DNA from: Marsupella aquatica | Lineage: Eukaryota; Plantae; Marchantiophyta | Assembly: GCA_973895155.1 (NCBI GenBank) | Contig: OZ316896.1 | Coordinates: 19,394,754 to 19,458,753 of the forward strand | Reading direction: 5' to 3' | Length of the DNA: 64,000 bases | Shown here: positions 1-64,000 of the stretch, piece after piece | Numbering within the stretch: the first letter of the stretch is position 1 | Layout: each line of letters opens with the position of its first letter | Program-made: the position numbers and the translations under genes | The notes under the pieces: model-generated | Databases searched by the model: none | The model's input: only the letters and a program-made list of their open reading frames with translations | Told to the model about the DNA's origin: nothing

Positions 1-3000
1 GTTGACTAAAATCTAATAGGATTTTGGTCTATCAGCTACAGTGTTCATAAATCAGGATTGGGTGGTGAGTTAAGAAAATCAGTGTGAGAAGATATGGCTT
101 ACCTAGTCAAAAGTTAGCTATGTAAGAACTGGCAAGGGCAACCTTCTCCTCCAAACAAATTGTTCCTACAATTGTCTGGGTTGGGGCTAATGTGGTGATG
201 TTCACCAATAGAAAAATAGAAATATTTGTCAATAAAAAAACCACTACGGTCATCCTAGAATAGTTTTATCTAGAAAGGAGAGAACATTATGGTACTATGT
301 CCAAGTATAGTGACAAAATAATTCATTAATTTTTTTTCAAGAAGGGGACGTGAGGCTTGCCAAAACTGGGGCCAAAACCAAGGATCGAGGAACTCAACTA
401 CACTACCACTTAGCTTTGGTGTCACTGACTCCAAAGCCGAGCTCCCCTATGGTCCAGGCCTACAGAACAGCCACCCGGTAGGGACTAAGTATGGGGAGAC
501 TAGAGGGCAAGGAAGCGTTGCACTAGCAATGACGCCCAATGCGCTGAGCTAGTGACGCACGCTAAGGACCTAGACTAGCATTGAGAGCTGGTTGGGTCAT
601 GGGAAGGACTGAGCTCAGGGTAAACCATCCGGACCCTAGATGTACTTTGAGTTATGAAGGCTTGAGTGAGAGCTCATCTTGGGCCCAAGGCCAAAGAAGT
701 TGACTTCATGCACAACCCGAGTGTCCAAACCATCGAGTGTCCAAACCATGTACACTCACTGCCTAAACCCTAAGCGAAAGCCAGCCCAACCCTAGATTTT
801 GGTTCAAATAGAACTTTGAGTTCTTTGTAAAATCTCACTTCCAATTTCTGCGAGGGTTTTGCCCTTGGACCATGGCTACACGGCCTCCTCCCTGTCCCTG
901 CTGAGGTTTCACGGGTTTAAATTGCGAGACCTCAGTTTTGGAATCTGGCTTTTGAAATTTTTCTTAGTGAGCTGAATGTCGTTTTTAGCAGGTACACTTG
1001 ATGGTATGCGGTTAGCTGTGAAGGTGCATAAGGGACGGATCCCACAAGGGAGTCCCACTCAACGAGAGCTGAACTGGGCCAACTTGGAGGTGATTGTTTG
1101 TCTTTCCTAGGCACCAGCCACAGCTTCGATCGAAATTTGGCTGGTAAACTTTTTCATCTCATCTCATTGTGTGCAGTGGATTATCCACCTTGGTCAGAAC
1201 ATCAGTCTCTCCTTCGCTTACGTGCATTCTCAGGTGTTTTAGTTAGGGCCTTTTCCATTCGAGTGCAGCTGTTAAAAGATGGCATCGCTCTGTCCTAGCT
1301 GTGCTCTGCCGTTTCTGAAGCTAACTTGGAATGCCATACTTGCCGCTCGCATTTCTTTCTAGCTGCAACTTGTGTCTCAGGAATGGTTTTGAGAATGAGG
1401 CTGATCTACGTAGGATGGAATTAATCCCCGATAGCCCCTTCCACCAGTTGCATCACGTTACGCCAAAGTTACAGATATAGGAGGTGATCCAGGCTTGCTG
1501 CTGAAAAAGCAAGGAGGAACACAAAAGAGTGATATGCTGGGTAGATGGAAGACGATCTGAGAAGGTAGGAGGACAGAAGCAGACCCTGAGACTAGAGAAG
1601 ATCTGAAGATGTCGGAGATCCTTGTTTCAGCACTTTCTTCCATTCAAGAGAAGCTCGATGTAACGTTTATGAATATGATGTATGATTTCTCTCACTACGT
1701 GTTCAGGTTGAGCTGTCTCGTTTGGACGTGGTGGCTTTTGGATTTTGGAATTTGGAATTTGTATTTTATTGTTTGTTTTGGTGGGTTTTAAAATATCTTT
1801 GTCAATCTTGTTTTTCATCCAAGCTACAAAATTCTGGAGCAGGTTAGGTCACTTTGTAACACTGATTTTGAGCATGATTGACCTGTTATTTGTTATCTGA
1901 CTTCAATGAAAATCATACTGTCCCTGTTTTCTGATCGAATATCAGCAAATTCTGCCACAGTAGACCTCAACGCTTTCCCCGGGGAGACAGGTGGATCTCT
2001 CATTTAGTCCCATCTCTCCTCTATTGCTGATACTGCTCACTTACCTGGACTGCATTCTCTGAAGACATGCGCCATTACTGTCGGAGTTGTGAAAACAGAG
2101 AGAAAAGCTGCAGTCAGTGCCTTATAACCAGCTTGAAGTGGGTCTATTGACAATGGTCTGGGATCGTCGAGAGAGTGGGTTTTTGTCATTGCTTTCAGAG
2201 ACCAGCTGGGATCTCTACAGAGATGAATTTAGCCTTGCCACTCAGGATTGAAGCGAGGAAGGTTTAGAAGTGATTGCTACTGAGGGAAGAAATGAACTAC
2301 TGAAAGCCTGAAGAAGTGAAGGGACTGGGATCACTGAAAGGAAACCACGTTTTGTGCGCTTAGAACTTAAATTTTATTCTGTTGCCTTCTTGGGCACCTT
2401 CTGCCTGCCACCAAAAACAAACTGGGTAGCCGCGTTTTCCTCGTCCTCGCTTTCGTTCTAAGCGGGGTTCTAAGCAAATAGCAGCTCTGTTGAAGTTTGC
2501 AATTCTGACTAGGATAAAGTCAGAGGGTCTCCATCGAGGGTTCTCTGACTACAGATGGTGATTAGGAGTAAGTTGCTGAAAATATTCCACCCAGCGTAAG
2601 GAAAGATTAGATGAGAAGCAACGTACTTTACGGAGTACCTTTCAATTAAATTTGTTGTTTTATGAGCGAATGGAAGCGAAATCCATCAATTGACATCTTC
2701 TTTTTGACCCAGCAGTTGACATAATCGGTACGCTTGGCACGTAACATGTCAATTGGCAAATGTGAATCATGGATTATCACAGTGAGAGATCACTGCTCTA
2801 CGAGGGCAATGCTGCAGGCTCGCAAGCCTGTAACTAAAGCCAGGATAAACAATCACCAGCCTACTTTGCGTAATACTACCACTTGCTATTGAGGCAGCTG
2901 GTCTCTTACTCAGGAAATGGAAGGGAAGTCCACCAAATTGACGTAGTCACTTTTTCTTGGTTGGGTTTCAAAATTATAGATGAAGCAGACGAACAAACAG

Positions 3001-5119
3001 AAAACGGCGGCCGAGAACCTTTTACTTCGTCACCAGACGAGACAACAGGAAAGGAATAAGCGACCGGGTTTTGGTGTGTGTGACTTGTTCAGTGGAAGCG
3101 ACAAGTCGGGGGCCATGATTCCATCTGAAAGCAACCACGGCAATTGGACACACCAGTTGACGTAATCCGTGATGTTGATTTCATTCACTAGCTTGCCACC
3201 GAGCATGTCGTCAATTGGCAAATGTCTATTACGCTGTCCACCGGGGCAAGGTGGCAGGCCCCAGGTAAGTCCGGGACAACAAGTTATACAGTTTTTGACT
3301 ACTTCTTGACAACTAGTATTTATGAGAAAATTCATGTCACAATGCAGCAGAACACAATATTGCTCAAGGTCTGACACAGGGAAAGAGTCAACTGTACAGA
3401 ATCTGTGCATCTTGAGCCAGCGAACAAAGGAATTTAACACAGATCATGAAAGGTAACGAAACTGCAACTCCAAAAATGAAAGATTGTGTTAACAGAGCAG
3501 AACAGGATTGTCATGCCCTCTCATTCTGGTGATTGCGCCGCCACGTTAAGTGTCATTTTTTTACGTAGCTCAATGTGACAATAAGCGATGACATAGTGAG
3601 TGAGCAAACGTGATGATACGCGATGACATATCCTCCCGCATATACTGCGAACAATCAGTGATCTGGGCATCGATAACCGATAAGGACCTGTACTGTTTCG
3701 ATGGCAGAGGACTGACATTTGTGGCTTTACATAATGTTTTTCCAAGAATTAGCTGAAATACTCTCAGCAATCGGTAAAGGGACCCATCAACTCTAATCTG
3801 GAAGCCATCAAACTGGGCCTACAGTACTTATAGAGTACCTCCACACACCTAATGTTCGTTTTTAGTACATAGTCAGTGACGCCACAACGTACCTCCAGAG
3901 TGCCTTTCTACCTGAGAAGACAACTCTGAGCCTGTATACGTCCACCTCCAAATTCCGCGTATTACTTCTTATTGATCGCCTCTTACTGTCAGCTCTTCTG
4001 TACATTGACTTCCTGTTGCGCCTTTTGTACCAGCTTCTTGTTGAAACTAATTAAGACTATTTAAGATGCTCCCGAATGATACAGGTTATTGAATCGATCA
4101 TATTGTGGTGACAATCCGTTAGTGGTGCAGGTTGGCGTCTCTATGCACTATCTACAGGGAAGGGTGTTCGCTTTTTTCTCCTTTCTCGAGAGAAATTTTG
4201 ATTAATTGGAATTGTTCGTTCCAGGGGAGTACTCACGACAGAATGCCTGCATTGGCGCATTTCGGCAGTCTTTCTTGTTAGAGCACCCACACAATACAAC
4301 AGAAAAGGTTGAAAAGCAGTTTGACTTCCAGAATGTGATCATGGGACGATTCTAATGCCAAGAATTGAACGTGTTGTCTCCAAGCGCATCAGACCTGCAA
4401 ATTTTTGAAGTGGGCGAATAGATCTTCTTTGTAGCTAGCAAATTGAATGAAGCTAGCGACAAGGAGAGGAATTTGAAGCATGGTTCGAGAAGTTGAAATG
4501 TGGCTTCAAACGAGCTCGATATTAAGTTGCAGCTGGAGCACTCTTTGCGGATAACCACAGAGGATCGAATATTTGAGAATGTCAAAACCTTTTGTACATA
4601 TTGACCATTGATTCCGAATGAAGCAGAAAGTGCTGAGCTACTGATTCTCTCTAAGAACTCTGGCGCTGAGAAGATTCTACTGTTTTAAGCTTCCTTGCCA
4701 AAATGAGAGGCATATGTCAGTCGGACTTAAATTCCGTGGGAGCCCTTGCCAACATGCTAAAGAAGCCAGCCTTTACGAAGTAATCACAACTAGCTAGGTA
4801 CAAGCCAAGTAGGGAGGAATTTCTACAATAAGTCAATGAAAATATCGCGAAGGTTGACACGTATGTTGTGTCCAGATTACCAAATTAAGGTCGGAAAGAG
4901 ATTCGAAGTGCACCGACTAGTGATCAATGTTCATTATGTTGTGACATCATATTACTTTACTATTATTTTTCCTTGAATACGGAAAGCTAGCTCACGTTTC
5001 CAATAGAGGATAGGGGATAACTACTGAGAAGCACCTCTGTAGGGTAGCCCACAAGGGGATCATACCCAATACGAAGAGGGAGAGAGGGTTGGACCAGAGC
5101 CCCACAGACGACAAGCCAG

Positions 5120-5410
5120 GGGTTGAGAAGAAACCAGGACTCCCAACAACCTTTGCATGTGGAAGGGATTAAACCTGGGACAGGCCAGCTGAGGACAAAC
5201 CAGGACTCCCACCATTACACCACATTCACACTCACCCTCCACAACTCTTGCATGTGGAGGAGATTAAACCTGGGACCTCTCGATTCTAGGCTCTTCCCCT
5301 CCCACCACTTACACCCATTCACACTCACCCTCCACAACCCTTGCATGTGGAGGGGATTAAACATGGGACCTCTGGAGTCTCGATTCTAGACTCATCCCCT
5401 AGCCAACTTA
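5120..5410 (-). repeat. Short tandem array (about 3 degenerate units) of a tRNA/SINE-like unit
   Basis: Repeated TTGCATGTGGARGRGATTAAACCTGGGAC and CACACTCACCCTCCACAAC blocks. The minus strand shows A-box-like GTAAGTGGT and B-box-like GGTTTAATC motifs. Confidence 0.5.
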
Positions 5411-6919
5411 CAGTGCCAGTTGGTTAACAAGTTACTTTTTTGCATTGAAGCTTTCAATTGAACATACTACGACGAATGTGGCTGACGTAATGAGACAAAG
5501 CCCAACGTGAACGACAACTCCACAAGGGTCAAATGACTCAGCGTGCCGGGGAATCAACTGAATTGTTTTTAATGAACAACGAGATAACGTAGGGACACGG
5601 ATGTTAGCGACAACTGTCAACTAGTTTCTCTTGAACCCAGGATATTTCAGTAGCTTCACAGTGGCAGTTCACTCTACCCTGGTTAACACTCAATTGTACC
5701 TTCCTGGCAGTTTATAATCGTCGAAAATATTGATACCACTTGTGTGGACTAATTTTTCATTCATAATTCAATGAAGAATGCATGGCCCAATGCCAGACAC
5801 TTCGCACTGAGAAATTGTGTTGCTGACTCGTTCGACTCACAATTGTCGTGACGTACTTGGATGATGTTGATATCCAACTTGTTGCCTTTAACGATATTTA
5901 ATTATACCGAGTAAATTTAGATATGCTGCGGGACTGTAACGGTAAGACAAGTTCGATGCACTAGCAGCCAGGCGGAAACAAATCATGAACAGAAACGAGC
6001 AAAAACCGGACAAATAACCTGTAGAAGGAAGAAACGGGGCATCAATAACACTGTACTATACTCCAATTTCGGTTTGTAACAAATACTCCCTTTGAAGCTT
6101 CATTTGTAGATCGGATGCGTTTTATCGCCAACAATCTGGTCAGAGAGCATTGTGGGCCATAACTCCCCAAACAAGGGACTAGCTCGAGTTTTGACAGTAC
6201 TATCGTTGTCCTAGTAAGATATTTCATCTTACTATTTTTTCTAACATTGGAGAAGACGTTTCATAATTCCTCTATCCAAATCTGGCACATTCTTCTCCAT
6301 AAAAGCAAACCAGATTACAAAGAGTAATATCAAGTCGGGCATCTAGTTTTCGGGAAAACAACTAAAATTAGAATACAGAAATCCACTAGTGCACAGCTTT
6401 TTGGGAAAAACGAGCGAGAGTATAGGCCGGTCAATTGGCCAGAAAGTTTGCGAAAAAGGTTTGGCTGTATAGCTCCTGTTCTAGAATTTATTTATATGTA
6501 GTAGTAATTAAACAGCCAGCAACAGCGAAGGCCGAACGTGAGCTATACTACGTAGCAGACAACGATCAATTTCTGAATTAAAGATCCAAGATTGTTAACT
6601 AAATTTCTCAATCAGTGATGACAGGGAAATTCCGAACTATCGTTATGTACTTGTCTCACTTTGTCGAACTAGCCTTGCATTCTATTTCCTTCTATAAATC
6701 ATGCGAATCACATTCAATGCCGTCGCGCCTGCTCCTTAGCCTGCTCCATTAGTTGGTGGCTGTCGGTAGCCAGTAGTTGCAGGTTCGATGCCCGAAAAAT
6801 GAAACTGAATACCTTTAAAAAACAGTTGTAGACATCCTGCAGTCCATGGGCTAATGGTAGAATTCGAGTGGGGGTGACTCAGGTGTTGGGTCCAAAGCTC
6901 ATAGTCAGCATTTTTCCAC

Positions 6920-7125
6920 ATGCTCCCCAAAAGTGGGGCTCCGAGAACTCTATTTATACTCGGAATTTTTTTTATTGCAAGAGGGTTTCCACATATAATC
7001 CCCCAAAAGTTTATTCCGGCACATGCCCCCCAAAAGTGGGGTTCAGTGGCCTTTACTTTCTCAGGACTTTTTTTGGTTCCAGCAGAGTTTACATACATAA
7101 TCTCCCAAAAGTGGGGTTCAGCAGC
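6920..7125. repeat. Degenerate tandem repeat with a CCCCAAAAGTGGGG core (about 4 copies)
   Basis: Core motif at ~6925, ~7001 (partial), ~7028 and ~7104, spaced about 75-100 bp apart. Confidence 0.55.
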
Positions 7126-8089
7126 TTCTCGTGACACTCAGAACTTCCCTGTCAATAATCACTAAAATCCAAAAGAGCTACATAACACTATTAAATGGTG
7201 CACATGTTACATTGGAAGTGAGTTGCATTCTCGTGTCTACATGTGAGGACGAATGTATCGACCCGTTCAATTTTCGGGTCTAGTTATTCGAGCCGCTTAT
7301 GTCACGAAATAGTGTCGAAATCGTTCAAAAGATTCTGACCCGTCGTTTGCTAGACCTCGTGCCGTAGCTATATTGCAGCGAAGGACGGTAATCGAAATTC
7401 GCCATACCGTCGAACGATGGCGAATTTGCACAATTCTTATTTGTACTTTTATGGACGATTGCTTCCGATTAATTTTCAAGATCATGTTGTTCGATCAGAC
7501 CTCTTCTGTGATTTCTCTGTTGTACACAGCACAGAAAGATTCAACTACACTATCATTGTTTAGACGACATTATAGCTGTGAACTGGACGAAAGGTCTTAT
7601 CAGGCTTTCTATGTCCAATTCAGAGTCCACAGATCGTTTCCTTACCTTGTGCAGTATCTGCGAATTGTTTCAAACGGCTATTTCCAGCATCAAACGTCTC
7701 AACTCGCCGAACACATTTATGTATTGAAAGGGAATAGTATCACAACGACGGTGTATAGACCAGCAAGAGAAGAGACCAAGAAACCTTCATAGCCGAGAAG
7801 AGATCGATTCAAGAGTGGTAGAGTTGAAAAGCTGGCGAGTCCATAGCTACGGCTGTGGATACGTAATCAAAGTTCCACATGAGACAGCTCATTGCCGAAA
7901 ATTTCAATCAAAGATCGTGCTAATTGGTTTTATACGATGCAATTAAGCTGGTATGAACAACATTTAGTTATTTTATTATCCGTAACACTGCGATTCTAAT
8001 AATTTCTCCCCCCATGATATACAAAGGGTGCTCAAATTCGGACCGCAAGAATTCTGTACATAGTCGATGGTAACAGCAACAATCCTTGC

Positions 8090-8345
8090 TATAGTCGACG
8101 TTCACAGCAACACCCCTTGCTGGTTTGCTGCACTGTGGGCATAGCTATAGCTTTCAAAACGGACACCTCGACTGTCAAGCCTGGTCCAAAGGCTAAAAAC
8201 ATTTCCCTCAGAGCTCCTTAGAACTCTCTTTGTTATGCAGTTTCTCTCAACGATCAGATAATCTAGGATGAACGGCAGAGCGCCACATCCCTGGTGGCTT
8301 TCATCGTCTCGAACTTCAAACTCATTGAGGATGGCACGAAGTAAC
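8090..8345 (-). pseudogene. Decayed tandem duplicate of the PKS C-terminal ~85 codons, immediately downstream of the PKS1 stop
   Basis: Minus-strand pieces translate as RAILNE, SLKFETMKATRDV, FILD, ERNCIT and [17 protein letters not shown]. These match PKS1 [46 protein letters not shown], with deletions and frameshifts. Confidence 0.85.
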
Positions 8346-8363
8346 CATATGTTGCTAGGAAAG

Positions 8364-9530
8364 TTATTCTATGGGCCTGGCAATAGCTTTCAGCACGGAT
8401 ACCTCGACTGTCAAGCCGGGTCCGAAGGCTACGACGATTCCCCACTCAGCTCCTTCTCCGGTTGTCGTGCAGTTCTTCTCCGTCGACAGATTTCTCATTT
8501 GGTCCAGAACGAACAGCACACTCGCGCCAGACATATTGCCGTAGTCGTAGAGAACATCCCTAGTAGCTTTCAGCTTCTCGGGCTTCAAGCTGAGGGCCTT
8601 CTCCAGCTCATCGAGGATTGCACGACCTCCAGGATGCACACACCAGAAAATATCGTTCCAGCCAGGATTCCCAGTCATTTGAGACTGAGCAGCATTGAAT
8701 ATCGGTAGTGTATTCCTTGAAATGATGCCGGGAACGTCCTTCAGCAGATGAAACATCAGACCAGCTTGGGTCAGGCGCCCTTCGATCGCACCATCACTCT
8801 CGGGTAGGATGGTTTCTCCCGACCAATGGATTTCAAAAAGTGGTCTCTCCACTTTCAGGGGATCAGAGCCGATGATAAGAACTGAGGATCCGTCACCGAA
8901 GATGGCCGACCCGACCAAGTTGTCCATATGCTCCTCGCTCGGGGCCCTGAATGTCACACAAGTGAGCTCGCTCACAACTGTGAGAACCCGTGCGCCTTTG
9001 TTGTTCTCGGCCAAGTCCTTCGCCACACGGAGGACAGTGGCTCCCCCGAAGCATCCTTGCTGATACAGCATGGTTCGCTTCACCGAGGGCTCAAGACCAA
9101 GGAGTCTGGTGAGTGTGAGATCCGCTCCAGGCATGTTGACTCCGCTGGTGGTCGCAAAAACGACGTGGGTAATCTGGTCCCTGGGTTGGCCCCATTCCTT
9201 GAGAGCCTGCTCCGCTGCCTTTGCTGCCAGCCGAGGTACCTCTTTGATCGCTATGTCCTGACGACAATCCAGAGAGGCATCCTTGTAGGTACACATCGAC
9301 GGATTGGCCTTGAGAACCTCCTCCGTGCAATGGAAGTACCTCTGCTGGATTCCAGAGTTTTTGCAGATACGTGCAAACTTGGCCTTCAGCGCCGTCTTCT
9401 CATTGCAGTTGGTGATATCGAAATAGAAATCGGGGTACTCACTCTGAGGATACGCAGTGGGGGGAACAGCTTTCCCAATTGCGAGCACGACAGCTGGCCC
9501 TTCAGCCCTCTGATGCTTGTAGTCGGCCAT
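8364..9530 (-). CDS. Type III polyketide synthase, chalcone synthase/stilbenecarboxylate synthase-like (PKS1), 388 aa, intronless
   Basis: Catalytic Cys-His-Asn triad (QQGCFGG, VHPGG, YGNMS), FGDG and FGPG motifs. ATG at 9530 gives the same length as paralog PKS2. N-terminal RAEGPA motif typical of the CHS family. Confidence 0.95.
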
Positions 9531-12102
9531 GATATCAACTGTGAATGCAAGTTCAGACTTCAACTCTCACTCGCACCTTTTGATGTACGTCAAGCTGTCA
9601 GCTAGCTCGGGAATTGGATCACTCGTTTGCTGTACCCGCTACAAAATCTCACGAATACAGACTTTCTCGCAGTCGAAAACCACAGCAGTGGTCGCTTGAG
9701 TGATGGCAGAGGGTGAGCCCAGAGGAAGGCTGCTCCTGAGGAATGTGATTGCATGCAGCGATGAGTTCGCTATTTGTACCTGTTTGCGAAGTGCGCCGGG
9801 ACGAAGCTTTGTCTGGCACTCAAACTGATCGCAGATCATGGGAAGTGGCACGAGGCCATAGCCGAGCCCAGTCAACAGCCAGGTTGAGAAGGTCTTCAAA
9901 GCCCGGATCCAATGTCTCTCATCAGAGAGGTGGGAGACCTTCGAGGGTCTTGCTAGTGGTCCCATGTCGAACGGCGTGGGGGCAGGGTAATTTTGAAGGT
10001 TTTTTTTCATTTACTGGAAAGTGCCCAATCTCCCCTTGTGTCAAGGAAGATAATAATATGTTATATATCTGGTTGAGTAGATTAATTTCTGCCTTTCAGG
10101 CTCTTTTCTTTTTCCTTTTTTTCAGGGTCTTGCTGTATTCACCATCAGATTCTGGGTAATGGGGTCTTTGTGACCACTCGATCTCCCTAGATTTAAGGGT
10201 GGCCATCAAAAGACTACTTGGGTCTATGTGATCATTAGATCTTCCAAGATTTAAAAGATAAGGGATTATGTGGCCCCTCAGATTCTGGCTACTGGGGTGG
10301 CTAGGGGAAGACAAACAGCCTGCAGAAATTTTGCTGAAATGGTGGAGTTCATATGAGGCGGAAGTTGGCTAATTTTTGTCACTAAAAAAATGCTGGGTGT
10401 GACCCATTTGAGTCATGGCCACGTTGGACCCTGCAGTAGTGTCATTCTCGGTCCCATTATTGGAACAACATCGTTTTTGTTGTTGGACAAATCTGTGTAG
10501 AAGCTGGAGGGTTTCTTTTACTTTATGTGTTTACACTACTTAGTCTCTGCAACAAAGTAGTCTCACACCTAATTAGTTGCACACACAATAATTACAGGTT
10601 GGGTTTTTTTTTATTAGAAATGACAAATGGCACTATCTAATTGCTGGCACCCGGCCCCAAATTTTACAAAACCTGGAACTTAACACACGCTACTTAGAGG
10701 CAGAACTTTTTCTCTTCTTCCTGTCCATATAAGTTTGTTGGCATTATTTTTATGAAGCCCACTACTTAATCATGTAATTGATCCCCTTACAGCAAGGCAC
10801 AGATTTGACCCCAAGATCTTATGAATACACTGTAAGGGTATTAAACAACTAATGTCCTACAATACAAAATATGGTATACCACTCAAAACTCTTAATATAG
10901 AGTTCTAAGTATATCTCAATAGACAGAGTATTTTTGGATCTCCAGGGGAAGTGCTTTCCACCACTTGTGGTCACATCTTCCACTTCTATCACAAACAGGA
11001 ACATCTATATTTGCAAGAACAGATGAATATTACCAATCATGTTTGGTGCAAGGGCAACAAAAGTAACTAGACCTGAGAACCGTAAAAAAACTAGAAATTA
11101 AATTCAAAACTAAATTTGAAAATATCAAATATAGGAGGTGTAACAAAGTTGGCGGTGCACAAAGGTTACAAGAAAGGGTGCGTGCCATCAGATTTCTTTA
11201 TCAACAAATGAGATCCAAATAATGTTGATGATTGATGATGATGGTGTGCACTTACAATTTACAGTAGGTTAAGTCAGTCAACAATTCGTTTTATATTTTT
11301 GTAGTGCTACTAAGTACCTAAGTAAGCAAGCTAGGAGGTTATTAGCCATGGTGTTTTTGTCTCAAGTCCATTTGCCTCAAGAGTTTTTATACTATTGCCT
11401 ACTCAATTGCCTAGCTTGGCGGCCTACAACGTAAAGTAAACAAATTTGAAGAAAAATGTTTTGGTGACCTGCATTAACCCAATCACATGAAAGTAAGAGA
11501 TAAATTGTAGACATAGGCCATTGTTGTTGATAGATATGGGACTTCGAGGAGCTATGATGCCACCTAGATTAAATTTGGAGGGTTGATTCTTTACAAAGTG
11601 TTGAGGTATTGTATGATCATGCAAGGAGACAGTAACATGTGCTAATGAGGAGAGTATTGTTAGCTAGTCACAAGTGGTTCTTAACGTCTTCTAATTTCTG
11701 CTGAATTTTGATTTTTCTAACTTTTTTACTTAGAATACTGTATCTTCCTGCTGAGTGTGGTCTGTGACATTGTTTCCAAAACCACCACTGTCACACTCAC
11801 CACACAATGCATTGTCTCCTGACTTGTCAAAGTTGATCGACCCTAAACTCTGAAACGATTTGAACGCACAATTCATAATGTCTTCATCCAAAACTGCATA
11901 ATTACATGTGCTCCTCATTGTGTGTGACACAACATGGTCAAGGGTAGAGCAGGACTTGAAGTGACATGGTGGGTGAAGGACAAAAAACTGTGCAGTTTCT
12001 TGGTTTAGAAGAAGTATGTGTACAACTCATTAAGAGGGGGTTGATTGGGTAAAAAATGTCTCCAAGGGGCTGATCAAGTACAAATTTTCAGGTACAAGGG
12101 GG

Positions 12103-13125
12103 AGACCACCAGTTAAATCTAATAAGTCAAGTTAATGCACCCCCATTTTCCCGGGGCGCCGTACACTGCCCGTCCCAGTCCCGATGCTGTTGCTCGCTCC
12201 AGTCCGAGTTTACCAGAACATAAACCAATACTCTAACATTTTGTCATGCACTCCGGCCCAATCAACTTTGTGTCATTGACTTTGGGTTTCTGTTTTGGCA
12301 CCCATCACTTTTTTTGCCCACTCTGGCCTAATCAACTTTGTGCCATCAACTTTTTGGAAAGAAATGCTGCCAAAACATAAACCACAGCTCCATAGATCGA
12401 GAATAAGTATTTGGGACAACATAAACCAAGACTCTATTAATCTTGACTCTCAACCAAGGTATTAGGCTCCCTTTGAACACTTAGACTCTTACTATTACAT
12501 AATAGGTATGACTTCATTGGAAAAAGTGTTGCCAAAACATAAACCATGATTCCATAGAGAAGAATCATTTGGCAAAACATCAACCAACTAAAGATTCTAT
12601 CAATCATGACTCTTAACCAAAATACTAGGCATTGACTAAACACTTAGAGGATGTTACCAAGCAAGCATGACTCCTTTGGAAAGAAGTGTTGCCAAAACAT
12701 AAATAAACTCCATAGAGAATAAGTATTTGATATAACATAAACCAGACTCTATCAATCATGACTCTTAACCAAAAGACTAGGCTCCCTTGAACATTTAGAC
12801 TCTCTTACAAAGCAAGTATGACTCTCTTGGAAAGAAGTGTTGCTAGAAGATAAACCATGACTCCATAATGAAGAAGTCGATGACACAAAGTCGATGGGGC
12901 CGGAGCGCGCGACAAAATGTGACGAATGCCAAACATAAACCCAAAGTCAATGGCACAAAGTTGATCGGGCTGGAGCACGTGACAACATGTTAGAGTATTG
13001 GTTTATGTTCTGGTAAACTTGAGCCAGAACGGGCAACGGCGTCGGGGATTGGGACAGGCAGTGTATGGTGCCCCCGGGAAAGTGGGGGCACATTAAATTG
13101 ACGCAGATTTAACTCGGGGTGGTCT
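12103..13125. mobile_element. Non-autonomous foldback/long-TIR DNA element (~250-bp imperfect TIRs, internal direct repeats)
   Basis: 12103-12352 is an imperfect reverse complement of ~12874-13125 (e.g. TACCAGAACATAAACCAATACTCTAACAT vs ATGTTAGAGTATTGGTTTATGTTCTGGTA). Internal repeats of AAACATAAACCA and GACTCTATCAATCATGACTCTTAACCAAA. No TSD recognised. Confidence 0.8.
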
Positions 13126-13172
13126 ATTATGGATATCCCTCATTTTTCACACAAAGCAAAAAGTTCCAAACT

Positions 13173-13262
13173 TTAGAAATGACACATGTCTCGTCCTGAT
13201 CTCACCTTAGAAATGACACATGTCTTGTCCTGATCTCACCTTAAAAATGACACATGTCTCAT
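13173..13262. repeat. Tandem repeat, ~34-bp unit x2.5
   Basis: TTAGAAATGACACATGTCTYGTCCTGATCTCACC repeated. Confidence 0.8.
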
Positions 13263-16200
13263 GCCTCCTTGGTCCTGCGAATGCAAATCCTCTTTTTACA
13301 AAGCATGTTTTTTAATTCTCATGATGGTTTCTATCCAATAGCGCAATTCCCGTATGACCATGCAGGATTGCATTGCGGCCAGGTGGTTATTTGGGCCATG
13401 TTCTACTGCAACATGCATGGCATGCAAATGTGAAGGTGCTAGCGGTGATGATCCATGTCTAGAGGGACATAGAGTGATGGATTGAGTTATTATGACGCAA
13501 GTTTTAATCACTTTAAATAAAGTTGCACACACCAACAACATGATGACACAGAGAATCTTTCAATTAAAAAGCAATATGTTTCCACTAATACTAATAGGTC
13601 TCTCTCAAAATGACATATAAGTCGCTGGCAATGACCAAAATCTGGACCCACTAGGTTTCAAAGTCATTTTTCCTAAAATTGTGGTGCACATTGGCGTGGT
13701 AGAGGAGAGTAGTGAGTGGACCATGGAAATTGGGGAAGTCCTCGACACTTCCCCATTTTCCAGAGTCAATGGCAATTTGAAACAACTATCCTTTGTTGCA
13801 TGTGATGTGTGAGTCCGCATAATTGACCCCCTTGAGTGAGGGTGAGTAACAGAATTGGATGTTGAGTATTGTTGTTAAGACTCATTTCTTTTCTTCCCAC
13901 CCAACACCCACAAAATAAGTATAGGTTTTTTTATTGGGTTTAGTAAAAGACTTTTTTTGTTGTTGGAATAACATTAGGCCCGGGTTTTAATCCAGTTTTG
14001 ACAATTATAAGAACCACAGATTTTTCTTAAATCAAATGTGTGAACATTCCAAGATTATTCCAAAAAAGTTAGGGATAAAAAAGTCACTAAACAAACTCTA
14101 CTTATGTTTAGGGTGTTTATTCTCCTCAAAACATTACGCATGACATGGGACCCCCCTTTGGAGTGAGGCCCCCGAGCCCCTTGAATGTAGTAGAGAGCCT
14201 CATCAAATGACTCAGCAATAAATTTCCATTGTCACCCATTCAAAACCAGTGAATGTCCACACACCCAAGGAGCTTGGTAAATAAATTACTTCTGATGTCA
14301 AATGAGGGATCCCATGGAAAAGTATACACAATGCATCTACCCGCAAACCACAAGGCTTCCTCTAGTGCCAATCCTGATCCGGATCTTCAAAGGTCACCAA
14401 GTAAAAGCTTTTCCCAAAAATTAATTGAACCTGAAGCATTTGCCAAACTCTTTGGCTAATCATGACATCTTCCACCCATGCCCTGAACGCCGGAGAAAGA
14501 GGAGTTCTATCCAAAGTAGCACTGTGCTTAGCACTGGACATACGACCCCAGACCACCATCACAATTGAAAGGCTGCAAAATTATTCATGTATTAGTATGT
14601 CCTGTTACTGACAGGATGGATCATGTTTTTTTAATTTTTTAATTCTAATTTTTTTTAGAAATGTATGAAACTCCACAAAAAGGGAAGAGTCAACCACAAT
14701 AGTTGGGAAGACTCAGCCCACAACACTTGAACCCAATACCTATCAATCTCTATTCAAGTGAACTACCAGACAGTCATGCTCATGCCTCTGTGTGGGCGAG
14801 GATGGATCATGTTTATTAAAGTTGAGTAACTATTTGGCAATCCTCACCCATATCCTTGCCAGAAATGCTTTGAATTCCTTCCTTTGGTGACACAATACTC
14901 CTTGCTTTCCTGATTTGCTCCTCAAGAGATCTTTCAAGGCGCCCTTGCCCCTTGTTGACAATTTGCCAACAATGAGCAATAAGGGAGAAAGCGAATAGAA
15001 TAAGTAACTGCTGGAGGGACAAGGTTATCAGGAAATGAACTCAAAGTTGCAATCATGGGTGATCTGGCCACTTAGAGATTACCATTCAGGTAGAGCTATT
15101 AAATAACACTTTCCATGTAAATTTTGCGAGTGCGGCTCTCGTCCATTGAAGTTCCGCCCGGTCCATGCAACCGGTGAGTCCATGGCTGGCTTTGACTCCT
15201 TTTCCCAAGTCTCACAAACTCTACCTAAAAGGACTGATACTTTCAATAATTAGTCCTTTTCTCCCCAACAAGGAAATAGTCAAATAGTCATTGCACTCGA
15301 CTTGACTGGTTGGTGTCTTGATGCGCCTCGAGAGTCGAGACTATAGCATTCTGGATTTCTGGCCGCGTGTGCGGCTGTACGGGCTTTTGTGGTATTCTAT
15401 TGGGCGAACTTTAATTCCTAAGGACCATGATCAGCCGTTTCCGGCTTTATCTCAGTCACCCGGTTTTTGTTGGAAACTTGGAATGGAAATGTACAGTCGT
15501 GTGGCTGTTATCGAATATTGGGGACTTTTCAGCTCGTGGACATGACGTATCAAGATGAGAAAGATGCCAATCTCAGAGTCACCCAGCTCCCAGGTTACGA
15601 TTACAGAAATGATTACTGTTTTTTTGGTAGTGGTCATCAGTTGCATCACTTTGCATGTCTTGAGTCCTAACTGTGAGGACTGTGTCCGTGGATCGTAGAC
15701 CCTGGGTACCCACCTGTGACCAGTCGAATGTCGTCTGCTACAGCGAGTTCTCTAAACGAAGAACTGTAGTGATGAATATTGTTTCCGTAAGTTTTTCGTC
15801 ATCATTGGAGTGGCTGACATTTTTCGGACTCATATGACGCACTTAAAACGCGCAACTGATGGTCTTTTGACTGTTTGGTTCAGATTCTCAGATGGACGAG
15901 GATCAATGAGAAAAAGATACTCAATTAGTTGTAAATGGTATGACTATTAGTGGACCCTTTCATGAAAATATCACCGAAGGCTAGTCCCGCTTTCGTCCCA
16001 TGTGTGAGGGTTGGAAGTAGAGCATCTCCAAGTCTACTGGGTAGTAGGGTTTTGTAAGTGACAGGTTATTTGACTATACAATATGCAAAAAGTGAGGTCA
16101 AACCCACTCATGGGAAAACTATAGTTTTCAGGAAGGACTCTTTTGTGACTGGACCTGTAATGGAAGATTATACACTAGCTACTCGCTGACTTCTATTGGG

Positions 16201-16554
16201 TTGGATGTTGGGATTTCGAGATTTCAATCTAGATACTCACATGTTGAGGCTTGTTGTTTAGGGTAACTAGTGTACCCATCAAGGTTGTACCCCACGAGGT
16301 TGAGGCTGCTTGTCAATTGGACATGATAGCTATAGTGTGCATCCTAATTGGACTTGTCTAGGAAGTAGTGCTTGTCCCTAATTCATTTTGGCTACCCTAT
16401 TTTAAGAGTGAAGCCTGCTTGAATAGAAATAACACTAAAGGTGGTTGATTTTTAGGCTAAGACTATTTTGGGTTGATATCCATGGATAAGAGACATTCAC
16501 GCTTGTCAAATCCTTGCTCATGATAACTGTTGACATTGTTTGGCAAGTAGTGTA

Positions 16555-16696
16555 GCCCTGCTGAGGAATCTCAACCATACACATAGAATCAAACTGAAAA
16601 TCTGCAGCACCACTCATCCCCTATTCTAGCCTGTTGAGGAATCTCAACCATACACATAGAATTAAACTGAAAATCTGGAGCACCACTCATCCCCTT
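16555..16696. repeat. Tandem duplication, ~73-bp unit x2
   Basis: GAGGAATCTCAACCATACACATAGAATYAAACTGAAAATCTGSAGCACCACTCATCCCCT occurs twice. Confidence 0.8.
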
Positions 16697-18130
16697 GTTC
16701 TATCAATCATTGAGCCACATCTATGGTAGGGTATTTATCTTTGATTTTTCTCCCAATTTTTGAAGCAAATTTCTAGAATAGCCCACTTCCCAAAGCTGCC
16801 CATTCTCACAACACATCAAATAGTTATGTACCATATCAGTGCACTTATAGATCATTGAAAATTCTCTTCACCACGTTTTCCATAGGGTGGTATCTTTCAT
16901 GCTTAAATTCCTGGAAACTACCCACTTCTCTAAGCTCAACTTCTCAACACATGATGTCCGCACTAGCACATGAGTATATTGTGCTTGATTGTGAATCCCC
17001 ATTGCGTGCATGATTGAGAATCCTCGGCTCACATGATTGCACTGCCATTCAAAAAATAAATTTTGCTGTATACTTTACGAGTTTGCCTTGAAGCACTTAG
17101 TTGCTTTAGTTGTGATATACTTTACCTTTGACTTTGCCTTTGTTGCTTTGCTTTTCGGACATGTACAGAGGATTGTGCTCACTTTTTGTAGACTGTTATA
17201 GGGAGTCCACTTTGAGAGAGCTTTGGCAATGCTGGGCCATCCATGTCCCAACGTAGACAAATGAGGTTGACGCTGCTTATGTCACTATTTCTCCCCCAAC
17301 GTGGGAGTTGGGACCACGGTTTGTCTTGTAGACTGTTCCTGGTGCTAACATGAGAGGACCTCTGGAGCCAGAAGTTGCTGGCCATCTTCTTCAGAATTTG
17401 GTTGCCAAACAGTAGCCAAACTTTATCTGGGCTGTCATGAGAATGACGGGTGCTTTGAGGGTGGGGCCGTTCACTGTATGTCCATCCAAAGCAAAGCCAA
17501 TTACTCTAAAAATAAAATGCCTAAGCTAGATCTGTCTAGAGATAATAAATGCATAGACCCTTATTAATTAAATGACAGCTTGGTCCATTCTTTTAGACCC
17601 CTAAGGAGGACGTGTCAAATTTTTAAGACAAAAACATGCACACACTAAAAAAGAAAATGCCCAATCTAGACCTGTGAGGTCTGGAGATAATGAATGCAAA
17701 GATCCTTTTTGAATAGAAATGGCAGCTTGGTCCATTCCTTTAGACCCCTCACGGCTCACGAGGAGGTCTCAGTTTTTGAGTCAAAACCATGCATACATCC
17801 GATAAAAAATGACGCACAAGGTTCACGTGGAGGATTGAGGGATACAACAACATTGGGGGGCGGGGGGTGTTGGGCGACAGTTTGGTAGTTTATTTATTTA
17901 TAATAGGGAGTCCAGTAGCCCACACTGGTTAAAGGCAGGTATGGTGCTTTGGTGTGTATTGTAAAGGGACAAATATCAGTAAAAATGTGAAACGAAATGG
18001 GCAGGATGACCCTTGTCCCACCAAGTCTTGGTGTGTGCAATCACCTGGGAACTGATGGATCTCGGGTTCAAATTGTAATTCTAACTTCTGGATCTTATTG
18101 AATAAAATAAAATTAGTAACTTTTATAAGG

Positions 18131-19084
18131 TCTTCGTATGTGGCTGCCCCACCCATTTCTTGCAGGTTTACCTCTTTCTTGTACTTGTGGGAAGCCTTGT
18201 GATACCACAGGTGTCCATCTTCTTCGGTGCAGTTTGGAAGGTGAAACCATTATTGTTCACGACGCTGTGCGAGATGCGACTACTCAGGTTCTCTCTGGCT
18301 CTTTGGTATGCGTGCGGCGGGAGGTGGTACTCGAGTTACCTGGTCCTCCATCACAGCGGTTACGGGTGGATCTTACCATGGTCCGTGAGGGTCAACGTAC
18401 ATTAGCAGATGTAGTGGTGGCAAACCCATTGCGCCAAGACATCATTGGGACAGCGGCAACTACGGCAGGGGCAGCAGCGTCACGTGCGACAACAACGAAG
18501 GAGGCCAAATATGCTGCACGAGCTTCATCCGACAGCTTCCTCCCCCTTGCTCTGGAGCTATTTGGGCGTCTTCATCCTCAGTTTGACGGGCTTCTTCGGC
18601 AAGCTGCCCGGGATGTTCATGGCCGCATGGGTCCCACCGGACCCCCGCTTTCTATTTTGACCACGCACTTTTGCCAACGCATTTCAGTCACCTTGCAGCG
18701 TGCTCAAGCTCGGGCCATCTATCGTCGATCTCTTACAGTGGGTGCTAGTGTGCCTCCGCAGCGGCTAGCTCCCCTAGAGGATGTTCCAATCCCACTTGCC
18801 GATCTAGTTTTGACCCTTGATGTGGACCAGTAGCTTTTGGCCACATTCGCTAGGAATGATGAGGACCTCGGTCCGCTTGGGTTAGTTTTAGTCTCTCTTT
18901 CTTGGTTTTTAGGGGTTCCCTATTGCTTATTTCTTACTTTTAGTTCCTCTTTCTTGGTGTTTAGTGATTCCCTTTTGCTCACTTCTTTTTCGATTGGTTT
19001 TGTCCACTTGGGCCCTCTTTTGTTTGTTCATTTGTACTCTGATTGGTCCCTTTGTACATATATAAAAAGTGTGTATATTTGTCC
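18131..19084 (+). mobile_element. 5'-truncated non-LTR retrotransposon, CRE-like clade (zinc knuckle plus restriction-like endonuclease domain and T-rich 3' UTR)
   Basis: ORF 18138-18833: CTCG..HLLRC..HDAVRD..RVD..ADVVVANP..KEAKY..FLPLALELFG..RISVTLQRAQA, the C-terminal CCHC + REL layout of CRE/R2-type elements. Possible 9-bp TSD TTTATAAGG at 18122-18130 and 19085-19093. Confidence 0.8.
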
Positions 19085-19959
19085 TTTATAAGGGATAGGA
19101 AATCACATGGGAACCTGAGTTTCTATTAATGATTTCAAATGTAGAGGCAACTCTAGTATTAATTGTAATCAACTTCACTCGATTGTTCCAGGGTGGCCAA
19201 AGTCTTGCAACCAGACCAGATTAGTCTTGCAACCAGACCAGTATTAGTCTCTCTGTAATCATGGGCAATTTGGGTAGAGTAACTTCAAGAAGTTAATTCA
19301 TGAGGGCATCATTCCCTGCTAATTGTTTACATGGTCCTGCACACAACATCATTGTGCTTGTTGAGTGGGCTAGGTTTCTTTATACAGTTGTACAATTGAA
19401 AAGACATGGAATTGGGGTGAGAGCTTCTGCTTTTTCTAGGCGTAAGTTCACCCTAGTAGTATTCTCTAATTAGCCAATTTTGTCCCAAAGCCTGCTGTCA
19501 CAAACACATTGTTGGAGAGTGAACAGGTGAGTTGCAAAATGTAGAGATGCAAAGAACCAATTAGTCCTCGGAGACAGAGGAATGCTTCTTCCATGATGAA
19601 CCATTCTCTTCAACTCAATTCCACACATCTCTTGGTTTTTCAAGAATAAATGGAAAAAGAAGTTGGGCATGTCTGAGAAGAATGCACAATCAAGATTAAC
19701 ATGCCTTGATTTTCACAATGATTCAACCTTGAGGCATGATAGAAAAACTCTCCTACTTTAGTAAATTAGTTGTCAATTTGAAAATCTGCAAGGCTTTTAA
19801 GTCTATTAAGGTCTCATGATGAGAGCATTGTGAACAATGACAGCCCCTCAAGACATTAAGGACAAAAGCTCATCTCGACACTGATTAGTGCTAACCGCAG
19901 TAATTAGCACATCAATGCTGCCCAAATTTGTCAGGTCCAGTTTTGATTAGGGATGTACA

Positions 19960-20165
19960 AGACTCAAGATCGAGGCTAATCAATGCAATTAGCCCGTACA
20001 AAGCTGCCCGTTGCCCACTTTCTGTAATGCTAGTATTAGGTAAAATATTGGGCGCGATTTCCTTTGGTCAGCAGTTGCCTCTAGGCTGCATGGTAGAGGA
20101 GCTCAGTGGGGCAGGGGAGGTCTCGGGTTCAAATCCTGCTGCAAAGGAAGCTTTTGTCATTCACC
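19960..20165 (+). repeat. Dispersed repeat with tRNA-like A/B boxes (SINE-like), copy 1
   Basis: AAGATCGAGGCTAA..TTAGCCCGTAC..GCTGCC..TGCCCACTTT..TGGTAGAGGAGCTC..GGAGGTCTCGGGTTCAAATCCTGCTG is shared with 63700-64000. Confidence 0.65.
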
Positions 20166-20360
20166 CCACCCAAAAGTGGATTTCATTCATACTCTCTTGA
20201 CTCACCCGGGCTTGTATGCTGGCAGCTACACGTACTTAATGACCCTTGAGCTTGGGTTTCATTGTTTTGGGGATAAGTATCTAGCATGACTGTAATACAG
20301 TTCATTATGACCAAGGAGGTTGCGGGTTCAGAAAGGGGGTTCAGTCATACCTTATTGACA

Positions 20361-21566
20361 GCGATATATGCTTGATGGGCCCCCTGGTGAACCTTTCTTA
20401 CCTGATGGGCCCCTTGGTGAACCTTTCTTGCCTGATGGGCCCCTAGGTAACTTTTCTTACCTAATAGGCCCCTTGTCAGTATTTTTTGTCAAATGTTCTT
20501 ATCACAAGCATTGTAACAAGTTTTCCCTTCATGGAGTGACCAAGCACGTTTTCCAGAAAGACTATGGTCAACCATGACTCCAGGAAAACTGCACGGTTGG
20601 ACCGTGCGGTCGACCCTGCATAAGTGACCGAAAAACCACTAAGACTATTTGGGAGAAACCGCAAAAGTGGCCGCCACTGCCAAAACTGTGATTTGAAGAC
20701 AATATGCATTATGTATTTGGATTCAAAATTTGACCAATTGCAAGGTAGTCATTAGGTTTGCTTAATATATGAGTTTTTTTTGTGACTGTTGGACCGTGCA
20801 GAAGGCCACCCTTGCATGGTCAAAGAAACATGTGGGAGAAACAGGTGAAACAATGGAGATAATGTGGGAGAACCGCAAAAAGCAGCCGCTACTGCCCAAA
20901 CCGCGACTTGAATACAATATGGATTGTCTTTGGGTTTGAATTTTTACCGTATCGCGGGGTAGTCAGTAGGTATGCTTTTCATGTGGTGCACACGGGTTGT
21001 TTGTGATGTTTTCGTGCGCAACTGTCAACATCAGTGTGGAGTACCTCCAAATGTCCACAGTGAATATTCAAGTTCAATGTTTGGAATTCGCCCACTGCCG
21101 CCACGACAAAAATTGACAAATGATCGACAAATGCACTCAAAAAATGGCAATACTCCCCTGCGCAATGCATACAAACAATTCCAAAGAAGACAGGTCACCT
21201 GAAGGTGTCGGGGTACACCCTAAACCCTAAACCTTGAAACATGGGAAAATGTAATTTATTGTGTCTTCATGCATTAACCCGTCGAATCCTGTGGTAATGG
21301 CATTGTTGTCCATTTTGATGAATCGCGTTAGACTTCGATGACCCGTGTGGTGGACTAGGTGCTGTAGACTGTGACGACAAGTGTGGTCGACTGGACCTGG
21401 GAGCACAGTGCACTATGAGGCAATGGGTGTGGTTTACTGTACATAGTAGGCACCACACAAGAACAGGTGTACGGGTCATTAAGAGGGGTCCCACTTGGTT
21501 AAAAAGTTTCATGGGGGCTCATCGGGTAAACAAGTTTCACCAGGGGACCTATCAAGCATATATCTC
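20361..21566. mobile_element. Non-autonomous Mutator-like (MULE) element with a 10-bp TSD
   Basis: TSD CTTATTGACA at 20351-20360 and 21567-21576. Termini G(C/A)GATATATGCTTGAT(G/A)GG..CCCCTGGTGAA form ~80-bp imperfect TIRs containing 30-bp subrepeats. No transposase inside. Confidence 0.88.
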
Positions 21567-24127
21567 CTTATTGACACTTTGAAAATACTTGTACTCGCCT
21601 GTTGCTAATGGGGGCTCAGCTGTGTATGGAGGCTCTTAATGAGCCTCAGTCAATGTTGGGTTTCATTGTGAATCTCAAGACTTGAACTGAAGCTGAGAAG
21701 CTCTCTCTTTGGGGGGCATTATATATGGCGCACGCAACAAGAGTTTATATGTGTTGCCCCTTGTGGGTTTTCTCTTTACATCTTTCAGAGCATTCTTGGA
21801 GAGAATGCCAGGTCAAAATTTGGATCACCTGGTTAGTAAGATTTGACATTGATCACAATGTCAAACCTTGCCAATGTACCCTGACCTTGACCGAGGGCTC
21901 AGTCAAGACAGACTGAGCATGGTTACCCTCCTGGCTGGTGGTCTTAAGAAAAAGAGTAGTTTGCTCTACAACGTTGGGCAAGTTTTTTAGCATCAAGGGT
22001 CATTTGCTCACTAAAATAGATCCTTGTACTTGTACTCAACAACGAGAAAAAGAATTCCTATTTGCTGTGGTACACATGACTTGGCCTTGTCATTAATTTT
22101 AAATTGAAGTTTTGCTTATATTTATTCACCTTCTCTCCCGAGAGAAAACAAAAAGATATTTGAAAATCAAAATGTTGTTCCCCCCATCCTTTTGGTCCCT
22201 CCTGTTAAAACACCCTTATTAATCCTCTACCCCCGCTTGTAGACTGAAATCTTTTTAAAACTGAAAGGGGAAGTACTGTTTAAAATAAATCACATTAAAA
22301 TTCTACCAGTGCCCACTTCTTCTCCCAAGAAAAAAAACAATGTAAAGCCAAAGTACGAAAGTAAGCCATCGCCACAAAAAGCAAAAGAATTGCATGATCC
22401 CCTCACCTCTTTTGTCCTATTGTGTTGTATTTTTCTATCCCCACCTAAGGTGCCATGATGTGACCTCAATGTTGTCTACAAAGTGTACTTATAGGACATA
22501 TATCAGACAATACATTTGAGATCGTTTTAGGACTCTTCACAACAAGTGCAACATGGTTGTTTGTGCCATTCAACAAACTGTAACAGACAATCCATTCTGG
22601 ATAGTTTTGGGGGCCATCATAAAACAAAGTTCAGCTAATGATACCTAGCCAGGAATATCTTTCAGTGAGGTTTGATTCATATCCCGCACCAAAGGCAGAA
22701 AAAGTGAGGTATTTGCTTGGTGGACCCCCAAACCAAACTTTTCTTTCCTAGCTACCAAATGAGATTTTGGGTTGTCAATTTAAAGTCTAAGTATCAAGGT
22801 CTGTCAACTGCCTGGATCACTCAGGTCCCATCAAGTGACACTTTTCATTTGGGGTCACCAAACATATATCTTACTATAAAAATGCGAAAGAAGTTTACTC
22901 TTAAGGGTCTAGGGTCTAGAGTGAAGCCTCTAGACCATAACCCCAATATAGACAAAAGTGATCATGAATCTCAATTAAAAAATACTTAAAATGAGGATTA
23001 ACTAAATAACATAGAAATATTATTGTGCAAGTATTTTTTTTCTTCATATCTGTTTAAGTTCAAGGAATGGGTAATGGGGCTAGTCCCTACAAAATTAAGT
23101 CCACTCCTACACTGTTTTTTGTTAAAGTAAGTGGTTGACTATAAAAGCATTTGGTCCAACCAATACGTGCCACATCATCATACTCTTTCTCATAATGGTG
23201 AGTATATGGTGTGAGATAGTGATACTGTTATGTTATGATGTGCAGGAATGGTACAGCCAGATTATGGCTTGTTTGTGGCAGATCTTACCTTAGCGTCCGC
23301 CAATGCTGCCGAGACTACCATGATGCTTTTACAGTCGCACTCACACTAACTCAAGAGGGGACGTTTTTTGGGTTCTACCCATGAATTCATGTTAGTCACA
23401 CTAATTCTGTGCACATGAATTTAGTGCTAATTTAATTTGGTCTCAAGAGAGTAAAAATAGTGCCAAAAAAACTATTTTGAAAAATAAGCAAGAACTAGAG
23501 TTACTTTGGACTGAAGCTCACTTTCACCAGAATTTGTTTAGTAACTTTAATTTGATAATTGTTAGCTAACACTAATTCTGGTGTGAGCAGTGTAGACGTG
23601 TAGTTGATTCTGTAGGACCCTAGCCATTCTAGACCAACTTCGGAGAGTACTATTTTGAGTCCCTTCACTCGCGACGAAGCCATTGATTTCGGCCAAGCGG
23701 CGTTTAATGTGTGAGACTCTTTCTCTCAGTGATTCCGAAAAAGTGCTGGAACAATTCTCGTGGATCCCAGAAGTTCGGCCTTGGTTACAACTTTGACGGC
23801 GTTTGGGCTTTCGCCTTTCTGGCTCTATTTTGTTTGTTGTTATATTGTTGTCGGCTGATCTCATATTGCGGCATCTCATCAGCTGTCCAACATCTCCAGT
23901 ATAGTGGGCGGAATCAGGTAACAACTGGTGAAAGAGAGAGTCCACAACAACAGCGTGAGAGCCGGTCAATTTGATCTACCAGTACTAATCAAGTTTTGAC
24001 CACCGCGTCTCCGTATTTGTCGCCAGCGAAGAAAAACAGACACTCGATTCCTGGTTGAGTCCGAGTCTCGTGGAATGGGTCCTGGACTCCTGGTCGCTCA
24101 GTATACCAGGTCCATCCGTCCAGAAAT

Positions 24128-24145
24128 GAGGCGTATATATAGATC
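24128..24145 (+). promoter_or_regulatory. Probable TATA box of PAL1
   Basis: GCGTATATATAGA about 400 bp upstream of the PAL1 ATG. Confidence 0.4.
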
Positions 24146-24540
24146 TTGAATTCTCTGAAGCTTAAATCGCTCCTGAACAGCTGTTCAGAAGTTTGGAAGG
24201 GATTCTTGCATCAGCGTCTGCAATCCGATTGACCACTGCAGGAAGTGTGGACTCTAAACAGCTTTTCGAAAATTAATGCGCCCGACTTGCATTGAATTGG
24301 CAGTCTTTCCTGCAATCTTCTTAGAGCTAGATTCTGCTAGTGTACGATCCACCACATTGATTTGGCACTCCATTAGATCAACACTTCGACGAGTGTTTCT
24401 TCCCACGTACGCACTAGAGATTCAATTCAATTGTTCATCACCGTCGTGAGATTCAATTCAGTCCCTCCTCACCATCGTGCCAGGACCTTCTATTGAATTT
24501 TTTTAGTTTGAAGTAAATACTCTTGTGCAATTCCGTCGCC

Positions 24541-26736
24541 ATGGTGATGGAAGTAGCCACCCAGCAACCTTGCGCCACTAGCCTCACTGGCTGGACGGAG
24601 CAGCTTTGTGTGAGTCCCAGACCATTTTCTAATGGGGACGCCATGCAAATTGACTCGGGTCTAAGTGCAGACCCCCTGTACTGGGGACGAGCATCCCAGG
24701 CAATGCAGCGGAGCCACTGGGAGGAAGTGAAGCACATGGTGGAGGAATTTGAGGCGACGAAGGAGGTTGTAATTCAGGGAGTGACCCTCAGTGTGGCTCA
24801 GGTTACGGCTGTGGCGAGACGACCGTCCGTGTCAGTGGTACTCGACGCTGCAGCTGCCAAGGAGAGGGTGGATGAGAGCTCGAATTGGGTGCTCTCCCAC
24901 TCGATGAAGGGAACTGACACCTACGGCGTCACAACGGGCTTTGGGGCCACTTCTCACCGACGAACTAACCAGGGCGAGGAGCTCCAGAAGGAACTCATTC
25001 GCTTCCTCAATGCAGGAGTGCTTGGTAAGGACCCAGCCAACGTGCTGGACGTGGCCACCACTCGAGCTGCAATGCTGGTGAGGACCAACACTTTGCTCCA
25101 GGGTTACTCGGGAATTCGCTGGGAAGTTCTTCAGACTCTGCAGAAGCTTCTGAACAAGCAAATAACTCCCAAGCTGCCCCTCAGAGGCACAATCACCGCA
25201 TCAGGGGACCTGGTCCCTCTTTCCTACATCGCTGGAATTCTTACCGGCAGGTCCAACTCTAGAGCGGTCACTGAAGATGGGAAGGTCGTGACTTCCCATG
25301 AAGCCATGAAAATGTGCGGACTTCTGAAGCCCTTTGAGCTGAAGCCTAAAGAAGGACTAGCTATGGTGAATGGTACCGCAGTAGGTTCTGGACTGGCCTC
25401 CACTGTCTGCTACGACGCCAACGTCTTGGCATTGTTTGCAGAGGTATCATCCGCATTGTTTTGTGAGGTGATGCAAGGCAAACCAGAGTTCACCGATCAC
25501 TTGACTCACAAGCTCAAGCATCACCCTGGGCAGATCGAGGCAGCAGCCATCATGGAATACGTGCTCGAAGGCAGCTCCTACATGAAGGCAGCTGCGAAAC
25601 TGCACGAGACAGATCCTTTGAAGAAGCCCAAGCAGGATCGGTATGCCTTGAGAACGTCACCGCAATGGTTGGGTCCTCAAATTGAGGTCATCCGCGCGGC
25701 AACCCATGCCATCGAGCGTGAGATTAACTCCGTGAACGACAACCCGCTCATTGATGTTTCCAGAGATCTGGCCCTGCATGGAGGGAACTTTCAAGGAACT
25801 CCAATCGGAGTGTCTATGGATAACATGCGTCTCGCAATTTCAGCTCTGGGAAAGCTGATTTTTGCCCAGATGTCTGAACTCGTGAACGACTTTTACAACA
25901 GCGGATTGCCTTCCAATCTGACTGGAGGCCCGAATCCGAGCCTGGATTACGGCTTCAAGGGAGCGGAAATAGCCATGGCTTCCTACTGTTCTGAGCTGCT
26001 GTATCTTGCGAATCCGGTGACCACACACGTGCAGAGTGCGGAGCAGCACAACCAGGACGTCAACTCCCTTGGGCTGATTTCGGCTCGGAAGACGGCAGAG
26101 GCGATTGAGATCTTGAAGCTGATGTCTTCCACGTTTCTGGTAGCAATGTGCCAAGCGGTCGATTTGAGGCATTTGGAAGAGAACATGCAAGCGAGCGTGA
26201 AGCATGTCGTGGCCCAGGCCGCCAAGAAGACTCTCTTTTCCAGCGCCGATGGTGCGCTTCTAACGTCTCGCTTTTGCGAGAAAGATCTTCTGAAAGTGGT
26301 CGATGACCAGCCTCCATTTTCATACATAGACGATGCCACTAGCGCCTCCTACCCGTTAATGCAGAAACTGAGGCAAGTTCTGGTTAACCACGGTCTCCGA
26401 AAGGAAAATGAGACCTCCGACATTTTCAAAAGGATCTCGGTGTTCGAGGAGGAGGTGAAAAGTCAGCTTGAGGCAACGGTTCCAGAAATTCGACGTCAAT
26501 TTGACTGTGGTGTTGCCAGTGTACCCAATAGAATCAGTGACTGCCGAAGCTTCCCTCTGTACAATTTCGTAAGATCGCTGGGCACGAAGCTGCTAGTAGG
26601 AACAGAGACGAGGTGTCCAGGAGAAGATATTGAGCTAGTTTACGATGCCATGACCGAAGGTCAATTGGCTGGTCCCCTCCTCCAGTGCTTAGACGGATGG
26701 AAAGGAGCTCCCACTGCTCCCAGGCGAAAGGCTTAG
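24541..26736 (+). CDS. PAL: Phenylalanine ammonia-lyase (PAL1), 731 aa, intronless
   Basis: MIO-forming [34 protein letters not shown] (Phe at the specificity position, so PAL rather than PTAL), QDRYALR, HGGNFQG and [12 protein letters not shown]. First ATG at 24541; the ORF track starts at an upstream TTG. Confidence 0.97.
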
Positions 26737-29700
26737 ATTTGTAAATCTGCATCACCATGCATCGGACGCACGCGGACGTCCTTGCGAAGGATTCCGAAGG
26801 CCTTCAGAAATCAATTTTGCAGATGTATTGTATATTAGATATAATTATCCTTAGGTGTGTAGGCGCAGATTCACATCGACACGAAGAGATTATCTTTCAG
26901 TTCGACATGTACATATAGGACATTACGTCGATTTCCCTGCGTAAATCCAAATGTCAGTAGTTATCTCAGCCTGTAAGAAGCAGGATCACTCATAGTGAAT
27001 ACTCTCAATTTATTTTACAAAACGCCTTCTGTTGTCTTGTGACAGTACGTTGGACAAATTCATACCTCGATCTTACTTTAATGCTGCATTTTCATGTCCC
27101 ATACAATTTCTAAAAACGTTTGGCGAACAAGTCCAAGATAATGATAATCATACAGACTTAATATCAAGAAGAGAGGAGTTGAGGTACCGTAGTGTTGTGC
27201 AGAAATGGCACACACTTTCCGCCACGGTCGTGTCTAATAGCTATATATCACGAAAACTATGGAGAGAACAAAGTAACGCTATAGAATCAAGCAACGCTGT
27301 AGGATAACGATGTGTGGAGTGTGGACGTAAATTTGTTAAATTTTAGTTTGGGGGAACGGTAAATTCCGCAGGAGAACACCGGACCTACGGTCTGCTCGAT
27401 CGAAGGCGAGCAACAAGGCCAAAGCAGGCCAAAGCAGGCCCAAGGCAGACAACCAAAGCAAACGGGTTCGTTCAAGGCTAATTTACGAGGTCACAGCAGC
27501 TCTGAGAAAAGCGCCGCCGGGAACGCTGAGACCTGCGACAATAATAGCGAACTTGGCAGCGATCACAACGACGGGCCAACCCGACACTGAACCTATGAAG
27601 CAAAAGTTAAACGATGTGCACAGGTGCCACACGCTGGATCCGCTTGGACAAACTCAAGAAACCATCAGTTTGCGCTGAACTTAGGAGTACTTTACAAAGA
27701 CGTCGGGTGCACTTTGGGAGTTTTTTTCACCAAAGCAAACTGGAGGGCCATTGCAAACTAAATATATTGTGTCCCTAGGCTTTGCAATTTTTGAATCCCC
27801 TTGGAGGAGAGATATATTTGAGGGGCCACCAAAATCAGAAGTGTTACATGGTGGCCACCATGAATGATATAATACCAGGGTAATAATAGACCTTAGGTCA
27901 ACAATAAAACCAATAATGATAGACCTTAGAGCCTAAAGTAAGGGCCATCTTGCATGTGAGGGTCCCCAAATTATCAGGTGGCACATGCTTACTCTTTGAG
28001 CCTTTCCTGCCTCACCCTCCTCGTGTGCCAGTTCCATTCCTGCATGCCTCACCCTCCCCGTGTGCCAGTCCTTACGGGAGCAATTCAGTTTTTCAAGGGC
28101 AAGGGCCGGAAACTTTACGACCCTTCACGGTCCTGACCTTTCCGGGGGCCTTTCAAATTCATAAACAGCAAAAATACAGTGCTAACGACAAAGGGGTTAA
28201 AACGACAAACTAAGGAGGAAATGGGAGCATTGCACGTATTGCCTTGGAGGATTGGCTTTGATTTGGTGGTACACACTTTCCCATCTTTTGTGGGCAAGGA
28301 AGGGCCACATTTTAAAGGACTCTTGCACCTGCAAGACAAACCCTAAAGCCAAGATGGACTGAGGGGTTTGCTTGAAGCCCCCATAAATTTCCAAAGCTAG
28401 GATGAACTGAACTCGGGACTGAACTCAGAACATCAAAATAGACTCGGATAACACTCTTTAAAATTTTGACTCATATGTGACTTCTAAATTGTGGTTCACT
28501 CAAGCTACTCAGGGCGTCCTTCATAAAAGTGAACAGTTCTTTCCCAAAGTGAGAAGTTGGTGTTCATCCAAGTACTAAGGGAGTCCTTCACAAAAGTGAA
28601 GTGTCTGTTGGCAATTAGTTTTTAATACGTGACCATCTTTGCCCTCATCAGCGATGGACCAAATGGTTTCAGAAAAAAATGGAACTTTGTTAGGTAATAG
28701 ATTGGACATCAGAAAATATGCTTTGGAAATTTTGGAGTTGCAACAGAGATCCAAAAGTTGTTTAAAGAAATGCACAAGCTTGCTAAAAACTAGCATTTTA
28801 CAGTTGGTCGAGACACCTGGAAAAATACTCGGGGTGTGCTTCTCAAAATTGAAGCATCGAAGGTTCTTAAGATAGCCCGACAATGTGGATTTTGGGTGTA
28901 AAGTGAAGCCATGTGTGTCACAGTCCATGGGGATGGGCTGAACAAACCCCTTGGCGGCATGCGGGCTTAAATTTCCCTAGAGCAAAGTACCCAAAAACCT
29001 TAGATCAATGTAAGTAATAACTCATTCGATGCATTGCTTATGTTGATAGACCATAAATCAAAGTACTCAAAAACTCAATAGACCTGAAATCAACCTATAA
29101 AACTCATGGATCCATTGAGTAATGCACTTCAATTTGGAGGTCCATTGGGGGGTCCATCAAGTATATCATTCTCTTTCACTTTTGCAACAACAAATATATT
29201 AACTAAAATGACAATAGTTTTGTACTTACAATCACGCAACCAAAACCCAAAACAATGACACTTCGGCAATCATAGCATGGTTGCACTGGGGGTTTGCACA
29301 AATGTTACCGTGGGAATGACACCATTTGATTGTCTCAAGTATATATATCTTTGTCACACCTTGACATTGGTGTGCAACTCATGAGTATTGTCAAACCAAC
29401 AACAATATGGGTGCTATGATCATTGTGCAATGCATGGACCTTCAATGGGCTATATAATTATACTCAAACCCCTTGCATGTAATAGAAAACACTTGGATCC
29501 TATGGGCATTGAACATATTCTCATATTTGATTTTAAGCATCTTATGCATTATGTCTCTGTTTTGATGATTGACTTATATTCTGCACCTCATTCCTCACAC
29601 TAAATTTGCACACTTGACAACCTGATCTTAATTACGCATAATATGTCTTAAGTAATAACTCCCTTGACCGTAATTTTGCATAATATGTCAATAACTTAGT

Positions 29701-29764
29701 AACTTCCTTGCCTCAGCTGCATTTCTTTGAAAATGTGCAATATATGCACAAGCATCAGGCTAGT

Positions 29765-30108
29765 TGTTGAGCATAGACGACATTCGCAACGGCAAGCCCA
29801 TGAACCATCCAACGTACAATAGTCGACACAGAGAAATACGTGGTTCACCTCCACATGAGGCTACGTCCACGGGAACACACAAGAGCTTTACTGCACTCTA
29901 GGCCGACCGGCCATACCAAGCATCCACAGCACAAGCTCTCCCTATCTCTCAACTAGCTCCGTAACAATGAGCCTAAGTTCCACCAGGGTCTGGCATCAGC
30001 CCTGGCTATATGCACAACAGCACTACAGCTAACCTTAGCTAGGTCCTAACCCGAGTTAGCTTAACTGTGGTTAGCACAAGAGTCACAAGACTAGAGCAAT
30101 ATCTAACA
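29765..30108 (-). repeat. 3' LTR of the copia element
   Basis: Direct repeat of 36120-36463, adjacent to the PPT. Confidence 0.97.
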
Positions 30109-30316
30109 AACTCCCCCTTGACTCTTGTCTTGGGGACTGGACTAAATGCTACCATATGGAATCCTCAGCGGGAAGTTCTAGACAATCACCAAACCAGGTC
30201 TCCCCCTAAAAAACCACAAGGGTTAACTAAGGGTTAACTAGAACTAAGCCGTAGCCTAACAGGAATGAGTAATCCATATACAAATAGTCACACATTGCTA
30301 AATAACTCTACTTGCA

Positions 30317-33300
30317 CTACAACTGCAAAACCTGCAAAGTAGCACGGTGTCTTGAGAAACTCTCCAAAGGAATCACTTTGGTAAAGGCATCAGCGGGATT
30401 GAGCTTTCCATCAATCTTGACTAGCTCAAAAGTTTTATCAGACACTGCTTGCTTGATAAAATGGTACCTGATATCAATGTGTTTCACCCTGCTATCCATC
30501 ACCTGGTTAGCAGCCAAGTGAAGAGCACTTTGACTATCACAGTTTAGAGTCATTTTTCCATGCTCTAAACCCATCTCCGCGATCAACTTATCCAACCAAA
30601 TTGCTTCCTTTGTAGCTTCTGCTGCTGCAACATACTCTGCTTCTGTAGTAGACTGAGATATGCACTTCTGCAAGGTAGATTTCCAACTGATACATCCTCC
30701 TCCAAGAGTGTATACAAACCCAGTTGTAGATCTCCTTGTATCCAGACAGCCTCCATAGTCAGAATCTACATAGCCAACTAACGTTCTATTTGATCTGTTA
30801 TCAAATAGTAATCCATAGTCCTGTGTTCCCTTCACATACCTGAGAATCCATTTCACAGCTTCCCAATGTACCTTCCCTGGATTTGACATGAATCTGCTAA
30901 CCTTGCCCATCGCTAGGGCCAAGTCAGGCCTAGTACAAGTCATCAAATACATCAGACTGCCTACTGCCTTCTCATAAGGAATCTTAGCCATCAGACCTTT
31001 CTCCACAGCATCCGTAGGAGAGAAAGCTGATGATAACTTGAAATGTGAAGCTAAAGGAATACTCACTGGCTTACAGTTCTCCATGTTGAATCGTGCAAGT
31101 ACTTTCCTCGCATACTGGCCTTGACTCAAGCACAACTGTCTAGTCTCAGAGTTCCTAAAAATCTCCATCCCTAAGATCCTCTTGGCCTTACCAAGATCCT
31201 TCATCCTGAATTCAGCGCTCAATTTCGCCTTGAGACTATCAACCTCAGATTGATCTTTAGCCACAATTAGCATGTCATCCACATAGATCACCAGAATGAT
31301 GAAACCAAATACATCATTCTTGACTGATTTTGTATACACACAAGGATCATACACCATCCTTGTAAAACCTTGAGCAAGCATGAAATCATCAAACCGCTTG
31401 TTCCACTGTCTGGGAGACTGCTTCAATCCATACAAGGATTTGAGCAATCTGCAAACTAAGTTCTCTTGGCCCTTCTTCATAAAGCCTAGTGGCTGTCTCA
31501 TGAAGATCATCTCTTCCAAGTTGCCATAGAGAAAAGCAGTAACAACATCCATCTGATCCATCACCAGATTAAAAAACACAATAAGCTGACACAAGATCCG
31601 AATTGTGGAATACTTAGCCACCGGTGAAAAGACCTCATTGTAATCGACTCCTTTCTCCTGAGTGAACCCCTTGGCAACAAGCCTTGCCTTGTAGATCTTA
31701 TCTCCACCCTCTGAAGGACTGTCCTTCAACTTGTAAATCCACTTGTTGTCCACCACTTGTTGACCTTTTGGAAGCTCCACCAGCTCCCATGTCTTGTTGT
31801 CACTCAAAGATTGCAACTCCCTCTGCATTGCTCTATTCCACTCATGCTTCTGCTCTGAAGCACAAGCCTCACTATACGAAGAAGGCTCTCCTTCTTCCAA
31901 GATCAAAGCCATATCATCTTCATCAGGTGCAATGTCAATATCATCTAGCTTAGATGAGTCTGCCCATTGATCATACCTGGTAGGAGCTCTAGTAGAACGA
32001 CTGGAAGTTCTTCTAGTAGATGACTCAAGTTGATCTGTTGCTGCTGCTGGTTGAATTTGAGGTACCCCAGCAACAATTTGCTCCTCTTGTTCCATCACAG
32101 GAACCAGCTCCAAGCCCGAAGCTTCTCCATCTCTCCTGTCATGAACTGCATCATGACTAATCTCCCCCTCAACCCGGTCCGGGATGGGAGATTTCCCCTT
32201 GTCAGTATGGGAGTCCTGAGAACTCTCCCCCTCCTTTGATGATCTGGATTCATTAAAGGACACATCTCTACTGACAATTAGCTTACAGGTTACTGGATCC
32301 CATAACCTATAACCCTTCACACCTTTATGATAACCAAGGAAAATGCACTTCTTCGACTTGGAGTCTAGTTTGGATCGAAGCTGGGAAGGTGTAAGCACAT
32401 AAGCATCACATCCAAAAATCCTCAGATGTGAGTAATCTGTTGGACGCCCGTACCTCATTTCAAATGGCGTCTTGAATCCAATAGAACTGGATGGAGAAAA
32501 ATTTACCAAATAAGGTGCAGTGTTGACAGCTTCAGCCCAAAACTCATGTGGTAAGCATGATTGACTCAACATACTCCTCGAGCGGTCCAATAGTGTTCGG
32601 TTGAGTCTCTCAGAAACACCATTCTGCTGAGGAGTATAGCTTGTTGTGAGATGGTGGGTAATCCCCTGCTCCTTACAATACATTCCAAATTCACCGGAAC
32701 TGTATTCACCGCCGTTATCCGATCGAAGATATCTCACCTTATTACCAGTCTGATTTTCAACTTGGGCTTTCCACTCCTTAAAAGTGGCAAAAACATCAGA
32801 TTTATTGTGTAGAAAGTATATCCACACATACCTTGAGTAATCGTCAATGAACGTGACATAGTATAACCGTCCAGAATGTGAGGGAGTAGGGGCGGGACCC
32901 CACACATCACTATGTACATACTCAAGTACCTCCTTGCTGGTGTGAGTTCCAACTCCGAAGGGTTTCCTGTGCTGCTTCCCTAGCACACAGTGCTCACAAA
33001 ATTCCAACTTACAAGATTGCAAATTAGAAAGTAATCCTTTCTTCTGAAGAATAACCAAACCTTTTTCACTCATGTGGCCCAAACAGAAGTGCCACAGTCG
33101 GGCCGTCTCCTCATGAGATAAGGTTACATTGGCTTCATCACAAACTACACTGCCCTCCATAATGTATAGATTGCAATGTCTCTTTCCCTTCAATACAACT
33201 TTAGTACCAGTTGAAACCTGAAGGACACCATTAGCAGAACTCCACTGATGGCCATTTGCCTCTAAAACTCCAAGTGAAATGAGATTTTTCATCATGCTGG

Positions 33301-33535
33301 GAATATGTCTCACATTCCTCAATGTTCTCATAGCACCATCAAACATCTAAAATCTTACAGATCCAAGTCCAACAACTTGACATGGGATTCCATTTCCCAT
33401 CAACAGTGACCCGTTGGAAACCGTGTAAGAACTGAAATAATCTCTTCTAGAGCAAATATGAAAAGTACATGCACTATCTAGAATCCAGTCATCACTACCT
33501 GGATTTGACACTACGTTGAGAGCATAACCTTGACA
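30317..33535 (-). CDS. pol: Copia pol (protease-integrase-RT-RNase H), interrupted by an in-frame TAG within the protease region
   Basis: WILDSACTFHIC protease motif upstream of the TAG at 33347-33349. Integrase WH..LGH..CEHC, VHSDVWG, LRSDNGGEY and QNGVSER. RT YKARLVAKG, MDVVTAFL and YVDDML. RNase H DSDYGG, CDSQSA and KHIDIRYH. Confidence 0.93.
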
Positions 33536-34600
33536 TCACAATATGTCATCATCATCGAGTAAATCTACCTCATGCGAGCTTGATGCTGCGTTAGCAGAGG
33601 CAGTAGGGACCTTTACTCGACAATCCCTTTTCATGTGGCCTGGCTTGCCACAATTCCAATATGCAAGAGGCTTCCTCTCTTGCGATTTTCCTCTGGATTT
33701 AGATCTCCTCCGTGATGTAGATCTAAACCTGTTCTGCCCATTCGTGCGCTGCGTTGCTCTTCCCCTGTTCACATTGAGCGCAGTGCCAGAAGAAGATGTT
33801 GTCTGTGATTGACCCAGCTTCTTCTGAGCATCATCAGACAGTAAAGAGCTTACCACCTCATTATACGAAATGGACTTCAGATCTCTGTACAAGAGCACTT
33901 GTTTCAAGCCCTGATATGACGGCGGTAAGGAGCTTAGCAGAAGCAAGGCCTTATCCTCATCTTCAACTCCTTTTCCTAGGTTTGACAGATCAACCGCTAG
34001 ACTGTCAAACTCATCCAGGTGATCCTGCATCTTGCTCCCTTCCTTGAGCCTGAGGCTCATCAAGAGAGACTTCTTGTACAGTCGGTCTGACGCATCTTCC
34101 CGGTAGTACTTCTCTCTTAGAGCCTTGAATAGTGACGCGCAATCCGCATAATCATCCAGCTGCTTGATGATGTGCGGCTTGAGATATAGCATCACTGCAT
34201 TGACAGCAATCACCTGCTCCTGTCTCCATTGCCTCACTGAAATCTCCTCCTCTCCATCATACTGCTCTCGCGATGAAAGCAGATGAGCTAAGCCCATGGC
34301 CCGTAGAACACCCTTCACTTGCTTCTCCCAGAGCAAGTAATCAGTACGACCATCGTACTTCTCCACCTCAAACTTCACTCCTCCAAATCTAGCCATCTCC
34401 CTCTTCTTCCCTACTACCGACAGCTCTGGTAGTAACACAGCTTCCTCCACTGCACGCCGCACCGGTGATCGTACCGGTGTTATAAGTTCCTCCTCAAATG
34501 GTAGCAGCTCCTCCTCAGATTCTCCGTCTGACCGTCGCGATCCTGAAGCTCCACCGACGCCAATTCTTCCAGTATCCTCCGAGTCACTCATATGAAACAA
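33536..34600 (-). CDS. gag: Copia gag
   Basis: KFEVEKYDGRTDYLLW, LLLLSSLPPSY and zinc knuckle (Y)WNCGKPGHMKRDC with the first Cys mutated. Ends in a TGA that is in frame with pol. Start codon uncertain. Confidence 0.9.
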   Translation of the reverse strand: MFHMSDSEDTGRIGVGGASGSRRSDGESEEELLPFEEELITPVRSPVRRAVEEAVLLPELSVVGKKREMARFGGVKFEVEKYDGRTDYLLWEKQVKGVLRAMGLAHLLSSREQYDGEEEISVRQWRQEQVIAVNAVMLYLKPHIIKQLDDYADCASLFKALREKYYREDASDRLYKKSLLMSLRLKEGSKMQDHLDEFDSLAVDLSNLGKGVEDEDKALLLLSSLPPSYQGLKQVLLYRDLKSISYNEVVSSLLSDDAQKKLGQSQTTSSSGTALNVNRGRATQRTNGQNRFRSTSRRRSKSRGKSQERKPLAYWNCGKPGHMKRDCRVKVPTASANAASSSHEVDLLDDDDIL

Positions 34601-36119
34601 TCATGAAAAAACGTCTTTTTTCAAAACTTCTCATAAAACTCAAAACTCAACACCGCCGCGTAGCCCATGAAGCTAGGAGTCCAATACTGAAATCCAAAAT
34701 CAAAATCAAAATTCGACGAAAAAGTTATTCAAATTTCGGTCGGGGTGGGTAAAACCTTAGGAAACTCCCCCGTTTTGACCACCTCGGAGAATAACCAAAA
34801 TACCCAGTATAACCCGTCGTTGGAATTGCGATGTGATCGGTGCGCCACGTTGCCAACTCCAGTGGCAACGTCCTCACCAAAAAAGAACCAAAAAAGTTAC
34901 CGTGCGGGGACGGAATCTTTGTGTGACGGCCGAAAAATAGCTCTCTGTTTTTCAGGAATATTCCCGCACAGTCCAACAGGGCTCACAGGGGGCCGTTCCC
35001 CCTGTCGGAGCAGTTAAAACGGAGGGTCACAGGGCCCGGGATGAGGCACAACCAATGAGGAGGAGGAGAGAAAAAAAAATTCAGAAAAACACACTCTAAA
35101 GGGGTCTTAAAGCCCCTGGCAAAGGCGCGCGTATTCGCGGTATCGCGCGCGTATTCGCGGCCAGAATCGTGTATAAACAGCAAAAAACGTGAAAAAATGG
35201 GTTTAAAGGGGTCAAAATGCGCGTATTTTCACGTTTTTGGGCCGCATATGGGCGTTTTTGGCCGTATTTGGGCCCAAAAAAGCACGTTTTCACGCTTAAA
35301 GGGGTGTGGGAGGCCGGTGTGCGCGCCGGGGCGTATGGCGAACCTGGTTTGTCGGGTATTGGGGCCGTATTGGGGCAAAAAATGCCCTAAACTAACCTTA
35401 AAAATGTGCCCAAAATGACACAAAGGCCGTGTTACAAACCTCAACCGCCTCCGCTTTGGTTTCCAATGAGAAAAGTGATGACCGCCGACATGAAAATGTT
35501 TCCGAATTGCACCGGCACGTCTGAAGCTCCACCAGAGAAAGAACTTCAGTTGCGTCGCCTTCACTCCGCGTCAAGTGCCAATCCCGGACTCAAAACGACC
35601 GTCTCGCCACGATCTCTCCGTTGAGCCTCAGCACTTCGCGTTTCTTCCTCCGAGTCAAGCGTCACGACAAGTAATCCGGTTCAGGGAAAAACAAGCACCA
35701 TAGCTTGTCAAAAAACCAGAACGCCTCCTTCACTCGTCACGACGCACTCGTTTCGCAAACGTCAGCAAACTAGATACCAAAACGACCAGCACGCTCCAAC
35801 CTTCAACTTGAACTATCACATGCGATGCCCCGCACACCGCATAGCTCACACCGTTGAAGAAATAATCTCTGGTTTCTCCCCCGAAATACCGTCGAACACG
35901 AATAAACCCTGAACGATGCAAACTTCAATTCCTCCGCACCACGGATACCGATCAGCGAGCTCTAACCACCGTTAGAATGCCCTCTCACTAACCTATCCAC
36001 TCAGCCACACACAATCGAGTTTCATGCGACGAAACTCTGAATGTACCATCGACAATGAACGCTGGAAAAACTTGTCACGAAAAAACCTCGTCACCTCCCA
36101 GGCATGCTCTGATACCACT

Positions 36120-36463
36120 TGTTGAGCATAGACGACATTCGCAACGGCAAGCCCATGAACCATCCAACGTACAATAGTCGACACAGAGAGATACGTGGTT
36201 CACCTCCACATGAGGCTACGTCCACGGGAACACACAAGAGCTTTACTGCACTCTAGGTCGACCGGCCATACCAAGCATCCACAGCACAAGCTCTCCCTAT
36301 CTCTCAACTAGCTCTGTAACAATGAGCCTAAGTTCCACCAGGGTCTGGCATCAGCCCTGGCTATATGCACAACAGCACTACAGTTAACCTTAGCTAGGTC
36401 CTAACCCGAGTTAGCTTAACTGTGGTTAGCACAAGAGTCACAAGACTAGAGCAATATCTAACA
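36120..36463 (-). repeat. 5' LTR of the copia element
   Basis: Direct repeat of 29765-30108, adjacent to the PBS. Confidence 0.97.
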
Positions 36464-38225
36464 CTAGTGACTTAATAATGTCATAGTATTCTTCTAAAGA
36501 AATTTTGGGTTAAATATTGAAACCCTCATATTTATTCTATCAGTTCTTGGGCAGTGCCATTATCTTGAGTGCCATTATCTTGATATTTAATCACACACTT
36601 TCTTGGGCACTGGGATGATCTTAAATGATAATTGTGTGAGGACTATAAACTTACTAGGAGAATGTGTAATGATAAGTGTACAGGGCATTCAAACATAGAG
36701 AGGACAATGATGAGTACATCTAGTGGGGTGGTACAGGGTATAACTTCATTTGAAAAGATTTTAGCTAGAGTCTTTTGAGCCTTCACTTAAAGTCACAATT
36801 TTGCTCTCAAATCAGGGTCTTGTTAATCGTCAACTAGCCCAAATGCCCTAGGAAATAAATAACTTCCTTGGTCTTCCCAACGTCTTTGGAACGTACCTCC
36901 TCAACGTTTGATCCATCAATTTGCATATGAAAAATATCCCCAAGATGTGCGAGTGGAACAAATTAATTCAAACCATGAAAGAAACACATGACCTCAAAAG
37001 ACCCTTTAACCAACTACAAATGAACACAAATGTCTAATTTGACATGGCCTTAGTAGCAAGAGATTGATTGATCTCCAGGGGTATTCATTTATTTTCTTTC
37101 TACCCATCAAGTAATATAAGGTTTGTTTATTGAGTTCAAAAAAATACTTTTGATTTCCTGAAAAAATATTAGTGTTTTTAAAATACAAATTATTCCAAAA
37201 ATTTATTCTAAAAATTATAATAAAATATATTTTAGAATAAAATTTGAGAATATTTTAAGAATATTCCAAAAAGATAGGAATAGAAAATTAATTTAAAAAA
37301 CTTTTAAAATTATTTTTAAAGATATTTAATAACAAAAAAAAATAGAGGTTGTGAGATACTCTTGAGAGTGAGACCCCTGAGATTGATCTATAATGTGGAA
37401 GTGGTCAAAGAACCTTTCCATTAGCAACGTTGCAATTTGCTTTTTGAATTCTTTTAATGCGAAATAATAAAATTGTTTTTTCCTTTGTTGGTTCCTGTGG
37501 ATCGAGCGTCGCTGGCTTCTGTCTCGTGCTGGGTCTTGGTCATGGGTAGAGCAATTGTAGGGTACGAAATTTCCTTTCTGATAAGACAACTTAGCTTTCA
37601 ATTGATTCCTATTTATATCTACTCGAGAATGCTTGAGTTGAGCCCAAATGAGAGGCCTCCAATCTTCTTACGCTATAGCAATTTGCAGGTTCTGGTCATC
37701 CCCGTAAGACCTGGCCTACCCACTGTTACAGTATGGGTCAAGCGCGGGACCTCATACCTTTGGTAGGGACCGAGTGTTAGTATTTAATTGGATGGTTACA
37801 ACTCATAGCCAATGATAACAATTGTCCATGGAACTGGTCTCCTGTCCCGACAATCTCTCCCATACTCACATTCCACAAGAAAATTGCGCTCCTCGTTTCA
37901 GGTGAGATAGAATCAGAGTCTCAGAGAACTCCGATTGAGAGTCCTTCCAAAACGAATTGGACGGCCCACAGAGGTCACACAGCAACTTACTATCAGCGCA
38001 ACGCACCAAACTCTAAAGCAGAAACGGTCACCAGGCTGAGAAGCCGTGCTTGCGCATGGATTATTATTGGAGTCCCATTTCTCAGGTGATGGACGACCGA
38101 AGAAAAGCATGCAAATCAACCCTGCGTCAGTTGGGCCCATCCATCCACATTCTGACTCACAAAAAGGCAATAGACGGACGGTGCCTTAAATCTCGCTCCG
38201 AACTGTTTGCTACCTATGTAGTAGA

Positions 38226-38610
38226 TAGATATATACAACAATGCAAACCAACACAAACGCCAAAACCTGGGCCAAACCGGGAATAGGGTCCCAAACTTAA
38301 GGCATAATAACCCAATAAAGGGAAGGGAAAAAACCAGATAAGACCTAAGTGGCCCAACAGCCAACGTTCCTCACCAAATAATAGACTAAGTGGTTTACTT
38401 GGAAGACTAACACTCTACGAGCTCCTTAATAAACTGCATGAAAGTGTCACCAGGTGAAATTTGCCTAGAGGCCCTAAAACCAACTGATTGGGCTCTAGTA
38501 CCAAGGACAGTGAATAGCTGAGCACTCTGCAGTGCCATGGACACCTTATGTCTAAAGAAGACGGTGAGGACAGAGACAAGGGGATAGGGCCTCCGCTCAA
38601 TAAATACAAG
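38226..38610 (-). mobile_element. Short 3' fragment of a CRE-like non-LTR element
   Basis: ORF 38407-38622 (PLVSVLTVFFRHKVSMALQSAQ..RAQSVG) resembles the end of ORF 18138 (PPLSILTTHFCQRISVTLQRAQ..RSLTVG). It is followed on the minus strand by a T-rich tail ending in TATATAT. Confidence 0.65.
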
Positions 38611-39534
38611 AAAACAACACAAGCCCTAAGGAACGGGTCAAATTAAGGTGGGGTGCAGTGCACCAAAGATCTCAAGAGCGAAATGGTAGAACAAATCCCC
38701 AGGGTACCTAACAACAAAGGCATCCACTGTAACATTCATGTGGCATAATCCAAAAGATTATTCCAATTCTACATTACCAAAATAATCCTGGCATGTTGAT
38801 ATAACTTAATGACATAAAGTTGTGCGTGCCAATGACAATTGAACAGCATAATTATACTATTACGGAGAGTGAGAAAGTGAGCCAAATTGATGAACCTCAG
38901 ATTTTAGGCGGCATTTGGTATTTTGGCTCAAAGGGATTTGTTGGAATTGATCAGTAGAGCACATCTTCCAACAAGGCGTCCTATGCCTTCTCGGGGGTCT
39001 CACTCCGCGAAAATCTCATATCACGTGCGACGAAGTATAGGGTCCGTTAATTGGGTTTCTCGGAAGACTTAAGAAGATTTGTGTAAGAACAATAGGGCCA
39101 ACTTTATATGTTGGACAACTTGTAAGAATAATAGGGATATTAATATTTTTGACTTTGTAGATGGAAGGCATACAAAGAAGTTAGGGGGTCTTTGTGTCGG
39201 ACTATGTAAAGTACACGTGTCACTATGTCATTGGTACACGTGGCACACATAACATTCCCAATATATTTTCCTAATTTTTCTAAGATGTTAACATGGCAAG
39301 AATTTGAGAATGATCTGGTTTTATGGGGACTCACGTTTAGGGTTTGACCGGGATTAAGTTTGAAATTTTTCTGTTTAACGTGTCTCGTTTACCTCAATTG
39401 GCCCTTGTCAGTCCCTCCCGTGTCGTTTCCCTCCACTATCCCTTTGGCCCCACCCGCTCTTTGCCTCAACAGAGTCTCTTTTGTTTGTACCTTGCAGCAA
39501 ATGGCCTAAACGGGGTCTAAACCAGTTGTGCTCC

Positions 39535-40410
39535 TGCTTGGAGTGAAGGTCGGATCGAGCGAGAGTGTGCTCTCGACTGCACTTGGAGTGAAGGTTGGAT
39601 CGAGCGAGAGTGTGCTCTCGACTACACTGTTGCTGGAGTGAAGGATCGACTCCTGTTGTGCTCTCGACTGCACTGCTGCTGCGGCTGGAGTGAAGGATCG
39701 AGCTGCGTTGCTGCTGCGGCTGGAGTGAAGGATCGAGCTGCGGCTGGAGTGAAGGATCGAGCTGCGGCTGGAGTGAAGGATCGAGCTGCGGCTGGAGTGA
39801 AGGATCGAGCTGCGGCTGGAGTGAAGGATCGAGCTGCGTTGCTGCTGCGGCTGGAGTGAAGGATCAAGCAAGATTTCTCGGAGAAGGATCGAGCTGCGTT
39901 GCTGCTGCGGCTGGAGTGAAAGATCAAGCAAGAGTTCTCGGCGAAGGATCGAGCGAAGGAGTGAAGGGGAGAGCGAGAGTGAAGGGGAGAGCGAGAGTTC
40001 TCGGCGAAGGATCGAGCGAAGGATCGAGTGAAGCGCTGCTACTTGGAGTGAAGGGGAGAGCGAGAGTGTTGCGCTCTCGGCTGTGCTGTTGCCGTTGCTG
40101 CTTGAAGTGAAGGATTGACCAAGAGTTCCTGGCTGCGCTGCTGTTTAGAGTGAAGGGGAGAGCGAGACATCTCAGCTGCGCTGCTGCTTAGAGTGAAGGG
40201 GAGAGCGAGACTTCTCAGTTGCGTGCGCTGATTAGAGTGAAGGAGAGAGCGAGACTTCTCAGTTGCGTGTGCTGATTAGAGTGAAGGGGAGAGCGACACT
40301 TTGCAGCTGCGCTGCTGCTTGAAGTGAACCCGGGAGTGAAGGGGAGAGCGAGACTTTGTAGCTGCGCTGCTGCTTGAAGTGAACCCGGGAGTGAAGGATC
40401 GAGCAAGAGT
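39535..40410. repeat. GC-rich tandem/motif array with core GAGTGAAGG (24-bp unit GGCTGGAGTGAAGGATCGAGCTGC and variants) inside the P-like element
   Basis: About 5 consecutive 24-bp units at ~39718-39837, plus many variant units (GAGTGAAGGGGAGAGCGAG) extending to ~40400. Confidence 0.92.
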
Positions 40411-40584
40411 GTTGCGCTCCGGGAGGTGGGTGTCGAGAGTGTTGCATTGCTGCTTTCTAAAACGGGAGCTGCTAGCTTGCTGAAACGGGAGGTGGCTACT
40501 GCAGGGAGTGTTGCGATATCTCAAACCGGAGTGCCAGGATTGGAGCTGCATTGCTGCGTTGCTCAATCGGGAGGTAGGCGCTGC

Positions 40585-40989
40585 CTACTTTGACGATCGT
40601 ACTTGCTTGCTTGCTACTATTTGACGCCCAAATCTATCACGCATGGCACACCTAGAGTCGATCTGGTAGCGGTCATAGACGAGGAAGCACCTGATCTGCC
40701 CGTTTAGCTTTTCAACTATAAAATTCCTGTTCTGAGCTCCGTGAATGGCGATAAGCTCTTTGAGTATTTTGTCCTCCAGAGCTCGCCATGCCCTCGCAGA
40801 TAAGGTTTGGAGCCACTGCTGAGATCCAGCTCCAACTTCCCAGCCGAATACTAGCTCAGTATTGTCGTCATTTGTCTCGACGTTGTCCATACTCATCTCT
40901 CCTTCTGTGTCCGCATCGACGACTTGACGCACATGTTTTTTGGATGCATCGTTAGAGTAACCGCGAGTACAGGTCTCCAATGATTGCAC
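40585..40989 (-). CDS. Hypothetical antisense ORF inside the P-like element (unknown function; start uncertain)
   Basis: 134-codon open frame with protein-like composition, overlapping a second 62-aa frame (40952-41140). No recognised motif. Confidence 0.25.
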   Translation of the reverse strand: MQSLETCTRGYSNDASKKHVRQVVDADTEGEMSMDNVETNDDNTELVFGWEVGAGSQQWLQTLSARAWRALEDKILKELIAIHGAQNRNFIVEKLNGQIRCFLVYDRYQIDSRCAMRDRFGRQIVASKQVRSSK

Positions 40990-41644
40990 TTGCCATGATT
41001 GACCACCTTACATGATCTCCATCCATGGGCTGGACCCCAGGAAAAAAATCATGTAACTTGACTTCTGTCGTCCCCCACACACCCGCACAAATCTGGTTCT
41101 CTATTACATGCCTTGGTGTCCCGTTGGCTGGTTCCTGCAATTTTCTTTAAGTCATCTAGAAGAGAAGACTTCTTTAAGTGTTTACTCAGCCAGGGGGGAC
41201 CACAGCCTCCAGCCATACTGGGTGGCGGGCCTGGTCAAGACGTGGATGACGCTCGTGCTTGATTTTAAATTCTCTTTTGTTTCTCAAGCTTCTGGGCAAG
41301 GGCATTACCATTCTGGATTCTGAACTTGATCCTATTCAGGTTAGCTATTCAGGTCTGTTGAGCGATTGGGTTATTATTTTATTGCTGTAGTAACATGCAT
41401 GGCCAATTGGTTGTCTTCATGTAATGGGAAGTTTTTGAAACTTAGAAATTGAATGGTGGTTTCAATTTTGTTCACAGGTTGCAAAAGGAATTGTAGAGGT
41501 TGTCATCAGCGCTTGCAGCAGTGAGCACCAACACTTGCGGTGAAGCAGTTTGCTAGAACACATAGTGTACCTAGTGAATTGTAAGTTGCCTGTCATTGCA
41601 CGTCTAATCGTCTGGCCATTCACCGAGTATAAAAAAATAGTGCC

Positions 41645-42043
41645 ATGGCTATATTGGGCATTACATTAGAAGCGAATTATGAGAAGCTCCTTCTGCAGCA
41701 TCCAGATGAATGCTGCTGGTGTGAACCTTGTGTCAAGTGCAGGGTTGGTGATGGGAATTTTGAATGGTTCCATTGCTTCTGCTTGAAAATGCGTGGAAGG
41801 CTTGTTACTAGGACATACATGGGAAAGCATGGCAAAGTTGTCACACGTCGTTGGAAGTGCTCTTGTATAAGGCCAACCATTTGGCCTCAAAATGAGTGTC
41901 TTTTACGCAAGATTGTCATCCCGGACACGCTTGACATTGTAGTCCCTGATAGTATTCCACATTCAACTGAGCTTGATATTGTAGCCCCAGATAGTATATC
42001 AGATCAAGCTAAGGTTACAACCCATGGATGCTTGACATTGTAG
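41645..42043 (+). CDS. Small cargo ORF with a putative single PHD-like (ING-type) zinc finger, 132 aa
   Basis: CCWC-EP-CVKC...EWFHCFC...WKCSC follows a Cys4-His-Cys3 layout, and EWFH..C/W.C recalls ING PHD fingers. Good start context GCCATGG. C-terminal LDIV(V/A)PDSI repeats. Confidence 0.5.
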   Translation: MAILGITLEANYEKLLLQHPDECCWCEPCVKCRVGDGNFEWFHCFCLKMRGRLVTRTYMGKHGKVVTRRWKCSCIRPTIWPQNECLLRKIVIPDTLDIVVPDSIPHSTELDIVAPDSISDQAKVTTHGCLTL

Positions 42044-42359
42044 TCCTTGATAGTACATGGATGCGTTGTTCATATATGACTAGGCCTTTGTTTGCAAGGC
42101 TGCAATTGTACCATCCATGATATATGAGAATATTTTTCATTCCCATTATGTGGCAAAGTTTTGCAAGCTGGCATTGTATTTATGTATGTCTTGGTTGGTG
42201 GGTGTTCAGGTTGCACTGTGTAGTTGACTTCATCTGGGAGGGAGGTTTGCAGATCATTGGAGCAGGTGCTATGATTAACCTTATCTTTGTCTATGGATTG
42301 CTCACTATCATCATGTCCCCCTCATATGTGATGTGCTTTGTGATGATTGCAGTTGAACC

Positions 42360-43034
42360 ATGCCGACAAGGACTTCAAACATAAAGAAAGCAACACAGTC
42401 CTCTGACAGAGGAGCCTCTTTGGAAGAGGTATTGCGTATTCCGTTGTTCTCTGAGCAAGAGATTCTACAAACTAGCCCTCATGTTTGTGCAATTTGTGAG
42501 CATGGTGGGAAGTTGGTAATTTGTGATGGGCCATGTCACAGGCAATTTCATTATGTGGTTGGAGATGAAGCCCCTAATGACTCTTGCCCCTGTGTAGTCC
42601 TTCCCCTCCATCATGGAGGGAAGCCATGGTTTTGCCCAAATTGTAACCAGGACCAGGCCATGTGTTATGGGTGCCGCACTGTGGGACCGTCACCTACAAT
42701 TGTGCGAAAATGCTCTGATCGTTTTTGTGTACGATTTTATTGCTTTGGGTGTTTGGTAGCTGATGCAAAGTCCTGCCCACTGCATACATGTGTGACATGT
42801 TATCAGAGTCTTGAGGGTCAGATGGTCAAGAACATGGTACAATGTCTACGATGTCCAAATGCCTGGCATACAGATTGTCTCCAGATGATCAAAAGCAAAG
42901 GGTTCGCTCATGATAGGGACATCTGGGACCATGAAGCACATGGACAACAGCGACAGATGTTTTATTGCCCCCGTCATCCTATTGATCCACACCTCAAGAC
43001 TCCAATCAGGGACCACATTTCATGGCTCCAATGA
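42360..43034 (+). CDS. Stand-alone EDM2/NSD-type composite PHD finger protein, 224 aa (transposon cargo)
   Basis: VCAICEHGGKLVICDGPCHRQFH..WFCPNC..CYGC..CSDRFCVRFYCFGC..CPLHTCVTC..CLRCPNAWHTDCL..FYCPRHPIDPHLKTPIRDHI parallels the Arabidopsis EDM2 PHD region as I recall it (VCAICDNGG..CEGSC..FH..CPNC..CPLHKC..CRRCP..H..C..YC..H.ID..L.TP.RDH). Splice acceptor TTGCAG at 42347-42352 just before the ATG, with an in-frame TGA upstream. Confidence 0.85.
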   Translation: MPTRTSNIKKATQSSDRGASLEEVLRIPLFSEQEILQTSPHVCAICEHGGKLVICDGPCHRQFHYVVGDEAPNDSCPCVVLPLHHGGKPWFCPNCNQDQAMCYGCRTVGPSPTIVRKCSDRFCVRFYCFGCLVADAKSCPLHTCVTCYQSLEGQMVKNMVQCLRCPNAWHTDCLQMIKSKGFAHDRDIWDHEAHGQQRQMFYCPRHPIDPHLKTPIRDHISWLQ

Positions 43035-43529
43035 TCTGAATAATGAACAAACCTATTACTTAGGTTTCAACGTCTTAGTGGGGTATGAGCAAGGCACATA
43101 CTTAAGGTGCATCATGGGTGGTAGTACCCAATTTTATTAGTGTTGACATTTTGTCATAATTAAGGTCACTAATAGTGCTGCATTTTGATGAGCAGAAGCA
43201 CTAAACTTCGGGAATTGTTAGAAAAGCAGGCGAAAAGGATATTTTGTCCAAAGATATTTTATCCAACTTTAGCGGTATATCATGATTTTCACTGAATACA
43301 TTTGCATGTATGATGGATTGCATTATAAAGTGTTTTGGCCTATTAGCACTTCTATTGTTAAATGTATGCTGACATTATGTACATTACATGAGAATGTGTA
43401 TGTTGTCATTGCATCTCTTGAAGATCCTAATGTGTTTCCCTTGTGTGTATTTCAAATGTATTTGTGCAGGTCTTTCTGTTATCAACTCCAAAAGCAATGG
43501 TGCTATGCATGTTCTAGATTTGTATTGCA

Positions 43530-46500
43530 ATGGCAGCCCCTAAACCCAACTCTGTTAAATTAATACGCAAAGTTGGGGATGACAAGGCTGATTTACCAAT
43601 TTGTGTTTTGTCATTCAAAGAAGGACACACCCTACATGATTTTAGGGCTCGTATTGCCTCTACTCTAGACTTTGACTTTGATTTTTGGGATGAGAGACTT
43701 CCTGGTCGAGTGAAACTTGTACATGAGAAATTAATTGATCTGTCTGAGCTGGATGGAAGAGTTATTGTTGTACAACAAGAACTTGGAGATGGTGGGAGGA
43801 TCCCACCAGTACCCTGTCATCCTTGCACTCCTGCATCATTGGGTCCAAATACTGGGACACCACAACTGGGGCCAACGGCACTAGCACCCTCCCCTGTAAG
43901 GGCTTCTTTTGAGTCACAATTGATGGGAGATGTCCCATCAAAGCTATGGAAAGATGAGTGGATGAGGTTAGAGAAATGGGTACATAAGAAGGGTTATGGT
44001 GATCACAATTGGAGAATTCGTACCTGGGATGAGGGGACAGATGTTCGAGGGCATCTGGAGTGTCTTGAATGTAGGGAAACTTATGGCAATGCAGACAACT
44101 CTCAGAACCCTAAATCCATCTCCAATTGCTTTAGTAATTTTAAGACCAAACACTTGGTCTTCAATAAGCACAAGGATAACTATTGTCGGAGAAGGGGCAT
44201 TCCTTCTACTTTGGTTCAGGTAGCAGACATCTCTGAGAAGCCAGAATATGATCATGCAGACGCCATCAAAGTAGGTGTTGAGATAGTTCAACGATTGAAT
44301 GCTGAGCTTGGGGATGATGGCAAACTATTCTCTATTGTTCCTGATCCCAGTACTCCTGAGTATGTAAACAGGTCTTTCCTGTTTAAGGTTCGATGTACTG
44401 TCTGTGGAATGCTTCACACTGACTTGTGCCCCAAGAAGCTTACCTTGGAGCCCAATTTGAGGACACACTTAGTGAGTCGAGATCACTTGGATGCATTGGA
44501 GACTAGGCATGACACAAAAATGCTTGCCTTGAGGTCTGGGAAGAGGGGCAGGCCAAAGAGGACTGATTCTAGGGACCTACATCCTGGTCAGAGCGGGATT
44601 TTGAAGTTCTTTAAAGATGATGGGTCCCGGACAGGCAGCAGTTCAGGTTCAGGTTCAGGTGTGTGTGAATCTGTTGATCTTGGTCTGAGTTTGCTTTGCT
44701 GGGGATTATGGGTAGAGAGAGGTGTGCCTCGACTGTTATGGAAGGGTATATCTTATGATATTTCTGGCATTTTAGATGATCAGTCTGGGGGAATTACATG
44801 GCATTGTGAGCCAAGTTGTTGCTTGGATGTTTTCCATCCAAGTAGAGAGAGTGTTGTGAGTATAGCAGGCTGTTTTAGACACAAGGATTGCTTGAGGTTA
44901 TCACAGAATGGAGGAGGATTTGAAAATCTAACTTGTAGTGAATGTGATTCTATAACACTAGAAGATGATTTTCGTGGACGGGTGCACAGGGAAGCGGAAG
45001 CAGTAGTCCACAGAGGGAGCCGAACCACTGCTGGTGGTATACGTTTGGATTATTTGACCAACACAGAGTTAAGAGATCAAGTGCACAACCTGAACTCTGT
45101 GCGACGAAAAGAGCGTTGGTTGTTAGCTTTGCAGGCTCAGAAAGTATGTGCCTTGAGCACCAGGAAACGAAAACTAGAGGAGTTGTTAGGAGTTGCAGTA
45201 GACAGGAAGGATTTGAGATTGTTTCTTAGGAGTATTTTGAATGGACACAGGAATGGTGCATTTGGTGGTAAGGAGGGTTTGTGGGATTTCTTGAAGGATG
45301 TAGCTCGCAATTTAGGCAGGAAGCCAAAAGGTAATCGTTACAGTAATAGGACTCGAGCTATTGCTCAGGCTATGTTCCAATTTGGGGGCCGTCAAGTTGC
45401 TCATTGTTTTGCACGAAACTTGACAGCCCCTAGCCTTGTGACCCTAAAACGTGATAGAGCAAAACTCACACCTTTTCGAACCGGGTTACGGAAGGAAACC
45501 TTTCAGGAGATTGCTAGAGTGTTGTCTGCTGCAAAGCACTCATTGGGCATTGAGGGGGATGTGCCTGTTATCTTTGCTGAGGATGAAACAAGGATCAAAG
45601 AACGCCCTAGGTAATTGGAACTGGACATTTTTCCAATTGTTTTTTTAATGACTTTACAAGTAGCACTTGGCTGGAATTGCTGTGATATTGAAAAATTGCA
45701 TGTCTGTGTTTCAGGTGGGAGGCAAAGTATGATACTCTCATTGGTTTCTGTGGACCTTCAGAGCAGCATGTATGCTCCTATGGTTTGGAAATTCTAGTTG
45801 GTGAAGGTGATGAGGGGTATGATAAAATTGTAAGTACATTTGAACAATGCCCCAAGTGCATGTATGCCCGAGTTGTGATTGTGAATCCTCTGCATGAGTC
45901 CTTACCTAAATTGGCTGTGTGTGCACTTCCAACTTGTAATAAGTTCACAGCTTCTTGGGTACGAGAGCATTGGGTCCAGTTAAAGGCTTTTTGGGATGAA
46001 TATTGTAGAGCTATGGTAGGCCCTTTGCTTGGACATGCTAGTGATGGTGATGCACGTCGCCGAAAGCTGATGCTGGAAGATTACAGAGGGCAGAATGGAT
46101 CATACCCAAGGTACGGAGTTGGGTGGGAAGGGTGGACATACTCTGTTTCAATTCTACCAAATGGAGATTTGTATGGCTTTGGTGACCAAGACCAACCTCA
46201 TAATGGGAAAAAGATGATAAACCCCTTAGACAGAGTGTCTTCTTTACTGGTGCTAGGAGATCAACATGCATCTTTATCTTATGTAGCTAATGTCTACAAT
46301 CATTATCCAATTCATGAACATGGCATGGCTTGGGATGATGTGAATAGGACTGACCGGCAGAATTGGGCAGGTCCACAACGAATAGCAGCAAGAAGAGTGC
46401 AGCAATGTCTGAAAGATATGTATGAGAGGAGAGATGTACAACATGAACGAAGTTTAGGAACTCAGTTGTACTTGGAGATTTGTGCAGATTACTTAGATAT

Positions 46501-48106
46501 TTTCTTTTCTCCAGTTCATGATTTGAGGTCCCGTATTGTGTTAGCATCCAAGGTTTCATTCTTTCTACGTTTGTGGAGATTGTGGTTGAGGTTTGGTGAC
46601 CATTCAGTGGGTGGGAACTTTGCAGCACACACTGAGAAAGACATGATGTCTATTCAGGCTTTTCATGATGTTAACATGTCATGTCATTTCATTGTGCTGT
46701 TAATTTGTGCCTTTCGAGATAAGTTCCCACATCTAGGTGTTCCCTTCCACTTGCTAGGTTCAGATTGTTGTGAGATTTTCTTCAGCAAGGTAGGAGGCAT
46801 GAGTGGCCATGAGCGGAATTATGATTTTGGCTCTCTATTGGATAGTGCTGTTGGACTGAACCGGCTTGCTGCCCTAGAATATGGACCAGAAGGCTTGAAG
46901 ATAGGTCGTTCACATAAGAAACAAGATCATGTATGGGGGAAGATTCATCCTATAGGGGAAGGGGAGGAAGCACCAAATCTACTTGACTATTCTCTCATTG
47001 AGACTAATGAATTAGTGGTTGCAGCCCTTAAAGAAGGTTTTGTTGCTGCTAAGGATCTTATGCATCAATTGCAGATGTCTCCACGAAGTTCCTTACCAGC
47101 AGCTAGAAAGAGATGGTGGACATGTCCTTGGGTTGTGGAAAGTGAGACCTGGCCACTAGAGGTGGTTCTGAAGGAAGCAATTGTTTGCAATGATTCTGAG
47201 GAGCAAGTAGAGCACCAACCACCAGACATAGGTCCTCGCCCAACTGGAGATTTTCATGAATTGGAAGATCCTGAGGATGATCTGAATAGAATAGATGCAT
47301 GGTTAACAGAACCAGATCCCATTGTTGTTCCTGAGATGCATTCAGATGATGTACACAGAGATGATATACAGTTTGATGTAGACCCCTCAGATGAGCTTGA
47401 GACATTAGGTCATGAAGTTCGGCATGTGTTTGGATCAATTGTCCATGCTGTAACTAATGTACAGAATCGTACCAAGGTAGTGCCTACTGTTACTTATGAA
47501 GGCAAGGTGATTTACAAATCCACTCTGGTAAGCCAGTTGGTAGGAAATCCGCATTTGTCAAAAGATAGGCTGACAAGGGTGAAACAAGTGCTATACTATA
47601 GTACTGGCAAGAGAAAAGTGCAAGAAGTCAATCCTAACTCATGTTTTGTTGATGTTGGCACTGATTGTGCAATTGCATTTGAGTCTGATGATAGTCCTGC
47701 TCCAAGTACTAGATCTGGAAAAAGAAAGGGAGGAAAGAATAAGGTTGTGGTGGAGGCAATCTCAGCAGGTAAGAAATATTTTTGGTTGGGTCGGATTGTC
47801 CAAATGAGACAGAAGTATGGCAGTAGGTGGGGCAATTGTCGGTCACCAATTGATTTGATGGATAGGCCAACTCCACTTGCAGGGCAATCAGGTAACATTT
47901 GTGAACTGTTGTTAAATTGGTATAGTCCTATTGGTAAGAGCAAAAGTGAATTCAGATATGATACCACTGATTTGAAATGGATGGATATTGAAATGGTCAT
48001 TGCTAGTGTTAGTTTAACCATGAAAGAAGGGGTTATGGATCGTATCTATGTGTTGGATCCAATAGATAGACGTGCTTTGGATCAGTATCTTCAAACAATG
48101 GTATGA
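43530..48106 (+). CDS. P-element-like DDE transposase, 2 exons (43530-45610, 45715-48106), 1490 aa
   Basis: A 104-bp GT..AG intron (45611-45714) joins ORFs 43530 and 45785 in frame (..ERPR/WEAKYDTLIGFCG..). Candidate catalytic motifs FAEDET, HASDGD, DQPHNGKK (P-type DxxH) and GSDCCEIFFSKVGG (cf. P/THAP9 QDxLExxFxxxR). Two C2H2-like fingers and an AT-hook (KRGRPKR) lie N-terminally. Confidence 0.85.
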
Positions 48107-48232
48107 ATATCATGTTACTGTTTAGTTTTTGAGAGTCTGTATATATGTTTTATTTTGTTGTTTAGTTTTTGAGAGTCTGTATATATGTTTTATTTTGTTA
48201 ATATTAGTGGGTGTAGTGGGATAGGATAGGGG

Positions 48233-48292
48233 GTGACGGATTGGCAACTTGAGATCCTTTCTCAATTAGGGGTTCAATTCCCCTCCGTCACA
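48233..48292 (+). ncRNA. D-armless tRNA-like structure (59 nt plus discriminator) downstream of the transposase
   Basis: Acceptor stem GTGACGG/CCGTCAC (7/7 pairs), 9-nt linker, stem TTGAG/CTCAA with a 7-nt loop, and T-arm AGGGG-TTCAATT-CCCCT. No evidence of expression. Confidence 0.5.
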
Positions 48293-50477
48293 TGTTACAT
48301 CTCTCAACATAAGTTTTAAATGGAGTATGGATGGAGCATGGGATTGGTGATCAATGGGTGGAATGGATTATTTATGTTGTGACCTTAAAGGCCATCCCAC
48401 TTATGCACGTAAGGTTTATATTGGGATGACCTTTTAGGTACACAATATAAATGATGCATTGAAATGATCAAAGTTTAAGGTCGACAAAGGTGCAAGAACT
48501 GTTGCAGGGCGTGCCATGTCTGACATACGACTTCACAAGGTACTGACATAGACTTATCTTTTCTTTCTAGGCATTTTATATTGATATGTGACACTTTACT
48601 TCACAAATTATAGGGGCAATACAATTTGGATTTTAGACTCTTAGAAGAAAGAAAGAGGGAGGAAAAAAAATTTTCAACTTAATAAGTATGGGGGTCTAGG
48701 CATGAAAACGTCGCAGGTGATGGGGGGGTCCTCCATATAGTGAGACCCCCGAGTATGCCTTGTAAGCTCCTGGAGTCCCGTCCATTATCAGCACATAAAC
48801 TTGACTTGACAGTGAGTCCCTCTTCTATTCAAACAAAGATCCATCAATACTGCTGTAGCCAGAGTCCCTCACACAGTCCACTCCATTACCAGGGCATCAC
48901 TTTGAATAGCATGCTTCTATTCAAACAAACATCAATGAAGAATGATTTGTTTGAAAATTACTTTTCAAAATTAAAATCCCTTCTAATGGACTCAAATATA
49001 AATCTTTGAACCCGTCTTTGAAAGCCAGTGTCTGTAGAGCGTCAATTAAAATAAAAAAAGCTAATGTAATGTTCATTGTTACTACATAAACAATATCAAT
49101 CCAAATCAGCCTAAAACAAATAGCTCAAGTTTGCACTATTAATGTCTGAATCTCCTTCATATTTTGTGACTACCAGGAATTGCCCTCCCTTCCACCAATA
49201 GGCTATGCTTCTACAACTCTTGCTGTGCTTCAATGGACTTCCCACAAACCTTTCCAGCAATCCCATGTCTACAACCCCTATAAGGAACCTTTTGGACCAG
49301 GGGTCTTGTAGCTGAGCACATATATTTTTGTGTACCCATATAACTATCTTGAACAGGTATACTTAGGAAGCATGAGCCAGGCATTACAAAATTTTAGTGT
49401 GACTGGATGAATTGAACACACACAATGAGGGTGGGCACATTTGCATGATATTAAATTTCCTTGACAGTGTGTATGGCAGAACCTGGTTGCTTCAATTGGT
49501 GAACTTCCTAAATTGCATAGTTATTCTTTGTCATGTCACTACCAAGGACCGACCAGGGTGACATGGGACTCCATGGTAAGCCCAACTGTGTGGTCCGTAG
49601 ATGACCTCACAAGAACATGGTTCTACTCCAAGGGACCCTGGGACTCTGGGAGTGAATCGGAATCATTTGGTCCAATGTGAGAGAATCTAACTTTGGTCCA
49701 GAGGAAAGAAAGTTAGAGGTCCACTAACTATGGGAGGGAATCTGACTCATCTGGTCCATAGGGGAAGAAAGTTAGAGGTCCACTAACTATATTTCTCTTG
49801 TCATATGAGAGAAGATTCGTCTTAATTTCATGAGGACAAGTGTGAAAAGATTCTTTCAGTTTATGAGGACAAGTATTTTACGTGGACAAGAATCTACTTG
49901 TCAAGCTTATGTCCTATTCTCACTGTCCGTTCTGCTGTGAAATATCTCATGGGGACCTTCTCAATTCTCAAAGTCCAGGCAAAAGAAAAAGTCACTTTTT
50001 CGAAATGTCCAGCAACGGCTTGACAAAAGAGAGTGCCTTCGAAGAAGGACCGCTCCAAGTGTCCAAGAGAGCGAATCGGTCTAAGGGACTGATGAGATGT
50101 TGGTAGGAATTTTAGCTTCAGAATAATGTCGGTTTGGGTTGTTCAAATTAAGTGCTGGTCCGGAAGTCTGGCGTCACATGATTTCGGCTTGACCAGGACT
50201 GCAGCCAGGTCCTGCCTATGAAGATTCCCTATTGTTCCTACATTTGACCTGGGATCTATCAATCGCTGTAAGAGCGAGGATAAAAGTACCAACCCATCTC
50301 CAAGTCCGATCAAACAGCCACTCCATTTCCAGAACCGAGCTAAGCTGAAAGATCAGTGAAACTCTCGATTCTGAATCTCCTTCGGCTTATCGGTTCGGAA
50401 TTCCAGACAATTATCATCTTCCATCCAAGTTCTGCGTCAGTGTCTTCAATTCTTGATAGAGTTCAGTTCTTCCTACC

Positions 50478-51644
50478 ATGGCGGTCTATCAGCACCAGAG
50501 AGCCGAAGGGCCAGCCACCGTACTCGCCATTGGCAAGGCTGTTCCGCCAACTGCGTATCCTCAGAGTGAGTATGCGGATTTCTTCTTCGACATCACGAAT
50601 TGCAATGAGAAGACTGCGCTCAAGTCGAAGTTCGCCCGTATCTGCAAAAACTCTGGAATCAACCAGAGGTACTTCCATTGCACCGAGGAGGTGCTGAAGG
50701 CCAATCCAGCGATGTGTACGTACAAGGATGCTTCCCTCGATGTTCGCCAGGACATTGCCATCAAGGAGGTACCCAGGCTAGCAGCAAAGGCCGCAGAGCA
50801 GGCTCTCGAAGAATGGGGCCAACCCAGAGAGAACATTACGCATGTAGTTTTTGCTACCACCAGTGGTGTCAACATGCCTGGAGCGGATCTCACTCTTACC
50901 AGACTCCTCGGGTTGAACCCGAATGTCAAGCGCACCATGCTGTATCAGCAAGGGTGTTTTGGAGGAGCCACAGTTCTGCGTGTAGCTAAAGATTTGGCTG
51001 AGAACAACAAAGGTGCTCGAGTTCTGACCGTAGTCAGCGAACTCACGTGTGTGACATTCAGAGCGCCTAATGAGGAGCACCTGGACAACTTGGTCGGGTC
51101 GGCAATCTTTGGCGATGGAGCTTCAGTGCTGGTCATCGGCTCTGACCCGCTCAAGGTGGAGAAGCCTCTCTACGAAGTCCACTGGTCAGGAGAAACCATC
51201 CTTCCTGAGAGCGATGGTGCCATTGAGGGCCGACTGACACAAGCTGGTCTGATGTTTCATTTGCTGAAGGACGTTCCCGGTATCATTTCAAGGAATACAT
51301 TACCCATATTCAATGCTGCTCAATCTCAAATGACCGGGTCTCCCGGCTGGAATGATATCTTCTGGGTTGTGCACCCGGGAGGTCGTGCCATCCTTGATGA
51401 ACTGGAGAAGGCCTTGAGTTTGAAGCCTGAGAAGCTGAAAGCTACCAGAGATGTGCTCTATGACTACGGCAACATGTCTGGCGCTAGTGTTCTGTTTGTG
51501 CTCGACCAAATGAGAAATCTATCGGTTCAAAAGAACAGTACGACTACAGGTGAAGGGGCTGAGTGGGGAATTGTTGTGGCTTTCGGACCAGGCTTGACCG
51601 TGGAGGTATCAGTGTTAAGAAGTATCGGCTCACCTTCATTGTGA
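50478..51644 (+). CDS. Type III polyketide synthase, CHS/STCS-like (PKS2), 388 aa, intronless
   Basis: Same Cys-His-Asn triad and motifs as PKS1. Protein is well over 90% identical to PKS1 by eye, with many synonymous differences. Confidence 0.96.
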
Positions 51645-53142
51645 AGATCTCTTTTCAACGAATGTCATCAGGATGTTAGAATGTTGGCAAGCAAGAATTG
51701 TACAAAATTCAAATAGTGGTCTTGTTAGCTGGACCTCACAATGGAAACCGCAACGGTGAAGGGCCGGGAGCTTTGATTAGCGTATTTTTTCACGAATCTG
51801 TTTCCTTAGATGTCTAAATTGTCTAAGAAGGCATCTGATCGACGGAGACAGAATTATGCATTGTAAACCGCTGTGGAGGACCGCGTGAGCAAATAAATCA
51901 AGACTAGGAGCATGTTGCATATACAATCATTAAATTGAAATTATCAGCCGTACGTAGATTTCTTCGTCGCCTCTCTGAATTCTCAATTTGGGGATCGTTG
52001 TCTTAGAGGATTGGGCACGAGGTCTTTACCACGAGAAACTTTACAATAGATAAGAATTGTGCTCCCAGAGATTCGGCAAAGTTTCCGAAGTCTTCAAAGG
52101 GATATGTAAATCCTCCATTATATATGATCAATCACAAATCATAATTTTGTAATTTTTCGTCCTGAAAGTCGTTATTATTTCGTTTCTTGTTTGAGATGGC
52201 TTAATTTTGCATGGAGTATCTAACACAAGTCGTCGTTGAGTATTATTGGACCGTAGATACTGGGCTCAATTCGGTCCATTACTTGTCCGCAATTCAAGCG
52301 GTTGCTTCTCGGACTTGTTCAGAGCACTTTCTACTAAAAGTTATCTATTAGGGGGTTTCTGAATGAGACAATACTTTTTGAAGACCAAGTCTCACGCTCG
52401 TCATTAAAGTTGGTGTCTAGCTAGCTCACGTAGCCCATTATTGTGAGTACTTACTGTTTAGTGCCTTCGAAGTTCGAATCACGTAACTGGATAAAAGTGG
52501 GCCATAAGATTTCCATCCCCTTGGAAATATGATTTAAAACTTGTGTTGTTTAATAAATAAAAACAGTGACTAAACAATTTTCATAGAGAAACGAATGCCA
52601 AAGCGGACAGTCTTGACGACTCTCCTACTACACTTCGAGTGATTTACGGTAGTCTATAATTTGTCGTATCACCGCTAACTAGGGAGTTAAGGTACATCGA
52701 ATTGACTCCTTTGAGACCCCCTTTATATTGGAGTGATTCTACATAATTTCTGGACATCATTCGAATTGGTCTTTCTTTCTTTTCGGACACATCTTAATAT
52801 ATGTGATACACAAAAAATTGTTAATTTGATTTTGATACACGTTCCCCTACTGGAGTGATTTTACATCATTTGTGTACATCATGATTCTGGTCGATCTATC
52901 TTCTCGGCATTTCACACATCTGAATATACGTCTTACACAAGAAATTGATACACGGTCATGGCTACTTGACGGGGCTGTTTGATACCTTTGTAATTAGTAT
53001 CATTTTGGGTGCAGACATCTCGTCGTCTTAAGTTCCGAACAAGGGCTACAGTGAATATCGACTTGACAAAGTGTTAATTGGCTCTATCCATCCAACTTAA
53101 CACATGCACTACCGCAGACAAAGTAATCGTGACAATAAATCA

Positions 53143-53304
53143 GATTTATAGAGCGTGCATCTCGTCGTTACTGTTTAAATAGTGAAAAGTGAATTCGATT
53201 TATAGAGCGTGCATCTCGTCGTTATTGTTTAAATAGTGAAAAGTGAATTCGATTTATAGAGCGTGCATCTCGTCGTTATTGTTTAAATAGTGAAAAGTGA
53301 ATTC
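53143..53304. repeat. 54-bp tandem repeat x3
   Basis: GATTTATAGAGCGTGCATCTCGTCGTTAYTGTTTAAATAGTGAAAAGTGAATTC at 53143, 53197 and 53251. Confidence 0.95.
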
Positions 53305-54246
53305 TGATCTGCAAGTGCAGACCCCAACTTCGCACATTGGCACCATGCGAATTTTAAGCGCGTGGATCTCACGGGGTGACGGGGGCTTTACAAGAGGGTG
53401 GGGGACCGTTCAGTCTCTCTCCATCCAGAGCAAAGCTGGTGCCCGTTTCCTTCCACAAAAGTTAAAATGCCTGAGCCAAAATGTGTCAGGTTTGGAAGTA
53501 ATCAATGCAATTCACTGAAAATAAGCTACCGTTTGCTCCAGATTTTTAGATCACCTCAAGAAGAGGTCTAAGTTTTTGACAAAATAGCTTCTACACATCA
53601 GCAAAAAAAAGGACCCACAAGGGGCCCACTGACAGATAACTAGGTTCACTAATGCTTTTGGTTTATTGTGCCCCCAAGATGCTTTTGGTTCATTGTACCC
53701 CCAAGTTCATGTAAAGTGAAGTGTGGCCAGTTCCCACATATGAATGGCTAAGATTGCATCTTTCACTTAGAAAAAAATGAATTGCTGCCCCCAAGTTCTT
53801 GTAAAGCCACCCTCAAATACTTTCCAGCTTTCGGACCAGAACCGACTAAAGAAACTAAAGCGACAGTAGAAATGCCGGAAGGAAATTCGGAGAACCGAAG
53901 CACGTTGATTATCCAGAAGTCAGAAAGATTGTCAGAATACGAAGTCAAGCGATTTGAGATTCTTTAAACAAAAAATTTCCGTCGATCACAATGATTCCTG
54001 CTGAATTATTAAATCATTCCAACATCGGAACGCAGTGGACTTAAAAGTTCGGGTTGTTTGTACAATAATCCTGTTTCTCATAATTCAATATATATGCCCA
54101 GAAATTTGGATTTGCACAAGTAGTAATTCGATGAGATCGATATCGTCTATGTACATGTGTCCTTGATCAATCCTAACAACCGTTCCTACCATATGATACA
54201 CATGCAAAAAATGCTTTTTCAATAGCCGGTTACGACTTAATGACCT

Positions 54247-56439
54247 TTAAGCCTTTCGCCTTGGAGCAGTAGGAGCTCCTTTCCATCCGTCTAAGCACTG
54301 GAGGAGGGGACCAGCCAATTGACCTTCGGTCATGGCATCGTAAACTAGCTCAATATCTTCTCCTGGACACCTTGTCTCTGTACCTACTAGCAGCTTCGTG
54401 CCCAGCGATCTAACGAAATTGTACAGAGGAAAGCTTCGGCAGTCACTGATTCTATTGGGTACACTGGCAACACCACTGTCAAATTGACGTCGAATTTCTG
54501 GAACCGTTGCCTCAAGCTGACTTTTCACCTCCTCCTCGAACACCGAGATCCTTTTGAAAATGTCGGAGGTCTCATTTTCCTTTCGGAGACCGTGGTTAAC
54601 CAGAACTTGCCTCAGTTTCTGCATTAACGGGTAGGAGGCGCTAGTGGCATCGTCTATGTATGAAAATGGAGGCTGGTCATCCACCACTTTCAGAAGATCT
54701 CTCTCGTAAAAGCGAGACGTTAGAAGCGCACCATCGGCGCTGGAAAAGAGAGTCTTCTTGGCGGCCTGGGCCACGACATGCTTCACGCTCGCTTGCATGT
54801 TCTCTTCCAAATGCCTCAAATCGACCGCTTGGCACATTGCTACCAGAAATGTGGAAGACATCAGCTTCAAGATCTCAATCGCCTCTGCCGTCTTCCGAGC
54901 CGAAATCAGCCCAAGGGAGTTGACGTCCTGGTTGTGCTGCTCCGCACTCTGCACGTGTGTGGTCACCGGATTCGCAAGATACAGCAGCTCAGAACAGTAG
55001 GAAGCCATGGCTATTTCCGCTCCCTTGAAGCCGTAATCCAGGCTCGGATTCGGGCCTCCAGTCAGATTGGAAGGCAATCCGCTGTTGTAAAAGTCGTTCA
55101 CGAGTTCAGACATCTGGGCAAAAATCAGCTTTCCCAGAGCTGAAATTGCGAGACGCATGTTATCCATAGACACTCCGATTGGAGTTCCTTGAAAGTTCCC
55201 TCCATGCAGGGCCAGATCTCTGGAAACATCAATGAGCGGGTTGTCGTTCACGGAGTTAATCTCACGCTCGATGGCATGGGTTGCCGCGCGGATGACCTCA
55301 ATTTGAGGACCCAACCATTGCGGTGACGTTCTCAAGGCATACCGATCCTGCTTGGGCTTCTTCAAAGGATCTGTCTCGTGCAGTTTCGCAGCTGCCTTCA
55401 TGTAGGAGCTGCCTTCGAGCACGTATTCCATGATGGCTGCTGCCTCGATCTGCCCAGGGTGATGCTTGAGCTTGTGAGTCAAGTGATCGGTGAACTCTGG
55501 TTTGCCTTGCATCACCTCACAAAACAATGCGGATGATACCTCTGCAAACAATGCCAAGACGTTGGCGTCGTAGCAGACAGTGGAGGCCAGTCCAGAACCT
55601 ACTGCGGTACCATTCACCATAGCTAGTCCTTCTTTAGGCTTCAGCTCAAAGGGCTTCAGAAGTCCGCACATTTTCATGGCTTCATGGGAAGTCACGACCT
55701 TCCCATCTTCAGTGACCGCTCTAGAGTTGGACCTGCCGGTAAGAATTCCAGCGATGTAGGAAAGAGGGACCAGGTCCCCTGATGCGGTGATTGTGCCTCT
55801 GAGGGGCAGCTTGGGAGTTATTTGCTTGTTCAGAAGCTTCTGCAGAGTCTGAAGAACTTCCCAGCGAATTCCCGAGTAACCCTGGAGCAAAGTGTTGGTC
55901 CTCACCAGCATTGCAGCTCGAGTGGTGGCCACGTCCAGCACGTTGGCTGGGTCCTTACCAAGCACTCCTGCATTGAGGAAGCGAATGAGTTCCTTCTGGA
56001 GCTCCTCGCCCTGGTTAGTTCGTCGGTGAGAAGTGGCCCCAAAGCCCGTTGTGACGCCGTAGGTGTCAGTTCCCTTCATCGAGTGGGAGAGCACCCAATT
56101 CGAGCTCTCATCCACTCTCTCCTTGGCAGCTGCAGCGTCGAGTACCACTGACACGGACGGTCGTCTCGCCACAGCTGTAACCTGAGCCACACTGAGGGTC
56201 ACTCCCTGAATTACAACCTCCTTCGTCTCCTCAAATTCTTCCACCATGTGCTTCACTTCCTCCCAGTGGCTCCGCTGCATTGCCTGGGATGCTCGTCCCC
56301 AGTATAGGGGGTCGGCATCTTGATTCTCAAATTGCATCGCGTTTCCTTTAGAAGAAGGTCTGGGACTCAGACAGAGCTGAGCCGGCCAGCCAGTGAGGCT
56401 AGTGGCGCAAGGCTGCTGGGTTGCTACTTCCATCGCCAT
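54247..56439 (-). CDS. PAL: Phenylalanine ammonia-lyase (PAL2), 730 aa, intronless
   Basis: ASG (MIO) motif and all PAL motifs are present. Almost identical to PAL1 after residue ~45. First ATG at 56439. Confidence 0.97.
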
Positions 56440-56745
56440 GGCCACAGAATTACAGCTAAAGTCTCAAATTGAATTTCAAGAGCTTAGCTCAAATTCGGCA
56501 ACACTCGTGAATACGTTGTATGGTCTATCTAGCTCGGTAACTGAGCTGCAGAATTTTGCTTGGAAATAAATCTGTTCTCTTGGAGAATGCCGTTTCGTCC
56601 CAATGAATGGAACACTGAGGATGGATTTCAAACGGCGACGAGATGACTACAGACGATCGAAAAGGGACAATTGGGAAACAAAGAATTTCCCCTGAACTGC
56701 TGAGACAATCCGTGTCTAGGCTTGAGTGAAATAGGGGAGAAGCCC

Positions 56746-56762
56746 TCGATATATATATCGTG
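56746..56762 (-). promoter_or_regulatory. Probable TATA box of PAL2
   Basis: CGATATATATATCG about 310 bp upstream of the PAL2 ATG. Confidence 0.4.
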
Positions 56763-59700
56763 ATAAGCCTGTATGGATGCTCGCACCGCTGGACGGTGTT
56801 GTACCATATCAGGCGCTTCGAAGACTTGGACGACGTGGGAATTGTGCGGAAAATAGTCTGAGCAGGAGGTCCATGGATTTGACTAGGCACTGAACACTCT
56901 CCGCCAGTGATGGTCACTGGGGCAGAAGACTTTATCAACTTGCTTTTTTGTTTCTACTCTTCTGTGTGAGCAAAGGTCTACGCAACACCGCCACTAGTGT
57001 AGTCAAATGATTCCGGACAAATCTCATCTAGGGGGCCTCAAATGTTAAAATGGATGGACCTACTTGACATAGACGGAAAAAGTTATGGACTGTCAGATTC
57101 ATCATTTTTTGTTATAAAGATTGGTCATAAGCCATGAGCATGAGTCATTGTAGAGGCGAATGAAAACAGACAAAAAATTACAACCCTGTGAAAAAGTTAT
57201 GGTCATTCAAAAGCCATTGTCTCTAATTGTGAAGCTTTTAGACGCGCTGAGGCACCGGTCCACGGAGAGACTTAACTATGGTGGGGTATGAGTCCCTCAA
57301 TCAAGGCTCAACAAATTTAATATGCTCACCATGCCAGGGCAGAATTTCACTTTCGGGCTTTTCAAGTATGGGGCAATGTAAAAATAATCCATTTTGAAAC
57401 CTGACACCATTCAAGAATGATAAATCAGTGTTTCAAAATGCCTAGTGTTCCTAAAAATATGTATTAAAAATTGTGTCATGTGGAGCCGAGATAGGACCAA
57501 GCAGGGTGAACAGTGTAAAACTATTCCACAAGCCCTTAAGGAGTGGGCGAACCAAGTACACCAGACACCAAGAACGACGAAAGTGGACCAAAGAAAAACA
57601 AATGTAGTTTTGGATTGAAAAAGTGGCCATATGTAAGTTCTGGAGCCTGGGAAGACAGCGAAGTTCACCCTCATCAAGTTATTCGAATCAGGTGCAATGC
57701 CAGCTAGTTCAATGGACAGCTATGGGTTCCCATCGAAGTAGGTAGCTAGGTCATAGAGGAATGGGGGTGGACTGAGTTACATGGAATTGAGTCAAACATC
57801 AACCTTCCCACTTGACACTTGACACTCACGACTTGACACTTGAGAAAAAACTCGAGACCTGTCGGCTCCATAGATCCACAAGAGTGTGGACACGAGAGAA
57901 CGAGAGACTCAAAGATCACGCAATTTGAATATGCAGAAGTGTAAATTTCCTAACGCCAGAGCGGAGTATATATGAATGACACTCAGGATGGACCTCTGTC
58001 CTTATCCCACCGTTGTCCTGCGGCAGCTATGTGACAACGGTAAAAGACTAACAAAGCGGCTTACTGTAAGAATGTCTCTACTATATGTAAACTGCTGACT
58101 AAAGTACATCTGGAAGGACGGGAAGAAGTTTTGAAGAGCATAAACAGAAAGGGAAACTTTTACAAGACCTCTCTCCTTAGCACGAAGGGACTGCTAGTAA
58201 GTAAGACCTGACAAGAAACATCATTTTGAGGCCCCTAAGTGGAAGCAGGATGCGGGCACTGGGCAGTATCTAGGAGATGGGACCCTTTGGATTGCTAGTA
58301 ATGAGTTCGCAAGGATACTGCTATTGTCATTGTCAGATTGAGAGTGGGCCAACAAGAACACTCTCGCCCTTCTAACGTCCCGGTTTTGGGACAGCGATGG
58401 TGTGATGGAAGTGTTTGGGCAACCAGCGTCCATTTTCGCATACAGACAAAGCTACCAGCGCTTTCTATCCGTTCTCCTCAGCTCTACCAGGTATCCGTTC
58501 TCCTCAGCTCTACCAGGCTCTAACAGTTTGCCGAAAGGGAGAGTTTAGGTTCATATATGTGTCTCTGGTTGTTCTTGTGCAGGGCATATGCCCTGGTCCT
58601 TCTGGCTTTTTGGCCGTTTCGTTGTTCTCCCTTGATTGGGATTTTTGCAACATATGATAACTCCAGCTCGAATTGTTTCTAGGTACTTAGGAAGTCCAAT
58701 GCTTAGACGGATAGCAAGGAGGTCCCTCTTCGTCAGAGCGAAAGTTTGTAGCTACCGTTGGAGATCATAATTTGACAGCCTGGGAAAGTTTTCAAAGTCG
58801 CTAGACAACAATTATTGTGTTCCCGAAAAGATGCATATTTGTTCCGAGTACAGATATACGTATACAGGAGTGCACGGGCACCCTCGTTAAACAATACCTA
58901 TTGGCCATGTTCACACACCCTAGAGGTCAAATTGAAGTCGCTTGGACAGTTCAATCATCGGTGGTCGGATTTCCAATCAATTGAATTCTTTATTTATCCT
59001 CTGCGCGCACCGATTTGAAGACGGGACGATTTATTATCTACTAACAGTGACTTCATCAGAGGTGGCGCTTTTACAATGGGATGGATGTTGTATAGACATT
59101 ACAAAGTAACCCATCCAGACTTCGAATTAGATTCTTTTTAGTTCCTCGCTCTTGTCCGTCAAAAGTTACGCTATTCCCCTCAATCATCCGGTAGTCTATA
59201 TATCAGTTACTAGAAGAATACCGGAATGTTATATTCTATTTACTTCCAATTCAGCGTGATGTCACATGTCGTCATTGTGACCGAACGGCTGAAATTTAGG
59301 ATAACCTCATTGCGTAGCAGCAACAATATCTCGACCAGGCCAAATGTCAATTTTCCGCAACCGTCCACAGGCCATCACCCTACGGCGTATTTGCAGAAAG
59401 AAGAGACTACTTACTCATGAAACTTACCAGTTGAATCCTCGGGTTGAAGCTTTTGTTTTAATTAGGACCGACCCAAGACTTTAAGTTCCACTACTAACTG
59501 TCTTCGCGAATTCCCGGTCCGCGTCAGGAACTTTGAATTAGACCCAAAATTTGGCACGCTCCCCATCTCGAAATCGTTTAGAACCAAGCCTGTCACCTAG
59601 CTACTGACCACAATTGACCAGGAAGTCACGCCTTCAGTCAATCACAAATACCTACAAGATTGCCAGAAAGCGAACACTGAAGCCGCTCGACAGATCGGGT

Positions 59701-60519
59701 CCAGGATACCTCGTGGTGGTAGGTGGGTTAATGAGTAGGTACAGTAAGCGCTTTATCAACTGAATTTTATTGGAGTTTCAAGATAAAAATTAAAGTCCTT
59801 GAACGCAGGTCAATCACAGGCATCGTCCCCACTGTGGCTGCCCGAGCTACATACATGATACTGTTTTTGATTGTATAATTCATGGAAATTAATTGCTCAA
59901 GGGCAAGTAAAAATGAATTAAGCTATTAACATTGAACAAGGGAGTTGCAAGAATATAGTCCGCATTGTCAATCCTTAATCTGGAATTAGTACGTGTTTTC
60001 TGTGATTGAGGTCCACATTATATTCTGGCCACTTTTGTATAGACTCGTCTGGCTTTCTATCTAGTTAAGTGGCTGGTGGATACGGTTCATTTAAGAACAT
60101 GAGAATGATGATACGCAAGCTAGCTTGGATGTTCTAATACGTACTGTAGATTGAGGTTTTACTCGGAATGTTGACATAACAACAGTAGGGGTCGACATCA
60201 AACTTGATTTTTGCAATAGTACTAGAAAGAAATATCGAGAGGGGCCCTCATATATCATTGAGGGCTACAAGTGTGTTCTGTAATTCTCTCACTTACATGA
60301 ATGATATTTTGAGCAAGCAAAAGGCCGCTTCTTGAAAATCGATATTGGTTTTTGCTTAGAGCCCTTTGTCTCCCCTTGCATCTTGTCATCCCGTTCTCTT
60401 TCCTTACAGGCAGTTGTCCTCGATGCACTAGCTGGCAACATACAGTCACTCTCTTGCACGGTCACTCGAGTTCATGGCCGAAAAGAAATAAGAAAAGGAC
60501 GGTATCAGTCGACGGTAGG

Positions 60520-61326
60520 TATCTCGCAAACCGGGTGACCAGTCATGTGCAGAGCTGTGAGCTCATGTCGTCTACATTCCTTGTTGCTCTCTGCCAAGCG
60601 GTGGATTTGAGGCATTTAGAGGAGAACATGCAACCCAGCGTGAAGCAAACTGTCAAGCTGTGTGCAAAGAAGACTCTCTTTGCTGGCGAAGACGGTGCCC
60701 TTCTACCATCTCGTTTCTGCGAGAAAGATTTTCTGAAATATTGAAGATCAGCCCCCATTTTCGAACATAGACGATGCTACCAGCGCCACCTATCCTTTGA
60801 TGGAGATGCTTTAGACAAGTTCTTGTTAAGCATGCTCTGGACAAGGATGATGAGAGTTCCAGCATCTTCAAGACTTATATATCACCAAAAGGCAAAAAAT
60901 GCCAAACCTGGAACACCAAACCGGGAGATATGATTCCAAAGGCAAAGCAACCCAAATAAGCGGAGAAAATGAGGGGAAAAGGCCCAAGGAAAAACAAGCC
61001 AAGGGAGCCAAACCAAAAGAGGATTGAGGTGTTTGAGAAAGAGCTGAAAGGTCAGTTAGAGGGGACCGTGCCTGAAGTACGACGACAATTTCGACAATGG
61101 TGCTGCCGCTGTACCAAACAGAATCACCGACTGCAGAAGCTTTCCTCTGTACAATTTCGTTAGGTCGCTGGACACTAAGCTTTTGGTAGGTACTGAGACT
61201 AGGTCTCCAGGTCAAGATATTGAGCTAACTTACGACGCCATTACGGAAGGTCAGCTTGCTCGTCCCTTGCTGGAATGCTTGGATGGGTGGAAAGGTGCTC
61301 CGATTGCTCCTATCAGAAGGGCATAG
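60520..61326 (+). pseudogene. PAL pseudogene (3' third only), with a deletion, frameshifts and a ~143-bp insertion
   Basis: [43 protein letters not shown]..; RIEVFEKELKGQLEGTVPEVRRQF; ..[17 protein letters not shown]. Insertion at ~60874-61016 flanked by AAGA. Confidence 0.92.
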
Positions 61327-61327
61327 A

Positions 61328-61641
61328 TGCACATTAAATCTACCCATTTTCCTGGGGCCTCTACAAGGTGTTAATGCTCCCCCATCTACAAGGTGTTAAT
61401 GCTCCCCATCTACAAGGTGTTAATGCTCCCCCATTTTCCTTTACCCGGCCTCTACATTGTGGTAATGCTCCCCAGTTTCCCGGGCCTCTAGAAGTTGTTA
61501 ATGCTCCCCCATTTTCCTGGGGCCCTGTACATTGCCCAAATCTCCCAATGTTGTTGCCCACTCCCGCCCGAGTTTGACAAAACATAAACCAAGACTCCAC
61601 CATTTTGTCACCCGTTCCGGCCCAATCAACTTTGTGTCATT
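61328..61641. mobile_element. Partial copy of the 12103-13125 foldback-element TIR, with amplified TTAATGCTCCCC subrepeats
   Basis: CCGAGTTT..AACATAAACCAA..CCGGCCCAATCAACTTTGTGTCATT is shared with 12205-12278. Tandem CTACAAGGTGTTAATGCTCCCC units. Confidence 0.75.
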
Positions 61642-61659
61642 TACTTAAGGTTTATATTT

Positions 61660-62490
61660 TCCCTACCTGTTTGACCACATCATGGGGGTTGAGTATGGGG
61701 TCCTCCCGTTTCAGGTTTGCCTCCGCCTGGCCTGTTCTCTTCTCTTCTGCCAGAGGTTATGCAGGCCAATGTTCCAGCTTTTGTGGAGGTGGTCTTTGAC
61801 AGTCATAATCATGTTCAACAGGTGATTTTAATTTGATCCACATGCACATCACACCCTTTCCAACTGACATGCTCTCCAATGCACCTTTTCACTCAGTTTG
61901 GGCTCGCCTTTGCATGGAATCTGGTTTTGGAGCCTGGCTGTCTGCTAGTCCTTCATGTGCCCCTTTTGAATAAGCTCTTTTCTCCTTACCACTTCATTGC
62001 ACCTTTGGCTAGGATTGACTTCCTCACCCCTGCCTTTTTGGTAAACCCACAATCTGTGGGGGTGTAGTTGGATCCTATGGGAGTTCATATCCTTAAGTGC
62101 AGCCATGGGAGCGAGGGGACTGTCACACATGATGACATCCATGACGTGGTGGCTGTCATTGCTCGGGACTTTGGATCTATACCATGTCGCTATGGAGCAA
62201 CAACATCTGCTTCCCCCTCAAGATGGTATTCCTGACCAGCGGGTGGACTGACTGGTCTTTTTTAGGGCTGGAGTTCATTCTATATATAGGAGATTTTCAC
62301 TCAAAACGCGAGTTGTGATATGCAACTTACCTCCCTTGGGCTAAGGCCCCAAATTTGGCTTGTTGGACCTGTTGGTCTTTATAGGGCGTTTTCTCGGGCT
62401 TTCCTTTCCACCCTTTCGTGGGCCCTTTCCCATTGGGATGTCTCGGGTTCAGCATTTTTACCTTTTGGCACTGTGATAAATATATAGCTA
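61660..62490 (+). mobile_element. Degenerate CRE-like non-LTR retrotransposon remnant
   Basis: Frames read GAWLSASPS and LDPMGVHILKCSHGSEGTVTHDDIHDVV..EQQHLLPPQDGIPDQRVD, matching DTTGVHLLRCSLEGETIIVHDAVRD..RVD of ORF 18138. T-rich tail ending in TATATA near 62485. Confidence 0.7.
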
Positions 62491-63699
62491 GCTATCCCAA
62501 CTTATTCCCATGTGCCATGCATTGCAAGTATAGCTACTCTTCCTTTCCATTGGTTCTCCCATGAAATGAGTACATTCCATGAAAATGACTAAATTACTTG
62601 AAAAATTGAATATGTATTTGAATGAAGGTTGCAATGGGTTGAGGGCCAAATTTTGAACAATTATTTTAAAAATACTTTTAAAAACCACTCAGGAGAAGAA
62701 ACATGAATAAACACAAAGAGAGTTATGCATGAGTGAAAAGCTTGAAAAAGGTACAAAACTTCGATATGAAATAAAGACAACGAGAGTTATCTATGCCTAC
62801 TATACAATAAAGTACAAGAAAACATTATAGAGTTATATATGTTAGTAAAATTTTGGTAAATTCAGTCATAAAATATTAGAATAAAAAAATTAAGATTATT
62901 TATTTATTTTACGTGAACTCAAATAAATATTTTAAACTTGGAAGATATGTCAATTTCAGGGTTTGATAAAGATAGAGTTTGGGAACTTACTATTGTTACC
63001 TAAGTTTGTGAAATTTATAAATATGATAAATGATATGTAAAGCAGGGTAGCACTTAGTTTGAGGATATTTATATTGTACGAGCTTTGTGCGAGACAGTTT
63101 AAAGATAAATAATCTAACATAAGACTCATTTAAAATTTCTAATAAAAAAAATTATATGCTTTTGATCCCTCTTTTGATTCAAAAAACTTTTACTATGCTA
63201 TTTTAGGGATAAATGATTTAACTGATCTCTTGAATGTATGCAAGACAGTGTAAATTGTAACAGGAAAAATTAGATGATTTGAAGACTAAAAGTTTATCAT
63301 GGTGCATTTTATGTTTTTGAGGACTCAAAGTGATAGCATGTTACATAGCCAGGGCATTACTTCACCACATTAAGGTTTTGCAAAATAAAAGATGTTTTAA
63401 AGTTTATTTTTGGTATTTTTTATTTTTTAAAGATTTTTGAGCAAAAGTTCTTTTAATTTGGTCCTAAGACCCATCCTTATTGGCTTCTTGTTCTATGAGG
63501 TGTGCACATAAGGTACACATATACTCACTTGTCTTAGTTAATGACAGTCAGCCATCAATGAAAACCATAAATTTAGGAACAAATCAAGGAGAGCTTACAA
63601 TAGGATGTGCATATGTGAAATTCTCAAAGATAAATTTATGATGAATGAAGATTGAAAACAACAATGGGCTCACTGTGCTCACCTCAAGGGTGAGACATA

Positions 63700-64000
63700 T
63701 TAAGATCGAGGCTAAGCAATCCGATTAGCATTGATTAGCCCGTACCTAGCTGCCGGCTGCCCACTTTTCTTGATGCTGGTATGAGGACTAAATACTATGT
63801 GTGAATTTGTGTGGGCACCAGCTGCCCCCCAAGCTGCCCCCAGGCTGGGTGGTAGAGGAGCTCGCTGGGGCCAGGGAGGTCTCAAGTTCCAATCCTGCTG
63901 GCGACCTTAAACCTTAAACCCCAGGCTCCATGGTAGAGGGGCTCGCTTGGGCTGGGGAGGTTTCAAGTTCAAATCTTGCGGACAATGATAGCTTTTGTCA
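63700..64000 (+). repeat. Dispersed repeat with a duplicated tRNA-like head (SINE-like), copy 2
   Basis: Homologous to 19960-20165. Two TGGTAGAGG.GCTCGC..GGAGGT.TCAAGTTC.AATC units. Confidence 0.65.

Follow-up and report, generated by a model that had tools for sequence, protein, structure and literature searches.

We analyzed a window of 64,000 nucleotides (the whole stretch of DNA presented here), in which a pair of terminal inverted repeats (TIRs), flanked by a target site duplication (TSD), encloses a transposase gene and a separate gene on the same strand for an EDM2-type PHD cassette (termed the cargo). The features of the locus are the following:

38982..38989, no strand: left TSD, 8 bp, same sequence as 48754-48761
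38990..39004, plus strand: left TIR, 15 bp
39020..39032, plus strand: left subterminal inverted motif, 13 bp, putative transposase site
39537..40397, plus strand: tandem-repeat array, 20 copies of GAGTGAAG in one orientation, CpG-rich (CpG o/e 0.94)
40702..40791, minus strand: possible decayed Myb-repeat fragment within a 140-codon open frame
41645..42043, plus strand: 132-aa ORF, at best an ING-PHD-like remnant
42360..43034, plus strand: cargo gene, stand-alone EDM2-type PHD cassette, 224 aa
43530..45610, plus strand: transposase exon 1, with a Cys-rich segment, a helical region, and the first catalytic Asp (D685)
45611..45714, plus strand: transposase intron, 104 nt, GT-AG
45715..48106, plus strand: transposase exon 2, with D804, D853-x-x-H856, D1044, and E1047, a P-type RNase H domain with insertion domain, and an acidic linker
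47627..48103, plus strand: C-terminal beta-barrel of the transposase, BAH/chromo-barrel-like
48233..48291, plus strand: tRNA-like hairpin set, 3' of the transposase stop codon
48709..48721, minus strand: right subterminal inverted motif, 13 bp
48739..48753, minus strand: right TIR, 15 bp
48754..48761, no strand: right TSD, 8 bp, same as the left copy

As an earlier note on this DNA had claimed, the TIRs are perfect (15/15 bases identical between 38990-39004 and 48739-48753, in inverted orientation) and are flanked on both sides by TATGCCTT, an exact 8-bp TSD at this single locus. A 15-bp inverted pair with an 8-bp direct flank was found in 0/20 shuffled windows; 9 further 15-bp inverted pairs with 8-bp flanks exist in the window, all within an inverted PAL duplicate. 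The last base of each transposon strand is a G, as in the Drosophila P transposon (PMC7776569). The subterminal motifs, also present as claimed, are inverted 13-mers with 1 mismatch that lie 30 and 32 bases inside the element; a 13-mer match of such quality anywhere in both 385-nt ends occurred in 12/200 shuffles, which makes the pair, taken alone, modest evidence, and they are likely transposase sites. The insertion has a PAL gene on one side and a stilbenecarboxylate-synthase-like gene on the other, with a Copia element nearby. Self-BLAST revealed no empty paralogous site within the 64-kb window, and the host proteins of the window had no exact-sequence entry in the protein cluster collection.

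We then evaluated contig depth in sequencing runs. In 4/4 runs, the depth over the coding part was tens of times that of the flanks. In run X1, which is possibly the source sample, the summed depth was 10 to 13 in the flanks, 550 and 698 in the PHD bins, and 468 to 755 in the transposase bins, and the PHD bins were also at transposase depth in X2, X3, and X5 (in X5, the array was almost without coverage, and this hole was left out of the count). Most aligned contigs were 90 to 100% identical to the element. The family is thus multicopy, its copies are near-identical, and other copies carry the main PHD ORF. A joint between 39097 and 43805, seen at low depth, reveals derivatives without the cargo. 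No contig spanned either junction with at least 31 letters on each side (the reach was 27 to 30). Copies differed at 535 positions, 40 of which were listed and classified: in the transposase, 12/17 listed differences were synonymous (P = 0.0009 against an expected 0.31), and in the PHD ORF, 2/2 were, too few for dN/dS.

The transposase gene (43530-45610 joined to 45715-48106) encodes 1,490 aa with 0 internal stops, and the intronless relatives P0012, P0013, and P0083 are contiguous across the splice junction, which corroborates the uninterrupted spliced protein described earlier. Exon 1 contains two putative C2H2-like zinc fingers that we spotted by eye, one of them a Pfam zf-met match with an E value of 0.11. 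A THAP domain, which is reported to be restricted to animals (PMC7776569), had no match in exon 1 or in 14 relatives. The profile searches suggested in the earlier note did not on their own lead to P: no P-transposase profile of Pfam matched the window's exons, the PDB profile search had no match, and together with the ESM Atlas search these left the transposase unclassified. PF21787 matched 2/31 relatives (E values of 8.8e-8 and 0.012). The other suggested check, a structure model, did yield an assignment. We modeled P0013, a relative that is 50% identical to the window transposase and belongs to the 43-row alignment (mean pLDDT, 76.9). The model matched the Drosophila P transposase (6p5a) with a Z score of 25.7 (rmsd, 4.3; 418 residues aligned), the runners-up being RAG (Z 8.7) and Hermes (Z 7.7), and Foldseek gave the Drosophila enzyme an E value of 1.1e-10, with the next match at 2.3e-3.

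The catalytic core proposed from sequence was also recovered. The window transposase has a DDE triad (D685, D804, and E1047) and a D(2)H motif (D853xxH856), as described for P transposases (PMC3698922), and these are conserved among relatives: D804 in 42/43 alignment rows, D853 and H856 in 41/41 ungapped rows, and D1044 and E1047 in 31/31 ungapped rows. The 3-residue spacing of D1044 and E1047 equals that of D528 and E531 in Drosophila, where D528 contacts GTP (PMC7776569); D1044 matches D528 by spacing only. hAT, MULE, and Transib-RAG were rejected as superfamilies, the fold matches to Hermes, ISCth4, and RAG/Transib having Z scores of 7.7 to 8.7 versus 25.7 for P. The P match is far above all listed folds, among which Kolobok, Zisupton/KDZ, and Merlin have no solved representative for comparison. 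A host-gene origin is rejected by the TIRs, the TSD, and the copy depth. Membership in the P superfamily, in the broad sense, is therefore supported, through the predicted fold of a close relative of the window's protein. The nearest named relatives are from Riccia, which has many annotated copies, and the lineage covers liverworts, one fern, and one arthropod record. The earlier remark that P is not a standard land-plant class agrees with Table 1 of a 2022 review, which gives six land-plant TIR superfamilies, P not among them (PMC9033089).

The transposase ends in a domain that we newly noticed and that, with moderate confidence, resembles a BAH or chromo barrel. Its model gave a best Z score of 6.9 (rmsd, 2.5; about 81 to 85 residues aligned), below the tool's mark of 8; BAH domains made up 14/18 of the top fold matches, including EBS, the ORC1b BAH-PHD, ASI1, and AIPP3, and chromo barrels tied with them. 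Foldseek returned nothing at an E value of ≤0.001, Pfam had no match, and the PDB profile and ESM Atlas searches left the domain unclassified. A role as chromatin reader is possible. A complex prediction of the cargo with this domain, run without alignments, gave no answer (score of 0.00).

The cargo ORF (42360-43034), with an AG acceptor 7 nt 5' of its ATG, matched PHD families only in Pfam (PHDvar_NSD; E value of 5.8e-8), and its profile matched EDM2 proteins, among them the cluster that contains Arabidopsis EDM2, across the full cassette. The cassette consists of 2.5 atypical PHD fingers in which Cys/His are conserved, is 31 to 36% identical to host EDM2, and retains 23/25 of the host-invariant Cys/His. 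The 224-aa ORF stops at the cassette tail, the RFD, acidic, and ELP domains being absent. We predict that the cargo binds histone H3 tails; since the acidic stretch that precedes the first finger of EDM2 is replaced, its histone specificity may differ. We used a quick, unrooted tree search, covering 56 of 138 full-cassette rows (45 of them host) with no NSD outgroup, and it placed 11 stand-alone proteins (187 to 304 aa) on one side of a branch with an SH-aLRT value of 100 versus the 45 host rows. An intact relative of the cargo is 82% identical. Two stand-alone loci seen as DNA, L001 (stop) and L002 (frameshift), are intronless and broken, as expected of mobile copies; no transposase was found in the 670 bases 3' of L001 or the 75 bases 3' of L002. 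A metagenome scan with the cargo yielded 4 loci from 139 matches, on contigs of 1.5 to 4 kb, 0 of them with a transposase, and 0/9 pattern matches in viral contigs were confirmed. No stand-alone PHD protein of Riccia appeared in 6 homolog matches or in the 17 named of 150 profile matches. The CpG o/e ratio is 0.33 in the PHD ORF, 0.33 and 0.24 in the transposase, and 0.67 and 0.71 in the window's host genes. That the cargo equals the transposase in this respect, unlike the host genes, suggests a long residence in the element, and the CpG depletion of the coding part shows that the family has been methylated for a long time. The cargo is probably maintained by selection.

Upstream of the cargo, the motif array described in the earlier note proved real: between 39541 and 40396, one strand carries 20 copies of GAGTGAAG (20 per 860 bp), compared with 7 on both strands of the remaining 63 kb. 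The array is built of tandem units of 12 to 87 bp, so that a dense same-orientation array is present in non-coding DNA. The Myb fragment is a weak match (Pfam Myb_DNA-binding; E value of 0.017; 15.7 bits, under the cutoff of 24.4). Two separate PHD-finger ORFs had been claimed, and the EDM2-type cassette stands as the one convincing reader ORF, the ORF at 41645-42043 being rejected as a demonstrated reader: it matched no Pfam family, no homolog at an E value of ≤1 among 5 candidates, and nothing in the ESM Atlas, and its sole PDB match was the ING-family PHD of YNG1 (E value of 0.9), with the Cys ahead of "FEWFH" absent. Its listed copy differences were 2 synonymous and 2 nonsynonymous. The tRNA-like fold survives as hairpins only, of uncertain significance: 48233-48291 can form a 7-bp stem, a T-arm-like hairpin, and a third hairpin (z score of -2.3), a geometry found in 2/300 shuffles, the pattern having been picked after seeing the fold. 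A tRNA gene or tRNA-derived SINE was rejected, with the D arm absent, 0 genes from ARAGORN, and a best Rfam E value of 0.52, under its cutoff.

We consider it highly probable that the locus holds a cut-and-paste transposon of the P superfamily, intact, multicopy, and likely of a liverwort, with a separate EDM2-type cargo gene. Its transposase would cleave at the 15-bp TIRs and integrate with an 8-bp stagger, with GTP as probable cofactor, and its N-terminal zinc fingers probably contact the subterminal motif as well as the 5' array; since the cargo is PHD only, with no recognizable DNA-binding domain, the array is more likely bound by the transposase itself. A common upstream leader is probably spliced to both the transposase and the cargo, the ORF of which lies 5'. 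The EDM2 of the host is bound to H3K9me2 chromatin, where it suppresses early polyadenylation (PMC7529245, PMC3632883, PMC10241880). The PHD-only cargo, without EDM2's other domains, could serve on the chromatin of the element itself as an adaptor or competitor, so that full-length transposase mRNA would be favored, and the BAH-like barrel of the transposase would be the likelier sensor of insertion sites. We thus propose, with a probability of roughly 0.45, that the predicted function of the cargo is that of a counter-silencing factor that keeps the element expressed in silenced chromatin. EDM2 represses the DNA transposon Mu1 and promotes COPIA4 (PMC3632883), and because of these opposite actions the direction of the cargo's effect is not given. 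A bolder and rather improbable extension is that a land-plant P lineage built a mobile mimic of host heterochromatin read-through, in which the free PHD cassette and the barrel (the host counterpart being the ASI1 BAH with the EDM2 PHD) would allow the element both to transcribe full-length transposase from H3K9me2 chromatin and to home into it, with the mark left in place.

Alternatively, the cargo might bind the transpososome and, either by itself or together with the barrel, anchor it on nucleosomes that carry a particular H3 mark, and thereby steer insertions. We regard this as possible yet unlikely: the prevalence of BAH folds among the barrel's matches and the reported link between reader capture by transposons and insertion choice (bioRxiv 10.1101/2021.11.30.470311) agree with it, but the cargo is a separate ORF with no fusion to the transposase, the liverwort, fern, and arthropod lineage of the transposase has no cargo shown, the barrel's score is under the tool's mark with chromo barrels tying, and the PAL/stilbenecarboxylate-synthase-like/Copia setting says nothing on chromatin state. 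Passive carriage, also unlikely in our estimation, would mean that the element collects host fragments (Myb-like, ING-like, and EDM2-like), the PHD ORF being the youngest or best kept, with a few stand-alone PHD proteins that form a small family in the host as its possible source. Next to the cargo there are indeed two weak fragments of host-like type that seem decayed, the copies are so young that little selection is required for a frame to be intact, no transposase was seen beside L001 or L002, and derivatives without the cargo occur; however, the retention of ligand-type residues despite the low identity to EDM2, the intact relative at 82% identity, the transposase-like CpG depletion, and the broken state of both stand-alone loci speak against it, as does the fact that 0/11 stand-alone proteins were named from an annotated plant proteome. 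A self-limiting regulator, by which silencing or early polyadenylation by the host would be recruited to copies of the family and transposition thereby capped, is improbable, as the high depth and near-identity in 4/4 runs fit recent amplification, even though Mu1 repression and H3K9me2 at Mu1 need host EDM2 (PMC3632883), the cargo ORF is upstream, in the part at which a short transcript would stop, and one isoform of Drosophila P is a repressor (PMC3698922).

If the assignment of the element is true, P would join the cut-and-paste superfamilies of land plants. Its member there would be young, intact, and probably active, would belong to a plant group that is tractable, and would have a THAP-free transposase, which escapes Pfam detection. 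The cargo would be a direct test case of whether transposons, by a route other than VANC, take heterochromatin readers from the host in the form of separate genes and so escape silencing or exploit it, and a PHD-only EDM2 would be a natural tool to dissect what the cassette reads.

With Drosophila P and THAP9, the element shares the RNase H core and helical insertion domain by fold, the DDE and D(2)H residues with an Asp three residues before the catalytic Glu, the 8-bp TSD, the terminal G, internal inverted motifs, and an intron-containing transposase. It differs from Drosophila P in its TIRs (15 bp versus 31), in sequence (about 15% identity), in having an additional zinc-finger-like region at the N terminus and a BAH-like barrel at the C terminus, and in its separate cargo gene and land-plant host; its transposase has 1,490 aa versus 822 aa for the Drosophila buzzatii enzyme (PMC3698922), and, unlike the THAP-bearing P elements of animals (P, 1360, Galileo, and THAP9), it has no THAP match. 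With EDM2 and bryophyte EDM2-like proteins, the cargo shares the entire cassette and a C-terminal tail motif, but it is the cassette alone, without the RFD, the acidic stretch, or the methyltransferase-like ELP domain, and it has a single coding exon, forms its own clade, and is mobile. The analogy to VANDAL/VANC (Arabidopsis Mutator) drawn in the earlier note applies to the accessory ORF in a DNA transposon and to the 5' non-coding DNA with dense same-strand short motifs from tandem repeats, and fails at the mode of action: VANC contacts its motif directly (PMC5735166) and was shown to demethylate, whereas for the cargo we predict histone reading, and no VANC-family match was obtained for it in the searches run. 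The superfamily is also different. TET/JBP-bearing DNA transposons of fungi likewise carry a chromatin-related host-type gene as separate cargo in TIR elements, but that cargo is an enzyme, and the groups named there are KDZ, hAT, IS3EU, PHIS, EnSpm, and Plavaka, not P (PMC12730594). Finally, TE-PHD/chromo fusions also exemplify transposons that recruit histone readers, there with the PHD fused to TE Pfam domains (bioRxiv 10.1101/2021.11.30.470311); since the transposase here has no Pfam match and its PHD companion is encoded by a gene of its own, an element of this kind would likely be missed by that screen.

The transposon at 38990-48753 ("the element") is bounded by perfect 15-bp TIRs, and TATGCCTT flanks both ends as an exact 8-bp TSD; none of 20 shuffled windows yielded a 15-bp inverted pair with an 8-bp direct flank. 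The subterminal inverted motifs claimed in the earlier note were also recovered, as a 13-bp pair with one mismatch lying 30 and 32 bases in from the element ends, as was the motif array, a CpG-rich tandem array in the 5' part in which GAGTGAAG occurs 20 times on a single strand. The array is followed by the 132-aa ORF, the 224-aa ORF (the cargo, or PHD ORF), and the transposase, all on the + strand:

38982-38989 and 48754-48761: TSD
38990-39004 and 48739-48753: TIRs
39537-40397: tandem array
40702-40791 (-): weak Myb-repeat-like stretch
41645-42043 (+): 132-aa ORF
42360-43034 (+): 224-aa ORF
43530-45610 and 45715-48106 (+): transposase exons
48233-48291 (+): tRNA-like fold

The transposase has one GT-AG intron of 104 nt, and its spliced product of 1490 aa contains no internal stop. 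Relatives lacking this intron read continuously across the same junction (P0083 has 1,523 aa in a single frame), in agreement with the uninterrupted protein first proposed. A Pfam search found no family in either exon, PF21787 was touched by 2 of 31 transposase relatives, and a PDB search with a 43-row transposase profile gave no match. As the intron interrupts the catalytic core, we folded the relative P0013 (50% identical to the window transposase over the core; model pLDDT, 76.9) in place of the window protein. With this model, Foldseek ranked the Drosophila P transposase first (E value of 1.1e-10; next RAG1, 2.3e-3), and VIA-align matched it with a Z score of 25.7 (rmsd of 4.3 over 418 residues), the next scores being 8.7 and, for Hermes, 7.7. 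D804, D853-x-x-H856, D1044, and E1047 are nearly invariant among the relatives, and the spacing of D1044 and E1047 equals that of D528 and E531 in the Drosophila enzyme, where D528 contacts GTP (PMC7776569). No THAP domain was found in exon 1 or in 14 relatives, as expected outside animals. Judged from the modeled fold, the element is a member of the P superfamily, as the earlier note had it, and it is outside the animal THAP-bearing P group; of the profile and fold checks suggested there, it was the fold that answered.

The closest named transposases, from Riccia sorocarpa, are 58 to 59% identical over the core and group next to the window's protein (SH-like support of 99). Remoter relatives (P0040, P0048, P0064, and P0065; 30 to 45% over parts of the core) include one from the sea spider Nymphon, and the lineage is therefore not confined to plants.

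The last 160 transposase residues are predicted to form a well-folded barrel (pLDDT of about 90). BAH domains lead its fold matches, taking 14 of the 18 top rows, with chromo barrels tied; they include DNMT1 BAH1 (Z, 6.9), EBS (6.8), ORC1, ASI1, and AIPP3. Since Z is below 8 and Foldseek gave no match at an E value of ≤0.001, a BAH/chromo-like barrel is a lead. At the other end, the P0064 stretch matching 43530-43790 (+) has a weak PB1 match (E value of 0.0027), and Pfam found none in the window's own stretch; the N terminus may be a beta-grasp module.

Parts of the element are present in seven public runs from 5 studies, with half or more of its words in four of the seven. Summed contig depth, which is not copy number, climbs at both element ends in the four runs examined: run X1 has 10 to 13 in the flanks, 468 to 755 in the transposase, and 550 and 698 in the PHD ORF, and run X5 has 115 to 246 in the transposase and 111 to 128 in the PHD ORF. 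This shows a repeated family, with copies numbering in the tens and the PHD ORF as deep as the transposase, confirming that other copies carry it. Among 40 differences listed of 535, 12/17 are synonymous in the transposase (P = 0.0009), 2/2 in the PHD ORF, and 2/4 in the 132-aa ORF. Contig joints suggest rare internal-deletion derivatives: 39246-48518, suggesting a MITE-like form of ∼0.5 kb, and 39097-43805, suggesting one without the cargo at low depth.

Two PHD-finger ORFs had been proposed, and one stands: the 224-aa ORF, for which Pfam gave NSD-like PHD profiles. We rejected the 132-aa ORF as a demonstrated PHD reader: it has no Pfam family, no homolog among 5 candidates, and no Atlas match, and its sole hit is the ING PHD of YNG1 at an E value of 0.9 with one ligand absent. 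Six stand-alone relatives of the cargo, short proteins with only the PHD cassette, have 213 to 304 aa and are 44 to 82% identical to it. Searched against 1.84 billion representatives, the family profile found more short relatives and then EDM2 proteins over the whole cassette; the named matches (17 of the 150 listed) include the cluster of Arabidopsis EDM2 (ENHANCED DOWNY MILDEW 2) and Selaginella EDM2 as well as proteins from Marchantia, Riccia, and Calypogeia. No Riccia stand-alone cargo was seen among the six relatives or these 17 matches. The cargo retains 23 of the 25 Cys/His residues invariant in four host proteins (31 to 36% identity), whereas the host's acidic stretch ahead of the first finger is replaced. 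A quick, unrooted tree separates eleven stand-alone proteins from 45 host rows by a single branch (SH-aLRT of 100), and none of the eleven bears an annotated-proteome name. The two stand-alone loci readable as DNA are intronless, one with a stop and one with a frameshift; no transposase was found in their short flanking sequence. CpG o/e is 0.33 in the PHD ORF, 0.33 and 0.24 in the transposase, 0.71 in PAL, and 0.67 in the synthase. These comparisons favor a cargo that is probably old, selected, and mobile, its linkage to the transposase being known from near-identical copies alone.

The tRNA-like fold, 127 nt past the transposase stop, survived in part: its T-arm and 7-bp-stem geometry, a pattern picked after the fact, recurred in 2 of 300 shuffles and its loop is B-box-like, but it lacks a D arm and was called by neither ARAGORN nor Rfam (best Rfam match mascRNA/menRNA, E value of 0.52). 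Joints 48236-48361 show that the fold is bypassed or replaced in some copies. It may be a SINE relic or mark where the 3' end is processed.

The element lies among PAL genes, a Copia element, and type III polyketide synthases. Intronless PAL genes form one pair (98% alike) and stilbenecarboxylate-synthase-like genes another (84% alike), clustered at 8367-9530 (-), 24517-26736 (+), 50478-51644 (+), and 54247-56463 (-), with PAL fragments near 58400 and at 60560-61340. For the synthase at 50478, the match to stilbenecarboxylate synthase 1, a Marchantia protein, reaches 736 bits versus 565 for chalcone synthases; a liverwort bibenzyl/lunularic acid gene cluster is possible. These neighbors and the kinship with the Riccia transposases suggest that the host is a liverwort. 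The Copia LTR retrotransposon at 29764-36463 (-) is young, its two 345-bp LTRs being 98.8% alike, and has gag and pol in different frames. A fragment at 18129-18833 (+) looks, by eye, like the C terminus of a protein from a non-LTR retroelement.

For the cargo's role, we tentatively put counter-silencing or read-through licensing first, at a probability of about 45%. On the H3K9me2 chromatin to which it binds, EDM2 suppresses early polyadenylation (PMC7529245, PMC10241880). It promotes COPIA4 yet represses Mu1 (PMC3632883). AG acceptors lie 7 nt upstream of the cargo ATG and 60 nt upstream of the transposase ATG, which fits a scheme in which both would be spliced from a common leader and the transposase would be the distal product. 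That the cargo, as a predicted chromatin reader of EDM2 type, is a targeting factor seems unlikely, and passive carriage of a cassette with its Cys/His residues largely kept slightly more so. Self-repression is the most doubtful reading. The Myb-like stretch (E value of 0.017, under the Pfam cutoff; second Trp replaced) sits in a 140-codon open frame that, if intact in other copies, could encode a binder of the array.

The P superfamily occurs in algae and protists. Table 1 of a review gives six land-plant TIR superfamilies, P not among them (PMC9033089), and in our searches of openly accessible literature, we found neither a bryophyte P element nor a transposon-borne EDM2 cassette. Reader fusions (bioRxiv 10.1101/2021.11.30.470311) and TET/JBP cargo (PMC12730594) are already known in transposons, and transposases can themselves activate their own copies (bioRxiv 10.64898/2026.08.24.746577). 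The geometry of the array is like that of VANC targets (PMC5735166), but the cargo has no recognizable DNA-binding domain.

Follow-up and report, generated by a model that had tools for sequence, protein, structure and literature searches.

The question raised by this locus is whether a short reading frame in the liverwort Marsupella aquatica is a part of a host chromatin reader that has become a gene of a transposable element and, if so, what it does for that element. First-pass annotation of the window (the entire 64,000-nucleotide stretch of contig OZ316896.1 analysed here) had described a captured EDM2-type PHD module within a transposon, with a composite PHD cassette making up most of a 224-aa open frame. 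The frame does run from an ATG to a stop codon over this length (Table 1), its C-terminus consisting of the tail motif discussed below followed by LQ, and the cassette, which spans approximately residues 41–222, accounts for about 80% of it. NSD-type PHD models of Pfam matched residues 41–64, 142–206, and 144–175 with a best E value of 6e-8, PHDvar_NSD being the only model above its curated cut-off, and the closest solved structure was that of NSD2 (E 4e-6, residues 30–172). The AlphaFold model of this protein was poor (pLDDT 44.6) and was left unused.

The location of this frame inside a transposon was confirmed by an exhaustive search for element ends, which gave one clean solution, a DNA transposon of 9,764 bp (38990–48753) whose TIRs of 15 bp are perfect and which is flanked by a perfect TSD of 8 bp. 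A second match, of 10/11 positions, is found farther in, ~33 bp from the left end and ~45 bp from the right end. An autonomous element that inserted recently is indicated by the perfect TIRs and TSD together with the unbroken ORFs. A lone TIR-like sequence at 37366–37382 was also observed, which is complementary at 16/17 positions to the left end of the element and for which no partner was found within the window. The subterminal repeat array of the element is, judging from its sequence, a possible protein-binding or promoter region. ORF0, for which neither a Pfam match nor a usable match in the Atlas was found, carries repeated PDS motifs; this frame looks constrained and is possibly a third gene of the element. 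A weak Myb-like stretch (Pfam E 0.1) on the minus strand at 40696–40800, where the element is richer in CpG, was rejected as a candidate, as it had no support in the PDB search and its frame contains a stop in sister copies.

Table 1. Features of the transposon carrying the PHD ORF (positions in the window).
Feature	Position	Strand	Remarks
Left 8-bp TSD	38982..38989	strandless	Identical to 48754–48761
Left TIR	38990..39004	+	15 bp, perfect
Subterminal GC-rich repeat array	39537..40397	+	9-bp motif in 19 copies, all on one strand
ORF0	41645..42043	+	132-aa Cys-rich protein; no family match
Acceptor-like site (ends 42352) and 7-nt leader	42344..42359	+	In-frame stop in leader; 1-nt indel among copies
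PHD ORF	42360..43034	+	Stand-alone, intronless EDM2-type composite PHD cassette, 224 aa
Transposase exon 1	43530..45610	+	N-terminal domains, Cys/His clusters; ends just past first putative catalytic Asp
Transposase intron	45611..45714	+	Predicted, GT-AG, 104 nt; removal restores a 1490-aa frame
Transposase exon 2	45715..48106	+	Predicted RNase H core of P-element type, interrupted by an insertion; acidic linker; C-terminal barrel
Transposase C-terminal BAH/SH3-like beta-barrel	47633..48100	+	Predicted; moderate match
Right TIR	48739..48753	-	
Right 8-bp TSD	48754..48761	strandless	

The element is situated among genes for PAL and type III PKS, each a single ORF, at 8364–9566 (-), 24517–26736 (+), 50460–51644 (+), 54247–56463 (-), and 60313–61340. 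The two PALs are 98% identical and inverted, the two PKSs are 84% identical, and decayed PAL pieces occur near 58.4 and 60.5–61.3 kb. From its sequence, this set appears to be a phenylpropanoid/bibenzyl gene cluster that has undergone duplication. The best match of the PKS was stilbenecarboxylate synthase 1 (5YPT), which we take to be a liverwort enzyme. A Copia-type LTR retrotransposon (29764–36463, minus strand) has 345-bp LTRs that are 98.8% identical and ORFs for gag (33536–34600) and pol (30317–33346), and a 234-aa frame at 18129–18833 resembles, by eye, the C-terminus of proteins of non-LTR retrotransposons. The CpG observed/expected ratio is 0.24–0.33 in TE coding regions vs. ~0.7 in host genes, and CHG is not depleted, a pattern that may be the footprint of mainly CG methylation.

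After removal of the intron, the transposase is collinear from end to end with an uninterrupted relative of 1492 aa (37% identity), and exon 1 aligns with this intronless protein from residue 1. The transposase was not recognised by Pfam or PDB sequence searches, no direct Pfam TNP match being obtained, and no Pfam match to THAP was found in its N-terminal half. In the Atlas its core lies beside P-element TNP-like clusters (0.94, 194 shared features). The model of exon 2 (pLDDT 81.5) matched the Drosophila P transposase structure 6P5A in Foldseek (E 1e-4) and was superposed on it with a Z score of 22.4 and an rmsd of 2.9 over 298 residues, the next match having a Z score of 6.7; a P-element-type RNase H fold with the P-type insertion is thus predicted. 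The signature of the P-element superfamily is a D-D-E triad with D-x-x-H, and the candidate catalytic residues D685, D804, D853xxH856, and E1047, which were assigned by motif only, are conserved in the alignment. According to excerpts of two papers on these elements (PMC7776569, PMC3698922), the P superfamily has a TSD of 7–8 bp and THAP is restricted to animals. Within the exon 2 model, residues 640–795 fold into a barrel that matched BAH domains best, followed closely by chromo/Tudor barrels. It gave a Z score of 6.7 (rmsd 2.6–2.7, 81–85 residues) with DNMT1 BAH1 and EBS, and scores of 5.5–6.7, below Z 8, with many BAH domains and also with chromo/Tudor barrels. BAH domains of the AIPP3/EBS type, which read methyl-lysine, have an aromatic cage of three residues plus His/Asp. 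When the cage residues given in PMC7718874 were equated by motif, two aromatic positions were mostly kept and the third was non-aromatic in 16/16 sequences. The tail is predicted to be BAH-like, the match being a moderate one. Among 66 relatives of the transposase the named ones are mostly hypothetical proteins of Riccia, with one from a fern, and the transposase grouped with the Riccia proteins (99/98). None of 83 transposase sequences contained a PHD part, and scans of viral contigs and prokaryote genomes found no relatives.

The first-pass annotation had also placed the ATG of the PHD ORF after a splice acceptor. An acceptor-like TGCAG does end 7 nt upstream of the ATG, at 42352; however, a TGA stands in frame between the two (42354–42356), and in three of the four runs compared (X2, X3, and X5) sister copies have a 1-nt insertion at 42355. 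Due to this stop and insertion, the 7 nt behave like an untranslated leader, and use of the PHD ORF as an in-frame internal exon through this acceptor is ruled out. In another arrangement, splicing would join the PHD frame to the transposase as an optional N-terminal exon, similar to Rehavkus, in whose transposases a PHD is present (excerpt of PMC6446971). The PHD ORF is on the same strand as the transposase, 495 bp upstream of its ATG, and an AG at 43516–43517 could allow an in-frame join. We nevertheless consider such a fusion very improbable, as an in-frame stop comes after the strong acceptor at 43469, the intronless 1492-aa relatives share the transposase start and are free of PHD, and a stop is found 0–7 residues past the tail motif in 10/14 aligned relatives of the PHD ORF, the relative P0006, which was left out of this alignment, extending further. 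Longer forms of the PHD ORF were also sought, and none was found among 88 candidates; the search was a weak one, EDM2 having been missed as well.

With regard to the origin of the cassette, the next profile matches after its own family were EDM2 proteins, including the Arabidopsis EDM2 cluster, and liverwort paralogues. The PHD ORF showed 31% identity with Arabidopsis EDM2 (EDM2_ARATH, P0235) over ~200 residues (E 4e-27), and matched the Marchantia protein Mp1g03210 (P0084) with an E value of 2e-34. Most of the 150 profile matches listed also match Arabidopsis EDM2 outside the cassette, whereas the PHD ORF has no residues matched there, in keeping with the earlier statement that it lacks the rest of EDM2; it is accordingly a derivative and not itself an EDM2. 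EDM2 contains an RFD-like N-terminus, an acidic tract, and a methyltransferase-like (ELP) domain, all three of which are absent from the PHD ORF. The two proteins share an extra Cys in finger 1 and a C-terminal TP-x-RDH tail, both of which are lacking in the NSD-like sequences; although the Pfam names derive from the PHD cassette of NSD1/2/3, the match to NSD2 ends before the EDM2-type tail. These characters uphold the assignment to the EDM2 type, as opposed to unrelated PHDs. In contrast to EDM2, the PHD ORF has a shortened finger 2, is intronless and transposon-borne, and has lost the acidic residue before its first Cys. Breaks near residues 273, 303, 384, and 414 in partial products of Arabidopsis EDM2 hint, indirectly, that several exons encode the host cassette.

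Phylogenetic trees were constructed from 49, 43, and 35 rows picked by hand out of 152 extracted cassettes. The short PHD-only relatives formed one clade with a long stem (100/100 in both careful trees). This clade branched outside streptophyte EDM2 when NSD-like rows were included and inside EDM2 (94/92) when they were omitted, and in a quick tree of streptophytes only it joined a liverwort paralogue with an SH-aLRT of 83. Both placements were permitted by AU tests (p 0.22, 0.20), and an angiosperm-type EDM2 as the donor was rejected (AU p 0.007). The shifting position suggests long-branch pull, and the capture is thus old, the donor being placed only to the EDM2 family. Five liverwort EDM2 paralogues (P0083, P0084, P0086, P0087, and P0124) constitute a clade whose members start with an RFD-like part, carry the PHD cassette terminally, and have no methyltransferase-like domain. 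The cassette of these paralogues is terminal to within a few residues in 3/5 rows, as it is in the PHD ORF. A candidate donor is a liverwort paralogue of this kind, in which the PHDs are the last part of the protein. The idea of a captured EDM2 module consequently holds in so far as the ORF is EDM2-type and stands alone, but what is seen is an old, diverged family on a long stem rather than a recognisable recent piece of EDM2.

The family itself was first represented by six relatives from a word search (213–304 aa, 44–82% identity), to which more were added by the profile search. In a 14-row alignment, with identities of 36–81%, the Cys columns were 94% conserved vs. 47% for other columns, the Asp after Cys55 was nearly invariant, and a short basic stretch opens most of the complete rows. 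Of the 10 PHD-clade relatives that were looked up, none was from an annotated genome, and many of the transposase relatives are annotated in Riccia; the pairing of the two genes is thus perhaps limited to certain lineages. A scan of metagenomes yielded four loci, of which two are short copies of the PHD-only family, both broken by a stop or frameshift as would be expected of decayed TE copies; no transposase was found beside them within these loci (1.5 and 1.9 kb). The other two (L003:61-2070 and L004:67-2334) are intronless genes in which an NSD-type PHD cassette is followed by what appears by eye to be a SET-like domain. No relatives of the PHD ORF were found in a scan of viral contigs.

Information on sister copies was obtained from sequencing runs. 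The stretch was present in six runs from four studies and three organisms, four of these runs being used for sister-copy comparison. None of the six was listed as RNA, which carries no information on expression. In runs X1–X3 the median depth inside the element was 52–154 times that of the right-flank bin, and the PHD bin had 0.69–0.99 of the median transposase depth, where summed read depth does not equal copy number. Single contigs of X3 gave similar indications, with depths of 1636 for a 554-bp contig inside the PHD ORF, 1999–2162 for transposase contigs, and 26 for a flank contig; the 554-bp contig aligned without gaps and with 1 difference. In run X5, pieces of the PHD ORF and transposase occurred at similarly low depth with the flanks absent, and none of the contigs listed for this run bridged the two genes. 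The PHD ORF is intact in the dominant sister copies, whereas disruption there had been named as evidence against the earlier proposal. Among the 40 best-supported of 469 substitutions, synonymous variants made up 3/3 in the PHD ORF, 4/5 in ORF0, and 9/13 in the transposase, vs. an expected fraction of ~0.33; pooled over the three ORFs these few variants (16/21 silent) give p 6e-5, and those of the PHD ORF alone p 0.036. No indel inside the PHD frame was seen among 12 of the 60 indels. Some contigs join across 39097–43805 or 39246–48518, each gap being found in two runs, which suggests that they are internally deleted non-autonomous derivatives; the first deletion removes ORF0 and the PHD ORF and the second nearly everything.

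These results bear on the view that the PHD ORF is a passenger, i.e., a small host PHD gene from an unsampled bryophyte lineage that was amplified with one element family but does not serve it. The contigs on which PHD-only relatives are found are short (≤5.7 kb) and linkage to a transposase is known from this element alone, as would suit a passenger, and the possible decayed Myb-like fragment, if it is one at its Pfam E value of 0.1 and without PDB support, would hint at gene capture. On the other hand, the silent nature of all three PHD variants and the indel-free frame among the rows listed argue against this, as do the broken state of the two metagenome copies and the fact that liverwort proteomes gave EDM2 paralogues but no looked-up member of the PHD-only clade. 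We regard a passenger as improbable; the PHD ORF is probably a maintained accessory gene of a multi-copy P-element-type transposon.

The function of this gene depends upon what its fingers bind. The residue at the third position ahead of the first Cys was acidic in 0/14 rows of the PHD-only family, which include three near-duplicates of one another, vs. 67/84 host cassettes, the latter being those that remained after 56/140 were dropped because they did not fit the motif pattern. In AIRE-type fingers, an acidic residue near the place before the first Cys contacts unmodified H3K4. With this residue lost, the histone preference of EDM2 is not simply transferable to the PHD ORF, and on sequence grounds histone binding by the family may be changed or gone. 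The PHDs of EDM2 bind H3K9me2, at TEs, and the ASI1-AIPP1-EDM2 complex promotes distal polyadenylation, as stated in excerpts of several reports (PMC7529245, PMC7472560, PMC5364540, PMC10241880, PMC9292364). An excerpt of another study places H3K27me3 on bryophyte TEs as well (bioRxiv 2022.10.24.513474), so that the relevant mark need not be H3K9me2.

These properties of EDM2 and its partners form the basis of an anti-silencing or decoy role, in which the PHD-only protein would occupy the marks or partners of EDM2 and alter silencing or the choice of poly(A) site, enabling transcripts to reach the transposase. The transposase is situated downstream of the PHD ORF and of its AT-rich 3' region, an architecture that would permit a proximal vs. 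distal choice, and the VANC protein provides a precedent for a TE-encoded anti-silencing ORF (excerpt of PMC6446971). However, identity to EDM2 is only ~31% and the stem is long, whereas tracking of the host surface would be expected of a decoy, the entrance of the first finger is changed, and the RFD-like and methyltransferase-like parts are missing. The lost acidic residue in particular weakens the idea that the same marks are read as by EDM2 and hence a simple decoy. We consider an anti-silencing or decoy role as a whole unlikely.

Our preferred reading of the accessory gene draws upon RAGL transposons, where RAG2L is a second gene with PHD fingers, including a double PHD (excerpt of PMC10629977). 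By analogy, the PHD protein could be a RAG2L-like accessory reader that acts with the transposase on chromatin, a tentative proposal with a somewhat less than even chance of being correct. The pairing of a BAH protein (AIPP3) with a PHD protein (AIPP2) offers a precedent (excerpt of PMC7718874). The steps would be as follows. A plant EDM2-family gene was likely captured long ago and trimmed to its zinc-finger cassette. Acceptor-like sites are present at 41477, 42352, and 43469, and one upstream leader joined to alternative acceptors could give rise to mRNAs for ORF0, the PHD protein, and the transposase. The PHD protein would then bind nucleosomes or the transposase, and would steer the latter either to copies of the element that have been silenced, so that these are excised, or to certain target chromatin. 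It is conceivable, but rather doubtful, that in a plant P-type lineage the THAP-based biology has been replaced in this manner by a BAH-like tail and a retuned EDM2-derived PHD protein. In that case, the element would use host silencing marks as landing or launch signals, in a plant parallel to RAG1L-RAG2L.

A full-text literature search found no TE-borne EDM2 cassette, nor this element or autonomous P-type elements of liverworts; the family to which the element belongs may be present in Repbase-type catalogues. The P superfamily is not listed in the class II section of a table of land-plant TEs (PMC9033089), and an excerpt of a broad DDE survey reports few plant members in most superfamilies (bioRxiv 2021.09.26.461848). 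As the element looks intact and recently mobile and its genes are separable, it offers a tractable case for asking whether a TE can repurpose a host silencing reader. For studies of structure and specificity, the PHD ORF provides a compact, naturally occurring form of the EDM2 cassette, and the element may be of use in bryophytes as a native P-type transposon tool.

The relationship of this element to known systems may be summarized as follows. With members of the P-element superfamily, such as Drosophila P, THAP9, Galileo, and 1360, it shares the predicted fold, an 8-bp TSD, and an intron in the transposase gene, but it differs from them in its land-plant host, its size of 9.8 kb, its 1490-aa transposase without THAP, its 15-bp TIRs, its predicted BAH-like tail, and its two extra ORFs, and identity in the structural alignment is 14%. 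Accessory chromatin proteins on transposons are already known, RAG2L and VANC among them, and what seems new here is the likely derivation from the host reader EDM2. To our knowledge, VANC is not an EDM2-type PHD protein. VANC of VANDAL/Hiun and the accessory ORFs of MULEs are likewise extra TE-encoded ORFs acting on chromatin, and in Rehavkus a PHD is also carried by a DNA transposon, but within the transposase and in animals (excerpts of PMC6446971). RAGL (RAG1L plus RAG2L) is likewise a DNA transposon with a second, PHD-bearing gene; however, it belongs to a different superfamily, and RAG2L, with its kelch core, is a convergent case, whereas the protein described here is PHD-only, tandem, and EDM2-derived.
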